Part shown: one piece after another, positions 1 through 64,000 of the stretch
Layout: every line of letters begins with the position of its first letter
Numbering within the stretch: position 1 is the first letter of the stretch
Assembly: GCA_016861265.1 (NCBI GenBank)
Contig: BOLA01000001.1
Coordinates: forward strand, 761,352-825,351
Length of the DNA: 64,000 nucleotides
Direction of reading: 5' to 3'
Origin: Patescibacteria group bacterium
GTDB lineage: Bacteria > Patescibacteriota > Dojkabacteria > J137
Program-made: the position numbers and the translations under genes
Notes under the pieces: generated by a model
What the model saw: the letters and a program-made list of their open reading frames with translations, nothing else
Database searches by the model: none
What the model was told of the DNA's origin: nothing

Positions 1-139
1 CTTTTCTAGCATTTTTTCTCATATTAACCATATGAGAGTTGTTTCTATTCTGTAATTTTTTTCTAATTACTTTTCCATTTGCAGTTACTTTAAATCTTTT
101 TGCAGTTCCCTTGTGTGTTTTTAATTTGTACTTTTTCAT
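1..139 (-). CDS. rpmI: 50S ribosomal protein L35, 3'-truncated by window edge (N-term MKKYKLKTHKGTAKRFKVTANGKVIRKK...)
   Basis: Manual reverse-complement translation from ATG at 139..137. KTHKG.AKRFKVT is the L35 signature. Position directly downstream of infC matches the conserved infC-rpmI-rplT order. Confidence 0.75.
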   Translation of the reverse strand, partial: MKKYKLKTHKGTAKRFKVTANGKVIRKKLQNRNNSHMVNMRKNARK

Positions 140-143
140 TGTA

Positions 144-677
144 TTACTTTTGTTTAACTAAAATGCTTAAATTTCTACCTTCTTTCGAAACCTCTGAAAC
201 AGGTTTTGCAAAGTCAGCAATCTGTATTAAAATTTTATCCATAACAGCTTTTAACTGTTCTGGCATAGCTTTTCTCTTCCATTTGACTGTTAATTTAGCA
301 TTTCCGCCCTTAGTTAAGAAATCTTTTGCCTTTTCAAGCTTTATTTGTATGTCTCTGTCGCTAATTGTTGGGCTAAACCACCATTCCTTGTTTTCAATTT
401 GCTTGCTTTGTCCCTTTTTAGCTTTCTTACTTCTTTCGTATTTAAGCTTTGAGTAGTCAACAATTCTAGCAACTGGAGGTTTTGCGTTAGGAGAAACTAA
501 GACTAAGTCTAGCTCAGCTTCCTTGGCTAAATTAAGTGCATCAAATTTTGAAAGAACACCTAGATTAGTACCCTCCGCATCAATTACAACCATGCTTGGG
601 ATTCTAATACCTTCGTTATAATCATAGAAATTAGTTACCTTAACTACTTTCTTAGGATTTCTCTTTTTCTTAATTAT
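144..677 (-). CDS. infC: Translation initiation factor IF-3. The true start is probably a non-AUG codon (AUU at 674..672 or AUA at 677..675). The ORF-track M at 593 is internal.
   Basis: The ORF-track protein aligns to the IF3 N- and C-domains (VLVSPNAKPPVARIVDYSKLKYE). The in-frame extension upstream of M593 reads IIKKKRNPKKVVKVTNFYDYNEGIRIPS, which matches the IF3 N-terminus (NGEIRAxEVRL). There is no in-frame ATG before the stop at 698..696. IF3 classically initiates at AUU. Confidence 0.8.
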   Translation of the reverse strand: MIKKKRNPKKVVKVTNFYDYNEGIRIPSMVVIDAEGTNLGVLSKFDALNLAKEAELDLVLVSPNAKPPVARIVDYSKLKYERSKKAKKGQSKQIENKEWWFSPTISDRDIQIKLEKAKDFLTKGGNAKLTVKWKRKAMPEQLKAVMDKILIQIADFAKPVSEVSKEGRNLSILVKQK

Positions 678-763
678 AGAATTTAATCTAAAAATTTACG
701 TATACCAATAAATCGGCTTGAAAATAATAGCAAATATTTCCGCATTATACAATGGGAATATCG

Positions 764-2287
764 TTATCTTCTTAAAGTTTCGTTAATTTTAACAATAAGG
801 GAATCAAGTCCTATTAGCCCTGTGTCTTTGCCATTTTCCCTTAGGCAAACGGAAGAACTTGCTTCCTCTTTTTGACCTACAATCAGCTGAAATGGAATTT
901 TTAAGGTCTCAGCTTCCTTTATCTTTCTATTCATACTTTTTGCTCTGTTGTTTAAAATTGCGTTAAAACCCTCTGTTCTTAATGTTTCTACAACCTTTTT
1001 GCCGTATTCATAGTACTTTTTGCGAATAGGAATACATACAACGTCTATTGGACTCAAGTAATCCGGCATAATACCCTCGTTGCCTTCTACTAGATATTTC
1101 CATACTTCTGTTAGGTATACATTAAATGATGTTAAAATAACCTGCTTCCTTTCCACCTCGTGAAGCTTTAAATCAGCTAATATCCACTCTTTTTCGTATA
1201 CGTCATTAACTTTTATAAATACATAGGTGTCCTTGGTATTTTTTATTACCTTATTGTGTGAAATTATTTTTCGCTGGAGAAAATTCGAGATTTGCTTAGC
1301 ATAAGAATCTTCAAAGTCAGATGAATAAATATCTGCGGAAAAGTCTATATTAAGAGACTTTAGTGCTTTTAATAGATTCTCGAATTGATCTCCAAATCCT
1401 TGGGTAAAATCTGAAGTCCTGTTTAGGTATCTAAACGATAATAATCCTATCTTTTTAATACTCTTTGAAAAGCTTAGTGAGCTTATGTTCGATTTAAGTA
1501 TGTATTTATGTGGGAAGTCTCTATAACTTGAGTTATCGAATTTTATTATTGAATTAAACGATGAATCGAGTTCTAGTTCGTTGCTATAAGATTTAGTTAG
1601 AGCTATTTCTTTGAATTCTGGTGCATTGAAATTGCTCTCGAAAATCTTTTCAATTTTATTATATATAGCAGTTCCACGCTCAGTTAGGACTACATCGTTT
1701 TCCTTGTCGACAATTCCGTAATGATACTTAAGACTTAGATTTTCGAAATTCTTTTCCTTTAAGTCTTCCTGTAGCTTCTTATATTCCATTAGGTCGTCGA
1801 TTGTTCTAAAGGCTTTGCCGTAGATTCTGACCATTTGTGGTCTTGTAGGGTCGTCGTTCCAGTGTGATTTTTCAATCTTTGTAAGAGTTACTACCCCTAT
1901 TTGATTAGTTGAAGCTACATGAGGTCCCCTGCATAAATCTACAAATTCCTCTCCTGTCTTAAAAAAGCTGATTTCCTGATCCGGAATTCCTCTTATTAGT
2001 TCTGCTTTATAAATTTGCCCTCTTTGTAATAGCAAATTTATTGCCTGGTCCCTTTGTAGGAATACCTGTTGGAATCTGGAATTACTTTGTATTATCTTAT
2101 TCAGTTCTCCCTCTATCTTGGGAAGTTCATCGGAGTCTACGTCCTCTTCTATGTCAAAATCGTAGTAAAATCCTTCTTTTGTAACAGGGCCTACTCCGAT
2201 CTTCACATTTTTATATATTCTGCAAACTGCCATAGCCAATACGTGTGCTGCAGAGTGCTTTTGTGCATCAGATACTTTACTTGTCAT
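764..2287 (-). CDS. thrS: Threonyl-tRNA synthetase, short form lacking the N-terminal TGS region
   Basis: HSAAHVLAMAV editing-domain motif, class II core and C-terminal anticodon-binding region. Conserved position upstream of infC. Confidence 0.9.
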   Translation of the reverse strand: MTSKVSDAQKHSAAHVLAMAVCRIYKNVKIGVGPVTKEGFYYDFDIEEDVDSDELPKIEGELNKIIQSNSRFQQVFLQRDQAINLLLQRGQIYKAELIRGIPDQEISFFKTGEEFVDLCRGPHVASTNQIGVVTLTKIEKSHWNDDPTRPQMVRIYGKAFRTIDDLMEYKKLQEDLKEKNFENLSLKYHYGIVDKENDVVLTERGTAIYNKIEKIFESNFNAPEFKEIALTKSYSNELELDSSFNSIIKFDNSSYRDFPHKYILKSNISSLSFSKSIKKIGLLSFRYLNRTSDFTQGFGDQFENLLKALKSLNIDFSADIYSSDFEDSYAKQISNFLQRKIISHNKVIKNTKDTYVFIKVNDVYEKEWILADLKLHEVERKQVILTSFNVYLTEVWKYLVEGNEGIMPDYLSPIDVVCIPIRKKYYEYGKKVVETLRTEGFNAILNNRAKSMNRKIKEAETLKIPFQLIVGQKEEASSSVCLRENGKDTGLIGLDSLIVKINETLRR

Positions 2288-2305
2288 ATATTTATTGTTA
2301 ATAAA

Positions 2306-2379
2306 TGGGCACTATAGGGATCGAACCTATAACCTCCTCGACGTCAACGAGGTGCTCTAACCAGTTGAGCTAAATGCCC
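2306..2379 (-). tRNA. tRNA-Val (anticodon GAC)
   Basis: Hand-folded cloverleaf on minus strand. Acceptor gggcatt/agtgccc, anticodon loop ttGACgt, T-loop ggttcgatcc. No encoded CCA. Confidence 0.8.
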
Positions 2380-2551
2380 TAGTCAAAAATATTCAAAATT
2401 CTAACTCTACTATTCTAACTCCCTAAAGGGACTAAGATCTACAATCCTTCATACTCGCATTGCTCGTCTTCAGGTTGTATTTCTGGAGTAGTTGAGCAAA
2501 GCATCCTTGGTAGATGTTGTGAAACACCTACTAGGTTTGAAATTGATGATT

Positions 2552-3133
2552 TTACTTCTCTATTATTTTGTCTATTAGACCATATTCTACGGCATCCTTT
2601 GCAGTTAGAAAATAATCTCTATCCATATCTTTTTCAATCTTCTCCTCGGACTTTCCAGTGGCTTCTACTAGCATGTCTCTAAGTAAGTCTTTTATTCTAA
2701 GTATCTCCTTCGCGCTTATTGCAATGTCACTAGCTTGTCCTTCTGCACCTCCTAGTGGTTGGTGAATATGTATAGTGGAGTTCTTTAGCCCAAATCTTTT
2801 TCCCTTTTTTCCTGATGTAAGAATCATTGTGCCCATTGAGGCTGCTGTTCCTACTGCGATTGTTGCTACATCTGGCTTAATAGCATTCATTGTATCTATA
2901 ATTGCAAGTCCTGCATAAACACTTCCGCCTGGACTGTTTATATATAATTTTATGTCTTTTTCAGGGTCTTCCTTTTCTAAGAATAGTAACTGAGCTACTA
3001 CGGCATTAGCTACATCATCGTTAATTGCACTGCCTAAGAATATAATTCTATCTTTTAGTAAACGTGAATAAATATCGTAGGCTCTTTCCCCGTCTCGTGT
3101 TTTTTCAATAACTGTAGGAATTAAATAACTCAT
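2552..3133 (-). CDS. clpP: ATP-dependent Clp protease proteolytic subunit
   Basis: Full-length ClpP. The GTAASMGT segment carries the catalytic Ser, with His and Asp context present. Confidence 0.9.
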
Positions 3134-3270
3134 ATTATATGTGTAATATCTATTTATTAATTAATATCTTTATCAAGATTATATTGTTTATTATATCACT
3201 TTGTTGAGGGTCGAAGTCTGAAGATTGTTTAATTTAGTTCTGTTATACAATTTGAACTTATAAATACTGG

Positions 3271-3297
3271 AAATCCCCTTTCGGGGAAATCTCAGTT
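3271..3297 (-). terminator. Intrinsic terminator hairpin (gagatttccccgaaaggggatttcc followed by a T-rich stretch on minus strand)
   Basis: Perfect GC-containing inverted repeat downstream of the DUF192/mutL transcription unit. Confidence 0.4.
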
Positions 3298-3438
3298 GCA
3301 CTTTTAACTATTTTTACTGCTCTAATCTTTTTATTGATTAAATTCTTTTATTATTCTAAAAGTTAATTTTATCTTTGTCAACACTTTTTTGAACTATTAT
3401 TATCTGGTAAGCATTATGGCATTGGTAAATGTGAGTAA

Positions 3439-3948
3439 TTATTTTACACCCGCTATCTTAAAAAAATCTCCTTCTTGTACCTGGTGTTGCAATGCCCAAC
3501 CAGCAAGAGTTTCTATAACAAACTGGGTAGGTGTTTTTGAGTTGTAAATTTCCGCTGTTTGTAATATTTTTGTGTTACTGGAAATAGATGTCACTTTTAA
3601 GTCTTTGTCGAGAAAAATTATGTCAAGGGAGATTGACGTGTTCTTCATCCAAAAAGAAAGATCTCTTTCTGAGCCAAATATAAAAAACATGCCCTCATCT
3701 TTATTTAGTTTATCCCTGAACATTAATCCAGATTGTCTTTTTTGTTCTGTTGCGGCTACTTCTAGTGCTAGAGTATTACCGCTGTTGACGTGTTCCAGAG
3801 TTATTATCGAATTGTCGTCAATAGAATATATGGGGTCTGATGTAGTTAAAGTGGACCTAATAAGCGTAAATGCAATTATGAGTAATGCAGCTAAGATTGC
3901 AGAAGCTATAAATTTAAATTTTCCTTCTAAAACTTTTTTCGACATCAT
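3439..3948 (-). CDS. DUF192 (COG1430) family protein, N-terminal membrane anchor
   Basis: LEVA..E..RQ.GLMFR...GMFFIF...FWMKNT.ISLDIIFLD pattern typical of DUF192. Overlaps mutL stop by about 35 nt. Confidence 0.6.
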   Translation of the reverse strand: MMSKKVLEGKFKFIASAILAALLIIAFTLIRSTLTTSDPIYSIDDNSIITLEHVNSGNTLALEVAATEQKRQSGLMFRDKLNKDEGMFFIFGSERDLSFWMKNTSISLDIIFLDKDLKVTSISSNTKILQTAEIYNSKTPTQFVIETLAGWALQHQVQEGDFFKIAGVK

Positions 3949-5755
3949 ATTTGGATAGTTCCCATATTACTGGTCTTCCATGAGGACAGTTATATGGGTT
4001 ATAAAGTAGGTTTAAATCCTTTAGTATATTGAGCATTTCATTATCAGTAAGCTTTTGACCGGCCCTTACACTTGAGTGGCATGCTGCTGTTGCAATGATT
4101 AGGTAAATGTCTCGGGTGAGTTTTATTCCGTTGTATGTCTCGAATTGATCGAAATTGTTATATATATCGGTTTCGGGATTAATTATGGCATTTATATAAT
4201 GCTGTACATCGAATTTGTTAAGCAATTCAGGTACCTCTATTACCTGGATTGAATCTAGGCCAATGTCTTCTATTACAAATCCAATGTCTTCAAGTAGATT
4301 TTTATTTTCTAGTAAATGCTTTTTGTCTTCAGGTTTTAAATCAATTACTTCCGGAACAAGTAGCATTTTTCTATTCAACTTTCCTAGGCTGTTGACTAGC
4401 CTCTCGAATGCAATTTTCTCAGCTGCTGCATGTTGGTCAATGAATAGTAGCTTGTCTTCTTTTTCTAGTACTATATATGTATTGAATATTTGAAAGGGTT
4501 TGTATATTTGTTGCTGGGTGTCTTCATTATTTGTATTAATTAGCTCTTGAGTAAATTCTAATGCCTGATTAATTGTAGGTAAACTTTTAAAGCTATTACT
4601 TGTTGATTTAAATGTATCTGTATTCCTGTTGCCTGTATATTTAAACGGAGTTGTATCTTCATTCTTAAAGTCTACTTTTTTAGTTGGAAGAATGTCACTA
4701 AAATTATTGTTAATAATTGATCTAGTGTTCTTCTCAAGTGTTTTCTTGGTTAGTGTCATTACACTTCTAAAGATTTCGTCGGATTTACTGAATTTGACCT
4801 CTAGTTTTCTTGGATGAACATTCACATCTACTTCGGCAGGATTAATATTCAAGAATAGAAAATAAGTAGGTTTGAGCTCTCTGTTAACAAAGCCGGAATA
4901 GCCTTCTTGTATTGCGGCGTTTATTGTTTTATTTGTAATATAACGATTATTCAGGTATATATACTGGACCGGTGATGACTTTCGAGCAGATTCAGAATTC
5001 CCAAGCACACCGTTTATCGAAAGTGAGGTCGATGAAAATTCAGATGGTTCAAAAAGGTTTTTAGCAAGGTTTCCCCATATTTCAAATATTCTATTTTTTA
5101 TATCGTTTGTTTGGGTAAGTTTATATACAAGTTTGTTATTGTGATAAAGCTCAAAATGTATGCCCAAATAAGGAAGTGCAACATTTATGAAGGTGTCGGT
5201 AAGGTATTTGTATTCAGTATTTGGTGACTTTAGGAACTTCTTTCTTGCAGGTACGTTTGCGAATAAATTTTTTATTGTAATAGATGTTCCATTATCTGAT
5301 TGTACAGTAGGGTTCTCTGTTATATTAGTCTGTTTTATTATAATGTTGACTGCTTCGTCCACTGATGTTTTGGTATGTACCTCTATTGATTCAGCTACTG
5401 AAGATATGCTTGCTAAGGCTTCACCTCTAAAGCCCATGGTTAATATCTTGTTTAGATCCTCTTCTGTTTTTATTTTGCTGGTTGCATGTTGTTCAAATGC
5501 GAGTACAGCGTCCTCTTTATTCATTCCGATTCCATTATCTTTAATACTGATTGCGTCCATACCATAATTTTCCAATCGAACAGTTATTACTGTGGACTGT
5601 GCATCAATGGAGTTTTCGATTAATTCCTTAAGAGCTGATGCAGGTCTCTCCACGACTTCGCCGGCAGCTATTAAATTTACAAGATTTTGAGATAATTTTT
5701 GAATTTTACCCATGAGTTGTATAGTTTTTGTTACATATTCTCTAAAGATTATCAC
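3914..5755 (-). CDS. mutL: DNA mismatch repair protein MutL
   Basis: N-terminal GHKL motifs (LIAAGEVVERPASALKELIENSIDA, DNGIGM) with a MutL C-terminal dimerisation region. 613 aa. Confidence 0.9.
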   Translation of the reverse strand: MIIFREYVTKTIQLMGKIQKLSQNLVNLIAAGEVVERPASALKELIENSIDAQSTVITVRLENYGMDAISIKDNGIGMNKEDAVLAFEQHATSKIKTEEDLNKILTMGFRGEALASISSVAESIEVHTKTSVDEAVNIIIKQTNITENPTVQSDNGTSITIKNLFANVPARKKFLKSPNTEYKYLTDTFINVALPYLGIHFELYHNNKLVYKLTQTNDIKNRIFEIWGNLAKNLFEPSEFSSTSLSINGVLGNSESARKSSPVQYIYLNNRYITNKTINAAIQEGYSGFVNRELKPTYFLFLNINPAEVDVNVHPRKLEVKFSKSDEIFRSVMTLTKKTLEKNTRSIINNNFSDILPTKKVDFKNEDTTPFKYTGNRNTDTFKSTSNSFKSLPTINQALEFTQELINTNNEDTQQQIYKPFQIFNTYIVLEKEDKLLFIDQHAAAEKIAFERLVNSLGKLNRKMLLVPEVIDLKPEDKKHLLENKNLLEDIGFVIEDIGLDSIQVIEVPELLNKFDVQHYINAIINPETDIYNNFDQFETYNGIKLTRDIYLIIATAACHSSVRAGQKLTDNEMLNILKDLNLLYNPYNCPHGRPVIWELSKYDVEKSFRRKI

Positions 5756-6195
5756 GAAGGGGACTTTTTATAAAGTTAAAGAACGTAACAAAGATGGTGT
5801 TATCTGTATTTTTTGCAATTCGTAACTTGTACCTTATATATTCTTCAAATATGCTAAAAGTTCAAAGTATTTGAATGTTTAAAAATGAATTCAGCTAAAG
5901 ATATTAACAGTACTAAATGGTGCGTATAAATAAGTTGAACATATTATTTTAAAAATTGCTAATGTTATAAATTCAGTAAAGATAGGGTAACTTTAACAAA
6001 TTAACCTCGATTGTTATAAAAATTTAATGATTGCAAAGTTAGATTTTTCTATACTAAGATTAGAACTCTACTGATAAAAGAAGGATTTCTCAAGGATACT
6101 CTACTCTGGGTGTAGCCCTGAAGCTAAAGTGTTTATATTTAGAATAGAATTTAGGTACAACTAGAATGTAGTAGTGCTTTTGTGGATAACAAAAA

Positions 6196-6222
6196 ATAAA
6201 ATCTACTTAAAGTAGATTTATT
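6196..6222 (-). terminator. Intrinsic terminator hairpin downstream of murB (aaatctacttaaagtagattt plus T-tract on minus strand)
   Basis: Inverted repeat immediately after murB stop, followed by TTATTTTTTG on the minus strand. Confidence 0.45.
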
Positions 6223-7333
6223 AAATTATGTCGGAGATTTCTTCTTTCTTGAAGCCGAGTAAAAATATTTCTGGATGGAGCTTTAGTCCGTTTGCTTTAT
6301 ACACAGCCTTTTGTATTTCTCTGATTACAGATATGTAATCTTTTGCAGTAGCTTTCCCAAAGTTCTCAATAAATCCATGATGGGCTTTTGAGACGCCAGC
6401 ATCCCCTATTTTAAAACCTGTAAACTTAATTACATGTTCAATTATGTAGCCAATGCTTGCAGTTGGATAATTTAATCTAATTTGATCATCTTTGCTTATG
6501 TTTTTAAATACACTTCCCGTTGACCTGTGAGGTTGTATGGCCTTTCTCTTAGCCCATTCCAATGCCACATATTTTGCTTTTTCCTTATCCCCTCTAAATA
6601 AATTTAAAGTTACAGATAAAATCACCTCGTTTGAATTATGAAAGCGTGACTTATCGTACCCAAAATTTAAATCAGAGGCCTTTAAAGTGACTACAGCGCC
6701 ATTATCGCTTAAAACGTCAACAGACTTGACTAATTCATTTATAAAGTGAGTCCCTCCATGTACATTGTTGTAAATCCACCCCCCCATATTACCTGGAATT
6801 CTGGCATACCACTGTAGTCCAGTAATTCCTTTTGTAATTAAAAAATTAATAGCAAATGCCATGTCTACTCCACTATCAATTTTTACTTCAATTCTTGGTT
6901 GATTAGATTCATCGTAGTCTAGATCTTTAAACTCATATTTAAATGTACCCTTTTGGTTATCTGAAGCCCATCTATACTCTATTCTCTCCATTTCTTCCTC
7001 AAGTTCCTCAGTTTCCTTTATGGGAACCTCTTGTCCAATTATAATATTTTTACTACCGTTCTTTATAACTAGCCCTCTAATACCTTCATCACTTATTAGT
7101 ACATTACTTCCTCTCCCTAGAATTGTTACTGGGATTTGTAATCTTCTCGCAAGATTTATTACTTCAATAAATTCTGGGGTTGATTGGGCTTCGTACCATA
7201 TATCTGCAGGGCCACCAATGCCTACCGTTGTATGCAAAGCTAAAGGTTCGTTTAACTTTAAATATTTGGGATTTAATTTATTAATCAGCTCTTGATACTG
7301 AGTTTCCATTTTATATCTCCTCAATTTTTGCAC
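6221..7333 (-). CDS. murB: UDP-N-acetylenolpyruvoylglucosamine reductase (MurB), with an internal acidic insertion
   Basis: FAD-binding N-terminus (HTTVGIGGPADIW, GRGSNVL) and MurB C-terminal substrate domain (GSVFKN...GDAGVS..HHGF). 370 aa versus about 300 typical. Confidence 0.8.
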   Translation of the reverse strand: MQKLRRYKMETQYQELINKLNPKYLKLNEPLALHTTVGIGGPADIWYEAQSTPEFIEVINLARRLQIPVTILGRGSNVLISDEGIRGLVIKNGSKNIIIGQEVPIKETEELEEEMERIEYRWASDNQKGTFKYEFKDLDYDESNQPRIEVKIDSGVDMAFAINFLITKGITGLQWYARIPGNMGGWIYNNVHGGTHFINELVKSVDVLSDNGAVVTLKASDLNFGYDKSRFHNSNEVILSVTLNLFRGDKEKAKYVALEWAKRKAIQPHRSTGSVFKNISKDDQIRLNYPTASIGYIIEHVIKFTGFKIGDAGVSKAHHGFIENFGKATAKDYISVIREIQKAVYKANGLKLHPEIFLLGFKKEEISDII

Positions 7334-8594
7334 CCAGTTTTTTAAGTGTCGGGATTATGTCTGGGAATCTTCTATATATAATATCGGCCTCGTTAATAAT
7401 TGTAGTGCCATTTGCAGCCAAGCCTGCTAACAACAGGGCATGTGTACACTGCAATATTGTAGATGCATTTACTTTTGTTCCTCTAAATTCTGTTGGGCCA
7501 AAGGTAATTATCTGATTAGGATTGGTTAATGTCATTCTCGAATTCATTTTGAATAGTTCCGCGAAGAGTTCAATTAATTGAACTTCGTACATGTTGGAAT
7601 AAACTCTAATGTTGCCCTTTGCTTTTAAAGCAAGAATTAGTGCCTGTGGAATTAAATCTACAGGAAATCCAGGCCATGGTTCATCTTTTATTTTATCCAT
7701 GTCTCCCTTAAAGTTAGGAATTGCCTTTAAATCTTGGTTAGCGGGAATAAATATATCCTTGTCTCTTATTTCAACCTTTAAATTCAATTTAGCAAAATTA
7801 TTAATAACCTGAGTCATATGTTCAGGGATTGCATTCTTGATTAATAATTCGCCACCGGTTACAGCTGCCATAACCATTAATCCGCCAATGTCTATATGGT
7901 CGCTTGGTATAGTCCACTCATCTGCCTCGAGTTTTTCCACCCCATTAATTACTAACTTGTTTGAACCGATTCCTTGAATATTAGTCCCTGCTGCATTTAA
8001 GAAATTACATAGATCTTGTGTATGAGGCTCGCATGCTGCATTGTAGATTGTTGTTGTCCCTTTTGCTTTTACTGCAGCAAGAATTAGATTTTCAGTGCCT
8101 GTAACAGAAGCCTCTAATAACCAAACTTCTGTTCCTTTAAGTCCTTTTTTTGACTCTAATTTATATCCATCATTTTTATCTACGTGAACTCCCATATCAA
8201 TCATTCCTTTAAACATTGCATCTAATGGTCTATTACCTAGTTTGCAACCTCCTCCGTCTTTAATAGAAGCATCTCCGAATCTGGAAATTAGCGGTCCCAA
8301 GAATACAAACGAAGATCTTTCTTTCATTGCTAAATCTTCGTCAATTGCAGATGTATTTATTGTTGTTCCATCTAGTCTTACAGAGCCTTTCTTTGGATAA
8401 GAAACCTTTCCGCCTAGCTGTCTAAAAATTTGTAAAAGAATTATTACGGAAGTACTTTTGGGAACATTATGAATTAAAACAGGAGAATCGAGTAATACAG
8501 CAGCTGGGATAATCTTTAGAATGGAATTCTTATTCGGCATTGGAGTAACTGTACCTTTAAGCGGATAACCACCCTGAATCTTTATGGAACTCAT
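7311..8594 (-). CDS. murA: UDP-N-acetylglucosamine 1-carboxyvinyltransferase (MurA)
   Basis: EPSP-synthase fold with IKIQGGYPLKGTV..PNKNS N-terminus. Active-site Cys loop KDGGGCKLGNRPLD. Overlaps murB by 23 nt. Confidence 0.9.
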   Translation of the reverse strand: MSSIKIQGGYPLKGTVTPMPNKNSILKIIPAAVLLDSPVLIHNVPKSTSVIILLQIFRQLGGKVSYPKKGSVRLDGTTINTSAIDEDLAMKERSSFVFLGPLISRFGDASIKDGGGCKLGNRPLDAMFKGMIDMGVHVDKNDGYKLESKKGLKGTEVWLLEASVTGTENLILAAVKAKGTTTIYNAACEPHTQDLCNFLNAAGTNIQGIGSNKLVINGVEKLEADEWTIPSDHIDIGGLMVMAAVTGGELLIKNAIPEHMTQVINNFAKLNLKVEIRDKDIFIPANQDLKAIPNFKGDMDKIKDEPWPGFPVDLIPQALILALKAKGNIRVYSNMYEVQLIELFAELFKMNSRMTLTNPNQIITFGPTEFRGTKVNASTILQCTHALLLAGLAANGTTIINEADIIYRRFPDIIPTLKKLGAKIEEI

Positions 8595-8714
8595 AATTTT
8601 GTATTTAAGTTTAAATTTATTCTGACAGTCTAGTAATTATTATACACGAACCTATTAATGTGTCTAATTTATAGTACTATAAGGTGTACTATATAAATAT
8701 TAACAATATGAACT

Positions 8715-9308
8715 ATGAATGAAATTTTAAATCTATCATTAGATAGTTTTGCAAGAACAGCAATGCAATCTATACCATTTAGTCCAGGTCAAAGAGTTCT
8801 GAATGCACCTTATGTGGAAACTGAAGATAAAAGAAAATTATTTGTAGTAGATGCTCAACAAAGTGCAGATATAGAAAATGGAGACCTAGCAGTTTATAGA
8901 TCTGTGAGTGGATGCACTATATTAGAATTGGAGTTTGAAGATAGGGTTGAAGTCTATCACATATCAGCAGGAACTTTTTCTGTAATTGATGGCTCCAGTT
9001 TTGACGAGCCGACTGGTTATGAAAAATTCTTTATAAGAAAAGTTGCAGCATTGGGGCAGAAAAAAGATGTAAAAAAAATAAGATATTACATTAACCAAGT
9101 ACACAAAGGAAGAGAGGAAGATAGAAGGAGTCGAATTTTTAAGCTTAATGCAACAGCGCTAAAAGATATATCAGATAACTGCGAAATATTCGAAGTTAGG
9201 AAAGAAGATGGCAGTCAAACAGATGACTTATTTGAATCAGTAGATATTTTATCTAATGGAAGAGAAGCAAGAGTTTTGCAACCAGGCTATAAGATTGAAA
9301 GACTCTGA
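8715..9308 (+). CDS. Hypothetical protein (197 aa)
   Basis: Clean ORF, no recognisable motif. Confidence 0.5.
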   Translation: MNEILNLSLDSFARTAMQSIPFSPGQRVLNAPYVETEDKRKLFVVDAQQSADIENGDLAVYRSVSGCTILELEFEDRVEVYHISAGTFSVIDGSSFDEPTGYEKFFIRKVAALGQKKDVKKIRYYINQVHKGREEDRRSRIFKLNATALKDISDNCEIFEVRKEDGSQTDDLFESVDILSNGREARVLQPGYKIERL

Positions 9309-9312
9309 ATTT

Positions 9313-10071
9313 TTAATGTTCTCTTAAAAGGTTTTCTCGACTTTGTAGTATCATATCCTTATCTTCATGCTCGAATACAACAATTCCACCTGCAAGATGA
9401 AACTTTAATATGAGATCTTTTAATGGATAAGTAATGTCGCCTTCTGCACCAAAGGCACAAGCTGCATCTCTGAATCTTTTTTCCCAGGATAATTTACCTG
9501 CCGTATGAATGATATCTGTTTCAGGATTTAATAAGCCAATAACTCCGCAAATAAATCTATAGAATTCTTCTTCATTCACTTCTCCATTTTCATTTGGATA
9601 AAGAATTCTTCCCACATCAAAAACAAACCCAGACTTTAAACTTCTAGCTAAGCTTAAAGCTCTAATAACATGATCTTTATCGAATACGCCTGTTGTAGAA
9701 TTTTCAATACTTACTGTTCTTTCGGCAATTTTAGGTACCTGGCTATATTTTATTTCAATAGTATCTTCTCCATGTCTATACTCCATATGAATTAGTGCTT
9801 GCCATTTTATGCCTACTGGTAACTGAGCAACAATTTGCTCTACTGCTGCAATAAGATCGGCTGTAAGAGCATTAAAATTAGGTAAATGAAAAACTACATT
9901 ACCTAAGTTTGAATTCATTAACTGTTCTACTATTTGAGCTTGAATTGCTGGATCTAAAACTTCTTCATTAATATATAACTGAACACCATCAAATTTATCT
10001 TCTATCGCGTGTTTAATTGCAGGTAATAAGTGAAAGCCTTCAATTGCTCCACTATGAGTGTCGATTGGCAT
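9313..10071 (-). CDS. Hypothetical protein, possibly a xylose-isomerase-like TIM-barrel (sugar-phosphate isomerase / AP-endonuclease-2 superfamily)
   Basis: 252 aa, alternating beta/alpha pattern with conserved His/Glu/Asp positions. Weak call. Confidence 0.3.
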   Translation of the reverse strand: MPIDTHSGAIEGFHLLPAIKHAIEDKFDGVQLYINEEVLDPAIQAQIVEQLMNSNLGNVVFHLPNFNALTADLIAAVEQIVAQLPVGIKWQALIHMEYRHGEDTIEIKYSQVPKIAERTVSIENSTTGVFDKDHVIRALSLARSLKSGFVFDVGRILYPNENGEVNEEEFYRFICGVIGLLNPETDIIHTAGKLSWEKRFRDAACAFGAEGDITYPLKDLILKFHLAGGIVVFEHEDKDMILQSRENLLREH

Positions 10072-10163
10072 TTAAGTCAAATCTTAAAAATAATTTAACG
10101 ATTATATCAATTATTAAATCTATGACAATTTATAAATAATTTGCTATTATTGCTTGCTTATAA

Positions 10164-10237
10164 GCCTAAGTAGCTCAGTTGGATAGAGCGATAGACTGAA
10201 AATCTATATGTCGGCAGTTCGAACCTGCCCTTAGGCA
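10164..10237 (+). tRNA. tRNA-Phe (anticodon GAA, A37), no encoded CCA
   Basis: Hand-folded. Acceptor gcctaag/cttaggc, D-arm tagctcagttggatagagc, anticodon loop ctGAAaa, T-loop ggcagttcgaacctgcc. Confidence 0.85.
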
Positions 10238-10275
10238 CAACCTCCCTTTCATAATTGAAAGGGAGGAATCCCTTT

Positions 10276-10350
10276 CGGGATGTAGCTCAGCCTGGCAGAG
10301 CGCTGCATTGTAAATGCGGAGGTCACATGGTTCGAATCCTGTCATCCCGA
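10276..10350 (+). tRNA. tRNA-Tyr-like (anticodon GUA) with a short class-I variable loop and a 1-nt bulge in the T-stem
   Basis: Acceptor cgggatg/catcccg is a perfect 7 bp. D-stem gctc/gagc. Anticodon stem ctgca/tgcgg with loop ttGTAaa. T-arm acaTgg ttcgaat cctgt pairs only if T53 is bulged. Confidence 0.55.
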
Positions 10351-10439
10351 CACTAAGTCCACCTTCTTTAGAGAAGGTGGACAATCCCTTTTTATAGACA
10401 GGGATTACGCAATTTGATATCATTACATACTTAACAAAT

Positions 10440-10515
10440 GCTAGGGTAGCTCAGCTGGTAGAGCACTCGCCTGAAGAGCGAGGTGTCGTCGGTTCAAGTC
10501 CGACCCCTGGCACCA
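10440..10515 (+). tRNA. Second, sequence-distinct tRNA-Phe (anticodon GAA) with G37 and encoded CCA
   Basis: Acceptor gctaggg/ccctggc, D-arm tagctcagctggtagagca, anticodon stem ctcgc/gcgag with loop ctGAAga, T-arm gtcgg ttcaagt ccgac. 3' end acca. Confidence 0.7.
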
Positions 10516-10575
10516 TTTTTTCTATTTCCTCACTCACACTTGTTATAATCTGAATATATTTTTGTATATTTACAT

Positions 10576-11001
10576 ATGGATAATTCTGATTTGATTCTAG
10601 CTAAAATTAACGAACTTGCCGCTAAAGTAGAAGCTAATGGAAATGCAGGATTAACGACAAAAGAATTTGAATTTTGGAACTATCAAGGTGCACTTTCAAG
10701 TATAGAAAACGGTGGTATTTACAATCTCATAAATAATATCGGAATGGATTTTACAACCTACGACTATATAAAATATTTAGAAAGATTAGGATTCTCTGAA
10801 ATTGCTAATAAGATATTAATGGTTATTGGGGCAGTCTTTGCAACGAAGATTCCTTCAACGGATACGGATATAAGTATGGAAGATTTATTTGATGAAAAAT
10901 ATGAGGAAGAAATTAATGCACTATCCTCTAAGATTGAAGAATTAATTTATGCAAATTCTCAAGTGATTTGGGAGAAGATGTTGGAGGATTTAAATAACTA
11001 A
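10576..11001 (+). CDS. Hypothetical acidic protein (141 aa)
   Basis: Clean ORF directly after the tRNA cluster. Confidence 0.5.
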   Translation: MDNSDLILAKINELAAKVEANGNAGLTTKEFEFWNYQGALSSIENGGIYNLINNIGMDFTTYDYIKYLERLGFSEIANKILMVIGAVFATKIPSTDTDISMEDLFDEKYEEEINALSSKIEELIYANSQVIWEKMLEDLNN

Positions 11002-11017
11002 TTTATGGGGGTTATTT

Positions 11018-11434
11018 ATGGTTCAACAAATAACGAAGGAAAATATATTTGAACAACTTTACTCTATTGTTCCTGAGTTTAAAGGCGTGATTGATAGCGA
11101 ATACGATGATGAAGAGAAAGAAATTCAATATGTTTTAGCTTACAGACTAGCTCAATATACTTACGAATTATTTGTAACAAAAGATTTTGATCAATTGAAT
11201 AAGATATTAGAATATATCGAGTTGATACTTTCGATAGGTGATACATACGCTCAAGAGTTAGCTACTGTAGGATTCTTAGAGGATATTCAAACAGTTTGGG
11301 ATAATAGCGAAAGAGATCGTAGTGAGATTTATGATCTTCTTTTGCCAGAATCAAAAAAATGGTGGAATCAAGTTGATAAATTTTGGAACGGTAAGATAAA
11401 GTCTATTGGTGAGACTTATGAAGAAGAGTTGTAG
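11018..11434 (+). CDS. Hypothetical acidic protein (138 aa, W-rich C-terminus)
   Basis: Clean ORF 16 nt downstream of the previous gene. Likely co-transcribed. Confidence 0.5.
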   Translation: MVQQITKENIFEQLYSIVPEFKGVIDSEYDDEEKEIQYVLAYRLAQYTYELFVTKDFDQLNKILEYIELILSIGDTYAQELATVGFLEDIQTVWDNSERDRSEIYDLLLPESKKWWNQVDKFWNGKIKSIGETYEEEL

Positions 11435-11558
11435 GGACTCTCTTTATAAACTTATCCAGGTTATTAATACTAAAAGTAAGATTTGATTCATTTATAAAGT
11501 TGGGTTTCTTGGTAAGCAACCACTGCTCACCATTGATAATCCTTTATCTTCAATTATT

Positions 11559-12182
11559 TTAGAGATTAGTCAACCTTTTTAAAACTTCATTTTCACCAGT
11601 TACGCAAATCGACTTTCCTCCAATAGATTCAAAAAGCTCACAATTAGATTTAGAATCATCAATTAGAATACTTTCTTCTAGCTTGCTATCGAAGAGATTA
11701 ACTATATTCTTAAAGATTTTACCCTCGTCTGTCTTCTTTAACTGCCCAGTGTGATAGGATATGAATATTCCATCAAATGTTTTACTTATTTCTGGATTAT
11801 TAGGCAACGTGAATCTTGTAAAAGTGTCCATGTTATCAGTGATCATTACTACCTTATATTTACTTTTTAGTTCTTGAAGTTTTGATAGTATTTTTTCTGA
11901 GACATCAATTGTTTCTGCATCTTTCTTGAATATTTCGAATAAATAATCTTTATCAATATCAAACTTTTCTTTTATTAAATCATGAGCTTCTTCTGCAGTA
12001 TGCAATCCAATCATCCAGTCCTTAACAAAATCCCTATTCTCAACGAATACAAAGGAATTAATATCATTTCGCAAATTGAATAATTTATGATCTTCAGAAT
12101 AAATACTATTCCAAAAGTTTTGATAAGAAATAACTCCATTAAAATCTACAAAAAGGATAGGTTTCATAAACTTATTTAACAA
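11559..12182 (-). CDS. HAD-like hydrolase fold protein with a degenerate motif I (VDFNGV instead of DxDxT/V)
   Basis: ILFVDFNGVIS, VVMITDN and ILIDDSKSN resemble HAD motifs I, II and IV. The first Asp pair is incomplete. Confidence 0.4.
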   Translation of the reverse strand: MLNKFMKPILFVDFNGVISYQNFWNSIYSEDHKLFNLRNDINSFVFVENRDFVKDWMIGLHTAEEAHDLIKEKFDIDKDYLFEIFKKDAETIDVSEKILSKLQELKSKYKVVMITDNMDTFTRFTLPNNPEISKTFDGIFISYHTGQLKKTDEGKIFKNIVNLFDSKLEESILIDDSKSNCELFESIGGKSICVTGENEVLKRLTNL

Positions 12183-12204
12183 TTACTTTTAATAATAACT
12201 GAAA

Positions 12205-12528
12205 TTAGGACTCAATTGTACCAGGTAGTGTGTAAGTACCATCCCTGATTTCATCATGCCTATCCAACAGGTGTTGTGCTTCATCCATGCTTGTAGAAGG
12301 TATGATAATATCTTGAAGATTTTCTCTACTTAATACGCTTCCAGCCTGGGAATCTTTTGTAAATGCAAGTAGTGCTTTTTGAACATCTGTATTAGAAAAG
12401 CCTAGATTATTTAGAAGTAGTCTCATTGTTCCTTCAGGATTCCTCACTAAATCTTCATACTTGACTGCTTCCATATTTATTCCCTGCCTCCTAAGCTGAA
12501 GATACTTATCCATAACTGACAACCACAT
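12205..12528 (-). pseudogene. C-terminal fragment resembling a sulfotransferase (YEDLVRNPEGTMRLLLNNLGF). The N-terminal PAPS-binding part is absent.
   Basis: 107-aa ORF matching only the C-terminal YEDLv.dPe...l..FLG region of Stf-type sulfotransferases. Confidence 0.3.
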
Positions 12529-12620
12529 TAAAGTTATAAATTCGATTGGATTATAACTATTCTATTTCCTTTCACTTAAACTTTTGTAATAATTTAATAT
12601 CAATTTTTTTATTAAACGAT

Positions 12621-12922
12621 ATGACATTTCAAGAATCGATTAAGACATGCTTTAGAAAATACGCAGAATTCGAGGGAAAGGCTTCCCGATCTGAATTATG
12701 GTGGTTTCTTTTATTTGTAACTCTTGTTACAGGAGCATTGGTTATGTAAGTTCTGCAGTAGCTAGTATATTTTTAATTGCGGTATTGCTACCAGTATTGG
12801 CAGTAGGTTCTAGAAGACTTAGAGCCGTTGGAAAAAATAGCTGGTGGTTACTACTCTGGTTAATTCCATTTGCAGGTATAATAATGCTGGCAATCTGGTG
12901 GTCAGAAGAAGACGCGAAATAA
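12621..12922 (+). pseudogene. DUF805 family inner-membrane protein split by a frameshift near 12745-12760
   Basis: Frame 1 reads MTFQESIKTCFRKYAEFEGKASRSELWWFLLF (the DUF805 N-terminus). The next frame continues with VGSRRLRAVGKNSWWLLLWLIPFAGIIM, the RRLHD.G.SGWW hallmark. Confidence 0.6.
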
Positions 12923-12952
12923 ACATACTAAATTAATTTTTAGCGATTAGTT

Positions 12953-13369
12953 ATGGTTAAGCAAGTATTTGTTAATTTACCAGTTTCGGATCTAGTGAAG
13001 TCAACCGCTTTCTATGAAGCCTTGGGTTTTACTAAGAATCCTAATTTCTCCGATGAAAAGGCAAGTAGCCTTATGTGGTCGGATCAAATAATCTTCATGC
13101 TCTTGAGCCACGAATCTTATAACGGTTTTATTCCTGGTAAACAAATTCCGGACTCTACAAAAAATGCACAGGTATTAATTGCACTGTCTTTAGATTCAAA
13201 GGATGCAGTAACAAAATTTGCTGAGACTGCAAAACAAAACGGTGGAGATTTTTATAAAATTGAAACTGGTGTACCAGAAGACTTGATGTTTGGATTAGAA
13301 GTTACAGATCCTGATGGTCATATTTTAGAACCGGTTTGGATGGCCCCCGATTTTAATCCGCAGGCGTAA
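12953..13369 (+). CDS. VOC / glyoxalase-bleomycin-resistance family protein
   Basis: 138 aa, paired beta-alpha-beta-beta-beta modules (FYEALGF, GLEVTDPDGHILE). Confidence 0.75.
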   Translation: MVKQVFVNLPVSDLVKSTAFYEALGFTKNPNFSDEKASSLMWSDQIIFMLLSHESYNGFIPGKQIPDSTKNAQVLIALSLDSKDAVTKFAETAKQNGGDFYKIETGVPEDLMFGLEVTDPDGHILEPVWMAPDFNPQA

Positions 13370-13384
13370 ACTTATTTTAAGTGG

Positions 13385-13939
13385 CTATAATGCCTCTACA
13401 GAATACACAATATTTTCAAAGTAAATTCTATACTCTGAATTATCGTGTGTGCCGTCGTTTAGTGTAAAGTGAAAATAAACAATACTGTCCTCTACTTTTA
13501 TTACATAATCAATGTAGTCATATCCATTTTCAGAATATTCCTCCTTATACGTAACAAAACCATTCACAGTTAAATCTATTTGGTTTCCTTTTTGCGAATG
13601 AAATCTATTTGTATACCATTGCCTTGGATTTAAGTCTGACTGCTCGTTGAATACATTTAGAATATATCGGTCTACAGAGTTGGGTTTAAAGGCGACATTG
13701 CCATCTTGTGTGTCAAGTGAATCCCAATTTTTATACATTTTTATTTGATAACTAAAGTCGTTGTTAATAAAGGAATAAATTTCGGGATCGTTTAGAGGAT
13801 AACTAATTGATCCTTGCTGGAAAGTATTAAAAGCTTGCTCAATCTGTGATCTTAATAAGAACACAACGATTATTAGGACTAGTACAACATTAAAAACGAT
13901 AGAAATTGAGAGTATCAAATTAGATTTGATTTTTAGCAT
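13385..13939 (-). CDS. Hypothetical membrane-anchored protein (184 aa)
   Basis: N-terminal TM helix, then a Tyr/Asn-rich extracellular domain. Confidence 0.5.
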   Translation of the reverse strand: MLKIKSNLILSISIVFNVVLVLIIVVFLLRSQIEQAFNTFQQGSISYPLNDPEIYSFINNDFSYQIKMYKNWDSLDTQDGNVAFKPNSVDRYILNVFNEQSDLNPRQWYTNRFHSQKGNQIDLTVNGFVTYKEEYSENGYDYIDYVIKVEDSIVYFHFTLNDGTHDNSEYRIYFENIVYSVEAL

Positions 13940-14027
13940 AGGTATTTATTAACTATAATTATTGTCCAATTTTTTATTTATGAATACAAGCTTACCTAAT
14001 TTATTAGAACTCTGATAATATTAGTTA

Positions 14028-15392
14028 ATGGAAAAGAAATCCTTACCCGAACCACCAAAAACATTTAGGAACTTAATTGGGCCAGGACTAGTTCTAATTG
14101 CCATGGGGCTAGGCTCCGGCGAGTTTGTACTGTGGCCTTATTTTATATCTCAATTTGGATTTGGAATTATTTGGGGTGCAATATTGGGAATTCTATTTCA
14201 GTATTTTGTAAGTAACGAAACTGGTAGATATACTCTCGCAACAGGGAATAGTGTATTTGTAGGTTTCAAAAAGTTATCCAGATTCTTTCCTGCTTGGTTT
14301 ATAATTTCTACCTTCTTGTCTTTTGCCTGGCCAGGAATAATCGGTACTGGTGGCGAAATTCTTGGTAGATTGTTAAATATTCAAGACTTTAGATGGCTTA
14401 CTATTACCATGTTGATAATTATCGGATTGATTTTCACATTGGGTGGAAAGGTCTACTCTACCCTCGAAAAAACTCAGAAAATATTCTTGCTTATATCTAT
14501 CCCAACATTAATCTTAATAGTTGTTTTAATTGTAAATCCATCAACTTTTATTGATATTGCACAAGGTACAATTGGACTAGGAGATGGTTACTTTCTATTT
14601 CCTGTAGGAATTTCTATTGGGCAATTTCTAGGTGCTATTGCATACTCGGGTGCTGCAGGTAATTTAATACTATCTCATTCTTTTTACATACAAGATAAAG
14701 GTTTTGGCATGGCAGGATATGGAGAAGGTGAACTAGTTATGGGCAAAGAATCCTATTTAAAGGAACTGAAGAATCAGTTCGAATTAAATTCAGAAAATAT
14801 TAAAAAGTTTAAGAGGTGGTTTAATGTTGTAGCTTTGGAGCAATTCATTTCGTTTGTTATTATAGGCTTTTTGTCTATTATTCTTTTAACAATAATCGCA
14901 TATGAATTAATTTACCCTGCAGCCACTGCAGATAATTTAAACTTTATTTTTCTAGAAGCTGAGAAATTATCTTTGATTACACCAATTCTCGGAACTACCC
15001 TTCTGATTCTTGGAGTTGTATTTTTATTTACAACACAATTGGGCGTATTTGAATCTACATCTAGAATTATGTCTGAAAATATACACATGAGCTCAGATTT
15101 TTTTGGGAGAATTTCGAGGAGTAAGTTATTCTTTATTTTTTTATGGGTTCAAATTGTATTTGCAATAATTGTGACTTTACTAAATATTGCGGCTCCACTG
15201 CAGATATTGTTTCTAAATACATTGTTCAGTGCTCTTTCTATGTTCGTATTATCGGGTGCAGTACTATGGCTTAATAATTCTAGGTTTACACCAACGCAAT
15301 TACGACCAAAGTTATTCAGGAATACAATGCTGCTACTAAGTTTTCTATTCTTTGGATTCTTCTGCATAATAGTCATTATTGATAGTTTTTAA
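14028..15392 (+). CDS. Polytopic membrane transporter, Nramp-like
   Basis: About 11 TM segments. N-terminal GPGLVLIAMGLGSGEF resembles the Nramp GPGFL..A..DPGN block. Confidence 0.45.
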   Translation: MEKKSLPEPPKTFRNLIGPGLVLIAMGLGSGEFVLWPYFISQFGFGIIWGAILGILFQYFVSNETGRYTLATGNSVFVGFKKLSRFFPAWFIISTFLSFAWPGIIGTGGEILGRLLNIQDFRWLTITMLIIIGLIFTLGGKVYSTLEKTQKIFLLISIPTLILIVVLIVNPSTFIDIAQGTIGLGDGYFLFPVGISIGQFLGAIAYSGAAGNLILSHSFYIQDKGFGMAGYGEGELVMGKESYLKELKNQFELNSENIKKFKRWFNVVALEQFISFVIIGFLSIILLTIIAYELIYPAATADNLNFIFLEAEKLSLITPILGTTLLILGVVFLFTTQLGVFESTSRIMSENIHMSSDFFGRISRSKLFFIFLWVQIVFAIIVTLLNIAAPLQILFLNTLFSALSMFVLSGAVLWLNNSRFTPTQLRPKLFRNTMLLLSFLFFGFFCIIVIIDSF

Positions 15393-15453
15393 ATTTTAAT
15401 TACATATATCAATTTGTTGTATATAATCAGATATTAATTTTAACGACATATTT

Positions 15454-16122
15454 ATGAAGAAACTACTGATTGTAGGCTGCGTATTATTACTATGCTGCTG
15501 CGTATCATCAATTGCTGGCTTTGCAGCAATAGGTTATTTTGAATCTAATGGAAGCTGTGTTTATAGAGGCCCTTTTGCAACTGTTAGTTCGGGAGCATGT
15601 GTTGCTGCAACAAATGGAACTATGAATTCAACAAATTCCACCAATACAACAAATACAACTAATAGCACAAACCAAGATAGTACAACGGGTTCAACAGATA
15701 AAGTGTATGTAGGTGCTGAGTATTCCCTGACTTATCCACAGGGATTTATTGTGGATGATTCCGACAATAGCATCTTATTTGTGTATGCAGCAAATGAACT
15801 TGATAACTTGAATATTTCTAAAAGAAATTATGCAATAACGGCAACTCAAAATAATTGTGAAGATTACGCCTATAGCACTTTGGATGAACTTGTTGACTAC
15901 GATGCAATTCTAGAAGATGTAAGTGTAGTAACAATTGGAGGCTATAAGGCTTGTAAGGTAGATTTTAGTGCTGACTATGGAACCAGCAGCGGAATTGTAT
16001 ACCAGACCCAATACTACATCGCAGCAGGAGCCAGTACATATTTTGAAACAATAACTATCAATCTAGATGACTCTAACTTCGATGCCTTAGATAACGTTGC
16101 TAGATCCATTCAGTTTAATTAA
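15454..16122 (+). CDS. Secreted or lipo-protein with an Asn/Thr-rich low-complexity linker (NSTNSTNTTNTTNSTN)
   Basis: Signal peptide with Cys cluster (LLLCCCVSS) followed by a globular domain. Confidence 0.5.
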   Translation: MKKLLIVGCVLLLCCCVSSIAGFAAIGYFESNGSCVYRGPFATVSSGACVAATNGTMNSTNSTNTTNTTNSTNQDSTTGSTDKVYVGAEYSLTYPQGFIVDDSDNSILFVYAANELDNLNISKRNYAITATQNNCEDYAYSTLDELVDYDAILEDVSVVTIGGYKACKVDFSADYGTSSGIVYQTQYYIAAGASTYFETITINLDDSNFDALDNVARSIQFN

Positions 16123-16180
16123 AAATATTAACAACCATTGAAAGAATGGTACTGGAATAGTATAATTCCAGTACCTCTTA

Positions 16181-16256
16181 AGGGCAGTTAGCTCAGCTGG
16201 TAGAGCGCTCCGTTTACACCGGAGTGGTCATAGGTTCGAATCCTATACTGCCCACC
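16181..16256 (+). tRNA. tRNA-Val (anticodon UAC), CCA encoded
   Basis: Acceptor gggcagt/actgccc, anticodon stem ctccg/cggag with loop ttTACac, T-loop ggttcgaatcc. Preceded by an 11-bp perfect hairpin at 16147-16174. Confidence 0.85.
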
Positions 16257-16277
16257 ATTTTCCTTACAGTGTTAAAA

Positions 16278-16838
16278 ATGAATATAGCACTTGATTTTGA
16301 TGATGTTTGTACAGATACACATGCATATAAATATGCAGCTTTTCAATCACGACTAGGGCATGGTAACTTCGAATATGTAAGCCGCACAACACTTGTGGAT
16401 GCCGGTCACTTGACTATTTCTGAATATAAGGCAATTCAAACAGAAATATACTGTGACGTAGAAGGATCCTTAGATAGACTTAAATTTAAGAGTGATTGTG
16501 TTACTTCCATTAAAAACTTAATTGCAGCAGGTCATACAGTTAGCATTGTTACCGCTAGAGATGGTATTCCCTTAGATATTGCTAGAATGCTTTTAGAGCG
16601 GGAAGGTTTAGACTTGACCACTATAGGTGTTGGTTATGGGAATAGTAAAACTGAGGCTTTAAAAGACTTTGATGTTTTTATTGATGATGACCCTACTCAC
16701 TTAGTAGACCTTTTAGGAACTGGTAAAAGGTTATACATAATGTCTACCTCTGAAAATATGCAGTTTGAACACCCAGAAATTAAACGTGTTAATAATTGGC
16801 AAGAATTTTTTGAAGAGATAACTTCTATAGAAGCTTAA
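16278..16838 (+). CDS. HAD-superfamily hydrolase (nucleotidase-like), start moved to MNIALDFDD
   Basis: Motif I ALDFDDVCTD (DxDxV), motif II SIVTAR, motif IV VFIDDD. The ORF-track start at 16224 lies inside the tRNA. Confidence 0.6.
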   Translation: MNIALDFDDVCTDTHAYKYAAFQSRLGHGNFEYVSRTTLVDAGHLTISEYKAIQTEIYCDVEGSLDRLKFKSDCVTSIKNLIAAGHTVSIVTARDGIPLDIARMLLEREGLDLTTIGVGYGNSKTEALKDFDVFIDDDPTHLVDLLGTGKRLYIMSTSENMQFEHPEIKRVNNWQEFFEEITSIEA

Positions 16839-16868
16839 AGAGCCACATTACGTGGCTCTTTGTTTATC
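16838..16868 (+). terminator. Intrinsic terminator (aagagccac-attac-gtggctctt plus TGTTTATCGTTTG). Marks the left edge of the high-GC island.
   Basis: 9-bp perfect stem followed by a T-rich run. Confidence 0.5.
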
Positions 16869-16882
16869 GTTTGTTGCCTAGA

Positions 16883-18970
16883 CTACTCGATTTGTCCGCC
16901 CTGCCATTCCTCGGCAATTGATCGGGCTAATTTATTGCCCAAATCGAACTGCCTTGTCATAACAGTGTTATCGGCTTGCCCAAATGCAGCAAGAGATAGC
17001 GCAGCTGCAATGGCATGCCCGATAATGAAACTTGTCCCTTGGCTGTCGCCTCGATCAATTGAGTGTGATAGCTCGGGGTAGTCAGAGTTTATCCAAATTT
17101 CCCCCTGCTCCAAGTGATTAAGAGACCAAGCTCCTGCATCCTGACCCGCCGGGCTAAATACCACTGACAACCCCGATTTAAGTTTACGCCGTAAGCGCTT
17201 TTCTTCCCCAGTTATTACATCAAACCGCACCGTGATGTGGTCACGCGGAGCGATAAACGTTAACTGAGGATTCTGTACGCCTAGAGCAAGACTCACTCCT
17301 TGCGGCAGGTCTAGGTATATCCTATACTTCTGCCGATTACTCACTGGGTCAAGGTTTACATGCCCTTTAAAGTTCTTCTCGTGTGCTGTACGACCTTTCT
17401 CGTCAAGTACGCGAACTCTGAACTCTAGGGCACTCAATTCGCCGTGTTCGTTAAGAACAAGCACGCTTATGCCCGGTAGAACTGGTTGTGATTCGTCCTT
17501 CCCTCCCGCTGCTCCACCGCCGGGATTTTCATTTACCTTGGTTACTCCCGGTTTAGGAGGGGTATCCAGAGTAAAGAAATCTCCGAAGCTGTTTAGCGCA
17601 CGGGACATTGCTTGGTTAACGATCTCGTTTATTGCGGCAGTTCGTTGTGCTTTTCTTGACTCCTTTATTTCTCCGACTCTCTGGACTATGTACTCCGTCA
17701 GCTTATTGATTTCTTCAAGCAGTGTAGCAATACCTTTGTTGGCGATGTTGGGACGATCTTTCTTGGGGTCCCAGAAATTCTGGTCTCCAAGCCCGTATCT
17801 TGCAGGTACGAGATCGGCGGGGGTAAATATCTCAATTAACCCCGTTAGCGATGGATGACCCCATACCTCCGGAAAGTACTCCGGTATAGATATTACGGGG
17901 TCTTTTTTTACACCTCGTCTTACAAAACTGGGCGGGAAAGGCTGTCCCTCCTTGCCTACGGTATTTAGGTGAATCACCGCTTGATAGGGATACCCTTGGT
18001 ATTCTGTATCGATTACAATGGGTGAATCCTCAAAAAGCGGATGACCGATGAGTCGTATTGATTCCAATTCCTTTGGCTGGGAATTGAACTTTACAGAAGT
18101 TTTGGTGACCGTCGCATTGTAGAACAGTATGCGAATGTCGCCGTTATAGATCAATCCTCCGTATAGATCACGTAAATGCTCACGAATGTACTGTTCGTTG
18201 ATTCTGGCACTTAAGTCTGTGATTTCAACGATTGTGCCATGTTCCATTGAAACATTAATGTAGGGAATTCTAAAGCCGTTCAAGAATTCCCCCGTGACTT
18301 CAACGATTTCGAAGCCTCGATTCCGTACTTCCGGGTTGGGACTGAATCTAGGTGCCTTTAGCTGGTATATGGGAACTTGGTTCTGTTTTTGTACATTGCC
18401 ACCGTAGCCAGCAGAGGCCAGTCCTATAAAAGCCCGGGATGTGTAGTGACACTGCCCAAGGCTCCATGCTTCAGTCATTCCAATTCCAAAAGTACCCTGT
18501 GGCCGATCAGCCGTTCGTTTCCGCATTGACCACAGGCTTTGAACCGGCTGCTGTGCTCTCGCCCAAAAATCTGGACGCGATTTAGCACTCAGCGCCCCGG
18601 AGCTAAGCATGTACAGAAACGATATTGCGTAAACCGGATTAAGCTGGCTGAACATTGCTTCAATTGCTGCCCTCGCAATATCTTCATCGAGCGAGTTTGC
18701 ATGTTCAATGTACTCAGCAATAATCCGAGCCTGATCTTCTGGAACGCGTCCCAGAATCCCATGCCCATTATCTGCTACTACAATCCTCCTTCCTTCTGTT
18801 CCTTCGACCAGTACAATGTGAATTGTATCTGCTCCCGCATCAACGGCGTTGCCGACCAACTCAGAAAGAGTGCTGCTTACTTGGCCTTGACCAAGGCTTG
18901 CAACACGGTTCAAAAGATTATCGGTGTTAGCGTTGAATGTTCCAGTTACAACCTTTGATGATTGCTTCAT
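16883..18970 (-). CDS. GHKL / Bergerat-fold ATPase (MORC/MutL-like N-terminal domain) with an uncharacterised C-terminal region of about 500 aa
   Basis: Motif I ELVGNAVDAGA (ExxxNxxDA), motif II DNGHGI (DxGxG), motif III/G2 GTFGIGMTEAW. 695 aa. Start ATG overlaps the upstream stop (TAATG). Confidence 0.7.
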   Translation of the reverse strand: MKQSSKVVTGTFNANTDNLLNRVASLGQGQVSSTLSELVGNAVDAGADTIHIVLVEGTEGRRIVVADNGHGILGRVPEDQARIIAEYIEHANSLDEDIARAAIEAMFSQLNPVYAISFLYMLSSGALSAKSRPDFWARAQQPVQSLWSMRKRTADRPQGTFGIGMTEAWSLGQCHYTSRAFIGLASAGYGGNVQKQNQVPIYQLKAPRFSPNPEVRNRGFEIVEVTGEFLNGFRIPYINVSMEHGTIVEITDLSARINEQYIREHLRDLYGGLIYNGDIRILFYNATVTKTSVKFNSQPKELESIRLIGHPLFEDSPIVIDTEYQGYPYQAVIHLNTVGKEGQPFPPSFVRRGVKKDPVISIPEYFPEVWGHPSLTGLIEIFTPADLVPARYGLGDQNFWDPKKDRPNIANKGIATLLEEINKLTEYIVQRVGEIKESRKAQRTAAINEIVNQAMSRALNSFGDFFTLDTPPKPGVTKVNENPGGGAAGGKDESQPVLPGISVLVLNEHGELSALEFRVRVLDEKGRTAHEKNFKGHVNLDPVSNRQKYRIYLDLPQGVSLALGVQNPQLTFIAPRDHITVRFDVITGEEKRLRRKLKSGLSVVFSPAGQDAGAWSLNHLEQGEIWINSDYPELSHSIDRGDSQGTSFIIGHAIAAALSLAAFGQADNTVMTRQFDLGNKLARSIAEEWQGGQIE

Positions 18971-19572
18971 TATCTGCCCTCTCGCATTTCGTATAGCCGT
19001 CCCCGGTTAAGATGGACAATTCGAGCTAGTTCCCTCTCTCTTTCACCGGCGTCTAACGATAATGCCGTTAAGAAAGGTACGACGAAACTGAGTAGCTCGC
19101 CGTTTGCCTTTACAAACTTATCCCGACTTGCTCGTTCATCCTGAATCAGCTCTATTATTAAGCTGACCACTCCCATAAGGGTATAATCGTGTTCGGTATT
19201 GGCTTGTAAAGTTGAATACGGCGGCTTCTGAATGGAAGCCCAATTGAGGTAATCATCAAGTTCGATTGCCCGCTTGATCTCTGTGACTTCACCACCAAAT
19301 CTGATGTGAAGCCTTGGTGGAAGCTGGGTTGGATTCGCTTGAGCAAGACCTAGGTGGTAGAAGAGCTTAGCATAGAGCCAGCTATCCTGCGCAATTCGAT
19401 CATACTTAACCAAGTTCATCCATTCCTGAATTCCAATTCCAGCATAAAATATGAATTCAACTTCGTTGAATTCACCCGACTGAACTAAACTCAGAAAAGC
19501 AGGGCGGAAATGTTCTCTCCACGCTTGCTCTACTTTTGCATAGTTCTCCCTTCGTTCATCAATTTCACTCAA
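18970..19572 (-). CDS. Hypothetical 200-aa protein, first gene of the island operon. TTG start with AAGGAG RBS 6 nt upstream.
   Basis: The ORF-track M is actually TTG in the sequence. A strong Shine-Dalgarno is present. Translationally coupled to the GHKL ATPase gene. Confidence 0.55.
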   Translation of the reverse strand: MSEIDERRENYAKVEQAWREHFRPAFLSLVQSGEFNEVEFIFYAGIGIQEWMNLVKYDRIAQDSWLYAKLFYHLGLAQANPTQLPPRLHIRFGGEVTEIKRAIELDDYLNWASIQKPPYSTLQANTEHDYTLMGVVSLIIELIQDERASRDKFVKANGELLSFVVPFLTALSLDAGERERELARIVHLNRGRLYEMREGR

Positions 19573-19652
19573 GACACACTCCTTGTAGTCTAGGTTTTCA
19601 ACGATCGCGACGACACAATGGTGTCAAAGCGAATAATTATAGCATGGTTATA

Positions 19653-20237
19653 TTACATTGTAGTGGCGCATTTAGTACTCCAAATTCCAAGATTGTTACT
19701 TTGCGCGTTTATTTGAGCAATAAAGAATTGGGACTGGTATGTATAAGGTTTATTATATGTATACTCGCTTGCGAATCCTTTACTAATCATATATTCATTA
19801 ACATTTGTAGAATCAAGAAAAACATATCTCAATTCTCTTCCATATTTATCTAAATCGTCTTGTGATGAGTCCTTCTGTAAAATTACTTCCTGGTCGAGTA
19901 TTAATTCTTCTAATTCTTGGGTCGCTTCTGAATACATGCATTCCTTTTCCTTAACTTCAGGTGCATCAATCCCAATAAGCCTTACAGTAGTCTTCTTTCC
20001 ATTTTCCATAACCTTAATGGTGTCACCATCTACTATATCTACAACTAGGTATTTGTGAGTGATATCTCCAGTATTCTGCATATAGGAAGGTACTTCTACA
20101 TAGTCGTCTAAATTAATATCGAATTTAAATTTTGATGAGATTGAAATTACTAATGCAGTTATAGTAACTAGTGAAGCACAAATTATAAATATTAGTGAAA
20201 ATATTAAGACTTTAGCTTTATTCATTTTGGTATACAT
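19653..20237 (-). CDS. Secreted thermonuclease (staphylococcal-nuclease / SNase-like)
   Basis: N-terminal TM or signal, then VDGDTIKV....VRLIGIDAPE plus the R..Y catalytic context of the SNase fold. Confidence 0.75.
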   Translation of the reverse strand: MYTKMNKAKVLIFSLIFIICASLVTITALVISISSKFKFDINLDDYVEVPSYMQNTGDITHKYLVVDIVDGDTIKVMENGKKTTVRLIGIDAPEVKEKECMYSEATQELEELILDQEVILQKDSSQDDLDKYGRELRYVFLDSTNVNEYMISKGFASEYTYNKPYTYQSQFFIAQINAQSNNLGIWSTKCATTM

Positions 20238-20255
20238 TTGTTAAACTTATTTATT

Positions 20256-20939
20256 ATGACACTAAAACAGAGAGTTGCAAAAATTGATGAACTATTAAAG
20301 CGAGACTTTCCTACTGTAGAAACCCCACTAGACCATACCAGTGCGTTCACTTTGTTGGTTGCTGTCGCATTATCTGCACAAACTCTCGATACAACAGTGA
20401 ATAGAGTTACACCTGCTTTGTGGCATAAATACCCAACAATGCAAGATTTAGCAAATGCAAGTGTAAATGATGTAGAAGAAATCATACGTTTAGTAAATTT
20501 CTATAGAAATAAGTCAAGAAACATAGTTGCCTTAAGTCAAATGCTGATTAGTAACTTTAATAGTGCTGTCCCCTATAAAATGGAAGAATTAATAACTTTA
20601 CCCGGAATCGGCAGAAAAACTGCAAATGTAGTTATTAACGAGTGGTTTGGAAAAGGAAAACAGCTTGGGGTTCCTAAAGTTGAACCGGTAGGATTTGTTG
20701 TAGATACACATGTTAAAAGAGTTGCTAATAGATTAGGTTTAACAAAACATTCAGATCCTGTAGATGTAGAACAAGATTTAATGAAATTATTTCCTAGAAA
20801 TGAGTGGGACGATACTTCCTTAAGAATGATCTTTCATGGAAGATTTATGTGTACCGCCAGAAATCCCAAGTGTATAAACGATACTGAATGGAGCAAGATC
20901 TGTGGCTGTGTAAAAGAAATTAAAGCTAAAAAGAAATAG
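20256..20939 (+). CDS. nth: Endonuclease III (HhH-GPD DNA glycosylase/AP lyase) with a variant Cys cluster
   Basis: HhH-GPD region LPGIGRKTANVV with Lys, a catalytic-Asp region and a C-terminal Cys cluster (C-x6-C-x9-C-x-C). Confidence 0.85.
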   Translation: MTLKQRVAKIDELLKRDFPTVETPLDHTSAFTLLVAVALSAQTLDTTVNRVTPALWHKYPTMQDLANASVNDVEEIIRLVNFYRNKSRNIVALSQMLISNFNSAVPYKMEELITLPGIGRKTANVVINEWFGKGKQLGVPKVEPVGFVVDTHVKRVANRLGLTKHSDPVDVEQDLMKLFPRNEWDDTSLRMIFHGRFMCTARNPKCINDTEWSKICGCVKEIKAKKK

Positions 20940-20959
20940 TTGCATAGTATAATTACTTT

Positions 20960-22204
20960 ATGAGTTTTAACCTACAATCAAAATACAAACCTTCAGGCGA
21001 TCAGCCTGCAGCAATAGAGACTTTATCTGCAGGAATAGAAGCCGGGATAAAACACCAAACAATCGTTGGTGCGACTGGAACTGGAAAAACATTCAGTATG
21101 GCAAACGTTATTAAAAACACGAACAGACCTACTTTAATTCTATCGCATAACAAAACATTGGCTGCTCAACTATATGCCGAATTTAAGGAGTTTTTTCCCG
21201 ATAACGCTGTTGAATACTTTGTAAGTTACTACGATTATTACCAACCGGAGGCATATGTGCCATCAAGAGATTTATATATTGAAAAAGATTCAGATATAAA
21301 TGAAGTAATTGAAAGATATAGAAATTCCGCAACTCAGGCGCTACTTTCACGGAGAGATACAATAATTGTTTCAACAGTTAGCTGTATTTATGGTTTAGGA
21401 GATCCTGGAGACTATAACGACCTTAGTTTAGTCGTAGAGATTGGAAAATCTTATAACAGGGAAAATGTCTTAGTTAGACTTAGAGACATGATGTACGAAA
21501 GAGTGAATAATGATTTTTCGAATGGTACTTTTAGAGTACGAGGGGAGTATATTGATATAAATTTAACTACATCTGATGATCGTGCAATTAGGTTAATCTT
21601 CTTTGGAGACGAACTAGAAGAAATCAAAATTTTGAATCCAATAAGTGGTGAAGTTGTAGGTAGGGCTGATCAAGTACAAATATTCCCTGCAAAGCATAAC
21701 GTAAGTCCTCAGGAGAAAATTAATCATGCCATTAAGCGAATTGGAGAAGATCTTGAGTTAGAGACAAAAGAATTTACCGATAAAGGCAAATTAATTGAAT
21801 CTACCAGATTAAAACAAAGAGTAACTTACGATCTTGAAATGATGCAGGAGACAGGCTTTTGTAAAGGAATTGAAAATTATTCAAGATATATAGAGAATCG
21901 ACCAGTGGGTTCGGCTCCATCTACTCTGCTTTCTTACTTTCCTAGTGATTACTTAATGTTTATCGACGAATCTCACATTACTGTACCTCAGATTGGAGGA
22001 ATGTATGAAGGAGATAAAGCTAGAAAATTAAATTTAGTAGACTATGGTTTTAGAATGAGAGCTGCTTTAGATAATAGACCTTTAAAGTTTGATGAGTTCA
22101 AACAAAAAACTAACCAAATTATCTATGTAAGTGCCACACCTGCAAAGTATGAGTTAGAACTAAGTCAGCAGTCTGCAAAGGAAGTACTTAACAAGAATAA
22201 CTAA
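20960..22204 (+). CDS. uvrB: Excinuclease ABC subunit B, N-terminal 414 aa only. Helicase domain 3 and the C-terminal UvrC-binding domain are absent.
   Basis: Walker A GATGTGKTFSMANVI, beta-hairpin YYDYYQPEAYVP, domain 2, then ...IYVSATPAKYELE followed by a stop. No continuation in any frame before the next gene at 22306. Confidence 0.8.
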   Translation: MSFNLQSKYKPSGDQPAAIETLSAGIEAGIKHQTIVGATGTGKTFSMANVIKNTNRPTLILSHNKTLAAQLYAEFKEFFPDNAVEYFVSYYDYYQPEAYVPSRDLYIEKDSDINEVIERYRNSATQALLSRRDTIIVSTVSCIYGLGDPGDYNDLSLVVEIGKSYNRENVLVRLRDMMYERVNNDFSNGTFRVRGEYIDINLTTSDDRAIRLIFFGDELEEIKILNPISGEVVGRADQVQIFPAKHNVSPQEKINHAIKRIGEDLELETKEFTDKGKLIESTRLKQRVTYDLEMMQETGFCKGIENYSRYIENRPVGSAPSTLLSYFPSDYLMFIDESHITVPQIGGMYEGDKARKLNLVDYGFRMRAALDNRPLKFDEFKQKTNQIIYVSATPAKYELELSQQSAKEVLNKNN

Positions 22205-22305
22205 CATAATCCACTTAATTCATTGCCTACTTTTAATTAGCTATTGAATATTAGAGTTTCACCATTTAGAATAAGTAAACTTAAATTTTAATTACGACTT
22301 AAATA

Positions 22306-23259
22306 ATGAAAGTAAGAGTATATACATTGTTGCAGGGAATAGTTATGGGAATTGCTGAAATAATTCCTGGGGTTAGTGGTTCAACTTTAGCGCTTGTGAT
22401 GGGAATATACGATAACTTTATTGAATTCTTAAGTGAGGTTTCGGATTTCTTTAAAGACCTACTTAAATTTATTCTTAGAAAAGAGAGTTTTAAAAGCGTA
22501 AAGGATAGCTTCTTTAAAATTAGTTGGAACTTTGGAATCTTTCTAGTGGCAGGAATGGGAATTTCTATAGTGCTTTTCTCACATATAATTTCTGATTTAA
22601 TTGAAAGGCACCCTCAATATATATTCTCATTCTTCTTTGGATTAGTGATTGCATCTATTTCTATTCCTTGGAATGAAATGAAGTTAAAGGGTGTTAGAGA
22701 GTTTGCAATAATTGCGCTTACATTCATTGTATTTTTTGTAGTCCTGGGTCTAAAACCGGCGATAGTGGATAATCCTTCGCCATTATTTTTATTCCTTGCA
22801 GGAGCTGTTGCAATATGCGCAATGGTGTTGCCTGGTATTTCCGGGTCTTTTGTAATGCTTTTGTTAGGTGTTTATGATCATGTAATAGGTTTAATTAAAG
22901 ACTTTACTCGACTGTCTATAGATTTGAATAAAGTTATAGCTTTACTATCTGTGGTGGCTGGAATTATCCTTGGATTTTCTGTATTTGTTAAATTTCTTAA
23001 GCTTGGGCTAAAGAAATATCCATCGGAGATAATGGCTTTCTTAATTGGAATAATGCTGGCATCTTTAAGAGTTTTGTGGCCCTTTATGGATGTATCTTCA
23101 CTTGGCTCTGAGAATTCAGATGCTCTTCCTAAGGTCTTACCTTGGGAGATACCCGGAACTCAGCTGCTACTATCAGTTATCTTTATTATTATAGCTATAG
23201 CAGGCGTAGTAGTTCTACATAAGATTTCTGGAGGAAACAATACTGATGATATTGAATAA
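22306..23259 (+). CDS. DUF368 family membrane protein
   Basis: Two repeats of the IIPGVSGSTLALVMG / LPGISGSFVMLLLG motif across about 9 TM helices. Confidence 0.7.
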   Translation: MKVRVYTLLQGIVMGIAEIIPGVSGSTLALVMGIYDNFIEFLSEVSDFFKDLLKFILRKESFKSVKDSFFKISWNFGIFLVAGMGISIVLFSHIISDLIERHPQYIFSFFFGLVIASISIPWNEMKLKGVREFAIIALTFIVFFVVLGLKPAIVDNPSPLFLFLAGAVAICAMVLPGISGSFVMLLLGVYDHVIGLIKDFTRLSIDLNKVIALLSVVAGIILGFSVFVKFLKLGLKKYPSEIMAFLIGIMLASLRVLWPFMDVSSLGSENSDALPKVLPWEIPGTQLLLSVIFIIIAIAGVVVLHKISGGNNTDDIE

Positions 23260-23308
23260 TATTATACCTATGAGGTTTAACGGCGAAGCTTTGCTTCGCC
23301 GTTTTGCT

Positions 23309-25300
23309 TTAAATTAAACTTGCTTTAATTCTTCTTACACCCGAACCACTGCTCTCTTCTTTTACAATCTTAAATGTCTTCCCGCCTTCGGATAATTCAC
23401 TTGTATTGTTCACATGTGGACCACCACAGAACTCAATTGAGAATATCCTATCTTTTATATTCATTACCTCTTCTAAACTCGGTTTCAAATTTAAATCTTT
23501 TAAGTCATTTCCCATTACATAGACTGAGACAATATCGGGATATTTAGCACCAAATTCCATTTGTGCTCCTGTCTGCTCTGCATCTTCTCTCTTCATTTCT
23601 AGTCTAAGTACATCAAGGTTTTCGTTAATCTTTTTGTTTACAAGTTCCTCAACTTGAGTTTTTTCTTGTTCAGTTAAAGATCTGTTCAAATTAAAATCAA
23701 TTCTTAATCTTTCTGCTGTAATATTGCTTCCCTTTTGTTTAATTGTCGGGTCAACAATTTTTTGTAATGCAGCTAAAAGTAAGTGGTGGGCAGTATGTAG
23801 CTTTGTTGTTTCTACACTTGCATCTGCTAATCCACCTTTGAATTTTTGTTCTGCACCTGCTCTACTTGCCGCTCTGTGTGCCTCTTCCTCTTTTTTAAAG
23901 TCAGCAGTTATCTTTTCTGCGTCGTCTTCGTTAATCTTTAATTCATCTAAAGTAAGTTCTAAAGGAAAGCCGTATGTCTCATAAAGATAAAAAGCTTCCT
24001 TCCCGTCAATTACTAAGTTTTCGGTTCGCAAGTCTTTATCTTGAACTAACTTTTGTAAATGTCTTAAGCCCTTATCCAGTGTTTGTTTAAATATTTTTTC
24101 TTCCTTTGTGATTTTTTGTAGAATATCGTCTCTATTTTCTGCTAAATGCGGATATGCATAACTCATGTTTTCTATCACTACTTGAGCAATATTTGCGGTA
24201 AAGTCCTGCTCTATTCCTAATTTTTTACCAAATCTAACAAGTCTTCGAATAAATCTTCTTAGAATATAACCTTGGTCTTTATTCGAAGGACTAACGCCAT
24301 CCGCTAGAATAAATGTTGCTGCCCTAGCATGATCTGCAATTACTCTAAAACTTGCAGTAAATTCGTTATCCTTACCATTTGTTTTGTATTCCTTGCCACT
24401 TAAACCTTGAATTTGTTCAATTATTGGCATGTATATATCGGTTTCGAAAATGTCATTCTTATCTTGAACTAGCATTACAACTCTTTCGAATCCTCCACCA
24501 AAGTCAATGTTCTTTTGTTCCAGTGGTTGCCATTTTAAATTCTCATCCAGCTTATACTGCATAAACACATTGTTTCCAATTTCTATAAATCTTCCTGAAT
24601 CATCATTAACATGGTATTTATCCTGAACTACATCAATAACTCCTCGATCGTAAAACATTTCGCTGGTCGGTCCACCTAGTTCTCCCTTTGCGTGAGCCCT
24701 TTCCCACCAGTTTTTCTTTTTTGGGTATTTAAATATTCTATATTTATGGGTCTTACCTGCTTCTAAATCTGCTGGAATATCTGTGATATCTGGTGCTAGC
24801 TGTGCATCGATACCATATTTCTTAAATGCTTTCTGCCATATTTCCACAGCCTCCATATCCATTGGAGCATCATCATCCCCTTCGAATACTGTAACGTAGA
24901 TTCTGTGAGGATCTAGTCCACAAACTTCGACCCAGAATTCCAGTATCCATGGAATCTGTTCTTCTTTAAAGAAATCGCCTAAAGACCAATCGCCCATCAT
25001 TTCAAACATTAGTGTATGCCTGTTATCTCCAATTTCAATCATTTCGTCATAATTTGTTCTTAGGCATCTTTGAAAATCGACTAATCTTTTACCCAGTGGA
25101 TGAGGTTGACCGCCTAGGTATGGTGCTAATGGAAACATTCCTGAATTTACGAATAGTAAAGTGGAATCCACATTAGGAACCAAAGACATATTTGGCACAA
25201 TCTTCATGTTTCGTGGACTTTCAGTCCAGTACTTAAAAAAATCTTCTCGTATTTGTCTTGATGACTTCATATTTGCTTTATAACTTGTTAAAAACGACAA
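23309..25300 (-). CDS. alaS: Alanyl-tRNA synthetase, short form (663 aa: catalytic, tRNA-recognition and editing core)
   Basis: Class II AlaRS N-terminus, then editing-site HxxxH...CxxxH (TAHHLLLAAL ... CGGPHV). Confidence 0.9.
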   Translation of the reverse strand: MSFLTSYKANMKSSRQIREDFFKYWTESPRNMKIVPNMSLVPNVDSTLLFVNSGMFPLAPYLGGQPHPLGKRLVDFQRCLRTNYDEMIEIGDNRHTLMFEMMGDWSLGDFFKEEQIPWILEFWVEVCGLDPHRIYVTVFEGDDDAPMDMEAVEIWQKAFKKYGIDAQLAPDITDIPADLEAGKTHKYRIFKYPKKKNWWERAHAKGELGGPTSEMFYDRGVIDVVQDKYHVNDDSGRFIEIGNNVFMQYKLDENLKWQPLEQKNIDFGGGFERVVMLVQDKNDIFETDIYMPIIEQIQGLSGKEYKTNGKDNEFTASFRVIADHARAATFILADGVSPSNKDQGYILRRFIRRLVRFGKKLGIEQDFTANIAQVVIENMSYAYPHLAENRDDILQKITKEEKIFKQTLDKGLRHLQKLVQDKDLRTENLVIDGKEAFYLYETYGFPLELTLDELKINEDDAEKITADFKKEEEAHRAASRAGAEQKFKGGLADASVETTKLHTAHHLLLAALQKIVDPTIKQKGSNITAERLRIDFNLNRSLTEQEKTQVEELVNKKINENLDVLRLEMKREDAEQTGAQMEFGAKYPDIVSVYVMGNDLKDLNLKPSLEEVMNIKDRIFSIEFCGGPHVNNTSELSEGGKTFKIVKEESSGSGVRRIKASLI

Positions 25301-25595
25301 AAGCCGTCCTTAACACTAAATAAATTAATGCTAAGGACGGCTTTAAGCTCGTGGTACCACCTTAATTCCCCTATTGCTAGGGCTTATTACTTTTATACGG
25401 TTTAATCCGGGATAACTCTTCGCTATCCAGCTCCTGGGCTGCAGGGATTTTTATTTGAGTAATTTTCACCGTCCATTACCTCTCTGTACAAACTTAAATC
25501 TTTCTTCCCATTCAACGCTTTTTAATTGTTAAGCAATTATATAAAAAAGAACTAAGACTGTCCATAAGTAAAACAGTTGGTTTTTTATATAGCAA
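25301..25595 (-). promoter_or_regulatory. T-box riboswitch leader of alaS
   Basis: Minus-strand T-box sequence AAUUAAGGUGGUACCACG (plus 25350-25372 cgtggtaccaccttaatt). Terminator hairpin aagccgtccttagc...taaggacggctt plus TTGTCGTTTTT lies directly before the alaS ATG. Stem-I AGAGAG element (gtacagagagg) upstream. Confidence 0.75.
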
Positions 25596-25620
25596 AGGGC
25601 TTTTTGTTCTGTAAAAAGCC
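25596..25620 (-). terminator. Intrinsic terminator of the upstream membrane-protein gene (gggcttttt-acagaac-aaaaagccc plus T-run on minus strand)
   Basis: Perfect 9-bp inverted repeat followed by TTTGCTATAT. Confidence 0.45.
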
Positions 25621-25633
25621 CTTATTACAACAC

Positions 25634-26161
25634 TTACTTTATTAGAATATTTTGATGATTCTTATTGTTATAGAAGTAATCGAATGCCATGAATACCAAT
25701 GGAACAATAATCATATTTCCAATTAATTGATTTAATAAGAAAGGAATTCCATTATAGTAGCTTTGAGTTAAACCACTTAAATCTCTTGTATACATTGTAC
25801 TTAATAGAACTACTCCAAAGTTGGTCCAGAAAAAAAATGCAAGAGTAGATATAATTGCTGATATCTCTGCTGCAGCTAAGCGGTTTTTTATATTTACATT
25901 TCTTAGGGCAAAGCCAACTAATGCGGTAAATAAAAAACCGCTCCATGTAAACAATACTATATTAGTATTGCCGATTATTAGATCTGAAATTATTATAGAA
26001 CCTAGAACGGTAGCTATTGCATATCTCTTTTGTTTTATAAAGTATGCACTTACTAAGGCAAAAGCCGTAATGAATTCAATATTATTATTAATATGAAAAA
26101 CTGTTCTGCTTAATACCGCAAGAATAACTAATACTGAAACTACAAGAATATTTTTCTTCAT
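25634..26161 (-). CDS. Small 5-6-TM membrane protein, likely substrate-capture (S) component of an ECF-type vitamin transporter (CbrT-like by context)
   Basis: 175 aa, all-helical, co-transcribed with a DUF4430 gene behind a cobalamin riboswitch. Confidence 0.45.
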   Translation of the reverse strand: MKKNILVVSVLVILAVLSRTVFHINNNIEFITAFALVSAYFIKQKRYAIATVLGSIIISDLIIGNTNIVLFTWSGFLFTALVGFALRNVNIKNRLAAAEISAIISTLAFFFWTNFGVVLLSTMYTRDLSGLTQSYYNGIPFLLNQLIGNMIIVPLVFMAFDYFYNNKNHQNILIK

Positions 26162-26162
26162 T

Positions 26163-26606
26163 TTAGAAACTGGTTAAAATTAATTCTACTTTATCACCTG
26201 GTGCAATTTTTAATTCGCTAATTCCTACCTGAGCATCTGCACCGTTTATTTTAATATTCCAAAACTCATTATCCTTTGTTGTATATCCATTTACAGTGGT
26301 AATCATTTTTCCAAATGAGAAATCTGCATATTCAACAGAAAATTCGTCACTAGATGAATCCAGGGTATTGAATACAGTCAAAAGGCTATCAGTATTCTGT
26401 AGATTAAAATCGTAATTGTAATCTTTTTCCAGACTAGCTGCATTTACTACTTTTATAGCAAGAGTTTGATTTTGAGAAACTGAGGTTTGATCCGAAGTAT
26501 TGTTAATTGTTGATCCACCGCCAACAATTACTACACCAAATACTGCAAGAACTAAAATAATTAGGGACGCTAATGCAGCCCACACACCTAAACCTAACTT
26601 CTTCAT
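26163..26606 (-). CDS. DUF4430-domain secreted protein (B12-binding, transcobalamin-like by family association)
   Basis: Signal anchor then a DUF4430-like region (FSVEYADFSFGKMITTVNGY...WNIKINGA). Confidence 0.5.
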   Translation of the reverse strand: MKKLGLGVWAALASLIILVLAVFGVVIVGGGSTINNTSDQTSVSQNQTLAIKVVNAASLEKDYNYDFNLQNTDSLLTVFNTLDSSSDEFSVEYADFSFGKMITTVNGYTTKDNEFWNIKINGADAQVGISELKIAPGDKVELILTSF

Positions 26607-26620
26607 TTCACGGAAGATAA

Positions 26621-26760
26621 AAAATAAATTAAAAACTTCCTAACAGGAAGTAATTTATTTTTATTCCTGCTCGGGTGTTTTTTATAGTAGGATCGGACTT
26701 CCATTTATTGGTTACCGTTGCGGCACAGTTCAGGAGTTGCACCTGATTCACTACTTGTTT
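26621..26760 (-). promoter_or_regulatory. Cobalamin (B12) riboswitch with terminator-type expression platform, upstream of the DUF4430 / S-component operon
   Basis: Minus-strand core AAUCAGGUGCAACUCCUGAACUGUGCCGCAACGGUAACC...GGAAGUCCGAUCC closely parallels the E. coli btuB leader. Terminator acttcctgttaggaagt plus TTTTAATTTATTTTTT precedes the ATG. Putative TTGACA-16-TAGAAT promoter at 26792-26765. Confidence 0.7.
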
Positions 26761-26798
26761 TCTAATTCTATATCAGAAAATAATTTTGTCAAACTTTT

Positions 26799-27473
26799 TT
26801 ATTCTTCTGTTTCTATTTTACCTTCTATCTTAGCTTTTCTTCGTTTATAAACTTTTTTTATAATAAAATATGCAATTGCAGCAGCTAGTGCAAATGCAAT
26901 AACAATTTCAAATTGATGAATGTATTCTGTTAATCTCTTCCATTCTTCGCCTAGAAAATAAGAAACAGTTGCTAATAATGTACACCAGATAAATGCTCCT
27001 ACAAATGTATAAATTCTAAATTTCACAAAATTTACTTTTAGAATACCCAATGGCAAAGAAATAAATGTTCTGATTACCGGTAATAGTTGCCCAATAAAAA
27101 TAATTTTATCGCCATATTTTTTTAGCCAGCCTTCTACTCTTTCAAATTTCTCCTCTGTTACATGTACATACTTACCGTATTTATTTAGAACGGGTCTTCC
27201 TCCGCGACTACCAAGAACATACATTGAAGTTGAGCCTAAAGCATTACCAAGTGCACCAATTAAACCTACTACAATTATTGTTAATACAGGATTCCCACCT
27301 ACGGTAAGTCTTCCATCGTAAACCAAAAAACCCGCAATTCCCATAATGATTTCTGATGGAAGTGGTATGCTAGCAGCTTCAATCGCCATGCCCAGGAATA
27401 CACCTATAAATCCTAAATCTGAAACAAACTGAATTACCCAATTAATTATTGGCTCTAAAACTGATGCTAGCAT
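26799..27473 (-). CDS. DedA / SNARE-associated (VTT-domain) membrane protein
   Basis: FLGMAIEAASIPLPSEII re-entrant motif of the DedA family. Confidence 0.75.
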   Translation of the reverse strand: MLASVLEPIINWVIQFVSDLGFIGVFLGMAIEAASIPLPSEIIMGIAGFLVYDGRLTVGGNPVLTIIVVGLIGALGNALGSTSMYVLGSRGGRPVLNKYGKYVHVTEEKFERVEGWLKKYGDKIIFIGQLLPVIRTFISLPLGILKVNFVKFRIYTFVGAFIWCTLLATVSYFLGEEWKRLTEYIHQFEIVIAFALAAAIAYFIIKKVYKRRKAKIEGKIETEE

Positions 27474-27479
27474 AATAAA

Positions 27480-30101
27480 TTATTTAATATTTGAGATGGA
27501 CTTTTTTGCAATAAATGTTAGTAATGCAACCAATGGTATTGTAATTAATCCTATCACATTAATAAGTAAATGAATATTTAGCGGAAAACTTTGAACCTGG
27601 TAGTAGCTTTGAAATGGAAATATTGAGACAACGACCACAAATATAATTCCGATTAAAATTATTCCCGTTTTATGTAATATTCTTTTTGGTCTTAGCAAAG
27701 CAAACAATGCTGCAACAATTAATAGTGCTCCAATAATCAGTGCACCTAATATTATAGTCAATTCCGGTAATGTTCTACTTGCAGGATTTAACGGTAGTAT
27801 AGTTTCAAAACTACCCACCACCATAACCAGAATATAAAAGAAAATTACTACAAGTATATTTTTTAACTTTTTAGCCTCCCAAATTAAATACAATGAGTAA
27901 GTAATAGTTAAGCTCAGTATAAGAATTATTAACACTGTATTTATTTGAATAAAGTTCAATGTCGAACTGTTTTTTATATTTATGTAAAAGAGTAAGAATA
28001 TTATTGAATGCAATATAGCTACAGGTATTGATCCACTAAGAACATCTCTAAAAAAGCTTAATGAATTTGAAACCTTCTGTCTTGTAAACACAAGCACGTA
28101 ACTTGGTGCACTTGTTCCTAAAAAGCTGAATATTAGTGTAGAGGCCGGAACTAATGGATACTTTAATAAATTTAAAGAAAAGTAAAGTGATGTTAGTATT
28201 GCAAAAAAAGATTTTACAAGGAACATCTTGCTTGTCATTTTTAGATTGAATATTATATTCTCCCCTTCAAAGAATATAACAGGAATTTTCTGATAGTCAT
28301 TATTCAATAAGACTATATCGGAAACCTCACGAGCAATTTTGGATCCGCCTTCCATTGCAATAGAAACATCGCTGGCTTTTAGTGATAATACATCGTTAAT
28401 TCCGTCGCCTACCATTGCAACCTTATGACCGGTTGCCTGCAATGCCTTGACTATTGTTAGCTTATCTTCGGGCTTTGCTCTAGTAAAAATATCATTATCG
28501 TTTACAAGAGTATTTAAGTCTTCTTGATTTTCCGAAAGATCAACAATTCTCTCTGTTGATAATCCAAGCTTTTGCATTACTCTACTTACAGACTGCAGAC
28601 TATCACCGGATATAATCTTTACCTGAATATCTTGAGACTTTAAATCCTCGATAATATTTTTAATTCCTGGATTTAGTGTTTCTTCGATTGTAAATACAAT
28701 TACTTTTGCTGTTTTTGAATCAATTATTGTATTTAGGCTATCGTTTAGATCAAAATTTGGATTGTTTGTATCAATAAGCTTATTATCACTTTCGTACATT
28801 ATTCCTACCAATATTCTGTTTCCACTATTTTCCTGCTCAGAAACGTATTTCTCAATTTTTTGATTTACATTTGGGGCAATTCTTTCTCTAAGCATTGAAA
28901 ATGCTCCAAAGACTAGACTCTTATATGAATTATCAAATTTTGCACTAATTAAGCTGTACTTATTCTTTGAAGTAAATGGAACCTGGTCGAAATCACTGTA
29001 GTTTAGTTTTTCTGCTTTAGAAAAATACTTATTAATAATTTCCTGCGTCTTATTAACACTTACAATTTTCTCTTTTAGGGAATTATAGACAGTGGATATT
29101 TCACGTTCATCTGTATTAAAGTATTCAACATCTACAATCTTCATTTCGTTTGTAGTTATAGTACCTGTTTTATCGAAGCAAATTACATTTATATTAGATA
29201 AATCCTCAATGCTCCCTCCTTTTTGAACAAGTATTCCTTTGTTATACAATCTTGTAATGGAAATTGTAAACGTAAGTGTGAACAAGAATATTAACGTTTG
29301 AGGAATTATTAAGCTTATAATTGTGGTTAGCCCCAATACTCTTTCCTGAATTGGTGTATTGCTTAAAGAAGATAGATAAAAATTAAGCACTCCCATTACT
29401 AACGCAGCAATTACTAAGAACAAAATTAGTCGATCGCCGTTTATCTGCATTCTGCTACGTTTTTCTTTAAACTTTAAAGCTTCGGAACCAAGCTTATTTA
29501 GATAATTATTTTTACCGACATTAAGTACCTTATAAATGCATGTTCCTGTAACAATATAGCTACCTGAATAAACCTTCTCTCCTTCTAGTTTTCTTATGTA
29601 ATTTGATTCTCCATTAAGGGCAGATTCATCAATCTGTAAATAATTTTCTTCAATTATTTCTCCATCGGTTATAACACCTTCGCCCTCTTTCGATTTTATA
29701 AAATCACCCTCAACAATTTCCAATGTTGGAATCTCTTCTTCCTTACCGTCTCTAATGACTATTACTTTTTGTTGAAATTCAGTCTTCAGTTTCTCAAGTT
29801 GCTTCTTAATTCTGAATTCATCACTTATTGAAATTATCGTGTTAATAATAAGAAACGTTGAAAATGCTAATACATCGGTGTATAGCTGGTAAATTATTAA
29901 TGTAATTAATAACGGGAACACAACAACATTAATAAGACTAAAAATATTTCTCCTGAAAATTATAAAAGTGCTTGGGGTGTAGCTGTCGATTACTTCGTTT
30001 GTGAGTCCTAGTCTTTTCTTCTTCTGAACTTCTTCGGAGCTTAATCCTTGAATTTTTGTTTCCATATTTGTAGGTAAAGTTTTTTTATTATCTAATAGCA
30101 A
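27480..30101 (-). CDS. P-type cation-transporting ATPase (type II-like)
   Basis: DKTGTITTNEM phosphorylation motif, GDGINDVLSLKASDVSIAM hinge, about 10 TM helices. 873 aa. Confidence 0.85.
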   Translation of the reverse strand: MLLDNKKTLPTNMETKIQGLSSEEVQKKKRLGLTNEVIDSYTPSTFIIFRRNIFSLINVVVFPLLITLIIYQLYTDVLAFSTFLIINTIISISDEFRIKKQLEKLKTEFQQKVIVIRDGKEEEIPTLEIVEGDFIKSKEGEGVITDGEIIEENYLQIDESALNGESNYIRKLEGEKVYSGSYIVTGTCIYKVLNVGKNNYLNKLGSEALKFKEKRSRMQINGDRLILFLVIAALVMGVLNFYLSSLSNTPIQERVLGLTTIISLIIPQTLIFLFTLTFTISITRLYNKGILVQKGGSIEDLSNINVICFDKTGTITTNEMKIVDVEYFNTDEREISTVYNSLKEKIVSVNKTQEIINKYFSKAEKLNYSDFDQVPFTSKNKYSLISAKFDNSYKSLVFGAFSMLRERIAPNVNQKIEKYVSEQENSGNRILVGIMYESDNKLIDTNNPNFDLNDSLNTIIDSKTAKVIVFTIEETLNPGIKNIIEDLKSQDIQVKIISGDSLQSVSRVMQKLGLSTERIVDLSENQEDLNTLVNDNDIFTRAKPEDKLTIVKALQATGHKVAMVGDGINDVLSLKASDVSIAMEGGSKIAREVSDIVLLNNDYQKIPVIFFEGENIIFNLKMTSKMFLVKSFFAILTSLYFSLNLLKYPLVPASTLIFSFLGTSAPSYVLVFTRQKVSNSLSFFRDVLSGSIPVAILHSIIFLLFYINIKNSSTLNFIQINTVLIILILSLTITYSLYLIWEAKKLKNILVVIFFYILVMVVGSFETILPLNPASRTLPELTIILGALIIGALLIVAALFALLRPKRILHKTGIILIGIIFVVVVSIFPFQSYYQVQSFPLNIHLLINVIGLITIPLVALLTFIAKKSISNIK

Positions 30102-30107
30102 AATTGA

Positions 30108-30671
30108 TTAATCAATTGATTTATTCCAGAAGATATCATCTACCTTTCCTTGTTTATTGGCAAGTCTTGCCAGTACAAATAAGTAATCCGATAGTCTATT
30201 CATAAATCTCTGAATTTCAATAAGTTCATTATCGTCAACCTTCATGCTAGATGGGCTTTCCTCTTTATAGCTATGTATATATTTTATTAATTGTCTCTCT
30301 GCTCTTCGGCAAATAGTTCTTGCTAAATGAATGTTGGCGCTTAATCTTGTTCCGCCGGGCAAAATAAATTGGGTTAATGCAGTAAGTTGTTCGGTGATTA
30401 AATCGATTTGATTCTCCAATTTAGTTGTGTAACCTGAAAAATCAAAGTTCGAACTAGCACCGCATAAACAGCTTCCAATATTAAAAATTATATTTTGAAT
30501 TTTTTGCAATTCATTTGTAATTTCTATTGAATCTTCGGCAATTGCAACACCTAATGCCGCGTTTAATTCATCAAATGTTCCAATTGTTTCTATGATAATT
30601 GATTGTTTTGCTACTCGTCCGCCAATAACTCCTGTTTTTCCTTTATCACCGGTTTTTGTATAAATTTTCAT
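30108..30671 (-). CDS. ATP:cob(I)alamin adenosyltransferase, PduO-type
   Basis: N-terminus MKIYTKTGDKGKTGVIGGRVAKQS...GTFDELNA matches the PduO/MMAB family signature. Confidence 0.8.
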   Translation of the reverse strand: MKIYTKTGDKGKTGVIGGRVAKQSIIIETIGTFDELNAALGVAIAEDSIEITNELQKIQNIIFNIGSCLCGASSNFDFSGYTTKLENQIDLITEQLTALTQFILPGGTRLSANIHLARTICRRAERQLIKYIHSYKEESPSSMKVDDNELIEIQRFMNRLSDYLFVLARLANKQGKVDDIFWNKSID

Positions 30672-30765
30672 ATGTTAGAATTTTACACCATAGAATGAGT
30701 AAATTTGAGCTTGCAAGGCTTTTTCTATTAATTTATACTTACTCTAACTAGGTTAAATTTAAATC

Positions 30766-33363
30766 TTGAAATCACTATTTAGGTTATTCAAAAACGAAAA
30801 GTATAGAACTTTATTTCTGGTATTCATTTTTATCTTCAACTCAGCAGTATTTTTTAAGATGTCTGCTGATGTTAAGTATACCTCTACAGCAGGTGCATGT
30901 AACTTGTGGTGTATTGCAGACCCAGAAACTTCACAAGTAAATACAAGTATGAATGTAGGTGGAATTGGAGCCTTTATTAACCAGCCTTTAAGTAACGGGT
31001 TTTTAGGCGATGAACTCTACTCTGTTAAATATGCCAGATGCGTTGATGAATTAGGTAAGGATGCTTGTAAACCAGAATACACAACTCTTCAGACTGCTAT
31101 GTACTTAGGTTCCCCCGATGGGAGTACATTCAGCACAGTGAACGCAATATCATCTTTAAATGTAGCTATTATTACAGATAGACCCATTAGTGCTGTAGAT
31201 TACTTTCAAGACAAAGTTTATGCATTAACACACTTTAATACTGTTTCTGCTCAACCAGCTGATGCAAGTATTACAGGACGAGAAGCATATTACTCTCCAG
31301 GAGGAACAGGATTTAATTTATTAAAACCTATTCAGAACTTTTGGAGTTGGTCTGTAAGAGTGGTTTATGGTTTTTTACTTATTATTGTTGTAATAATTGC
31401 ATTTGCAATTATGTTCAGGCAAAGGCTTTCAGGTAACGTAGAAGTTACAGTTCAGAATGCCATTCCTGCCATTGCAATGGCCATGATTTTGGTTCCATTA
31501 AGTTACGCAATTTCCGGATTGTTTATTGATTTTATTACTGTGGGAACAAATGCAGTACATGAGTTCTTAATAGGAACTCCGGGTTCTCCAGGACATAGCT
31601 TCTACCAAGGTTCAGACGATCCAGATAATCTTAGAAATCCTCTAAACTCAAGTGATCCATATACTGATAGAGGTTATTACCCAGACGATGTTAGAGTTGA
31701 TTGGTTAAGGGCAAGAGATAAGATTAATGTTTCAACAACCTTTGGTGCAGTTGCGCAAGATTTAGGAGAAGTTTCAGGACTTAATGGAAATGTAATCTTT
31801 CTTGCTGTGGGCAGTATAGTGAATGCACTAACAGGAAAAGGTCAGGATGCAGACCCTGCGGACTTTACCTGGGTGGGTGATATTGTTCAATTCTTTATTT
31901 CCATTGTTACTCTCTGGATTGGTATTCAAATTTTCGTGCACTTATTTAAAAAATACATAACAATAATACTTTACCCTGTAATGTCTCCATTTATATTCGC
32001 AACTGTTGCAATTCCTGGTAATGGTACAAAGAGTATTATGCAGTATGTAAAAGTTATGGGTGCCGCAGCCTTGGCGTTTATTGTTACTTACGCAATGTTC
32101 CTACTAAGTATTATATTTACCAGTAAGGAATTCTTAGCGGATGTACCAACATTTGCTAGTGGAAGTTTTAATCCACCTTTATTAGGACTTAAATCCATTG
32201 GTATAGGAAGTAACGAGATGACTCAATTACTATTAACATTAATAGGTCTAGGAATTTACTTCTCAATTCCTAATACATTAAAATCAATCGATACAGCTCT
32301 TGGAGCAAACAATCCATTACCTAAGTTTATTACAACACCTATTGATTCATTCAGAGAAAGTCAGAGAGTTATGTTTAAGACAGCACCAGCATTGGCAGGT
32401 AGAGCTGCATTAACTGGAGGTAGATTTGCTGGCAATGCTGCATCGTCTCCATTTAGAGCATTCTCAGGAGCCATGGATATTGCGGATAGAGTTAGGGGAA
32501 TTGATCCAGAGAAAGACTACAGAAGTTATAGAAATAGGCAAAGAGCTGCAAGACAGTCCAGAACGGATAGCACAAAAGCTTGGGTAGATAGAGCTAAGCA
32601 AAGTAAGAATCCGTTGGTTCGAGGAGCAGCTGCAGCAGCAGGTGCTGTGGCAAACGCAGAAAACACTCTTGCAGGACAAATTGAAGGTACAGGATCATCA
32701 CTACCTTCAGATGTTCAGAGACCAAAAGTAGAAATTACAGGTGATAAGATTTTAATTCCAAGACAAGACATTATCCCAATTTTGTCAGGTAAAGGTATTG
32801 TTACAAGAGGAAGAATAATTGACTACTCTGCCTACAATGCAGCTGGTAGAGGTGAAATAACATTAGCTACGGGAACTCTAGAGTTTAAGGTAACAGGACC
32901 TTCGGTTAATCTTCAGTTCCCCCCAAGCCTAGTGTTTGGAGATACTGTGCCTAAATATACCGGAAGAACGGATGCATTTAAATATGGAAAAGATTTATTC
33001 ACAATTAAGCAGTCTGGGACTACAGAAACTCAGATCGATAAACTTGAATATAAAGATGTAAGTAATACAGATAAGAAGGTAAATTCTGGGACTCCAGAGA
33101 AACTAGCAATTATGTTAGATAAAGGTGTTAAGCCAGGAGGTAACGATACTGTTAAGGTTGACTACAGAATTATAACAAGGGATCCAGAAGGATTGTTTGG
33201 TACAACTACTGCAAATCCTAGTATTCTAACTCCAAATAGTGCTGCTGCTATCTTGAGGCCTGGAGTAGAAGTTAAGACTGAGAATCCTGCATATGCTGTC
33301 AAGGTTAATGGTAATGATGACTTTACTACAAACCCATTCAAATTTTCTGTTAGACTGTCATAA
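30766..33363 (+). CDS. Large polytopic membrane protein with a VirB6/TrbL-like central TM bundle and long extracytoplasmic N- and C-terminal regions
   Basis: 865 aa. Signal anchor, Cys-containing N-domain, 6-7 clustered TM helices (WSVRVVYGFLLII..., IPAIAMAMILVPL..., FFISIVTLWIG..., LYPVMSPFIFATV..., LLLTLIGLGIYF), then Gly/Ala/Arg-rich and beta-rich C-terminal regions. Confidence 0.4.
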   Translation: MKSLFRLFKNEKYRTLFLVFIFIFNSAVFFKMSADVKYTSTAGACNLWCIADPETSQVNTSMNVGGIGAFINQPLSNGFLGDELYSVKYARCVDELGKDACKPEYTTLQTAMYLGSPDGSTFSTVNAISSLNVAIITDRPISAVDYFQDKVYALTHFNTVSAQPADASITGREAYYSPGGTGFNLLKPIQNFWSWSVRVVYGFLLIIVVIIAFAIMFRQRLSGNVEVTVQNAIPAIAMAMILVPLSYAISGLFIDFITVGTNAVHEFLIGTPGSPGHSFYQGSDDPDNLRNPLNSSDPYTDRGYYPDDVRVDWLRARDKINVSTTFGAVAQDLGEVSGLNGNVIFLAVGSIVNALTGKGQDADPADFTWVGDIVQFFISIVTLWIGIQIFVHLFKKYITIILYPVMSPFIFATVAIPGNGTKSIMQYVKVMGAAALAFIVTYAMFLLSIIFTSKEFLADVPTFASGSFNPPLLGLKSIGIGSNEMTQLLLTLIGLGIYFSIPNTLKSIDTALGANNPLPKFITTPIDSFRESQRVMFKTAPALAGRAALTGGRFAGNAASSPFRAFSGAMDIADRVRGIDPEKDYRSYRNRQRAARQSRTDSTKAWVDRAKQSKNPLVRGAAAAAGAVANAENTLAGQIEGTGSSLPSDVQRPKVEITGDKILIPRQDIIPILSGKGIVTRGRIIDYSAYNAAGRGEITLATGTLEFKVTGPSVNLQFPPSLVFGDTVPKYTGRTDAFKYGKDLFTIKQSGTTETQIDKLEYKDVSNTDKKVNSGTPEKLAIMLDKGVKPGGNDTVKVDYRIITRDPEGLFGTTTANPSILTPNSAAAILRPGVEVKTENPAYAVKVNGNDDFTTNPFKFSVRLS

Positions 33364-33367
33364 TTCG

Positions 33368-35041
33368 TCACAATACATTTCCGCCGTTCAAATACTCAGT
33401 TAGAACTTCAAAGTTTTCCTCCTCAAAATGAATATTTTCTGAAAGGAATATATTGTTGTAACCAATTAGTCTAAGATTTTCTAATAGATTCTTTACATTT
33501 ATTGTAATTATTATATCTTTCTCATCAAGTAAATTTTTTTCCCTCACTTGAAGTATGGAGTAAGTGTTGGAAATTGAAAACACACCGTTTATTATTGAGA
33601 GGTAGGCTTTTACAGCCTTTTCATTAATGAAATCTAATATATGCTTAATGTAATTAGAATCTGAACTAAAAATATCAATAATGTTTTCAATTTGTATATC
33701 TTCCTTTTTTATTATTGAATTTTCAATACTAGTTTCAATAATATTAATTATCAATCCCGAATCATCTTTGGGTGTGGAAATAATACTTCTTAACTCAATT
33801 GCTGTGTTTAATAATTCAATTGAACGCTTAAGATTATAGATTTCAAAATTTATTGGCACTGCAATGAAATCATTTAGAACATCCGCTATAAATTTGGATT
33901 TATTCTCTATCCTAGAAATAATTTGTGTTCTTGTATCTTCGTCGATTTCCAATTCAATATTTCCTTCAAATGTAGAGAATAGTATTTGTAAGATAGGGCC
34001 ATTGTCATATATAAATTGGAGTAAGCTTACATTGAATTCTTCGTAATATTTTAAAAAATTGCACTGATATTTCAATGTTAGTGTAAAAAATTGTGTAATC
34101 TCATTATTAAGTATTTTTTCCTCTCTTAATCTGTCTAGTAGTTCGTAGAAGTCTTTGTCATCAGTAATAATATTAAGATCTTTCATTTTGACCTCTTTTA
34201 CACTACTATCAAATATAGTTCGAGAGAATTCGATTAGGAAGTCTAAATCTCGTTGATTTAGATTAGATAAACTTGAGAAGATGTTTCTAAAGTTTTCCTT
34301 ACTAATACTGTTTAGTTTAATAAGGTAATTAATCTTTTTTAATAAATAATCACTACCGGCATTTATAGATCTATAATAATCCAACTTATTCTTGATTACT
34401 TTTAGATTTATACCTGAAGTTATGCCTGCAACCGTAATTGAATTATTGATTTTGTAAAATTCTGCAGGGTTTATGCATTCAAGATAACTCGAAATGAAAT
34501 TACAAATGTAGAATCTAACATTGGAATTATTTATATTTGACTCCGTGATAATCTCAATATTTTTCATGAACTCGTTAAAAAGAGACTCAATATCTTCTGT
34601 ATAAATAAATATTCTAAGTAACTGCTCTACTTCAACTTTCAGGAGACTTAATAATAAGGCAGGATCTACCTGAGACTCGGAACACAAGTCTCTTATAAAC
34701 TCTAGTGTAGTTTCATCTTTACTATAAATATTCGATATTAATTCTATTAATTTAGTATGAGTATTCCCTTGGATAAAATGAGTATAAATTTTATTGAGAA
34801 TTTCTCTCTGTTCTAATTTTTTAGATAAATCAATTTCATTTGTAAGGATTTCCTTAGTTGAAAAATGCAATAATCCAATGGGAGAGAATGTATAGTTATT
34901 TGGATAATAGAAGATTACATCTTTTTGGGGTATTTCAAAAATTGAGGAGAATAAGTAGTACCGAGCTAATGTCAGTTTCTCTTGATTCAGTTTGTACTTT
35001 ATATTACCTTGTAGGTATTGATATATGTATTCCTCATTCAT
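33368..35041 (-). CDS. Hypothetical cytoplasmic protein (557 aa, Asn/Ile/Leu/Glu-rich)
   Basis: Clean long ORF, no motif recognised. Confidence 0.5.
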   Translation of the reverse strand: MNEEYIYQYLQGNIKYKLNQEKLTLARYYLFSSIFEIPQKDVIFYYPNNYTFSPIGLLHFSTKEILTNEIDLSKKLEQREILNKIYTHFIQGNTHTKLIELISNIYSKDETTLEFIRDLCSESQVDPALLLSLLKVEVEQLLRIFIYTEDIESLFNEFMKNIEIITESNINNSNVRFYICNFISSYLECINPAEFYKINNSITVAGITSGINLKVIKNKLDYYRSINAGSDYLLKKINYLIKLNSISKENFRNIFSSLSNLNQRDLDFLIEFSRTIFDSSVKEVKMKDLNIITDDKDFYELLDRLREEKILNNEITQFFTLTLKYQCNFLKYYEEFNVSLLQFIYDNGPILQILFSTFEGNIELEIDEDTRTQIISRIENKSKFIADVLNDFIAVPINFEIYNLKRSIELLNTAIELRSIISTPKDDSGLIINIIETSIENSIIKKEDIQIENIIDIFSSDSNYIKHILDFINEKAVKAYLSIINGVFSISNTYSILQVREKNLLDEKDIIITINVKNLLENLRLIGYNNIFLSENIHFEEENFEVLTEYLNGGNVL

Positions 35042-35043
35042 AA

Positions 35044-35892
35044 TTAGGCTGCTTTAGTGAGTGCCGCCGGTTGTCCAAAAGACAGTAAATTGGAAATTTT
35101 CTCCACTGCTGTAAGGGTCTCATGTGTAATTCCAGAATCCACAGGCTCAAGACCTTTTAGCTCTGGGTCGAGTTTTGCTAAACTGCCTGGAATTCTATTT
35201 AAAATGGTTCTGCCGGCTAAGAAATTAAGAGCAAATGCTGTAGTTTGTCCCAATATTGTTGTTGTCAAGTCAAATGGGGCCATTACTACGTTAGTTCCTG
35301 CAAGTAACATTCTATTTCTAAATGTATCATTATCACTACTACCATTAATGAATATTTCGAAGTCAGTTCTTTTATCAAAAGCAGCTCTATAAATTCTATC
35401 GCCTACTATAATAGGGCCAAGTACTGGACCAGCAAATCCTGGTAAAGCTAAGTGTGCTAAATTCATTGCGGTAATTTCTCCCGCACCATATTTAACAAGT
35501 CTTGGTGTTAGATTAATTAATTCTACAGCCTTATCTATTCCTTTTGCCTTCATGATTTGACTAACTTCGGGGGTTAACCTATCTGATATTCCTGAGGCTT
35601 GTTGTTTTCTGCCTTCCTTGGTTCCTATATTCACACCAAATGGACCAAAACTTAAACCCGGTTCTGCACCCCCTATAACCACATCTTTCAACTGTGCAGG
35701 TCCATAAGCTCCCGCTGGTAGTATTTCCGGTCTCTTTACCTTCTTGACTTTCCTTTGTCCTGGTTTCGAAACATCAATAGGCGACCATAACTCACTATCA
35801 ACAAGATCTCCTGCATTGTATGGTTGAGGTACACCCGCCGCATATCTTTCGGGTCTATGTATTCCTATTGGTCCAAATACACTTGATTTCAT
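35044..35892 (-). CDS. Hypothetical soluble protein (282 aa), Gly/Pro/Ala-rich, GC about 43-45%
   Basis: Clean ORF with codon composition shifted toward GC relative to neighbours. Confidence 0.5.
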   Translation of the reverse strand: MKSSVFGPIGIHRPERYAAGVPQPYNAGDLVDSELWSPIDVSKPGQRKVKKVKRPEILPAGAYGPAQLKDVVIGGAEPGLSFGPFGVNIGTKEGRKQQASGISDRLTPEVSQIMKAKGIDKAVELINLTPRLVKYGAGEITAMNLAHLALPGFAGPVLGPIIVGDRIYRAAFDKRTDFEIFINGSSDNDTFRNRMLLAGTNVVMAPFDLTTTILGQTTAFALNFLAGRTILNRIPGSLAKLDPELKGLEPVDSGITHETLTAVEKISNLLSFGQPAALTKAA

Positions 35893-35992
35893 AATTTGAT
35901 TTAACTTAGGTAGATTTTAACATTATTGGTTTTGAATATAAATGCTTTGGCGGGAGATAGCTCTCCCGCCTCGGCTCATTAACATGATGTCG

Positions 35993-36499
35993 TTACTGTC
36001 CGCCCACAGGTGGCAGCGGCAGAATCGCCGTACCTGGCACCTTGAGCAGTACCCACACCACCGTAAAATAGGTGATGAAGAGGACAATACCTCCGATGAG
36101 CGTCCAGATGAACCGCCGGGGAAATCCCCCACGCTGCCAGCCCCTTACTGTAAAGTAATTGATGAGGCTAAAGAACAGCGTTAATGGAACGACAACCAGC
36201 ATTTTCGTGAACATGAATTTTGCGGGTTCAGCCCAGAAAAATACCAGTCCCGCGCCGTAGACGACTGGAACGACGACCAAATGGATCAGCAGCGTGGGCA
36301 ACAGAACTTCTCCTCTGGGATTGCGCGGTGCGACTACTGCGGGCCATGTGCGAATGCCCCAGCGCACCAGCGAATTCAAGAAGAAAAATATAAGAGCTAC
36401 GCCGATGAAGGCAATGAGGTTGTTTCGCGGCTGGCTCAGAAACCAGTCAACACGCAAAACCGCCCAGCGCCAACCTTCTTCCAAAATTTGCTCGATCAC
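35993..36499 (-). CDS. Hypothetical 4-5-TM membrane protein in a high-GC islet (about 60% GC)
   Basis: 168 aa. 37/60 GC at 36301-36360. GC-rich hairpin ggcgggaga-tagc-tctcccgcc at 35951-35972 just downstream. Confidence 0.5.
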   Translation of the reverse strand: MIEQILEEGWRWAVLRVDWFLSQPRNNLIAFIGVALIFFFLNSLVRWGIRTWPAVVAPRNPRGEVLLPTLLIHLVVVPVVYGAGLVFFWAEPAKFMFTKMLVVVPLTLFFSLINYFTVRGWQRGGFPRRFIWTLIGGIVLFITYFTVVWVLLKVPGTAILPLPPVGGQ

Positions 36500-36595
36500 G
36501 ATTCAATCCTCCGATTGCACGACTTGTTAAATGAGCTATATATACATTATATAGTATTTGTAGCAAAATGTAAAGATTCCTTAGCAGTTAAAGGT

Positions 36596-38896
36596 TTAGT
36601 CCTTAGGAGTAGGTTCAAAATATTCACTGTCTTCTGCAGTGGGGGTTGCTTCTGTCTGAACGCTAGTCTGCTCAGTAGCTTGGCTAGATTGTCCATATAA
36701 TTCCGGATACATTTTTCTTAACTCCTCCTCATTCTCTTGGGGTTGAGGAGTAACATATTCAGCTGTTTGAGGCTGAGTTAAATTTGCATCTGGAGTATTT
36801 GTTGGTAAGATTGCCTCGTCGACTATCTTAGGTTCTACAAATACTTCGGGTTCATTGTTAGTTTTTATATTTGTTGAGGTGCCTCCACTATATGCGTTAA
36901 CTATATTTTGACTTAGGTTTGGATTTGTGTTGAATTGTACAGGTGAACTCTCGTTATTCGCATTGGTCGAAGGTTCAGGTTGCCTAGGTATAAATTTATT
37001 AATTTTACTAGATAAATTTTTAAATGTGTCTGAAACTGAACTGCTTTCCTTCTTAGGCTTTACTTCTCCTATTTGTTTTGTCGTTTCTGGTGGTACTGCG
37101 ACTGGTTGAACAGGTGCTGGTGAACTTTGTCTTGAATTAAAACTATAGTTATCCATAAAGTCATTGAAACTTTTAGGCTGATTAACCATAGGAACAGGCC
37201 CAGGAGTTTGGGAGTTATTGCTTGTTTGCATTGGAGGTTCAGTTCCATACGTCGGCATTTTTATCTCTGGTTCACTAAACGTAACACTTGCTTGGGGGTA
37301 AGCATAAGTCGATGGGTTTCCTGGTTTCTGGATCTGTTGATTTGAAGCCTTTAATTTTCTTTTTGAATAGCTTATAAAAACCCAAGGAAGACCAACTAGT
37401 ACAATTAGTAAAAAGACAATTATTAATATTATTACTACTGCACTGTTTCCTGAACTTGTATTTGTCGAATTAGTTGGTGTTTCGGTCTTCTTTTCTTGTA
37501 TTTCGAATTTACTTTCGTAAGTTCCTGTATTACCATTTAAATCTTTAATTTCTGCTGTGATTGAGTAACTTCCCACTGTCAAAGTACTCTTTATTGTACA
37601 TTGAAACCCGGCTTCGTTTTTTATACAGTCTTGACTTATATCATTATTATTAATGCTTAGTTTAAATGTCTCGGAATCTATTTCTTCGCCCACAGCTGCA
37701 GCAAAATCTCCGGTAATATTTAGTGGACTTTCAGTAAGAACTTTTTCATTCTCCGGTTTTACATTTAATATTAGAGGTTTTTTCTCTTCTATTTCTTCTG
37801 GAGCATTCTTTATGCTAAATGGCTTAGATACTTTGGCAACAACTTCGTCTTTATTATCTTTTACCTTTATTTGAATATAATATTTGCCGTCTACAATTGA
37901 ACTAACGTCCCATGAATATCTAGCAAAACTATCTTCACTCTTAGTAATTATTTCTGTCCAGTTTTCAAGATCTGAGGAATAGTTAAGTGTTATATCTTTT
38001 ACTCCGTCAGGATCATAAATGGACCATTCAATAAAGTTCTGAGTTCCAGTCAATTCTGCATTCTCCTTTGGATTTGTAATACTTATTTGGGAAGGTATGT
38101 TTTCAGGTTCTGAGGGTTTTTCCGGTTCACTAGGAGTGTTATCGATAGGGTTTGCTACTCTACCTCTCTCTACTCTAATAGTAAACTCCTGCATTGTCGT
38201 TCCGCTTATTCCGTCATCGACTCCAACTACAACTCTGTATTCGGCAATATTAATCCCATCACTTATTCTAGAGGCATTTTCTTTTGATTTTATTAACCCA
38301 GTCTGCGGATTTATTTCCAAAAAGTCTGGTGCAAATACAAGATAGTATTTTAATTTATCGTTATCGACATCTGAAGATTTTATTTGGTATTGCCAATTTT
38401 CAGATTCATTTATTGTAAGGTTTGCAGGCGTAGATGATATTGTCGGTAATTTATTAACATTCACTATTGTAATAACTCTTGCATTACAAACTGAATAATA
38501 CGCATCTGTATTTTTAAATGCTGAACATATTTGCAAACAATAGTTTCCATCGTTTAAACTTTGCGTTGAAATTGTTTTATGAGTATCCCAACTTATTTTA
38601 TTATTGCTACTATTGCTTGAATTACTAGCTGAGTTTGGATTAATTCTTCCGTATGATGTAGTTTTACAGGTAGCTCCATCTAGAAGCTGAATATAATAAG
38701 GTATAGACGTTTGATCATCATCAAAAGCTGTCCATTCAATATTTATGGTCCCACCAACTTTAGTGTTGGGTGCAGGTGTTACTAATTTAAATATATCATC
38801 TGCATCTGCAAAACTTTCAGCAGTAAGGTGCTGAATAGGAACTAATAGAAAGGTTATTAGCAGAGCTATGTATATAAATTTTTTCATCAATATCAA
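36596..38896 (-). CDS. Large surface protein: signal peptide, Ig-like or beta-rich ectodomain, single TM, long Pro/Ser/Thr/Gln-rich disordered cytoplasmic tail
   Basis: 766 aa. TM at VVIILIIVFLLIVLVGLPWVFISY. Tail of low complexity. Confidence 0.55.
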   Translation of the reverse strand: MILMKKFIYIALLITFLLVPIQHLTAESFADADDIFKLVTPAPNTKVGGTINIEWTAFDDDQTSIPYYIQLLDGATCKTTSYGRINPNSASNSSNSSNNKISWDTHKTISTQSLNDGNYCLQICSAFKNTDAYYSVCNARVITIVNVNKLPTISSTPANLTINESENWQYQIKSSDVDNDKLKYYLVFAPDFLEINPQTGLIKSKENASRISDGINIAEYRVVVGVDDGISGTTMQEFTIRVERGRVANPIDNTPSEPEKPSEPENIPSQISITNPKENAELTGTQNFIEWSIYDPDGVKDITLNYSSDLENWTEIITKSEDSFARYSWDVSSIVDGKYYIQIKVKDNKDEVVAKVSKPFSIKNAPEEIEEKKPLILNVKPENEKVLTESPLNITGDFAAAVGEEIDSETFKLSINNNDISQDCIKNEAGFQCTIKSTLTVGSYSITAEIKDLNGNTGTYESKFEIQEKKTETPTNSTNTSSGNSAVVIILIIVFLLIVLVGLPWVFISYSKRKLKASNQQIQKPGNPSTYAYPQASVTFSEPEIKMPTYGTEPPMQTSNNSQTPGPVPMVNQPKSFNDFMDNYSFNSRQSSPAPVQPVAVPPETTKQIGEVKPKKESSSVSDTFKNLSSKINKFIPRQPEPSTNANNESSPVQFNTNPNLSQNIVNAYSGGTSTNIKTNNEPEVFVEPKIVDEAILPTNTPDANLTQPQTAEYVTPQPQENEEELRKMYPELYGQSSQATEQTSVQTEATPTAEDSEYFEPTPKD

Positions 38897-40392
38897 ATCT
38901 GGCCTTTATTGGTTATTATGGTTTGTACAGATGTCTGCAATTGAGTTACTTGTGATTGATTAGTCAATCCGCTACTGTTAATAATATTACCAAATTCTTC
39001 TCTTACTTTTGTTCCGTTAACCATATACCAGCTTAAAGCGTAAGGTAAAGATTCATTGTAAACACTTAAATCAGGATCTGTTTGTAGTATTTGTGCCATA
39101 TCCTTTCTTGGGTATAATAGACCAAAAGATTCAGTTGCTGTTTCAATATTTTCACTCAATTTTCTTAATTGTTCTGGTTGAGTTAGCCACTTCAAGAAGT
39201 CCCACGCATATGCAGCATTGCCTCTTGAATCAGAAACCATTGCTCCCCAGTAATCAGCAAAGTTAATAATATCTTGGCTTTGTCCTGTGATTTGAGGAAT
39301 CTGGGAGACTCCAATATTTAGATTAATATTGTAAGCTTTATTGTATTTTAATATATCTCTGTATCTATAGCTGGTTGCTGCAATCATTGCTACTTTACTT
39401 TCTAAGAATGCAGCAGAATCATTCTGCATAGCTGTGTTCCAAGTGTTGTTTCCATCTTTTTGAAAACTCTGGAAGTATTGTACCGCAGGTGCCGCTTCGT
39501 TATATGTTCCGAAAACAGCTTGATTTTGATCATTTAGAATTTGCACACCATTTTGAAGTAGCAGAATATTTGCTAGTTCAAAACCAAATGATACATTACT
39601 AGTGTTGCCTGCTGCAAAGCCTGCAACTTTAATAGTAGATCCTTCTTTTGAGGTTAATGCCTGCGCCTGTTTTTTAAATTCAACCCAATTGGTGGATGGT
39701 TGCTGAATGGACTTGGAAGATAGTATGTCTTTATTATAAAGAATAGCTAGTGTGTCCATCCACAATGGTACGCCATAAACATTCTTGCCATCATTTGCAA
39801 AGTCTGTGGACGCAGCAGGGTAAAAAATACTGTTAAATGTAGCATAGTCCATATTTGTACTAGCTTTGGAATATTTTTCGTAATCTCCCACCCAGCTATT
39901 ATTTACCATGAATATATCTGGAATATTAACACTGTCATTTTCCCTAAGTACTCTATTTATTTCACTTTTATAAATTTGAGATGCATCTTTAAAACTTCCG
40001 TCTGGCCACTTATCCGCATATTCAATTTTTACGTTAGGATTTAATGTTTCGTAATCACTGATTAAGCTTTCCATTGCTTCTGCAGGTAAGAATGCGCCTC
40101 TAAATTGTAGGCTTACATTCTTTGTTGTATTAGTCGTATTGTTCGTAGAAGTATTATTGTTTCGGCTTGTTAGAGATAATAATAGAATTATCAGTAAAAT
40201 TACCCCAAACACAATAAGGCCAATGATCAAAAATTTTCTGTTTCCTGCTAATGGACTGGCAGGTGTAGTTGTGGTCGTAGTTGTTGTAACTTCCTGGTAC
40301 GGTTGCTGGGGTTGTTCGTAATAATATGGTGCTGGCTGTGGAACTCCCATGTCGGGCGATGGCATATTATTGTAATTATTTGGATTAGACAT
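38893..40392 (-). CDS. Membrane-anchored extracellular solute-binding protein (ABC-transporter SBP family-1-like)
   Basis: Pro/Gln/Thr-rich N-terminus, TM anchor, then a two-lobe SBP-like domain of about 400 aa. Confidence 0.55.
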   Translation of the reverse strand: MSNPNNYNNMPSPDMGVPQPAPYYYEQPQQPYQEVTTTTTTTTPASPLAGNRKFLIIGLIVFGVILLIILLLSLTSRNNNTSTNNTTNTTKNVSLQFRGAFLPAEAMESLISDYETLNPNVKIEYADKWPDGSFKDASQIYKSEINRVLRENDSVNIPDIFMVNNSWVGDYEKYSKASTNMDYATFNSIFYPAASTDFANDGKNVYGVPLWMDTLAILYNKDILSSKSIQQPSTNWVEFKKQAQALTSKEGSTIKVAGFAAGNTSNVSFGFELANILLLQNGVQILNDQNQAVFGTYNEAAPAVQYFQSFQKDGNNTWNTAMQNDSAAFLESKVAMIAATSYRYRDILKYNKAYNINLNIGVSQIPQITGQSQDIINFADYWGAMVSDSRGNAAYAWDFLKWLTQPEQLRKLSENIETATESFGLLYPRKDMAQILQTDPDLSVYNESLPYALSWYMVNGTKVREEFGNIINSSGLTNQSQVTQLQTSVQTIITNKGQI

Positions 40393-40542
40393 AGTGCTTG
40401 TTTATATAACTATCTAAAGTTTAAATCATTATCACCTATTTTTAAATTGAATAAAAGGTTCAATTTATATGAATTATTTTGGGGAATCTTCATATTTTAA
40501 TAATATTCAACTATACTTACATTGATATCTTAAAAAAAACTT

Positions 40543-41808
40543 ATGGCCACATTATATGAATCTGCTGGTACCGCTAGAAAAGCAGTTCTTGGTTTTGTAA
40601 TTTTTGCAGTACTTGTAATAGCATGGGAAGGGATCTCGAGTCTTTTCACTAAACAGCCTGGTGGCACCAGTCCACAATTCAGTTACTATATTCCAGCAGA
40701 TCTAGCACTAAAAAATGTTCCGCCTGTTTCTATTGACCCTATAAAAATTAGTACAGATATTACTCCAACTTATTCAATTGATAGAATAAGCAACCAATTA
40801 GTGAGTAAATTCCCCGATACTGCATATGTATATAAAATCGAGGAGCCTCGAGAAAAGCTAACAACAGTGGAAGATGCTGTAAAGACTGCTAAAACCTTAG
40901 GCTTCGATAGCGAATGTATCTCGGAAGATCAATACTTTGGAACCGATCCTAAAGCCAATAGATGCACCTATAAAGATGAACAATACACCTGGGTAGCATC
41001 TGAAGGAACTAAAACCCTAACATTCAATAAAACTACACAAGTCTGGGATTTAGCAACTGATTACTTTAACAATATTAACGTAAAGACTCTTGGTAATCTA
41101 AATTCAAACCTAAACGATTACATTAACATTGGTGCAAGTATTGTAAGCAGGCTCGGTTTTTCAAATGGTTTTGGTTTGGAATCTCCTTATGTTGAATATA
41201 TTCCTGCAGATCTAAACAATGCGGGAGCATTTTTTAAGCCTGAAAGAGATACTCAAGCTAGATTTGTTTTTGTTCAAGTGTTTAGAAATTTGCTTTTGGC
41301 CCAACCAAAATCAAAAACAGATCTAGAAAAAATAACTACAGATAAAGAAGTTTTAAATAATATACCTGCTCCACTTAATGGTAATGTTTATAGCTCTGAT
41401 CCTAGAGAAGGACAAGTAAGAATGATTGTTGGTAACAACGGTTCTCAAATTCCTAGAGATGTTTTCAGTATGAAGTTTACAGATTATGAGTATGCTACTA
41501 GAGGGGTTACCAAAGGAGTCTACCCTATTATTAATTTAACGGAAGCTTGGACAAAAGCTTCATCTGGCAAAGGTTTTCTAGTATACTTACTACCTGAAAA
41601 CGGTAATCCATTAGAAACCTATAGTAACCTGCAAGTAAGGAGCTTTATTGCTGATGCAACAAAAACTACTTTGGGTTATTATGAACGTGATACTTGGAAT
41701 GGTTTTGTGTCACCTATATTTATTTTTAAAGGTAGAGCCGTTCTAGAAGATGGCAGACAAGCCAGCTTTACTATTTTTGTTGATGCATTAAAAAGATTAG
41801 AATCTTAA
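40543..41808 (+). CDS. Hypothetical secreted or membrane-anchored protein (421 aa)
   Basis: N-terminal TM (AVLGFVIFAVLVIAW) then a beta-rich domain. Confidence 0.5.
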   Translation: MATLYESAGTARKAVLGFVIFAVLVIAWEGISSLFTKQPGGTSPQFSYYIPADLALKNVPPVSIDPIKISTDITPTYSIDRISNQLVSKFPDTAYVYKIEEPREKLTTVEDAVKTAKTLGFDSECISEDQYFGTDPKANRCTYKDEQYTWVASEGTKTLTFNKTTQVWDLATDYFNNINVKTLGNLNSNLNDYINIGASIVSRLGFSNGFGLESPYVEYIPADLNNAGAFFKPERDTQARFVFVQVFRNLLLAQPKSKTDLEKITTDKEVLNNIPAPLNGNVYSSDPREGQVRMIVGNNGSQIPRDVFSMKFTDYEYATRGVTKGVYPIINLTEAWTKASSGKGFLVYLLPENGNPLETYSNLQVRSFIADATKTTLGYYERDTWNGFVSPIFIFKGRAVLEDGRQASFTIFVDALKRLES

Positions 41809-41811
41809 TCT

Positions 41812-43311
41812 ATGAATAAAATAAAAGTAATATTAATTGTTTTGATTTTAGTTCCAGTTGTTTCGGTTATTCTCCCTTCTAATTCTGTGTTTAATAATAA
41901 ATTATGTGCTGCCGTTGAAGTAAACAGAGGGAATGCATGTATTGATAATACGACAGTATGTCCAAGCGGCTATACAGTTGCTGCTGACTACTTTTCTGGT
42001 GCTACCCTAACTCAGATGAGAGCTAATCAGGTGTCTGCCGCTTTTGCATCTACATACGGACAAGATTCGCTCAGAACAATGTGTATAAGAAGCAACTTTA
42101 GAACTATTATTCCTGTATACACTGCAACGGGTCGAGTGGATGCTGGTTCAGGAGGACAAAATATTCAGGCAATATCCGAATCAGGATCGCCGGCGCTAGA
42201 TACTGTTAGAGTTGCTAGAGCCTGTCCATCTGGTTGGCATGCAGATCAAGGCAATTATTCATTAGCAACATTAGGAATTGAAATTACTTCATGGAGGGAA
42301 CCTTGGGGTTGCTGTCCGTCTGGATATAACTTTATTAACACTAAGAATCAAACATTCCCAGATGGCTATCAGGTTGGTGTTTGTGCTAAATCAAGAATAA
42401 ATGGAGGTATACCGGATTACTTAGAAACTGAAGGACATAATGCGGGTAATGGAATTTACGATGCTGCGGGTAACTTACTAGTGGCTTTTCCCGCCAACGA
42501 TGGATATAGTCAGTTTTCCTCTTGGGCAGATCTGGAGGCAGCTGTAGGAACAGCCGATTTTATATACTCCTATACAACCAATGAGGGTAATATTGTACAA
42601 CCTGTAGTCGGTCAAGGATTAGGAGTAAGATTCAAAGATTTAAATCTAGACGGTCAAGAACCTAGAGTTAGAACAGGGCCTCCACCAACAGGTGCTACAA
42701 AAAAGTGTCCTTCTAATTCTGCATGTGCGATTATTGGAGATGGAAACGATATTAATGCTGTTATTCCGGCAAGTAGGTTAGAGCAAGCAGGAAACGCCGA
42801 TTCTTGCAGTAAATGTTTTACGGCAGGTGATACAATCGGTACCTCCACTGCTGCTTCTGGTTCTACCGACAACCCCGACACTGACATCGACGAAAGTGTT
42901 GGATTTGTTCGTTATTGTAATGCCGATGGAACTTTTAGAGATGAAACACTCTTAGGAACCCCAGATATTACTAAGGGTTATCTATTAGAAGATTCAACAA
43001 ATAAAGCATTATACGATCAGTGTTTTAGTACAGGTGGAATATATACAGCAATTGGTTGTATTGACCCTACTCCCACTGGAATTATTACCGGTTTAATTAG
43101 AATTGCATTAGGAGTTATGGGCGGCGTTGCTCTACTTCAAATGATTTATGTCGGAATTCTTTATCAACAAGGAAACACTGAGAAAATTAAGGGTGCAAGA
43201 ACACAATTAATTGCTACATTAACCGGAGTAGCTGTATTGGTATTCAGCGTGCTAATATTAAGAATAATAGGAGTTAATGTCCTAGACGTATTATCAGTAG
43301 GTAGCGTTTAA
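41812..43311 (+). CDS. Cys-rich secreted protein with a C-terminal double-TM hairpin (VirB2/TrbC-pilin-like C-terminus)
   Basis: Signal peptide, about 20 Cys, then C-terminal GIITGLIRIALGVMGGVALLQMIYVG ... LIATLTGVAVLVFSVLILRIIG. Confidence 0.45.
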   Translation: MNKIKVILIVLILVPVVSVILPSNSVFNNKLCAAVEVNRGNACIDNTTVCPSGYTVAADYFSGATLTQMRANQVSAAFASTYGQDSLRTMCIRSNFRTIIPVYTATGRVDAGSGGQNIQAISESGSPALDTVRVARACPSGWHADQGNYSLATLGIEITSWREPWGCCPSGYNFINTKNQTFPDGYQVGVCAKSRINGGIPDYLETEGHNAGNGIYDAAGNLLVAFPANDGYSQFSSWADLEAAVGTADFIYSYTTNEGNIVQPVVGQGLGVRFKDLNLDGQEPRVRTGPPPTGATKKCPSNSACAIIGDGNDINAVIPASRLEQAGNADSCSKCFTAGDTIGTSTAASGSTDNPDTDIDESVGFVRYCNADGTFRDETLLGTPDITKGYLLEDSTNKALYDQCFSTGGIYTAIGCIDPTPTGIITGLIRIALGVMGGVALLQMIYVGILYQQGNTEKIKGARTQLIATLTGVAVLVFSVLILRIIGVNVLDVLSVGSV

Positions 43312-43312
43312 A

Positions 43313-45124
43313 ATGAATTTCAAAACTTTTGCACAATTTCTTTCTGAGCTAGAAAATATTAGTAGTCGTACACAAATGACTATTACTACTGCAGATTTTA
43401 TAAAGCAGCTTGATTCAACTAGTGTAAAGCCGGCAATGTATTTACTGCAAGGCAGACTAGCACCCAAGTATATTCCGTTGGAATTCAACTTTTCACTAAA
43501 ATTAATAATTAAATCACTATCTCAAGCTATAGCAGAAGAAACCATTCTTAATCTATACAAGTCCAAAGGTGATGTAGGCTTAATGGTAGAAGAATTATTA
43601 TCTAACTGGGAAAAATATACCGATCACTCTAATAAACTTGGTATTAATAATTATGAATACAAACCCAAGGAAAAAAATATCTCGATTGTGTTCGAAGAAC
43701 TTAATACTATAGCTACCGCTAGTGGAGCTGGTTCTCAAGAAAAGAAGATGTCTGCGTACCTAAGCTTAGTTTTATCTGTTGATCCGATGAGTGCAAAGTA
43801 TATATCTAGAATTATTGTGGGTGCCTTAAGGATTGGGATGAGTGAAAAAACATTGTTAGATGCTATGTCCTGGGCAATAACTGGAGATAAATCCTTAAGA
43901 AAAGATTTGGACATTGCATTTGGCTATAGAGCTGATATTGGTGAGCTGGCTAAAATACTAGTAGATAACAAATTTAACGATTTAGAAGATAAGCTTGAAC
44001 ACATAAAACTTAATCCTGGAACACCGGTGGCATCTAAATTAGTTGAAAGAGAATCCTCGCCTGAAGCGGTCTGGGCTAGAATGCCGGAATGCTTTGTACA
44101 GCCTAAACTAGATGGATTAAGAGGACAAATTCACTTCGATAGAGCTAAAAATATTGTAGAAATTTATAGCCGAAATATGGAAAACATGACTGCTCAATAT
44201 CCTGAAATTGTGCATTCTGTAAAGGAACTAGATGTAGACTCAATAATTCTAGATTCAGAAATAATAGGATTTAACGAAGAGACAATGGCCTATAGCAGAT
44301 TTCAGGACACAATGAAGCGTAAAAGAAAATTTGATATTGAAGAATTCTCTCAATCGATTCCAGTAAAAGCTATGTGTTTTGATTGTTTGTATTTAAACGG
44401 ACAGGATTTAACTTCCATGACATTAGAGGAACGAATTCAAAATCTAAAAAATGCTCTAGCTAAGCCAACAAAAGGTTTAGCAATATTAGAAACCACTCAA
44501 ATGCATTCAGAAGAAGAACTAGCTAAATATTTTAGAGAAAAAGTAGAAGCAGGACTTGAAGGAATCATCACAAAGCAATTAGGTACTAACTATGAACCTG
44601 GTACAAGAAACTTTAAATGGATAAAGCTTAAGGCTAATACGCGAAGCGACTTAGTAGATACAATAGACGTGGCTATTATTGGCTACTACATTGGTAGAGG
44701 TGATAGATCACGATTTGGATTTGGTGCATTACTTGCTGCAGCTTATAACCCGAAAGACGATAAATACTATAGTCTTGGAAAGGTTGGTAGTGGATTTACT
44801 GAGGAACAGATGGAGCAAATGTTTAAGGATATGTCCGAAATTAAATTGAAAGAACAGCCAGAGAATTTTGTGGTGAACTCTACCCTATACCCAGATGTTT
44901 GGATAGAGCCTAAGATTGTTGCAGAAATTGTTGCCGATGAAATTACGCGAAGTCCAAACCATACTGCTGCAATTAATTTAGAAGCAAATGTACCGGGAGA
45001 TGATTCCACTAAAGGGTTATCAATTAGATTTCCAAGAATGAAGAAATGGAAAAGAGATAAGGATTATCCAAACACGGTAGAAGAAATTGTACGAATGTAC
45101 GAATTAAGAAAACGGGTGTCTTAA
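43313..45124 (+). CDS. ATP-dependent DNA ligase (Lig1/archaeal-type, DBD-adenylation-OB architecture)
   Basis: Motif I VQPKLDGLRGQIH (KxDG), motifs III-V and an OB domain. 603 aa. Confidence 0.85.
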   Translation: MNFKTFAQFLSELENISSRTQMTITTADFIKQLDSTSVKPAMYLLQGRLAPKYIPLEFNFSLKLIIKSLSQAIAEETILNLYKSKGDVGLMVEELLSNWEKYTDHSNKLGINNYEYKPKEKNISIVFEELNTIATASGAGSQEKKMSAYLSLVLSVDPMSAKYISRIIVGALRIGMSEKTLLDAMSWAITGDKSLRKDLDIAFGYRADIGELAKILVDNKFNDLEDKLEHIKLNPGTPVASKLVERESSPEAVWARMPECFVQPKLDGLRGQIHFDRAKNIVEIYSRNMENMTAQYPEIVHSVKELDVDSIILDSEIIGFNEETMAYSRFQDTMKRKRKFDIEEFSQSIPVKAMCFDCLYLNGQDLTSMTLEERIQNLKNALAKPTKGLAILETTQMHSEEELAKYFREKVEAGLEGIITKQLGTNYEPGTRNFKWIKLKANTRSDLVDTIDVAIIGYYIGRGDRSRFGFGALLAAAYNPKDDKYYSLGKVGSGFTEEQMEQMFKDMSEIKLKEQPENFVVNSTLYPDVWIEPKIVAEIVADEITRSPNHTAAINLEANVPGDDSTKGLSIRFPRMKKWKRDKDYPNTVEEIVRMYELRKRVS

Positions 45125-45930
45125 TTGTAGAAAGCAAATATCTGGTTAGGCTTTAAAGGTGCAAAGCCTTCTGGAATTAGCTTATTGGTTAGTTTATCGG
45201 CTCCTGGTCTAATGTATTGATCCAATGCAAAATTTGGTGCATCGGTTGTCACTATTAATATTCCAGCTTCTTTTAATAATCTTTCTTGAACTTCCTTAAT
45301 TAAATCTCTATGGTCGTTAATTAAGTTAAAATCAGGCAATCGTTCTGTGTTATATGTCGATAAATCCATTATTATTAATCCCCACTTTGTTCGAGATTCT
45401 CTTGCTAACTCAATAAAATCCGAATAATTGTTTTCCCAAATCTGAGCCAAATCCATTTGATTTATTTCAAAATTCTTCTTGATTTTTTGTATGTATTTAG
45501 ACTCGTGTTCAACAACTGAAACTTCTTGTGCATTTCCAACCATTGAATAAAGTGAATTGACTCCAGTATAACCAAATAGACTTAATACTTCTCTGCCTGA
45601 TGAGTAGGTTTTTATAAGATTTCTTAATTCTAACTGACTTAAAGGTAGCCCTACACTATCGCTTTTAGGTTGAACAATAAATTTAAAATCATTTTCCACA
45701 ACAGAAACTTTATCGGGACAATCCCCAAGCAATATTGTCTTCTTTCCATCAAATACTTGCTTAACAATAATATCTGTTAGTTTAAATTCTATCTTAAATT
45801 TTTTCGAGAGTTCCTCGGCGTCAATTTGGTCAGAGTATATTTCCAACACCCCATACTCATCGTATTTGTCTAGGGTATATTCTAAGTTTTCTTCTTTTGC
45901 TAACTGTGTAAGTCTGAATGTGTTTGTCAT
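45121..45930 (-). CDS. Class I SAM-dependent methyltransferase, RlmI/RlmK-like, with atypical motif IV (DLSTY instead of DPP[FY])
   Basis: LSLFGYTGVNS (motif I) and GLIIMDLSTYN. N-terminal PUA-like region. Confidence 0.55.
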   Translation of the reverse strand: MTNTFRLTQLAKEENLEYTLDKYDEYGVLEIYSDQIDAEELSKKFKIEFKLTDIIVKQVFDGKKTILLGDCPDKVSVVENDFKFIVQPKSDSVGLPLSQLELRNLIKTYSSGREVLSLFGYTGVNSLYSMVGNAQEVSVVEHESKYIQKIKKNFEINQMDLAQIWENNYSDFIELARESRTKWGLIIMDLSTYNTERLPDFNLINDHRDLIKEVQERLLKEAGILIVTTDAPNFALDQYIRPGADKLTNKLIPEGFAPLKPNQIFAFYN

Positions 45931-45990
45931 ATATAGATTTTAACTTTATTTAGTGAATTTGTATGTAGGTAAGTGATAAAATCATTCTAT

Positions 45991-46707
45991 ATGGAAAATC
46001 TTAGAGAAACTTTACGAAATTTAATATACGGGGCAATAGGGATTATATGTACCTTTCTTGTGCTAAGAGTAATCTTTGATATTGCACAGCCAGGTGATAC
46101 GTCATTTTTAACCGTACTAATAAACTCAATATCCGATATTTTTATTTACCCATTCAAAGGAATAATAAATATTACCAATATTAATTTGGTAACTATAAAT
46201 ACAGGTGCTGTAATAGGTTTAGGAGTTTACTCTATAGGTGGTTACCTAGTAGCAAAAATAATTACAGGGTTTATGTACGATAACCTATACGATATTACCC
46301 AAAATTTTGTGGATGGTTTCTTTAAGGTGTTCGAATTCATAGTAGGTTTAAGAATTCTATTTGAGGTATTTGCAGTACTTCCATCGCTTACTTCGAGTGC
46401 ATTTGTTGATACTATTTTTAGTTGGAGTGAATGGACTCAGAGTTTGCTATTCAGAATTCCATTTGGAGATGGATACATTAATTTATCGGCCATAGCATGG
46501 TTCATAATTTTGATTATCCTAGATGTATTCTCCGGTAGATATCTTGCAAAGGTCTTAGGTGGGACTGTAGTTATTGCTAGTGCTTCAACCAGTGTAATAA
46601 GTAAATCTCGATTTAAGCTTCCGTCGTTCAGAAAACCTGCAGAAAAAATCGAAACTACTGAGAATACACCGGTTTATGTAGACATAAGCAATCCCCCAAA
46701 AGCTTAG
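45991..46707 (+). CDS. Hypothetical multi-TM membrane protein
   Basis: 6-7 predicted TM helices. The start was moved to MENLRETL. Confidence 0.45.
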   Translation: MENLRETLRNLIYGAIGIICTFLVLRVIFDIAQPGDTSFLTVLINSISDIFIYPFKGIINITNINLVTINTGAVIGLGVYSIGGYLVAKIITGFMYDNLYDITQNFVDGFFKVFEFIVGLRILFEVFAVLPSLTSSAFVDTIFSWSEWTQSLLFRIPFGDGYINLSAIAWFIILIILDVFSGRYLAKVLGGTVVIASASTSVISKSRFKLPSFRKPAEKIETTENTPVYVDISNPPKA

Positions 46708-48179
46708 TTGCTTTTAATCTTGTCTAACTCTCTTACCATCTGTTTGCTCCTTAATTTTCTGTGGAAGGTTATTCCGAATCTGTGTGCCTCGTCTCTGATT
46801 CTTTGTACAAGAAATAGACTTTCGGAACGTCGTGGCAGGAATACTCTCTTAAATCTTTTTAAAGCTAAATCCGGCCAATCATCCGTATTAAATTGCCACT
46901 GAACTTTGAATATTTCCTCTTCTCTTTTTGCCAGTCCCACAATTGGAATTAGATCGGCTAGGCCAAAGTTTTTTAGAATCTTAAAGGTCGCCGCCAGTTG
47001 ACCCTTTCCACCATCTATTATTATTAAATCGGGAAGTATCGAAAAACTTTCATCTTTTTCTTCATCACGGTTTTGATCTAGCATGAAGTGTCTAAATCTT
47101 CTGCTAAGCATTTCTTGTAACATAGCAAAGTCATCAGGTGTACTCTTTAGTCTTATTTTAAACCTTCGGTATAAATCGGGTCTTAATACTCCATCCACCA
47201 TAACTGTCATAGCACCCACTGGGTTTGTACCTTGAATATTACTAATGTCGTAGCATTCAATCTTAAAGCCTTCATGGTTCTTTAACTTATCGGCAGGAAA
47301 TCCTAATTCCTCAATTAAGTTATTTATACCCTGCTCTCTTTGTTCCTTTTTGAGTTCATCAACGATAATATCATCAACGTCTCTATCGATCTTAACATTC
47401 TGAGTTACATACTTAATATCATTAATTCTATCTCTAATTTTTGCAGCATTTTCGTAGTCCATTGCTTTTGAATATGCGGTCATTTCTTTCTCGAGTTCAG
47501 CTATTATTTCGCCCTTACGGCCTTCAAGAAACTTAATAATATTCCTAAAATTTTTAGCGTATTCATCTTTACTAATAAGACTTGCACAAGGTGCCTGACA
47601 AAGTCCAATATGGTAATACAAACAAGGAACCGGATTATTAGTATCTACTTTTAGCGGGTCGCTAGACACCTGTACAAGACGTCTATTGCAACTAACGTAA
47701 GGAAATACCTTCCTAAGTCTTTTTAGTATGTTTTTTAGTGGCAATGAGTTTGGGTACGGTCCGTAGTACACGGCATTTGGATCGTCTTTTTCACGAGTAG
47801 TTCTAATTCTTGGGAAATCACGAATGCCTTTAATTGCCTTCTCAACTTTTATGTAACTGTAATTTTTATCGTCCCTTAACATTATATTGTATTTGGGAAC
47901 GTACTTTTTTATTAGATTGCTTTCTAGTAATAGAGCTTCAAATTCTGAGTCAACTGTAATGTATTGGATATCCACGGCGTGTTCTAGCATTGCCTGAATT
48001 CTTGAATCCAGTTTAGGATAGTTTGTAAAGTAACTCTTCACTCTATTTTTTAGAATCTTAGCTTTACCTACATATAAAATTTCTCCTTCAGAATCCATGT
48101 ATAGGTAACACCCCGGACTTGCAGGCACAGCTAATACCTTTTCTATAAATTTTTCTGGTTTAGTTTTTAGAAATTTCAT
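46704..48179 (-). CDS. uvrC: Excinuclease ABC subunit C, short form (GIY-YIG plus UvrBC-interaction plus RNaseH-like. No C-terminal (HhH)2.)
   Basis: GIY-YIG GCYLYMDSEGEILYVGKA..L..R..SY. Central Cys-rich region. Ends after the endonuclease-V-like domain at 491 aa. Confidence 0.85.
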   Translation of the reverse strand: MKFLKTKPEKFIEKVLAVPASPGCYLYMDSEGEILYVGKAKILKNRVKSYFTNYPKLDSRIQAMLEHAVDIQYITVDSEFEALLLESNLIKKYVPKYNIMLRDDKNYSYIKVEKAIKGIRDFPRIRTTREKDDPNAVYYGPYPNSLPLKNILKRLRKVFPYVSCNRRLVQVSSDPLKVDTNNPVPCLYYHIGLCQAPCASLISKDEYAKNFRNIIKFLEGRKGEIIAELEKEMTAYSKAMDYENAAKIRDRINDIKYVTQNVKIDRDVDDIIVDELKKEQREQGINNLIEELGFPADKLKNHEGFKIECYDISNIQGTNPVGAMTVMVDGVLRPDLYRRFKIRLKSTPDDFAMLQEMLSRRFRHFMLDQNRDEEKDESFSILPDLIIIDGGKGQLAATFKILKNFGLADLIPIVGLAKREEEIFKVQWQFNTDDWPDLALKRFKRVFLPRRSESLFLVQRIRDEAHRFGITFHRKLRSKQMVRELDKIKSN

Positions 48180-48273
48180 TGAATTAATTATACTTTAAAA
48201 GGCAATAGGCCGAGCTGTCAAATTTACAAGATAGTTGTTCTAAGTTAATATAATATGTCTTACAAAATTATTT

Positions 48274-49404
48274 ATGGAAGAATTAAGAGTAATAACACTA
48301 ATAATTACGCTGTCTGCAGTTTTCAGTTTTCTTATTGCTTTTCCAATAATTAAAATTCTCTACAAATTCAATATAACAAGGCGAATGACCGTTGATTTTA
48401 CAACGCTAATAGAAAAAAGAAACCTAAAAATAGGTGTTCCAATCATGGGCGGTTTAATTTTTATTGTTACTGTTTTAGTTTTCAATATCTTCTTTAATCC
48501 GTACAGGGATAATCCAGGTTTATTGCTAACATTATTTATATTCTGCTTGTCGGCATTACTTGGTGGTTTCGATGATGTATTAAATATATACGGCAGGGAC
48601 AGAGCAAAGCCAAAGAGCTTAAGTAGAGTTTTAACTTTAATAAAGGTACACAAGAGTACAACACAAAAAATCTGGATGATTATTACTCTACCCTGGAGTG
48701 CGTATAAATCATTCTTTTATATTCTTGGATCTAATCCTGGTAAGGGAATTCAAGCTCATGAAAAAATACTAGTACAATCAATTGCAGGTATTCTTTTGGG
48801 TGTAGGACTTTATAGTTTTGCAACAAGGGCTGTACCAGGTCTTTTATGGATCCCTATTGCAAATATAAATATTGATATTGGAATATTGATAATTCCTTTT
48901 GCATGGATTACGGTTCTGCTAATGTCCAATGCGGTAAATTTAGCAGATGGAATGGACGGACTCGCAGCTAATCAATTAATTATGTCCTTTCTAGGCTTTT
49001 TGTTTATTGCCGTTTTTAAGCATGATGAAAAACTGGTATTTTTAATAGCAACTGTTGTGGGTTCGCTTATGGCATACTTGTATTTCAATATTCCACCTGC
49101 AAGATTTCAGATGGGTGATGTCGGTTCCTTAGCAATGGGTGCGTTGCTTGCTGCAGTAGCATTTATTTTAGGTGAACCACTAATGCTTCTAATTATATGT
49201 TTCCCTTTTGTAGTAGTTTTACTATCTACAGTAATTCAAGGTCTAGGAAGGAGAATCTTTGGAAGAAGAATATTTGCTATGGCACCAATCCATTATCACT
49301 TTCAAATTGCCTACGGTTGGAGTGAAGAAAAAGTTGTAATGAGATTTGCTTTATTCAGCATGTTTTGCGCTATAATTGGACTATTAATTTATTCACTTCA
49401 CTAA
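48274..49404 (+). CDS. mraY: Phospho-N-acetylmuramoyl-pentapeptide transferase
   Basis: KIGVPIMGGLIFIV (the K..TPTMGG block) and NAVNLADGMDGLA. About 10 TM helices. Confidence 0.75.
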   Translation: MEELRVITLIITLSAVFSFLIAFPIIKILYKFNITRRMTVDFTTLIEKRNLKIGVPIMGGLIFIVTVLVFNIFFNPYRDNPGLLLTLFIFCLSALLGGFDDVLNIYGRDRAKPKSLSRVLTLIKVHKSTTQKIWMIITLPWSAYKSFFYILGSNPGKGIQAHEKILVQSIAGILLGVGLYSFATRAVPGLLWIPIANINIDIGILIIPFAWITVLLMSNAVNLADGMDGLAANQLIMSFLGFLFIAVFKHDEKLVFLIATVVGSLMAYLYFNIPPARFQMGDVGSLAMGALLAAVAFILGEPLMLLIICFPFVVVLLSTVIQGLGRRIFGRRIFAMAPIHYHFQIAYGWSEEKVVMRFALFSMFCAIIGLLIYSLH

Positions 49405-50513
49405 TGAAGCAGAAAATTTCTTTAGAGATTTTTAAAGGACTGGCATTCTTCTTTATATTTGCAGTCGCAATGTTCCTAGCTTTTGAATTAAGAGGAGTTT
49501 TAATCTCATTATTCGCGGCCTTTATTTTAAGTGCGGGTTTAAGACCATTTATAGAACTTCTTGAAAGAAAAGGATTATCACGTGGTTTTGCTATTACAGT
49601 CACTTATTTGGGAGGAATTTTAGTATCTATAGTATTAGGTTTGGCCTTAGTAAATGTTGCGTTCATACAGGTAAAATCTTTCTTTGCTAATATCGATTCA
49701 AAAATATTGACTGCTGAGACTTTTGTTAATACATCTACTCCGTTTTTAAAAGACTATATTGATTTTAATGCGATTCGAGATAGTCTTAAGAATGGAAATA
49801 TTGATGTTAAGGGTCTAACCTCTAGTCAATTTTTTTCGGGAATCTTAGCAAACATTAGCTTTTTTGGAGGTCAGGGAATTAGTATTGTAGGCAAGATCTT
49901 TGGTGGTGTACTATCTATTTTCTCAATTATTATGATTTCTATTTACATGCTTACAAATAGAAAGAGTGCATATGAAGATGTGATTGAATTAACCCCGTTA
50001 AAATATCAAAAAAGATTGTTCCCAGTATTTAAAAAGATTGAACAAAGCCTAGGAGCCTGGTTAGTAGGTCAAATCAGCCTAATGCTAATTATTGGATTCC
50101 TTACATTTATACTAATAATGCTTCCAAGATTATTTGATCCAGCCTATCCGCTTGTAGGTTACGCATTGGTAATTGCAATAATAGCTGGAATATTAGAAGG
50201 TGTTCCTAATTTGGGACCAATATTTACGACTGTAGTGACAGTATTAATTGCATTAATTAGTGGTGCCGGCATTGGAGTTATTGTCTATATAATTATTGTA
50301 TTCTTAGCATTACAACAAATAGAAGGAATATTCATAGTTCCAATGGTAATGAAGAAGGCCGTAAATTTGAATCCGATATTGAGTATTGCTGGTGTATTAG
50401 CAGGATTTGAGTTAGCAGGGCCGATTGGTGCTTTGTTAGCCGTACCGATAATAGCAATGGTGCAGATTTTAATTTTAGAATTTAGCGATTACTGGAAATC
50501 CAATGCAGACTAA
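49404..50513 (+). CDS. AI-2E / UPF0118 (PerM-like) family transporter
   Basis: 8 TM helices with the conserved C-terminal LLAVPIIAMVQIL region. The start was moved to MKQKISLE to avoid a 40-nt overlap with mraY. Confidence 0.7.
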   Translation: MKQKISLEIFKGLAFFFIFAVAMFLAFELRGVLISLFAAFILSAGLRPFIELLERKGLSRGFAITVTYLGGILVSIVLGLALVNVAFIQVKSFFANIDSKILTAETFVNTSTPFLKDYIDFNAIRDSLKNGNIDVKGLTSSQFFSGILANISFFGGQGISIVGKIFGGVLSIFSIIMISIYMLTNRKSAYEDVIELTPLKYQKRLFPVFKKIEQSLGAWLVGQISLMLIIGFLTFILIMLPRLFDPAYPLVGYALVIAIIAGILEGVPNLGPIFTTVVTVLIALISGAGIGVIVYIIIVFLALQQIEGIFIVPMVMKKAVNLNPILSIAGVLAGFELAGPIGALLAVPIIAMVQILILEFSDYWKSNAD

Positions 50514-50545
50514 TACATTGTTAAAATTAAATTCTTTTGTTAATT

Positions 50546-50578
50546 AAAGAGAGCTTATATGGCTCTCTTTTTGTTTAT
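50546..50578 (+). terminator. Intrinsic terminator (aaagagagc-ttatat-ggctctcttt plus TTGTTTAT)
   Basis: Perfect inverted repeat followed by a T-run, downstream of the AI-2E gene. Confidence 0.5.
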
Positions 50579-50699
50579 GGCTGTTAGTAAATTAATAGTT
50601 TATTAAAAGCCATCAATAAAGTAGAAGAAGTAAATGTTTGTGGGATGGCACGCAAACAATCGGTAACCTATCGCTCAATAAAAGTGAAAGGGAAACGAA

Positions 50700-51146
50700 A
50701 TGGCTCAGAGACCTCAGTCCAATTTGTTAGTGCCGCGGCACATTGCGGCAGCGCTGGTCCTCGTAGGTAAGGGTACAACGGCGGAAGACCTTGACCCAAC
50801 GATGATTCTCACGTGGTATGTCGAAGACGGCATACCCTTCGGGAATTCGGAGGAAGCAGGCAACGCTCTGGAATGTACCGAAGACCTTCTGGCGCAGATC
50901 AACGAACTGATGGCACTCGACGAGAACTATGTGCCTGACGGCTTTTCGAGTGAGCGCTGGGCATTCTTCCGTGAGGCGTTGCAAGACGGTGCGAACGCCA
51001 TTGTCGCGGAAATCGACGAGCTGGAGGAGCTGGATGAGGTCTGCGAGGAATTAGAAGACCTCTACGACTCTCTGGTGATGATGCAGGTCGTCGAAGCGCC
51101 TGAACTCGAAGTCGACGAGGAATTCGTCGATATGACCGAATCGTAA
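50700..51146 (+). CDS. Hypothetical strongly acidic protein (148 aa, C-terminus about 40% Asp/Glu) in a high-GC islet
   Basis: GC about 55-60%. AGGGAA RBS. GC-rich hairpin gttgcagc-tgggttctaccc-tgctgcaac at 51153-51181 downstream. Confidence 0.5.
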   Translation: MAQRPQSNLLVPRHIAAALVLVGKGTTAEDLDPTMILTWYVEDGIPFGNSEEAGNALECTEDLLAQINELMALDENYVPDGFSSERWAFFREALQDGANAIVAEIDELEELDEVCEELEDLYDSLVMMQVVEAPELEVDEEFVDMTES

Positions 51147-51209
51147 CCGATTTTCTTCTTGTTGCAGCTGGGTTCTACCCTGCTGCAACAGAAGTTATAT
51201 AATATTCTA

Positions 51210-51452
51210 ATGTACGTTTTATATATTCTCCGGTGCAAAAATAATGCTTTGTATACTGGTATAACCAATAATTTACCGGCACGCCTTAAAAAGCATGCAG
51301 AAGGTAAAGGCTCAAAATACGTTAGGGCAAATATGCCTTTTGAGCTTGTTTATACCGAAGAACTTCCCGATAAAGTTACGGCACTAAAAAGGGAGTTTGA
51401 GGTAAAACAACTTACTAAGATTGAAAAAGAGAAACTAATTGAAATTGGGTAA
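51210..51452 (+). CDS. Small GIY-YIG nuclease-domain protein (UPF0213 / YhbQ-like)
   Basis: MYVLYILRCKNNALYTGITNNLPARLKKHAEGKGSKY...PFELVYTEE is the canonical GIY-YIG alpha-beta core. Confidence 0.7.
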   Translation: MYVLYILRCKNNALYTGITNNLPARLKKHAEGKGSKYVRANMPFELVYTEELPDKVTALKREFEVKQLTKIEKEKLIEIG

Positions 51453-51473
51453 ATCCATAGTCTGATCGATCTT

Positions 51474-52217
51474 CTAATTTACTATGTGAACCACAGTTAT
51501 AATTTGATTAAGGTAGTTTATCTGATGATCGATTGAGTTTTTTTTATAACATATTTTAAATTTATAAATATCATCATAGTTAAATAAGGTGACTTCAATT
51601 TGGGAAGGGAAGCTTACTATTAAATTTTCTTGTCTCCAATCAAAATAATTATATTCATCTACTCCATAATATATTCCAGTTCCTAGATCTATCCAGCATA
51701 TAGCAAGAATGTCACCCTTTCCTGGTCGTAAATAGGTAAATTGATTTTGTGGTATGTTTCTAAAATCGATTGATGGTTCAGGATTATTAGTCCATCTACC
51801 AGGAAATCGAATATTGTTTATCTTTAAACTTGATTCCAGCTTTGGTAACATTTCAGTTCCAAATAGTTTATTAAATAAATCTTGTTTAAGTTCAAGTTTA
51901 AGCATTAATTGCCCCCTTCGTAAACCATCTCCTATGGGTCGTGGCGAGTTAAATTCGGCCCAACAACTATATACAATTTGGGGTTTTCTAAGTATCTTAA
52001 TGATCTCCAAGAATAAGTAACCAATATAGAATGCGAAAAAGGTATTAAAGACTTCAATATACTCTTCTCTGTTTTCGTTAAATGCATCCCAAGTTATTAC
52101 TGGTATATCAAACGGCAAAATTATTAAGACAAGAAATATAAATAATAGAATTTGTATTCTTTGTTCCATCATTATTTTATGTAGTTTCCATTGTGGACCA
52201 CCTGTTTTACCATTCAT
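51474..52217 (-). CDS. Hypothetical membrane protein (247 aa)
   Basis: Two N-terminal TM helices then a soluble domain. Confidence 0.5.
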   Translation of the reverse strand: MNGKTGGPQWKLHKIMMEQRIQILLFIFLVLIILPFDIPVITWDAFNENREEYIEVFNTFFAFYIGYLFLEIIKILRKPQIVYSCWAEFNSPRPIGDGLRRGQLMLKLELKQDLFNKLFGTEMLPKLESSLKINNIRFPGRWTNNPEPSIDFRNIPQNQFTYLRPGKGDILAICWIDLGTGIYYGVDEYNYFDWRQENLIVSFPSQIEVTLFNYDDIYKFKICYKKNSIDHQINYLNQIITVVHIVN

Positions 52218-52233
52218 ATATAAAAGTTAATAT

Positions 52234-52497
52234 TTATGCCTCCTCAATCTCATCAGAATAGTAAAGATTAATAATCTCTATGGCCGTTTTTGTACTTAGG
52301 TACTGCATTAATTCTTCTAGTTTAGTAAATGGTGTATCTTGTGTAAGATCAAATTTTAATTCATGAGTGTGTTCACTCTCGGTGCCTATACCGGTTGTAA
52401 TCATTAACTTAATCTGATCTCCATAGTCCTCAACAAAAATACAACATCCATCGAGTGTATTACAAATATTTAAAGTGGGAATTACTTCAACAGCCAT
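52234..52497 (-). CDS. Hypothetical small protein (87 aa)
   Basis: Short clean ORF between nrdJ and the 247-aa gene, same strand. Confidence 0.4.
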   Translation of the reverse strand: MAVEVIPTLNICNTLDGCCIFVEDYGDQIKLMITTGIGTESEHTHELKFDLTQDTPFTKLEELMQYLSTKTAIEIINLYYSDEIEEA

Positions 52498-52516
52498 AAC
52501 TAAATTTAATAATTAA

Positions 52517-52546
52517 AAAAGGGCTCCTTTCGGAGCCCCTTACGAA
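52517..52546 (-). terminator. Intrinsic terminator of nrdJ (aaggggctcc-gaaa-ggagccc plus TTTTTTAATT on minus strand)
   Basis: GC-rich perfect stem with a T-tract immediately after the nrdJ stop. Confidence 0.55.
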
Positions 52547-55500
52547 TTAACTACAACCTGTTGTAGTGCCGCAGTCTATACATACATTACAGCTCCCATT
52601 CTTCTTAACATTCATACTCCCGCAGGTAGTACACATATCCCCTGTAAAACCTAATGCTCTAGCCTTCTTTATTTTGTCGACCATCCCATCATCACCTTCT
52701 AAATTCTCATGAACTGCCATTGTTGTAGCTTGTTCTAATCTCATCTGTGAAGGTTCAATGCTTGCTTCTGTAATATGTTGGTGATCATGTTCAGCTGTTG
52801 GTATTGCTGTACCAATTGCTTCCGATGCCTCCTTCTTTAGATCAATATATTTTGTAGATCTAATTTCTGTGTGACCGTGTCCGTTTACAATTGGAATTAA
52901 TATTCTAAAGTTACTACCTTCTCGATAGGATTTTTCTACTAATTCTTCGTTGTGGTAAAGCTTTGCTGTATCAGCGTCTAAGAACTTTAGAGCTAACCAT
53001 CTGCCTATGTAATCAACTATTGATTTAGCCATTGGTATTTCTCTATTTCCTGTCATTCCGCTTGGTTCAAATCTTACGTTTGTTAATTTACTAATTAAGG
53101 CTTCTAAAGGTACTCCATATTGCAAGTTCATTGACAATGAAACTGCGAATGCATCCATGATTCCACTTAAGAAACTACCTGCAGTACTCATAATAATGAA
53201 TACTTCGCCTGGTTGACCGTCATCGAATAAGCCAACAGTTAAGTAACCTTCATGGCCACCTACGGTGAATTTATGCGTTAACGAATGTCTTTCGTCTGGT
53301 AATTTTCTTCTTTTTGGTTTTTGAACTTCCTGAATAATTACTTTCTGAACTTCTTTTACAGTTATTGCCTCTTCCTGAACTTCGTCTTCTACATTTAGGT
53401 TAAACAGTTCTGCGTATGCTCCGGCGTTTGTGCTAGAGTTCAAAGGCTGACTTAGTTTAGATCCATCTCTGTATAAAGCATTTGCTTTTAACATTAATTT
53501 CCAACCTTCTACATATGCTTCTTCAATATCTTCTAGTGTTGCCTCTTCAGGTAGGTTTACGGTTTTACTAATTGCTCCACTTAAGAATGGTTGAGCTGCA
53601 GCCATCTGCTTTAGGTGCCCCATTGTTCCAATGTATCTTTTTCCTTTTGTGCCACATTTATTTGCACAATCAAATACAGCGTAATGTTCCTGCTTTAGGT
53701 ATGGCGCTCCTTCGATTGTCATTGTTCCACAAACATATTCTTCTGCCATTGCAATTTGTTCATCTGTGAAACCTAAGTGCTTTAGAACATTAAAGTTGTA
53801 ATCGCTAATTTGATCTTCTGTTAAATGTAATACGTTCCTGCAGAAGTCTTCCCCTAATGTAGATGGACTAAACGCAAAATTTAGTGCATAAAGATTGTCC
53901 ATTCTGGCTTCTACAGCCGTTAGTTCTTTTTCTGTGAAGCCTTTTTGGTTTAGAGTTTCATAGTTTATAAATGGAGCGTTTCGAATTGTAGAATGCCCTA
54001 TAATATATTTTTCGATCTCTTCAATTTGAGTCTCTGAATAACCTAAAGATTCAAGTGCAGGTCTTACAGATTGATTTACAATCTTAAAGTAACCGCCACC
54101 AACTAATTTTTTGTATTTAACTAATGCAAAATCTGGTTCAATTCCCGTTGTATCGCAATCCATAACCAAGCCGATTGTTCCGGTTGGTGCAATTACGGTT
54201 ACCTGAGCATTTCTATAACCATATTTTTCGCCCAATTGAAGTGCATAATCCCAAGATTTTTGTGCTTCTGTTGCAAGTTCATCACCAGCTAAAAGAGCAT
54301 TAATTCCCATTGGTGTTATAGATAAGTCTTCGTAGTCTGATTTGTCCGAATTGTATGCTGCTCTTCTATGGTTTCTAATAACTCTTAGCATGTTATCTTT
54401 ATTTGCATCGTATCTATCGAATGCGCCTACAACTTTTGCCATTTCAGAAGATGTTGCGTAGGACTCTCCGCCCAATATTGCAGTTACTGCACCTGTTATT
54501 GCATAACCTTTCTCACTCTCGTAAGGAATTCCTTGTTGCATTAGTAAGCTACCTAGGTTTGCATAACCTAAACCTAGTGTTCTATATATGAATGTTTTTT
54601 CAGCAACAGCTCTTGTAGGTAAATGTGCCGATAGCACAGAAATTTCTAATACAATAGTAAATAATCTTGTAGCGTGTCTATACGCTTCAACATCGAACTT
54701 TCCTGTAGCGTTGTCGTAATACTTGATTAAGTTAAGAGATGCTAGGTTACATGCCGTATCGTCTAAGAACATGTATTCAGAACAAGGGTTACTTGCATTA
54801 ATTCGTCCATCTAATGGTGTTGTATGCCACTCGTTTATTGTTGTGTCGTACTGAACGCCTGGGTCAGCTGACTGCCATGCGGCATTTAAAACATCGTTCC
54901 ATAATTTTCTAGCACTTATTGTTTTTGATACTGTTCCATCTACTCTGTTTATTAAGTCCCAGTTATCATCGTTTTCTAATGCTTCAAAGAATGAATTTGG
55001 AACTCTTACTGAGTTGTTAGAATTCTGACCTCCAACTGTGGAATATGCCTCACTTCTAAAGTCTGTGTCGTATTTTTTTATATCGAACTGATCGCTAGAT
55101 ACTCCATTTTCAACAAGCATTAGAGCTCTTTTTATGTAGTTTAACGGAACATAGTCTTTATTAGCTTCACTTATTAATTTCTTTAATTCAGGATTATTTT
55201 TAGGGTCAATTCCGTTTACCTCTGCAGACTTCATAATCTTTTTTACGTGCTCGTAATTTATGTGTGAACCTGCTACCAAGGCTGCAACCTTTTGTTCCTC
55301 TTCAACTTTCCAGTTTATAAAGCTCTCTACTTCAGGATGATCCATATTTAAGCAAACCATTTTAGCTGCTCTTCTTGTTGTACCGCCGGATTTTATAGCT
55401 CCAGCTCCAGAGTCAAATATTTTTAAGAAACTCATTAAACCCGATGATTTCCCGCCTCCTGATAAGCTTTCTCCACTTCCTCTAATAGGGGAAAAGTTAA

Positions 55501-56224
55501 TTCCGGAGCCTGACCCGTATTTAAATATTCTTGCTTCCGCTTTAACCATATCAAAAATACCGCCTTCATTTACAAGGTCGTCTTTAATGGAAAGAATAAA
55601 ACAAGCATGAGGTTGTCCTCTAGTATAGGCATCTTCCGATTGTTTACTTTCTTTTGTTTCTGGATCAACATACCAATGTCCCTGTGCAGAACCTGTAATC
55701 CCGTAGGCATAATTTAGTCCTGTGTTAAACCATTGAGGGCTATTTGGAGCAGCCATTTGAGTCATTAGCATGTAGGCTACTTCATCTTCAAAGGCCTGTG
55801 CATCTTCCTTTGAATCAAAATAACCATATTGTTCACCCCACCATCTCCAAGCACCGGCCATTCTATTAATTGTCTGTTTCGCAGATGTTTCTGAACCTAA
55901 TATAGGATCACCATTCTTGTCAGTTCTTACTTCACCTTTTTTATTTAATTGAGGAACGCCTTTTCTTCTAAAATATTTCTGAGCAATAATATCGGTAGCT
56001 ATTTGACTCCAGGCTTTAGGAATTTCTATATCCTTCATTTCAAAAACTACTGAGCCATCTGGATTAGTAATTCTAGAGATTCTCATTTCGAATTCAATTC
56101 CTTCGTATCTGTCTACTCCTTTTTTAGTAAACATTCTCTTGATCTTTAAGCCTTTTTTACCAATATTAGCTTTTTCCCGATCTTCGAGGATTTTTGAAGT
56201 TACTCTTGCCTCTTGCATCTTCAT
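52547..56224 (-). CDS. nrdJ: Class II (adenosylcobalamin-dependent) ribonucleotide reductase, long form (1225 aa)
   Basis: N-terminal class-II-specific region (GLKIKRMFTKKGVDRYEGIEFEMR...WSQIATDIIAQKYF), RNR barrel motifs and C-terminal redox Cys cluster CTTCGS...CNVCIDCG. No intein signatures found. Confidence 0.8.
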   Translation of the reverse strand: MKMQEARVTSKILEDREKANIGKKGLKIKRMFTKKGVDRYEGIEFEMRISRITNPDGSVVFEMKDIEIPKAWSQIATDIIAQKYFRRKGVPQLNKKGEVRTDKNGDPILGSETSAKQTINRMAGAWRWWGEQYGYFDSKEDAQAFEDEVAYMLMTQMAAPNSPQWFNTGLNYAYGITGSAQGHWYVDPETKESKQSEDAYTRGQPHACFILSIKDDLVNEGGIFDMVKAEARIFKYGSGSGINFSPIRGSGESLSGGGKSSGLMSFLKIFDSGAGAIKSGGTTRRAAKMVCLNMDHPEVESFINWKVEEEQKVAALVAGSHINYEHVKKIMKSAEVNGIDPKNNPELKKLISEANKDYVPLNYIKRALMLVENGVSSDQFDIKKYDTDFRSEAYSTVGGQNSNNSVRVPNSFFEALENDDNWDLINRVDGTVSKTISARKLWNDVLNAAWQSADPGVQYDTTINEWHTTPLDGRINASNPCSEYMFLDDTACNLASLNLIKYYDNATGKFDVEAYRHATRLFTIVLEISVLSAHLPTRAVAEKTFIYRTLGLGYANLGSLLMQQGIPYESEKGYAITGAVTAILGGESYATSSEMAKVVGAFDRYDANKDNMLRVIRNHRRAAYNSDKSDYEDLSITPMGINALLAGDELATEAQKSWDYALQLGEKYGYRNAQVTVIAPTGTIGLVMDCDTTGIEPDFALVKYKKLVGGGYFKIVNQSVRPALESLGYSETQIEEIEKYIIGHSTIRNAPFINYETLNQKGFTEKELTAVEARMDNLYALNFAFSPSTLGEDFCRNVLHLTEDQISDYNFNVLKHLGFTDEQIAMAEEYVCGTMTIEGAPYLKQEHYAVFDCANKCGTKGKRYIGTMGHLKQMAAAQPFLSGAISKTVNLPEEATLEDIEEAYVEGWKLMLKANALYRDGSKLSQPLNSSTNAGAYAELFNLNVEDEVQEEAITVKEVQKVIIQEVQKPKRRKLPDERHSLTHKFTVGGHEGYLTVGLFDDGQPGEVFIIMSTAGSFLSGIMDAFAVSLSMNLQYGVPLEALISKLTNVRFEPSGMTGNREIPMAKSIVDYIGRWLALKFLDADTAKLYHNEELVEKSYREGSNFRILIPIVNGHGHTEIRSTKYIDLKKEASEAIGTAIPTAEHDHQHITEASIEPSQMRLEQATTMAVHENLEGDDGMVDKIKKARALGFTGDMCTTCGSMNVKKNGSCNVCIDCGTTTGCS

Positions 56225-56372
56225 TGTATAAAAAATAAAAGTTAATTAAATTTTAAGGCCGCAAAATAAGGTGCTGAGTGTAAACCTAGGTTAAGGTTTA
56301 ATATATGTTGATTTAGTTTTAGTTAAAAGTGCAGTGCCTTAGTAAGAAATCTTTAATTACTTGCTAAGACTC

Positions 56373-56825
56373 TCAGCTTAGTTTTTCTAATCGTTCGAGT
56401 TCCTTTTGAACATCTTCAAGGCTTGTAAATTCCTTGTAGACTGCTGCAAAAAGTAATGCGCTTAACTTATCAATCTTTGTTAATTTTTTTAAAACCATTT
56501 CGCCAATTTCTGTACTCTTAATGATTTGTTTTTCACTAACCATTAACTTCTGTTCTATGTCCGAAATTAAGTCGTCTACAATTTCCTCTGGAACATGTCT
56601 CTTGCTAGTCGCCTTAGAAATTCCTCTCTTTAATTTCTCTCTATCGAATTCCTGTACTCTGCCATCTCGTTTTAGAATGTTTAAAATAACGTTCTCTACT
56701 CGTTCGTAAGTAGTGAATCTCTTTTTGCATTTTTCACATTCTCTTCTTCTTCGAGTTGCTGTAGTACCACTTTCTCTTTTATCGATAACTCTGGTACAAT
56801 TTGACTTACAATACGGACAAATCAT
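56373..56825 (-). CDS. nrdR: Transcriptional repressor NrdR (zinc ribbon plus ATP-cone)
   Basis: MICPYCKSNCTRVIDKR...CEKCKKRFTTYE zinc ribbon followed by an ATP-cone. Start placed at the MICPYC ATG with AGGAGG RBS. Confidence 0.85.
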   Translation of the reverse strand: MICPYCKSNCTRVIDKRESGTTATRRRRECEKCKKRFTTYERVENVILNILKRDGRVQEFDREKLKRGISKATSKRHVPEEIVDDLISDIEQKLMVSEKQIIKSTEIGEMVLKKLTKIDKLSALLFAAVYKEFTSLEDVQKELERLEKLS

Positions 56826-56845
56826 TTTTCCTCCTAAACACAATT

Positions 56846-56861
56846 AATTGTATGTAACATA
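56846..56861. promoter_or_regulatory. NrdR-box-like palindrome (aCACAATTAATTGTat) immediately upstream of the nrdR RBS. A second candidate cacataaaatgtg lies at 56937-56949.
   Basis: Matches 13 of 16 positions of the acaCwAtATaTwGtgt consensus. A 12-nt perfect palindrome. Confidence 0.35.
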
Positions 56862-57023
56862 TAGACTACCCCCAAACTGTTGTGGTGTCAAATGGCATAA
56901 TGTTGCACGAAAGACTTTCGAAGGGGTTTAGTTTTCACACATAAAATGTGATTAAAATTTATGTTATAGGCTAAAAATTTTACAAAGAATTTATATAAAT
57001 TTTGGAGGAAATTTTATATACAA

Positions 57024-57052
57024 AAGGGTATACCATGATTAGTAGGTATACC
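57024..57052 (-). terminator. Intrinsic terminator downstream of the NUDIX gene (gggtatacc-11 nt-ggtataccc plus TTTTGTATAT on minus)
   Basis: 9-bp perfect inverted repeat plus T-run. Confidence 0.45.
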
Positions 57053-57071
57053 CTATAGCATAGAGAATCTG

Positions 57072-57518
57072 TCACAAGCTTTTCAGAATTTCACTCTCAT
57101 CAAGATCATTATCTGTCTTACCTTGTTCTTGCATAAGCGCAATCAATTCGGATTTATCCATCCAAACTAATTCACTATCTGCATCTCTATCTTCCGGGTC
57201 ACGTTGTGTCTGTTCCACCACACTACATAAGAAGTACAATGTAGTTTTATTTACTGAATTTCCGTTATCGTCTGGAAATATAGATTGTCTCGAGCCCAAA
57301 TACCTTTCTATATAGGTTTTGTAGCCAGTCTCTGCCTCGGTGTTATGTAGAGTTTGTTCTAGTGCTGCCCCATTTGAATGCGTCTTTTTAGGCAGAAAAT
57401 ATTTACCGCCAATTCTTGCAAGTTTGTGTACAAGAATCTTGCCTTCTGAATTCAAAATAACTGCACCAACCGATAAGTGTTGTCTGTTGGTCTGGGACCA
57501 TGCGAAATAGTTATCCAT
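57072..57518 (-). CDS. NUDIX-fold hydrolase with a degenerate Nudix box
   Basis: GAVILNSEGKILV...EQTLHNTEAETGY approximates GX5EX7REUXEEXGU but lacks the Arg. Confidence 0.5.
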   Translation of the reverse strand: MDNYFAWSQTNRQHLSVGAVILNSEGKILVHKLARIGGKYFLPKKTHSNGAALEQTLHNTEAETGYKTYIERYLGSRQSIFPDDNGNSVNKTTLYFLCSVVEQTQRDPEDRDADSELVWMDKSELIALMQEQGKTDNDLDESEILKSL

Positions 57519-57582
57519 AAATTCATAATAAAATTTATTATAATGATTATACTATTATTGATATACTTGGAATAATTAACTA

Positions 57583-59058
57583 GTGATTATGGACACTCAA
57601 CTAAAATGGTTTCATGCAATTGGTGCATGTGGTAAAGCAACTGCAAATGTCGCAAAAATGTTTAAGGATATGGGTTGGTTTGTAACAGGAACCGATGTTC
57701 AATTTATTCCTCCAGCCAGTCAAATTTTAATTGATGCACAAATTCCAACTGAGGAAGGTTATCACTATACGCACTTAACTAAAAAGTTCTGGGAGCAGAA
57801 GCTAGGCAAAGAACTTAATATTCCAGATTACCCTACTTTAGGACTTATAGTTGAATCAGCAAGCTCTAAAAATAAGGAATATCTATTCGCTAAAAAACAA
57901 AATATAGATATTAGACCCTTTTCTCAGATTTTAAGAGACTATTTAGTTAAACCCGAAAGTATTGTAGTAGTAGGTACAGCTGGTAAAACCACAACTACTG
58001 CATTAACCGCATTTATGTTAAAACAACTACAATACAACCCTAGTTACATGATAGGGGCAGATGTGATTGACTTTAGTAGCGGACTGGAAAATACAAACTC
58101 AAACTACTCCGTACTAGAGGGAGACGAATACTATTCAAAAGAACTATCAACTGGAGCTAAATTTTTACAATACAAACCCAGATATGGAATTATTACAAAA
58201 ATAAGCTGGGAACATGTAGATGTTTATCCTACAGAAGAAGAATATATTAACGAATTTAAAAAATTCGTGGAGGTGATACCTTCAAATGGTCTAATTATTG
58301 CAAAGCTTCACGACAAGAATATTGATGAAGCATTAGAGAGCTTTAATGCCTCGCTTTTGCGATATTGCTATATTCAGAATGAATCTGAAATAAAGGAGGC
58401 TGCAAATTGTTTCTACATAAAAAAAACTGAATACGGCTACTCCATTTTGAATTCATCTAAAGAGGTCTTAGTTTCCGGAACAACAAATTTGTTGGGTAAT
58501 TACAATTTAGAAAATATTCTTGCAGCGTTCTTAGTCTATTCGCAAATTTTAAATTTGGAAGATTTTAATTTATTCACTCAAATTGTAGCCAAGTTTAAGG
58601 GTCCGAAAAAAAGATTAGAACATTTACTAAAGACTGATAATTTAATTGTAATCGATGATTTTGGTGTGGCTCCAGAAAGAGCTGCAAATTCTTTAATGAC
58701 ATTAAAAGAAGCTTATCCTAATTATAAAATTACCGCAGTATTCGAACCTAACTCAGGCAGCAGACCTACAGATAAAGAAGTCTTTAATAAAATTTACAAA
58801 GATTCATTTAAAGATGCATACAATATTTTAATTCCAACATTAAGCGATACACCAAATTTAATTCAGACAAATGAGTTTGTAGAAAATTTAAAAGAATTAA
58901 AATTTAACGTTGCACATATTCCAACTGAAGATTTAATTGAAGAACTAAAAAAATATACTGACGATACTAAAACATTAATCGTATTCTTTAGTGCCTATAG
59001 GCTTACCGAAATTGCACATAAATTTGTTGATGACTTAAAAAACAAACAAATTGTATAA
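57583..59058 (+). CDS. Mur ligase family protein (MurC / Mpl-type)
   Basis: N-terminal Rossmann WFHAIGACGKATANVAKMF..G..VTGTD, ATP site VVVGTAGKTTTT, C-terminal Mur ligase domain. Confidence 0.75.
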   Translation: MIMDTQLKWFHAIGACGKATANVAKMFKDMGWFVTGTDVQFIPPASQILIDAQIPTEEGYHYTHLTKKFWEQKLGKELNIPDYPTLGLIVESASSKNKEYLFAKKQNIDIRPFSQILRDYLVKPESIVVVGTAGKTTTTALTAFMLKQLQYNPSYMIGADVIDFSSGLENTNSNYSVLEGDEYYSKELSTGAKFLQYKPRYGIITKISWEHVDVYPTEEEYINEFKKFVEVIPSNGLIIAKLHDKNIDEALESFNASLLRYCYIQNESEIKEAANCFYIKKTEYGYSILNSSKEVLVSGTTNLLGNYNLENILAAFLVYSQILNLEDFNLFTQIVAKFKGPKKRLEHLLKTDNLIVIDDFGVAPERAANSLMTLKEAYPNYKITAVFEPNSGSRPTDKEVFNKIYKDSFKDAYNILIPTLSDTPNLIQTNEFVENLKELKFNVAHIPTEDLIEELKKYTDDTKTLIVFFSAYRLTEIAHKFVDDLKNKQIV

Positions 59059-59067
59059 TCAATTTCA

Positions 59068-59970
59068 ATGCAGTCAGCCAAATCAATCTTATTAAACAAT
59101 CCATTAACTACTAATTCACAAGAAGCTCCTAAACGTAGAGCCAAAAATGAATTCCAAGCCTACGCGTATAAGCTTGCCCACGATTTAAATGATCTTGATC
59201 ATTTAAAAATATACTTAGTACTAGCAAAAAAGGTTGAGAGACCATTAATGGAACAAGCCTATAGTTACGTTTCGGATTCTAATACAGAAGATAGAGGAAA
59301 ATTATTTCTATGGAAATTAAAAAAGATTCGAGAACAAATCGAGAGAGAACGTAATAAGAAGAACTTTAAATACGATTATGTAATAAAAAAACAAAAAGAG
59401 TTTAAGAAAATCTTTGCTAATGAAATTGTATTGAAGCAGGATTCAGAAATAACCGATCTAATTGTAGATAATTTAAAAAAATATTTAATTCCAAATAAAA
59501 AGGTTTTAGTCTTAGGCAATACATCTAGGAGAATTTATAAAGTAATTGAACATACAAAACCTAAGGCTACAATAGTTGAGCTATCGCCTGAAATTAATAA
59601 AATAAATAACTCTAACAAGGCCAAAGTAATTAATAAGGATTTTTTAAAGAATGTATATAAGGACAATTACTTTGACATTATTTTAATAAATAACTTTTGG
59701 GGCCAAATTCCTACAGAATCAGAAATTACATTCTTAAAAGAAATTCAAAGAGTTGCAAAAAAGAATTCAATACTCATAGTCTTATGTAAGTGCAGTAGCA
59801 AGTGTGACGAATTATGGAAAGAATTTGAATATAGGAAAAAAATATATTTGGGCTATACAAAATCTTTTACTCAGGAAAGTTTAGATGAACAATTGGAAAA
59901 ATTTGAATTAAAAATGGATAAGCAATATTTAGATGGAGGATATTGTTTAAACATATATTTAAATTCTTAA
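59068..59970 (+). CDS. Hypothetical protein with a C-terminal Rossmann / methyltransferase-like fold
   Basis: KVLVLGNTSRRIY...DIILINNFW suggests a class I MTase-like core. Lys-rich N-terminus. Confidence 0.35.
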   Translation: MQSAKSILLNNPLTTNSQEAPKRRAKNEFQAYAYKLAHDLNDLDHLKIYLVLAKKVERPLMEQAYSYVSDSNTEDRGKLFLWKLKKIREQIERERNKKNFKYDYVIKKQKEFKKIFANEIVLKQDSEITDLIVDNLKKYLIPNKKVLVLGNTSRRIYKVIEHTKPKATIVELSPEINKINNSNKAKVINKDFLKNVYKDNYFDIILINNFWGQIPTESEITFLKEIQRVAKKNSILIVLCKCSSKCDELWKEFEYRKKIYLGYTKSFTQESLDEQLEKFELKMDKQYLDGGYCLNIYLNS

Positions 59971-60036
59971 GTATGATTGAGTATTGAAGTATAAGTTAAG
60001 GAGGGTCGTTTAACCCTCCAAACGGACAATAGTCCA

Positions 60037-60282
60037 CTAGTCGCCATTTGCTGCAAGCAGCACATAGTCGACATTAAGAAGGTTGCATTCCAGACGGCTC
60101 AGCAGCCATTTGGGAGCAATACGGCGCGGAACTGACAAACCTGCAAGTGGAATCCATGTGGTCTGAAACGGCACTGCGACAAACAGCACAATCCAGAATC
60201 CACTTATAATTCCTACAACCAGTGTCAGTATTGCGGGCAGTAAATACCACCCTAAAGCACCAACTATCCGTACAAATCTCAT
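60037..60282 (-). CDS. Small 2-TM membrane peptide (81 aa) in a high-GC islet
   Basis: GC about 50-55% over 60000-60330. Hairpin ggagggt-cgttta-accctcc at 60000-60021 just downstream. Confidence 0.4.
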   Translation of the reverse strand: MRFVRIVGALGWYLLPAILTLVVGIISGFWIVLFVAVPFQTTWIPLAGLSVPRRIAPKWLLSRLECNLLNVDYVLLAANGD

Positions 60283-60377
60283 GCGACACCTCTTTAATTC
60301 TGATGACGTTAGATTTTAGCATCAGTTCACGGTTTTAGGCTAGCGTGGTAATATGTATTAATTATTAGCCTATTGCT

Positions 60378-61040
60378 ATGCCTATAAAAATAGATTCAAG
60401 TTGGGAATCTGTCCTAAAAGATGAATTTGAGAAGCCATACTTTAAAGCATTAACCGAATTTATAAAGCAGGAGTATTCAACTAAGACTGTTTATCCACCT
60501 GGTCCATTAATATTTAAAGCGTTTAATGAATGTCCATTTGATGAATTAAAAGTAGTGATACTAGGCCAAGACCCATATCATACTCCCGGTGTAGCAAATG
60601 GCCTTAGTTTTTCTGCTAATCCTGATAAGAAAGTACCTCCATCTTTACAAAATATATATAAAGAATTAAATGCAGATTTGGGCGTGCCAATTTCCACAAA
60701 TCCCGACTTAACTAAATGGGCAGAACAAGGGGTGCTGCTTTTAAATGCCACGTTAACAGTGGTTAAAGGGCAAGCTGGTTCGCACCAGGGTAAAGGCTGG
60801 GAGGAATTTACTAACAAAGTAATCGAAATAATATCTAATAAAAAAGAAAACTTAGTATTTATTTTGTGGGGAGCCTACGCACAAAAGAAAGAAGTTTTAA
60901 TTGATTCTACAAAACACTTTGTAATTAAGTCGCCGCACCCTTCACCATTTAGTGCGCATAACGGTTTTTTTGGAAGTAAGCCTTTTAGTAAAACCAATCG
61001 TTATTTGAGTGACAAAGGTTTGACACCAATAAATTGGTAA
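60378..61040 (+). CDS. ung: Uracil-DNA glycosylase, family 1
   Basis: GQDPYH water-activating motif, Pro-rich loop, HPSPFS leucine-loop region. Confidence 0.85.
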   Translation: MPIKIDSSWESVLKDEFEKPYFKALTEFIKQEYSTKTVYPPGPLIFKAFNECPFDELKVVILGQDPYHTPGVANGLSFSANPDKKVPPSLQNIYKELNADLGVPISTNPDLTKWAEQGVLLLNATLTVVKGQAGSHQGKGWEEFTNKVIEIISNKKENLVFILWGAYAQKKEVLIDSTKHFVIKSPHPSPFSAHNGFFGSKPFSKTNRYLSDKGLTPINW

Positions 61041-61085
61041 TTTAAACTAAGAATTGATCAGCCATACTATTCGTTAAATTTAATC

Positions 61086-61976
61086 TTGAACCGATCAGAG
61101 TTTTATAACGAACCATTACTTTTACCTGGTGCTGTTACAAATCCGGCACGCTATAAACTACCCTCTGAATTAATTAGATTTCCGTTTGACCTACCTGCAC
61201 CCGAGGAATTACCAATTAAATACGAACTACCTCAAATCGAAGATAGCTCAGAAGCTTTTCTACCGGGAGTAGAACATAGAGATAAACTTGAGTTAAGTTC
61301 AATTCCGTCTCCATACCGAAATACGGTAAGGTATATTCATTCAGGAATCTCCCCCAGATTTAGCAATGGATATTTAATATTGAGTTCTAACGGACGAGAT
61401 ATTCACCATATTGTTAAAAGAAGTTACGTACAAGCTGGCATGGATTACGCACGAGACTTATTACCATTTAATGGAGCTATTAAACAAACATTCGATATGA
61501 TGTTAAGGCAGCATCGCTCAGCTCCCAAATCAGGAAATGGTAATCTTTTAATTAATTTAATTCCTCTTGATTATTCTTTTCACCACAGATTCATTGAGGA
61601 AAGACCATACGATCACTCTGTAAGGGTGCGTTTTCATGGCGAAAACCATGTATTTACGTTACCCGAATTATTAATGGGTTTTAATATTTTTAATTTGAAT
61701 TTAAGATTCGATAGATTATGGCAGTTTATTGAGATAGGTTTAGTAAAAGCACAAGAAAGTGCTCAAATATATAAGGATTCTGAATTTATTCCACCAGAAA
61801 GTAGGAATGTATTTAGGGATGTTGCGTCGTGGGAGCAAATGTTAATAGAGTTACCACGAATACCTATAGTAGCAGAGGAAATTCAAGCTGATCATCCTAT
61901 ACTCTATTCTATTTGGGAAGCAACAATTGGGCCTTTGGAATATAGAAGAAATTCAATAGTAAGTTACGAACAATAG
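61086..61976 (+). CDS. Hypothetical protein (296 aa)
   Basis: Clean ORF, no motif recognised. Confidence 0.5.
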   Translation: MNRSEFYNEPLLLPGAVTNPARYKLPSELIRFPFDLPAPEELPIKYELPQIEDSSEAFLPGVEHRDKLELSSIPSPYRNTVRYIHSGISPRFSNGYLILSSNGRDIHHIVKRSYVQAGMDYARDLLPFNGAIKQTFDMMLRQHRSAPKSGNGNLLINLIPLDYSFHHRFIEERPYDHSVRVRFHGENHVFTLPELLMGFNIFNLNLRFDRLWQFIEIGLVKAQESAQIYKDSEFIPPESRNVFRDVASWEQMLIELPRIPIVAEEIQADHPILYSIWEATIGPLEYRRNSIVSYEQ

Positions 61977-62945
61977 TTATTTTGTACTCTCAATTCTAAC
62001 CCAAGTTTTTACAAAGTCTTTTTTTACAATCTTTCTATCCCAGAATATTTTTAGCCATAACCATAATCTTATTGGGTAAAGCATTAAAGACCAGAATAAC
62101 TGCCTTATGTTCTTGGCATATTTTATTGGAAACCAGAAATATTCCAGCTCTCTACCGAATGTTCTTGTTTTTGTGTCTGGTTTTACAATATTGTACTGCC
62201 AAAGCTGAATGTAGCCTCCAGTGGATCTAGCCTTTTGCTTAAAGTAATCACTTAGGTTTGTAGGGTATTTAACGTATGCTACTGCGTCGTTGGCGTATTC
62301 AATCTTACCGCCATTATTGTGCACTATGTAAGAAATATATGCGTCATCTACCAGACAATCTACCGGGAACCTAATGTCGGTCTTTCGTACTGCATAAATG
62401 TAGCCGCTTACTGGAAAGAAACTTCTTTTTTTTACGAAGGTCATTCCTTTTCCCACAGGTGAATCGGTTAGGTCAACATTACGCTTGTGATTTGCTGCAT
62501 CACTTAACAGATGGCCAAAATAGCCCATCATAGAATCTTTTGAATCTGCAGACTTGGGTCTTCCTGTAACTAATTCAACATTGGAGTCTTCAAAATGTTT
62601 TACTAAGTTCGCAACTGCCTTTTCACCAAAGTAAACATCTCCATCTGTAAGAATCCAAATATCACCTTTGGCTTTGTCCATTAGCATATTCAATGCCGTA
62701 GGTTTGCCTTTGCCTGGATCTCTTAAAAAGCTAAATTTTGCTTCTAGACCCATTACTCCAATTTGAGCTTGTGCAGCCTGAAAGGTGGCATCGTCGGGGC
62801 AGGCAAGTAAAATTTCGAAATTATTGGATATACCCGAATATTGCCCATCAGCAATACTTTGGATGCACTTAGCAATAGTTTTTTCTTCTTTAAATGCTGT
62901 TATAAGGACTGAAATCATGAATTTATTATAGCAATAACTTGTCAT
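61977..62945 (-). CDS. Family 2 glycosyltransferase
   Basis: ISVLITAFKEE N-terminal GT-A signature, DGD (DxD) motif. 322 aa. Confidence 0.75.
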   Translation of the reverse strand: MTSYCYNKFMISVLITAFKEEKTIAKCIQSIADGQYSGISNNFEILLACPDDATFQAAQAQIGVMGLEAKFSFLRDPGKGKPTALNMLMDKAKGDIWILTDGDVYFGEKAVANLVKHFEDSNVELVTGRPKSADSKDSMMGYFGHLLSDAANHKRNVDLTDSPVGKGMTFVKKRSFFPVSGYIYAVRKTDIRFPVDCLVDDAYISYIVHNNGGKIEYANDAVAYVKYPTNLSDYFKQKARSTGGYIQLWQYNIVKPDTKTRTFGRELEYFWFPIKYAKNIRQLFWSLMLYPIRLWLWLKIFWDRKIVKKDFVKTWVRIESTK

Positions 62946-62956
62946 AATTATACTTC

Positions 62957-63688
62957 TTATTCACCCAGTAGATCTTTTAATACATCATTTCTGTTGTCTA
63001 GAAAGTATTTAGTAAGTTGAAAGTGTGGGGTGTTTTCGTAATTTGACTTTTTTAGAGAATTATCTTCAATAAAAAAAATATCAGCATCAGGATAACCCAT
63101 AATTATTGGGGAGTGTGTAGTTATTATGAACTGAGAATTATTCTTGACTAATTTGTGCATCAGCACTAAGAATTTAAACTGGTTTGCTGGAGATAAGGCA
63201 GCTTCCGGTTCGTCTAGAATGTAGAGTCCGTTACCTTTGAAACGGTTCTCAATCAATGATATAAAGGATTCACCATGGGATTGATGATGTAGGGATTTGT
63301 TTCCATATAGTGAACTAGCAAAATTTAGATTATCTATCTCTGTTGCAACGTTATAGAAGGTTTCAGCTCTTAAGAAAAACCCATCTCTTGGTAGGGTTAG
63401 ACCTTTGTGAATTTTGATAAATTCACTTAATTGTGAGTGAGTTTCTTTTGTGTAAAAATCAAAATTTTTTGAGCCCCCCTCAGGATTAAAACCACTTGCA
63501 ATAGCAATAGCTTCTAGTAAAGTGGATTTTCCAGCGCCATTTTCTCCTACAAAAAATGTTACTTTAGGGTGCATTACTATATTCCCTAACTTTTGTATGA
63601 TTGGTAAGTTGAATGGGTAACCTTTTGGAAGATTAGATTTGTCGATGGTTACATCTAAAATATAATGCTTAGCATCAATTGTTTTCAT
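62957..63688 (-). CDS. Stand-alone ABC-type / AAA_21-like ATPase (243 aa)
   Basis: Walker A GENGAGKST, Q-loop, signature-like HGESF, Walker B LYILDEPEAALSP, H-loop TTHSP. Confidence 0.65.
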   Translation of the reverse strand: MKTIDAKHYILDVTIDKSNLPKGYPFNLPIIQKLGNIVMHPKVTFFVGENGAGKSTLLEAIAIASGFNPEGGSKNFDFYTKETHSQLSEFIKIHKGLTLPRDGFFLRAETFYNVATEIDNLNFASSLYGNKSLHHQSHGESFISLIENRFKGNGLYILDEPEAALSPANQFKFLVLMHKLVKNNSQFIITTHSPIIMGYPDADIFFIEDNSLKKSNYENTPHFQLTKYFLDNRNDVLKDLLGE

Positions 63689-64000
63689 GATTAAATTTTT
63701 CTATGAGAAAATTTGCAAAATCATCAAGTTCAGATCTATATCTATTAAGTCGTTCCCTATGTTTTTCATATCGTGATGCTGATATATCACTTGGTGCTAA
63801 CCGTATTCCACCAAGCCCATTATTCCCTATTGGCTCAATTGTTAACATTACTTTCCTATCCAGATTTTTTTTCTGATAGAATTCATCTAGTAAGTCTTGT
63901 AATCTTTTACCTTCTCTTAAATTCTCTAGTGAGATTCTTTTAGATACGCTAATATTTTTTGTGAATCCGTCTAGTTTTTGATATTGTTCAACAGCGGCTT
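63676..64000 (-). CDS. Hypothetical protein, C-terminal 108 aa only (5' end beyond the window). Its stop overlaps the ATPase start (ATGA).
   Basis: Open minus-strand frame to the window edge: ...DEFYQKKNLDRKVMLTIEPIGNNGLGGIRLAPSD...FLIEKFNHENN*. Confidence 0.3.

Follow-up and report, generated by a model that had tools for sequence, protein, structure and literature searches.

The window, which is the whole stretch of 64,000 nucleotides analysed here, contains a cluster of three tRNA genes on the forward strand. ARAGORN and the Rfam tRNA model (63–72 bits) call the same three genes that the original prediction had folded by hand. tRNA1 (10164–10237/8; family A, anticodon GAA, Phe) and tRNA2 (10276–10350/1; family B, anticodon GUA, Tyr) are followed by tRNA3 (10440–10515, calls ending at 10512 or 10515), a tRNA-Phe with anticodon GAA. 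The two GAA tRNAs are distinct in sequence, as had been claimed: the gene at 10164–10237 possesses A37 and lacks CCA, whereas the gene at 10440–10515 possesses G37 and carries CCA. Their anticodon loops differ at position 37 only, and their stems differ throughout. Two independent metagenome assemblies (L001 and L002) are identical to the window over the entire cluster, including a bulge in the T-stem of tRNA2, which rules out an assembly artefact of a single data set. The MurA protein encoded in the window shares 84% identity with proteins carrying the name Candidatus Dojkabacteria, and murA-murB is located 1.6 kb from the locus.

We favour an arrangement of two adjoining transcription units, an accessory unit 1 and a housekeeping unit 2, whose boundaries are formed by two promoter-like sites and one terminator-like hairpin found by consensus scan. 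Unit 1 (10122–10390, forward strand) is composed of a promoter-like site, tRNA(GAA), a hairpin, tRNA(GUA) and the terminator-like hairpin. The promoter-like site P1 (10122–10150, forward strand; ATGACA-17-TATTAT with TG), a consensus match only, is located ~13 nt 5′ of tRNA1 and would drive the accessory two-tRNA unit. The P1 region is kept 5′ of the accessory tRNAs in two related loci, L018 and L030. tRNA1 scores 71.6 bits with the Rfam model and has the loop CUGAAAA (A37), a G1-C72 pair and A73; the discriminator A is followed by CAA, so that CCA is not encoded. Unit 2, on the same strand, contains the lineage tRNA-Phe (10440–10515) and its predicted promoter-like site P2 (10395–10423; TAGACA-17-TATCAT with TG, from the consensus scan). 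A −10-like TATAAT/TATTAT box is found at the same distance 5′ of tRNA-Phe in all related loci, also in those that carry no accessory tRNA.

The spacers contain GC-rich hairpins on the forward strand, and stems are confirmed at the three positions proposed earlier (10241–10266, 10358–10381 and 10383–10406). Hairpin 1 (CCTCCCTTTCA/TGAAAGGGAGG, up to 11 bp) is located at 10241–10266, 3 nt past tRNA1, and L018 has an identical stem with a different loop. It is directly followed by the first copy of the motif AATCCCTT (10267–10274), which forms a module boundary, and the sequence ATCCCTTTCGGGAT overlaps the 5′ end of tRNA2, as described before. Hairpin 2 (GTCCACCTTCT/AGAAGGTGGAC, 11 bp; 10357–10382) marks the end of the accessory unit and is the only terminator-like site in the scan; L018 and L030 keep it, apart from a single compensatory change of A-T to T-A. 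The second AATCCCTT and hairpin 3 (AATCCCT/AGGGATT, 7-bp stem), identified by reading the sequence and by motif scan, occupy 10383–10406, and the loop of hairpin 3 harbors the −35 element of P2. In the whole window, only some 12 distinct hairpins contain GC and have a perfect stem of 8 bp or longer, and two or three of them fall inside the 350-bp cluster; the scan yielded 32 entries compared with 2.15 in shuffled sequence.

Each tRNA and hairpin module ends in AATCCCTT, which has only two copies in the window, each directly behind a hairpin, and occurs at equivalent positions in L018, L020 and L030. A module ending in a hairpin and a fixed 8-mer is cassette-like. Compared with an integron array, AATCCCTT does not appear to resemble attC core sites, and no integrase was found within ~20 kb of the cluster.

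The lineage tRNA-Phe and position 37

tRNA3 (Rfam 67.8 bits, also called by ARAGORN) forms a cloverleaf with anticodon GAA and discriminator A73, as expected of a bacterial tRNA-Phe. It has the loop CUGAAGA (G37), pairs U3 with G70 and encodes CCA. The same loop, in an identical or near-identical 76-nt gene, is present in L008, L010, L015, L018, L020, L023, L028 and L031, and the tRNA-Phe of L012 is a diverged copy with five compensatory pairs that retains G37. Counting this copy, tRNA-Phe is conserved in synteny in nine related loci. tRNA3 and the L018 gene are 95% identical, and their sole differences are two compensatory T-stem pairs. In addition, L020 and L028 contain a disrupted pseudo-tRNA-Phe at the same locus.

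tRNA3 does not have A37, the typical bacterial i6A/ms2i6A site, and G37 is invariant across the Dojkabacteria tRNA-Phe genes sampled. By these comparisons, tRNA3 is a conserved, vertically inherited native tRNA-Phe of the Dojkabacteria lineage, and G37 is the lineage norm. The original prediction had read G37 as an archaeal or eukaryal oddity of the second GAA tRNA; this reading falls, as the same CUGAAGA loop is found in every related locus with a tRNA-Phe, and the invariance of G37 therefore argues against any archaeal or eukaryal intrusion. The nucleotide would be modified to m1G37 by TrmD. Mollicutes tRNA-Phe likewise has G37, with m1G37 in place of ms2i6A37. In both cases G replaces A at position 37 of a bacterial tRNA-Phe(GAA), and both lineages have reduced, AT-rich genomes; however, Mollicutes and Dojkabacteria belong to different phyla.

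Identity of tRNA2

tRNA2 (Rfam 63.1 bits) has a C1-G72 pair, A73, a 5-nt variable loop (AGGUC) and the anticodon loop UUGUAAA, and CCA is not encoded. Its class-I shape and bulged T-stem, both claimed from manual folding, stand: the covariance-model alignment displays the two features, with one inserted U in the T-stem ('<<<.<<'), and a normal variable arm and T-stem did not emerge. A misfolded class-II tRNA was considered and rejected, since Infernal aligns all 71 model positions with the 5-nt variable loop. tRNA2 differs from bacterial class-II tRNA-Tyr in this short loop and in having C1-G72 rather than G1-C72.

The body of tRNA2 resembles tRNA-Pro, with which it also shares C1-G72 and A73. 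Its best phage-database matches are annotated as tRNA-Pro (~83% identical), and among annotated sequences both tRNA2 and its L018 orthologue match tRNA-Pro best, at 80–83% identity over the full length. The anticodon, however, is not the NGG of tRNA-Pro, being GUA in the window and UUA (L018/L019) or GAA (L030) in the orthologues. G35 and G36 of the NGG anticodon are the main ProRS determinants. The orthologues have five to six compensatory pairs each; between tRNA2 and the L018 copy six pairs are compensatory and none is broken.

C1-G72, A73 and GUA together are the features of a tRNA-Tyr of archaeal/eukaryal identity. C1-G72 tRNA-Tyr species, with or without a long arm and accompanied by an archaeal/eukaryal-type TyrRS, have been reported for CPR bacteria including Dojkabacteria/WS6, and a C1-G72 tRNA-Tyr lacking the long arm for one Roizmanbacteria genome (Mukai, Reynolds, Crnkovic and Soll 2017, Life 7:8; PMC5370408). 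tRNA2 is like these in its C1-G72, A73 and GUA and in its occurrence in a Dojkabacteria (WS6) genome. However, the published cases are the organism's own Tyr system, paired with an archaeal/eukaryal-type TyrRS (PMC5370408), whereas tRNA2 is strain-specific and has a Pro-like body, a bulged T-stem and orthologues with UUA or GAA. Nor is it the conserved tRNA-Tyr of the lineage, being missing from the sister lineages at this locus. A search of 185,579 GTDB species representatives with the tRNA2 D-arm and GUA/A37 loop returned only three unrelated matches, two archaeal and one from Auribacterota; the Woesearchaeota match inspected (L006) is an intron-containing tRNA-Tyr and the Auribacterota match an interrupted gene. 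No TyrRS gene was found among the scanned ORFs of the window, which comprise the larger ones window-wide and, close to the cluster, almost every ORF.

Variation and conservation of the accessory tRNAs

The content upstream of tRNA-Phe differs among the related loci. The GAA and GUA tRNAs of the window correspond to GAU and UUA in L018/L019. L030 carries GAA on a family-B body, L020 carries GAU, L015/16/17 carry GAA, L008 has an odd GAU, and L025/26/28 contain CUA (amber) together with GAU. No accessory tRNA is found upstream of tRNA-Phe in L010/L022, L012, L023 and L031. tRNA1 in particular is absent at the locus in L010, L012, L023, L030 and L031, and the GAU version in L018/L019 sets it apart from a syntenically conserved housekeeping tRNA-Phe; relative to L018 it shows three compensatory pairs and no broken one. 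The accessory tRNAs score 53–66 bits against a 29-bit threshold, with 71.6 for tRNA1 of the window itself. Independent sequencing runs recovered the UUA array twice and the CUA array three times. In JGI metagenomes, the hairpin-1 pattern gave no match, and a tRNA-Phe 48-mer matched four contigs, none with a new array. As read across these loci, the anticodons of the accessory tRNAs move among GAA, GAU, GUA, UUA and CUA, and a single site upstream of tRNA-Phe has probably seen modules come, go and pass between related lineages.

Positional orthologues have an otherwise homologous body and are set apart by a point change in the anticodon (GAA/GAU in family A; GUA/UUA/GAA in family B), and in this they are like anticodon-shifted tRNA genes. 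Saks et al. reportedly described in 1998 how a point mutation in the anticodon can recruit a tRNA gene to a new codon, and anticodon shifts also occur in eukaryotic and mitochondrial tRNA genes. Unlike these known shifts, those observed here recur in one small dispensable locus of close lineages, include stop anticodons, and have flanks that are better conserved than the tRNA bodies. The UUA orthologue of tRNA2 in L018/L019 and the CUA module of L025/26/28 resemble natural nonsense suppressors, such as the classical tyrT-derived ochre and amber suppressors and the suppressor tRNAs of stop-codon-recoded phages; a Tyr tRNA classically becomes an ochre suppressor when GUA changes to UUA. Stop-reading anticodons occur only in those loci, whereas the window tRNAs correspond to Phe and Tyr codons, so that the window copy of tRNA2 has a sense anticodon, and a phage context was not found. 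TAA is used as a stop codon by 17 of 19 sampled L018 genes and 40 of 51 window genes, and the stop-codon counts give no sign of recoding in the host genomes. The earlier suggestion of a foreign, suppressor-type or decoding-altering tRNA therefore divides: the GAU, UUA, GAA and CUA anticodons of the sister orthologues support non-canonical, possibly suppressor-type tRNAs for the two upstream genes, but the suggestion does not hold for the G37 gene.

The accessory tRNAs evolve fast yet keep the full cloverleaf and the universal tertiary nucleotides. RNAalifold recovered the cloverleaf from 10 accessory tRNAs, with double-sided compensatory change in at least one sequence for 16 of the 21 pairs, and U8, A14, G18, G19, U33, T54-C56, A58 and G53-C61 are all intact. 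Such compensatory stem evolution weakens the previous idea that an upstream tRNA is a pseudogene. Between the window and L018, the third codon positions of MurA are 47% identical and hence saturated, and identity in an ordinary intergenic spacer is 58.7%; it reaches 80% in the module spacers, 81% in tRNA-A, 72% in tRNA-B and 95% in tRNA-Phe, and the modules overall are 72–87% identical between these lineages. Conservation of the flanking hairpins exceeds that of the accessory tRNAs and is far above that of ordinary intergenic DNA. This conservation could stem from recent lateral transfer instead of purifying selection. Some copies are imperfect: the family-B tRNA of L030 (L030-B) has two T-stem mismatches, L015-C has one acceptor mismatch and the T-stem of tRNA2 is bulged, and some copies may therefore be decaying.

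Extra, divergent, CCA-less tRNAs that duplicate host decoding, are strain-variable and lie next to a variable island are also characteristic of phage, plasmid and integrative-element tRNA arrays, and the accessory tRNAs share with such arrays their varying presence among close relatives. They differ in having one or two tRNAs per locus, in tRNA and hairpin modules with a fixed 8-mer, in always occupying one chromosomal site, and in that no phage, plasmid or integrase gene was found near the window cluster. The integration or phage signal suggested earlier was searched for with Pfam, PHROGs, NCBIfam, PADLOC and IMG/VR patterns, and none was found. The ORFs between 764 and 30671 encode housekeeping or unknown proteins only, with no phage, plasmid, integrase or transposase gene among them. 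Four exact or degenerate patterns (tRNA2 D-arm plus GUA; tRNA1 D-arm plus GAA; hairpin 1 plus AATCCC; family-B 5′ half with NWA anticodon) gave nothing relevant in IMG/VR (2.9 million viral contigs), the only matches being two giant-virus MAG contigs with the tRNA2 D-arm plus GUA pattern. Matches in the phage database represent generic tRNA similarity (78–83%). Given the irrelevant IMG/VR matches and the empty PHROGs and PADLOC results for the neighbouring proteins, a phage origin was rejected. The locus borders a strain-variable gene island encoding, among others, DMP19-like and DUF7674 proteins. Two adjacent proteins of 197 aa and 252 aa match no family even at E ≤ 1; they were considered as partners of the modules and rejected, as they are absent from some module-bearing loci (L018, L020).

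Predicted function of the accessory tRNA operon

We propose, with a probability of roughly 55%, that tRNA1 and tRNA2 form an accessory, dispensable tRNA operon upstream of the housekeeping tRNA-Phe, for which a function in decoding can be predicted. Both accessory tRNAs would be transcribed from P1, excised by RNase P and RNase Z, and completed by a CCA-adding enzyme. The genome must have this enzyme, because its tRNA-Val(GAC) gene lacks CCA too, while tRNA-Val(UAC) bears it; tRNA genes without CCA are thus nothing unusual in this genome. tRNA1 would be charged by PheRS, mainly in an anticodon-dependent manner. Charging of tRNA2 with Tyr would require the organism to possess an archaeal/eukaryal-type TyrRS, which recognises C1-G72 and A73 and requires no long arm; such an enzyme has been reported for some Dojkabacteria (PMC5370408). 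On the ribosome, the two tRNAs may add decoding capacity for the abundant UUY and UAY codons, the demand being 54 per thousand for TTT+TTC and 39 per thousand for TAT+TAC. An anticodon change between positional orthologues is not expected for a simple gene-dosage supplement, and the UUA and CUA orthologues in TAA-stop genomes, if active, would be more than mere supplements.

The strain-variable content at one site, the anticodon arm of family B that changes faster than the conserved flanking scaffold, the tRNA1 loop that departs from that of the housekeeping tRNA-Phe at position 37 alone amid stems that differ throughout, and the bordering island with DMP19-like and DUF7674 proteins would all suit back-ups or decoys against tRNA-targeting toxins, such as anticodon nucleases, secreted tRNases and other phage or competitor weapons. 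Variant loops (A37 for G37, positions 32/38, shifted anticodons) would then keep translation going or soak up the toxin, and an arms race would explain both the turnover and the fast anticodon-arm change. An established precedent exists in phage tRNAs, whose altered loops let them escape anticodon nucleases. We nevertheless consider this unlikely, as PADLOC, PHROGs and NCBIfam reveal no nuclease, toxin or defence gene among the neighbours, the stop-reading UUA and CUA anticodons are left unexplained, and the known examples are phage-encoded rather than chromosomal. There is a similarly small chance that the upstream genes are relics of integrations or duplications at a recombination hot spot, drifting under AT pressure and unused or nearly so, with the N-[A/U]-[A/U] anticodons having arisen by decay, for instance from the NGG of an earlier tRNA-Pro. 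Drift of this kind would account for the T-stem bulge of tRNA2, the mismatches in L030-B and L015-C, the odd loop with C37 in L008, C33 in one L028 tRNA and a 9-nt loop in the other, the modules missing from several lineages, the disrupted pseudo-tRNA-Phe in L020 and L028, the A/U-rich positions 35–36 of every anticodon, and a Pro-like family-B body lacking the Pro anticodon. It fits poorly with modules that remain 72–87% identical where neutral sites are saturated (third positions 47%, intergenic 59%), with double compensatory changes in 16 of 21 stem pairs, with the intact universal tertiary positions, and with the conserved promoter-like and terminator-like elements.

That tRNA2 is instead the main, essential archaeal-identity tRNA-Tyr of the organism, working with an archaeal/eukaryal-type TyrRS, is very unlikely. 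C1-G72, A73, GUA and the missing long arm agree with it, as does the Dojkabacteria/WS6 precedent (PMC5370408), but every sampled sister locus lacks tRNA2 or carries a UUA or GAA version, the D-arm and GUA/A37 loop has only the three unrelated matches among 185,579 species-representative genomes, and a T-stem bulge and anticodon swaps are unexpected of an essential single-copy tRNA. A donation of amino acids to a non-ribosomal process, for example cell-wall or peptide synthesis, appears barely plausible. Irregular T-stems, as in tRNA2 and L030-B, would lower EF-Tu binding, stop anticodons would be harmless in tRNAs kept off the ribosome, and murA-murB is only 1.6 kb away. The staphylococcal non-proteinogenic tRNA-Gly species are a precedent for a T-stem irregularity that lowers EF-Tu binding. 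However, no Fem/MurM-, MprF-, CDPS- or L/F-transferase-like gene was found nearby, the 197-aa and 252-aa neighbours have no family match and are missing from the module-bearing L018 and L020, and the constant neighbour of the modules is tRNA-Phe and not mur.

Beyond an accessory operon that supplements decoding, Dojkabacteria might tentatively be viewed as carrying a dedicated chromosomal slot upstream of tRNA-Phe, which would be a selected system that alters or protects decoding, rather than passive gene copies. A conserved scaffold of promoter, GC hairpins and AATCCCTT may hold exchangeable, fast-diversifying tRNA cassettes, and their anticodons may conceivably switch between Phe, Ile, Tyr, ochre and amber. 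Speculative examples of what such a slot might do are conditional stop read-through, deliberate mistranslation by a Pro-like or Tyr-like body identified through its acceptor stem, and evasion of tRNA-targeting weapons.

Two annotation issues arise from the locus. G37 of tRNA-Phe is normal in the phylum, which corrects a likely annotation trap, and where a Pro-like class-I body is called 'tRNA-Tyr', the annotation should carry a flag for isotype/anticodon mismatch. Few features of a genome are usually as frozen as tRNA identity and the anticodon; at this locus, well-folded tRNAs change anticodon between sister lineages, stop-reading ones included, within a better-conserved scaffold. [quoted passage not shown]

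Three tRNA genes and the layout of the accessory unit

The cluster contains three tRNA genes, called by ARAGORN as tRNA-Phe(GAA) at 10164-10238 (tRNA1, family A), tRNA-Tyr(GUA) at 10276-10351 (tRNA2, family B) and tRNA-Phe(GAA) at 10440-10515 (tRNA3). They score 71.6, 63.1 and 67.8 bits with the Rfam tRNA model (threshold 29 bits), so the genes proposed in the original prediction are real. As read from the sequence, tRNA1 has the acceptor stem GCCUAAG/CUUAGGC, the anticodon loop CUGAAAA with A37, and A73 followed by CAA, so that CCA is not encoded. tRNA2 combines the acceptor stem CGGGAUG/CAUCCCG (C1-G72) with the loop UUGUAAA, a 5-nt variable loop and A73, and tRNA3 possesses the acceptor stem GCUAGGG/CCCUGGC (U3-G70), the loop CUGAAGA with G37, and A73 followed by an encoded CCA. 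The hand-made fold of tRNA2, with its T-stem bulge and short variable loop, was not mis-registered, because the Infernal alignment places a one-base insertion inside the T-stem. The GC-rich hairpins between the tRNAs are likewise real, the scan listing 32 entries versus 2.15 in shuffles. Counting perfect hairpins with a stem of 8 bp or more and at least 4 G/C, the whole window contains about 12 distinct ones, two to three of them within the 350 bp of the cluster. The cluster is identical over its full length in two independent Logan assemblies (L001 and L002).

A consensus scan finds two promoter-like sites, P1 (10122-10150), 13 nt upstream of tRNA1, and P2 (10395-10423), upstream of tRNA3 with its -35 element inside the loop of hairpin 3 (10383-10406). 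Hairpin 2 (H2, 10357-10382) is the only terminator-like site found. An 11-bp GC-rich hairpin lies 2-6 nt downstream of each accessory tRNA, and AATCCCTT comes after it. The 64-kb window has just two copies of this 8-mer, both within the accessory unit (10122-10390), and three related loci (L018, L020 and L030) have it at the same positions. From these predicted sites and the hairpin/AATCCCTT pair after each accessory tRNA, the unit reads P1, tRNA-A with H1 and AATCCCTT, and tRNA-B with H2 and AATCCCTT, followed by the native P2 and tRNA-Phe. L030 lacks the first module, and there P1 directly abuts tRNA-B. Within 10241-10282, strands GAAAGGGAGG, TCCCTTTC and GGGAT are common to three mutually exclusive pairings, namely hairpin 1 (H1, 10241-10266), an 8-bp alternative hairpin (10257-10276) and ATCCC/GGGAT, which takes in the 5' strand of the tRNA2 acceptor stem. 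In most of the module hairpins seen, the 5' arm is pyrimidine-rich and resembles an anti-Shine-Dalgarno sequence, and the 3' arm is GGAGG-like.

Genomic setting and comparison with related lineages

The cluster is flanked by chromosomal housekeeping genes (murA, murB, mutL, clpP, a ThrRS-like gene and a T-box-controlled AlaRS), and its MurA shares 84% identity with proteins named Candidatus Dojkabacteria bacterium, with closer relatives reaching 94%. Together, this match and these flanks place the window in a Dojkabacteria (WS6, CPR/Patescibacteria) genome, whose G+C is 33-35%. The T-box leader (25330-25524, minus strand, 97.6 bits) lies upstream of the AlaRS gene (23309-25300), as it does in L010 and L022. 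The region from tRNA-Phe to tRNA-Val(UAC) (10516-16181) is a polymorphic island without an integrase. Its gene content differs in every related lineage and here includes a DMP19-like protein, DUF7674, a HAD hydrolase, a glyoxalase and an Nramp transporter; L001, from the same population, departs from the window right past the tRNA-Phe 3' end (~10527). Further along, two minus-strand ORFs (16883-19572) at ~44% G+C against a 33% background are probably a foreign insertion, perhaps defence-related. One of them, of 695 aa, has a GHKL/MutL-like ATPase N-terminus, and the other, of 200 aa, has no match; they sit between NT5C and SNase genes that adjoin each other in L008. In addition, 43313-45124 (plus strand) encodes a 603-aa ATP-dependent DNA ligase with N, adenylation and C domains (DNA_ligase_A_N/M/C), which is the architecture of the archaeal/eukaryal type.

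We compared murA neighbourhoods (MurA identity 74-93%) and metagenome contigs holding the 5' half of tRNA-Phe. A 76-nt tRNA-Phe with the loop CUGAAGA is found in eight loci (L008, L010, L015, L018, L020, L023, L028 and L031), equal to tRNA3 except for two compensatory T-stem pairs; the otherwise identical gene of L031 (3783-3856, minus strand) also lacks the encoded CCA. The tRNA-Phe of L012 is more diverged, with five compensatory pairs, and retains G37. Since G37 recurs throughout, it is the rule for tRNA-Phe of this lineage, and tRNA3 is its ordinary gene. Mollicutes tRNA-Phe likewise carries m1G37. A disrupted pseudo-tRNA-Phe, in L020 (~700-880, minus strand), L028 (~80-300, minus strand) and L025, joins the initial 19 nt of tRNA-Phe to a D-loop insert of ~90 nt, itself conserved, and then to TAGAGCA(C/T). 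It keeps the native promoter, with an intact tRNA-Phe ~45 nt downstream, and resembles a scar left at this locus by an insertion or duplication.

Immediately upstream of the tRNA-Phe promoter, the window carries GAA and GUA tRNAs. L018/L019 (MurA 89% identical to the window) carry GAU and UUA in exactly the same layout, and L030 (89%) the second module alone, with anticodon GAA. A different tRNA(GAU) occupies L020 (93%), its relative in L015/16/17 (92%) has GAA, and L008 (90%) has an odd GAU tRNA with C37. L025/26/28 (89%) contain a CUA tRNA with a 9-nt anticodon loop and a GAU tRNA with C33 and G73; L010/L022, L012, L023 and L031 have no tRNA there. The accessory tRNAs of relatives score 53-66 bits. 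Their distribution does not track MurA similarity, so lineages gain, lose or exchange modules. The amber tRNA (L028:418-492, minus strand) has an alternative fold with a 6-bp anticodon stem closed by U-G; either form, like the C33 and G73 of its partner, is unusual for elongator tRNAs.

Identity of the GUA tRNA

The bodies of tRNA2 and its UUA orthologue find their best annotated matches in tRNA-Pro genes (80-83% over the full length), and bacterial tRNA-Pro has C1-G72 with A73 at its acceptor end. By established identity rules, ProRS acceptance needs an NGG anticodon, so ProRS should not accept tRNA2. Archaeal/eukaryal Tyr identity consists of C1-G72, A73 and the lack of a long arm, and tRNA2 has all three. 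Archaeal/eukaryal-type TyrRS is reported to occur together with C1-G72 tRNA-Tyr in CPR phyla including Dojkabacteria (Mukai et al. 2017, PMC5370408). The ORFs scanned (the larger ones window-wide, nearly all near the cluster) yielded no TyrRS gene. With an archaeal/eukaryal-type TyrRS in the genome, tRNA2 could be tyrosylated; with a bacterial TyrRS, it would probably stay uncharged. A degenerate pattern of the tRNA2 D-arm and GUA/A37 loop gave three hits and no homologue in 185,579 species-representative genomes. Two hits were inspected, an intron-containing tRNA-Tyr of Woesearchaeota and an interrupted gene of Auribacterota, neither being a tRNA2 homologue.

Constraint and possible functions

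The window and L018 have diverged considerably: murA shares 77.5% nucleotide identity (47% at third codon positions) and the ordinary murB-mutL spacer 58.7%, shuffled sequence giving ~50%. Conservation of the module is far higher, its spacers sharing 80%, tRNA-A 81% and tRNA-B 72%, and tRNA-Phe shares 95%. Strikingly, the family-B tRNA, with an anticodon arm that is different in every lineage, is less conserved than its flanks. The high identity could also stem from a recent lateral transfer of the module, and only a small sample was compared. Family A stems show three double changes and family B stems six double and one single change, none broken; in hairpin 2 one pair has changed from A-T to T-A. 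RNAalifold recovers the cloverleaf from 10 accessory tRNAs, 16 of its 21 pairs showing double changes. These compensatory changes, together with the universal tertiary nucleotides, all of which can be read in tRNA1 and tRNA2, argue against free decay, making it unlikely that the accessory tRNAs are drifting relics.

We favour, at a probability of roughly 0.55, that the upstream pair is a dispensable accessory tRNA operon supplying extra Phe and, conditionally, Tyr decoders. Its transcripts would be processed and then receive CCA, by the CCA-adding enzyme, which the genome already requires because tRNA-Val(GAC) (2306-2379) lacks the encoded CCA present in tRNA-Val(UAC) (16182-16257). The mature tRNAs would then serve a genome in which UUY and UAY codons are abundant. 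Simple supplementation does not explain the toggling anticodons and the UUA/CUA versions, found in hosts that end 80-90% of genes with TAA, and several rivals are kept alive for this reason. Protection against tRNA-targeting toxins, or a decoy for them, is about as doubtful as relics; that tRNA2 is the main archaeal-type tRNA-Tyr seems improbable, and a role as non-ribosomal amino-acid donors still more so.

The original prediction is confirmed in its genes, folds and hairpins. Its interpretation finds partial support: the suspicion of a foreign, suppressor-type or decoding-altering tRNA was right in general and does not apply to the G37 tRNA-Phe. Piece by piece there are precedents, namely archaeal-type Tyr identity in CPR, accessory or mobile tRNA genes, anticodon-shifted tRNAs and natural suppressors; their combination was not found in the literature searched. 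In this combination, one fixed slot on the chromosome has a conserved scaffold of promoter and hairpins and carries tRNAs that can be exchanged and that shift their anticodons among Phe, Ile, Tyr, ochre and amber. If this genome has an archaeal/eukaryal-type TyrRS, the UUA orthologue would act as an ochre suppressor that inserts Tyr.

Follow-up and report, generated by a model that had tools for sequence, protein, structure and literature searches.

Among described cobalamin riboswitches, members of RF01689 such as env8HyCbl favour hydroxo- or methyl-cobalamin and discriminate against AdoCbl (PMC5028336), and the kissing loop of env8HyCbl has a bulge (PMC10653944). For the metE leader of Priestia megaterium, the logic of P13, antiterminator, and terminator has been proven by mutagenesis: the terminator forms as long as the kissing loop keeps P13 closed, and failing this, the antiterminator role falls to the 3′ side of P13 (PMC10653944). 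On the protein side, vertebrate transcobalamins carry DUF4430 as their C-terminal domain (PMC4350170). The closest described gene set is the nrdJ-cbrS-cbrT-pduO cluster of L. delbrueckii (PMC5997447), and BtuM of Thiobacillus denitrificans is a solitary S-component-like B12 transporter (PMC6072759).

We analysed a 64-kb stretch of DNA from a member of the Patescibacteria (CPR), which is referred to as the window. On its minus strand, a structured leader precedes two genes, one encoding a DUF4430 protein and the other a DUF6580 membrane protein. We put at nearly four in five the probability that this leader is a class II (AdoCbl-variant/env8HyCbl-like) cobalamin riboswitch that turns off, at the level of transcription, an operon of two genes for corrinoid uptake. 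The original prediction had placed a cobalamin riboswitch of the btuB type, with a terminator, ahead of the genes for DUF4430 and a small membrane protein; this arrangement stands, whereas the btuB-type class does not.

The core strings on which that prediction relied, AAUCAGGUGCAACUCCUGAACUGUGCCGCAACGGUAACC...GGAAGUCCGAUCC, were confirmed in the sequence at their minus-strand position, within the aptamer core at 26755-26686. A permissive local Rfam scan of 26550-26850 (301 nt) gave a match to RF01689 (AdoCbl-II, cobalamin clan CL00101) at 26767-26680 with 33.3 bits and an E-value of 2.7e-6, which by our own arithmetic scales to about 6e-4 for the 64-kb window. The resemblance of the aptamer to the cobalamin family is more than chance. 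By gathering score the window copy falls short of RF01689 membership, whose threshold is 36.5 bits. The whole-window Rfam scan at gathering thresholds reported a T-box and five tRNAs and, for this reason, no cobalamin family. Some relatives score higher: loci L002 (38.0 bits) and L005 (43.9 bits) lie above the RF01689 threshold, and L007 lies above that of RF01482. In the local scan, two weaker matches of the same clan overlap the RF01689 match and are hidden by clan competition.

The aptamer comprises 70 nt (26755-26686, minus strand). Its only closing helix is P3, of 5 bp, in which AGUAG (26755-26751) pairs with CUACU (26690-26686); outer P1 and P2 are absent. P4 pairs 26745-26742 with 26734-26731, and P5 consists of two base pairs closing loop L5, UGCCG (26725-26721). 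P6 pairs CGG (26717-26715) with CCG (26696-26694) and is topped by a small cap, an 11-nt hairpin of 3-4 bp at 26711-26701, which is absent in L019, L030, and L005. The large P6 extension with peripheral helices that characterizes RF00174 is missing, as it is in class II. The window aptamer is a four-way junction of class II architecture, unlike the btuB type. A classical class I btuB-like riboswitch (RF00174) sensing AdoCbl would account for the similarity of the core strings to the btuB core, and RF00174 belongs to the clan whose weaker matches are hidden beneath the RF01689 match. We nevertheless regard it as very unlikely and rejected RF00174 as the family, since nothing reaches its 31.5-bit threshold in the whole window and RF01689 outscores it locally. 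Moreover, the P6 cap has 3-4 bp, or is lacking altogether in relatives, as opposed to the large class I extension, and L5 reads UGCCG instead of the UCCCG consensus cited in PMC10653944. Class II is hence the assignment we adopt, even though its best family, RF01689, is itself matched below threshold. Given its resemblance to the family, the RNA of the window may share the preference for hydroxo- or methyl-cobalamin, and because the RF01689 family has this preference, an assay with AdoCbl only could mislead.

A promoter-like site at 26792-26765 on the minus strand matches 11 of 12 consensus positions. Its -35 element is TTGACA (26792-26787) and its -10 element is TAGAAT (26770-26765), separated by a 16-nt spacer. 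The predicted transcription start, at about 26758, is three bases 5′ of P3. As judged by eye, a -10-like hexamer occurs at a comparable distance in L001, L002, L033, and L003.

For comparative evidence we took 80 genome loci around DUF6580 homologues (designated by L numbers), the names of which include Candidatus Dojkabacteria and thus make a Patescibacteria (CPR) genome the most likely origin of the window. A combined nhmmer and motif scan located the aptamer core CUGUGCCGCAAC a few hundred bases 5′ of the gene in many loci, and a second motif, YCCGAGCAGRA, is conserved 3′ of the aptamer in nearly all relatives. MAFFT leader alignments placed J3/4 out of register. A covariance model, R1, was therefore built instead from seven in-register relatives as seeds, with the window left out, and the remaining sequences were aligned by Infernal. 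R1 yielded 51 matches (E up to 1) across 551 kb, and its sole match in the window has 87.5 bits and an E-value of 6e-21. Over 50 distinct sequences, standard pairs occupy 93.8% of cells, compared with 68% for column shuffles and 35-51% for slid partners, although these counts are inflated because the alignment was fitted to the proposed structure. Changes on both sides are seen in 17 of the 21 pairs, to which P3, P4, P5, P6, the optional P6 cap, and P13 all contribute, so that every helix of the aptamer covaries. The four-way junction formed by P3, P4, P5, and P6 and supported by this covariation is that of the RF01689 members. RNAalifold alone recovered P3 and P4 with covariation, and not the other helices. 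The Rfam score below threshold might be taken to mean that the resemblance is accidental and that no functional RNA exists. The covariation contradicts this notion, and the element is conserved, with compensatory changes, in 40 of 80 independent loci, where it nearly always lies on the strand of the genes and just 5′ of the same pair; we give it a negligible probability. Among loci L001-L020, only three (L002, L005, and L007) of the 16 that are positive with R1 pass the Rfam gathering score. B12 regulons in CPR genomes, and the cobalamin riboswitches that define them, are therefore probably under-annotated by curated thresholds.

The second conserved motif forms a hairpin, P13/L13 (26675-26666, minus strand), which starts 10 nt 3′ of the aptamer. 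Its stem P13 has two base pairs (CC/GG), both of which covary from C-G to U-A, and its loop L13 reads CGAGCA (26673-26668). L5 (UGCCG) is complementary to L13 (CG[A]GCA) through five pairs with the A bulged. The L5-L13 cells are complementary in 96.6% of cases over 50 sequences, which corresponds to the kissing loop of RF01689. Compensatory changes are seen in L042 and L072, where UACCG faces CGAG(G)UA, and in L038, where UCUCG faces CGAAGA; G-U intermediates are present in L044 and L079. Because the kissing-loop bases are almost invariant, the covariation in support of L5-L13 comes from three or four sequences. At the predicted bulge, L13 has substitutions or insertions, namely C in L003, AA in L033, and UA in L038. 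A 3-bp kissing-loop model was superseded by the 5-bp-plus-bulge model in light of PMC10653944.

Downstream of P13 lies an intrinsic terminator (26651-26619, minus strand), composed of the hairpin ACTTCCTGTTAGGAAGT (26651-26635), with a 7-bp stem (ACUUCCU/AGGAAGU), and the U tract UUUUAAUUUAUUUUUU (26634-26619). The T-run ends 12 nt from the ATG at 26606, as anticipated for a terminator hairpin and U-tract directly ahead of the start codon. The terminator stem is weak, with -6.6 kcal/mol and three G-C pairs. An antiterminator (26671-26642) is formed by AGCAGGAA (26671-26664) and UUCCUGUU (26649-26642), and this pairing can coexist neither with P13 nor with the terminator. The minimum free energy structure of the expression platform, at -11.3 kcal/mol, uses the antiterminator pairing, as compared with -6.6 kcal/mol for the terminator alone. 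In the 27 loci with a callable terminator, to which the comparison was limited, the P13 motif matches the terminator 5′ arm and loop better than it does shuffled arms, with a median z of -2.6. For the window the values are -10.0 versus -4.8, and 3 of 200 shuffles are as good. The antiterminator sequences vary among loci; in L060, for example, UCCGAGCAG pairs with CUGCUCGGA. At the level of sequence, the leader has the terminator, and the mutually exclusive antiterminator sharing P13 bases, of a terminating OFF riboswitch. An activating design is disfavoured because P13 and the terminator proper have no bases in common.

In the mechanism we propose, bound cobalamin would let L5 kiss L13 and P13 would stay closed. 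With P13 closed, the terminator would form and transcription would end before the ATG. When cobalamin is lacking, pairing of AGCAGGAA with UUCCUGUU would block the terminator, and the operon would be transcribed. Two designs are found 3′ of P13 among the relatives. In Woesebacteria/Gottesmanbacteria loci, the AUG is 0-7 nt behind P13, for which reason we take AGGA, which P13 carries on its 3′ side, to be the ribosome-binding site; the group to which the window belongs has a terminator and U tract. Given these relatives and env8HyCbl, which uses sequestration of the ribosome-binding site (PMC5028336), control in the window might be translational as well, with the ribosome-binding site held in P13. 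The chance of this appears slim, as P13 of the window is 60 nt 5′ of the ATG with the terminator hairpin and U tract in the intervening stretch, and the antiterminator pairing has been kept across loci. Transcription termination is the form of OFF control that we favour.

The first gene of the operon (26606-26163, minus strand) encodes a protein of 147 aa. Residues 90-145 match DUF4430 (PF14478) with 44.7 bits against a gathering threshold of 23.8 and an E-value of 1.9e-11; they are preceded by an N-terminal hydrophobic membrane anchor and a polar linker. In several relatives, a lipobox takes the place of the hydrophobic anchor. The protein had been described as a secreted DUF4430 protein. The domain is correct, but given the membrane anchor the protein is not obviously secreted. 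We predict it to be an extracellular corrinoid binder. In L. rhamnosus, a gene for a DUF4430 protein adjoins the B12-dependent reductase gene rtpR. Compared with PDB sequences, the window protein gave only a marginal match, to 3u7z (E 0.72), and an exact-protein look-up, in which the query included the stop codon, returned no record. Bacteroides BtuH was considered as another DUF4430 carrier and dropped, as the BtuH paper does not contain DUF4430 and the related B12-binding domain in the literature is DUF4465.

The second gene (26161-25634, minus strand) starts 1 nt after the DUF4430 stop and encodes a membrane protein of 175 aa with six helices, in agreement with the five or six transmembrane segments foreseen. 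Residues 3-163 match DUF6580 (PF20221) with 110.5 bits (gathering threshold 27) and an E-value of 1.3e-31. The six helices are those of the S-component fold. The proposal of an ECF S-component such as CbrT therefore survives as to the fold and not as to CbrT, to which DUF6580 has no detectable similarity. The DUF6580 profile found nothing among PDB sequences at E<=10, no sequence link from DUF6580 to any proven B12 transporter was found, and the DUF6580 alignment has no invariant Cys or His. A full-text literature search returned no papers that mention DUF6580, and we found no literature linking cobalamin riboswitches to Patescibacteria. We predict that the protein is an S-component-like transporter that translocates corrinoids. 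In the uptake scheme we envisage, the membrane-anchored DUF4430 protein would capture a corrinoid outside the cell, and the DUF6580 protein, with its S-component fold, would carry it across the membrane.

Enzymes that could use the imported corrinoid are encoded elsewhere in the window. The PduO-type ATP:cob(I)alamin adenosyltransferase (30671-30108; PF01923, E 1.9e-49; TIGR00636) is 3.4 kb upstream on the same strand. NrdJ, a class II B12-dependent ribonucleotide reductase (56224-52547), and NrdR (56843-56373) are also encoded on the minus strand; all three had been named beforehand and are present. PduO would adenosylate the imported corrinoid for NrdJ. Pfam annotation of nearly all ORFs in the 64-kb window revealed neither a further ribonucleotide reductase nor cob/cbi genes nor an ECF module. 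The gene content is compatible with the theme, put forward earlier, of B12 salvage leading to NrdJ.

Several other features of the window were recorded. A T-box leader (25524-25330, minus strand; 97.6 bits), which has a promoter-like site and a terminator of its own, is situated immediately 3′ of the DUF6580 gene and 5′ of alaS (25300-23309). A UvrB-like ORF on the plus strand (20960-22204, 414 aa) has the ResIII and UvrB interaction domains without the C-terminal helicase part, so that uvrB may have been truncated or split here; the gene next after it encodes an unrelated membrane protein. Large ORFs of 865, 557, 282, 421, and 499 aa at 30766-35892 and 40543-43311 match no Pfam family at E<=1e-4.

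Across the 80 loci, a DUF4430-like ORF is located upstream of DUF6580 on the same strand in 75. The riboswitch model matches 40 of the 80 loci at E<0.01. The riboswitch immediately precedes DUF4430 in 34 loci, and in three others it stands ahead of a large unknown ORF that is followed by the pair in a longer operon. Its strand is nearly always that of the genes. For about half of the DUF4430-DUF6580 loci, no riboswitch was detected within 3 kb. When the 40 loci lacking a strong model match were scanned at Rfam thresholds, a single cobalamin element emerged, RF00174 in L066. In L022 and L026, the riboswitch likely lies beyond the fetched flank. Five riboswitch-free pairs come directly after a corrinoid adenosyltransferase gene (at about 1800-2530 in the loci), which is of the cobA/btuR type in L025, L058, and L075, and of the pduO type in L028 and L035. 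As L025 is labelled Candidatus Iainarchaeum, a DPANN archaeon, the pair crosses domains. No B12 context is visible at the actinobacterial DUF4430-DUF6580 loci. An operon repressed by B12 might have a task other than B12 import, concerning another corrinoid, cobalt, or a B12-sparing function. We consider this unlikely, because DUF4430 belongs to the family of the transcobalamin C-terminal domain (PMC4350170) and the pair adjoins corrinoid adenosyltransferase genes in these five loci. B12 import is the function we prefer.

How the DUF6580 protein would be energized is a separate matter. It could serve a shared (group II) ECF transporter as S-component, with EcfA/A′/T encoded elsewhere as in ECF-CbrT, and would then not be a self-sufficient transporter like BtuM. 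This is a plausible arrangement to which we assign somewhat below even odds. S-component fold aside, the 64-kb window has no ABC ATPase signature, and of the 80 loci only three have ABC ATPase-like ORFs at a distance of up to 3 kb, on the opposite strand; the pair is therefore not encoded together with an ECF module of its own. Nor is an AxxxA-type motif conserved in helix 1 of the DUF6580 family consensus, as judged by eye.

Some related CPR loci contain ORFs of 300-800 aa behind the same riboswitch, and these ORFs make up four or more small families. They are located at L037:164-2584, L053:222-2468, L013:473-2503, L070:1447-2958, L027:872-2242(-), L074:3792-4949, L079:1617-2990, L063:4271-5563, L029:3164-4063, and L064:3750-4739. 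Some of them lie between the riboswitch and the DUF4430-DUF6580 pair; others have their own riboswitch 3′ of DUF6580 and a zinc ribbon at the end. No Pfam family, PDB sequence homologue, or homologue in the window was found for these ORFs, which are candidates for B12-related proteins. In L070, two class II cobalamin riboswitches (L070:1167-1253 and L070:1310-1408) are arranged in tandem about 60 nt apart before the unknown ORF of 504 aa, and a third is on the opposite strand at L070:6051-6150. Group I intron matches flank three Woesebacteria-type loci (L039:4197-4489, L047:4518-4752, and L056:5349-5569).

The riboswitch is of a known kind and in itself adds little. Its value is that of a marker, as it points to a B12 role for the uncharacterised DUF6580 family of membrane proteins. 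Three independent lines, namely the riboswitch, the DUF4430 partner, and the adjacency to adenosyltransferase genes, tie DUF6580 to vitamin B12. The main product of this analysis is the sequence-based prediction that DUF4430 and DUF6580 make up a corrinoid uptake pair widespread in CPR; the second is that many cobalamin riboswitches of this group escape detection at curated thresholds. Scavenging of cofactors from hosts is believed to sustain CPR bacteria and DPANN archaea, and a concrete, testable B12 import system for them would be useful for that reason. A more far-reaching proposal, which we advance only tentatively and consider doubtful in its full extent, is that the pair might be a self-sufficient, ECF-module-independent corrinoid importer and the main B12 entry of Patescibacteria (CPR), present also in a DPANN archaeon and some Actinobacteria. 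According to this proposal, a CPR-wide lineage of class II riboswitches, mostly missed by Rfam thresholds, might sense aquo- or methyl-cobalamin and not AdoCbl, and the B12 regulon of the relatives might include at least four further families without Pfam assignment.

Compared with known systems, the leader is closest in architecture to env8HyCbl/RF01689, with which it shares a compact four-way junction without P6 extension, a bulged L5-L13 kissing loop, and AGGA in the 3′ side of P13 (PMC5028336; PMC10653944). It differs from RF01689 in its sub-threshold score, the lack of an outer helix, its L5 (UGCCG), and its L13 (CGAGCA). For its expression platform, the window relies on an intrinsic terminator and env8HyCbl on occlusion of the ribosome-binding site, and the hosts are Patescibacteria (CPR) and marine plankton, respectively. 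In regulatory logic, with a kissing loop that stabilises P13, the window resembles P. megaterium metE (Kennedy et al. 2023, PMC10653944). The metE leader, however, has a class I aptamer, an L5 of UCCCG, and a long P13 with an internal loop, whereas the window has a class II aptamer and a 2-bp P13, and is known from its sequence.

Of the two proteins, the DUF4430 protein belongs, above threshold, to the same Pfam family as the C-terminal (beta) domain of transcobalamin and intrinsic factor (PMC4350170). Unlike the vertebrate binders, it has no alpha domain and consists of one domain attached to a bacterial membrane anchor, and its B12 binding is putative. DUF6580 has no sequence similarity to BtuM (PMC6072759). 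The cobalt ligand of BtuM, Cys80, has no counterpart in DUF6580, whose alignment lacks any invariant Cys or His, and DUF6580 is paired with a DUF4430 partner, which BtuM lacks. By sequence, DUF6580 is not a CbrT homologue either. The genes of L. delbrueckii are clustered, whereas those of the window are dispersed over 30 kb, with the riboswitch on the pair and no ECF module nearby. The two sets nevertheless have in common a B12-dependent ribonucleotide reductase, PduO, a small extracytoplasmic partner protein, and a membrane protein with the S-component fold, and they would comprise the same parts if CbrS is a DUF4430 lipoprotein (PMC5997447).
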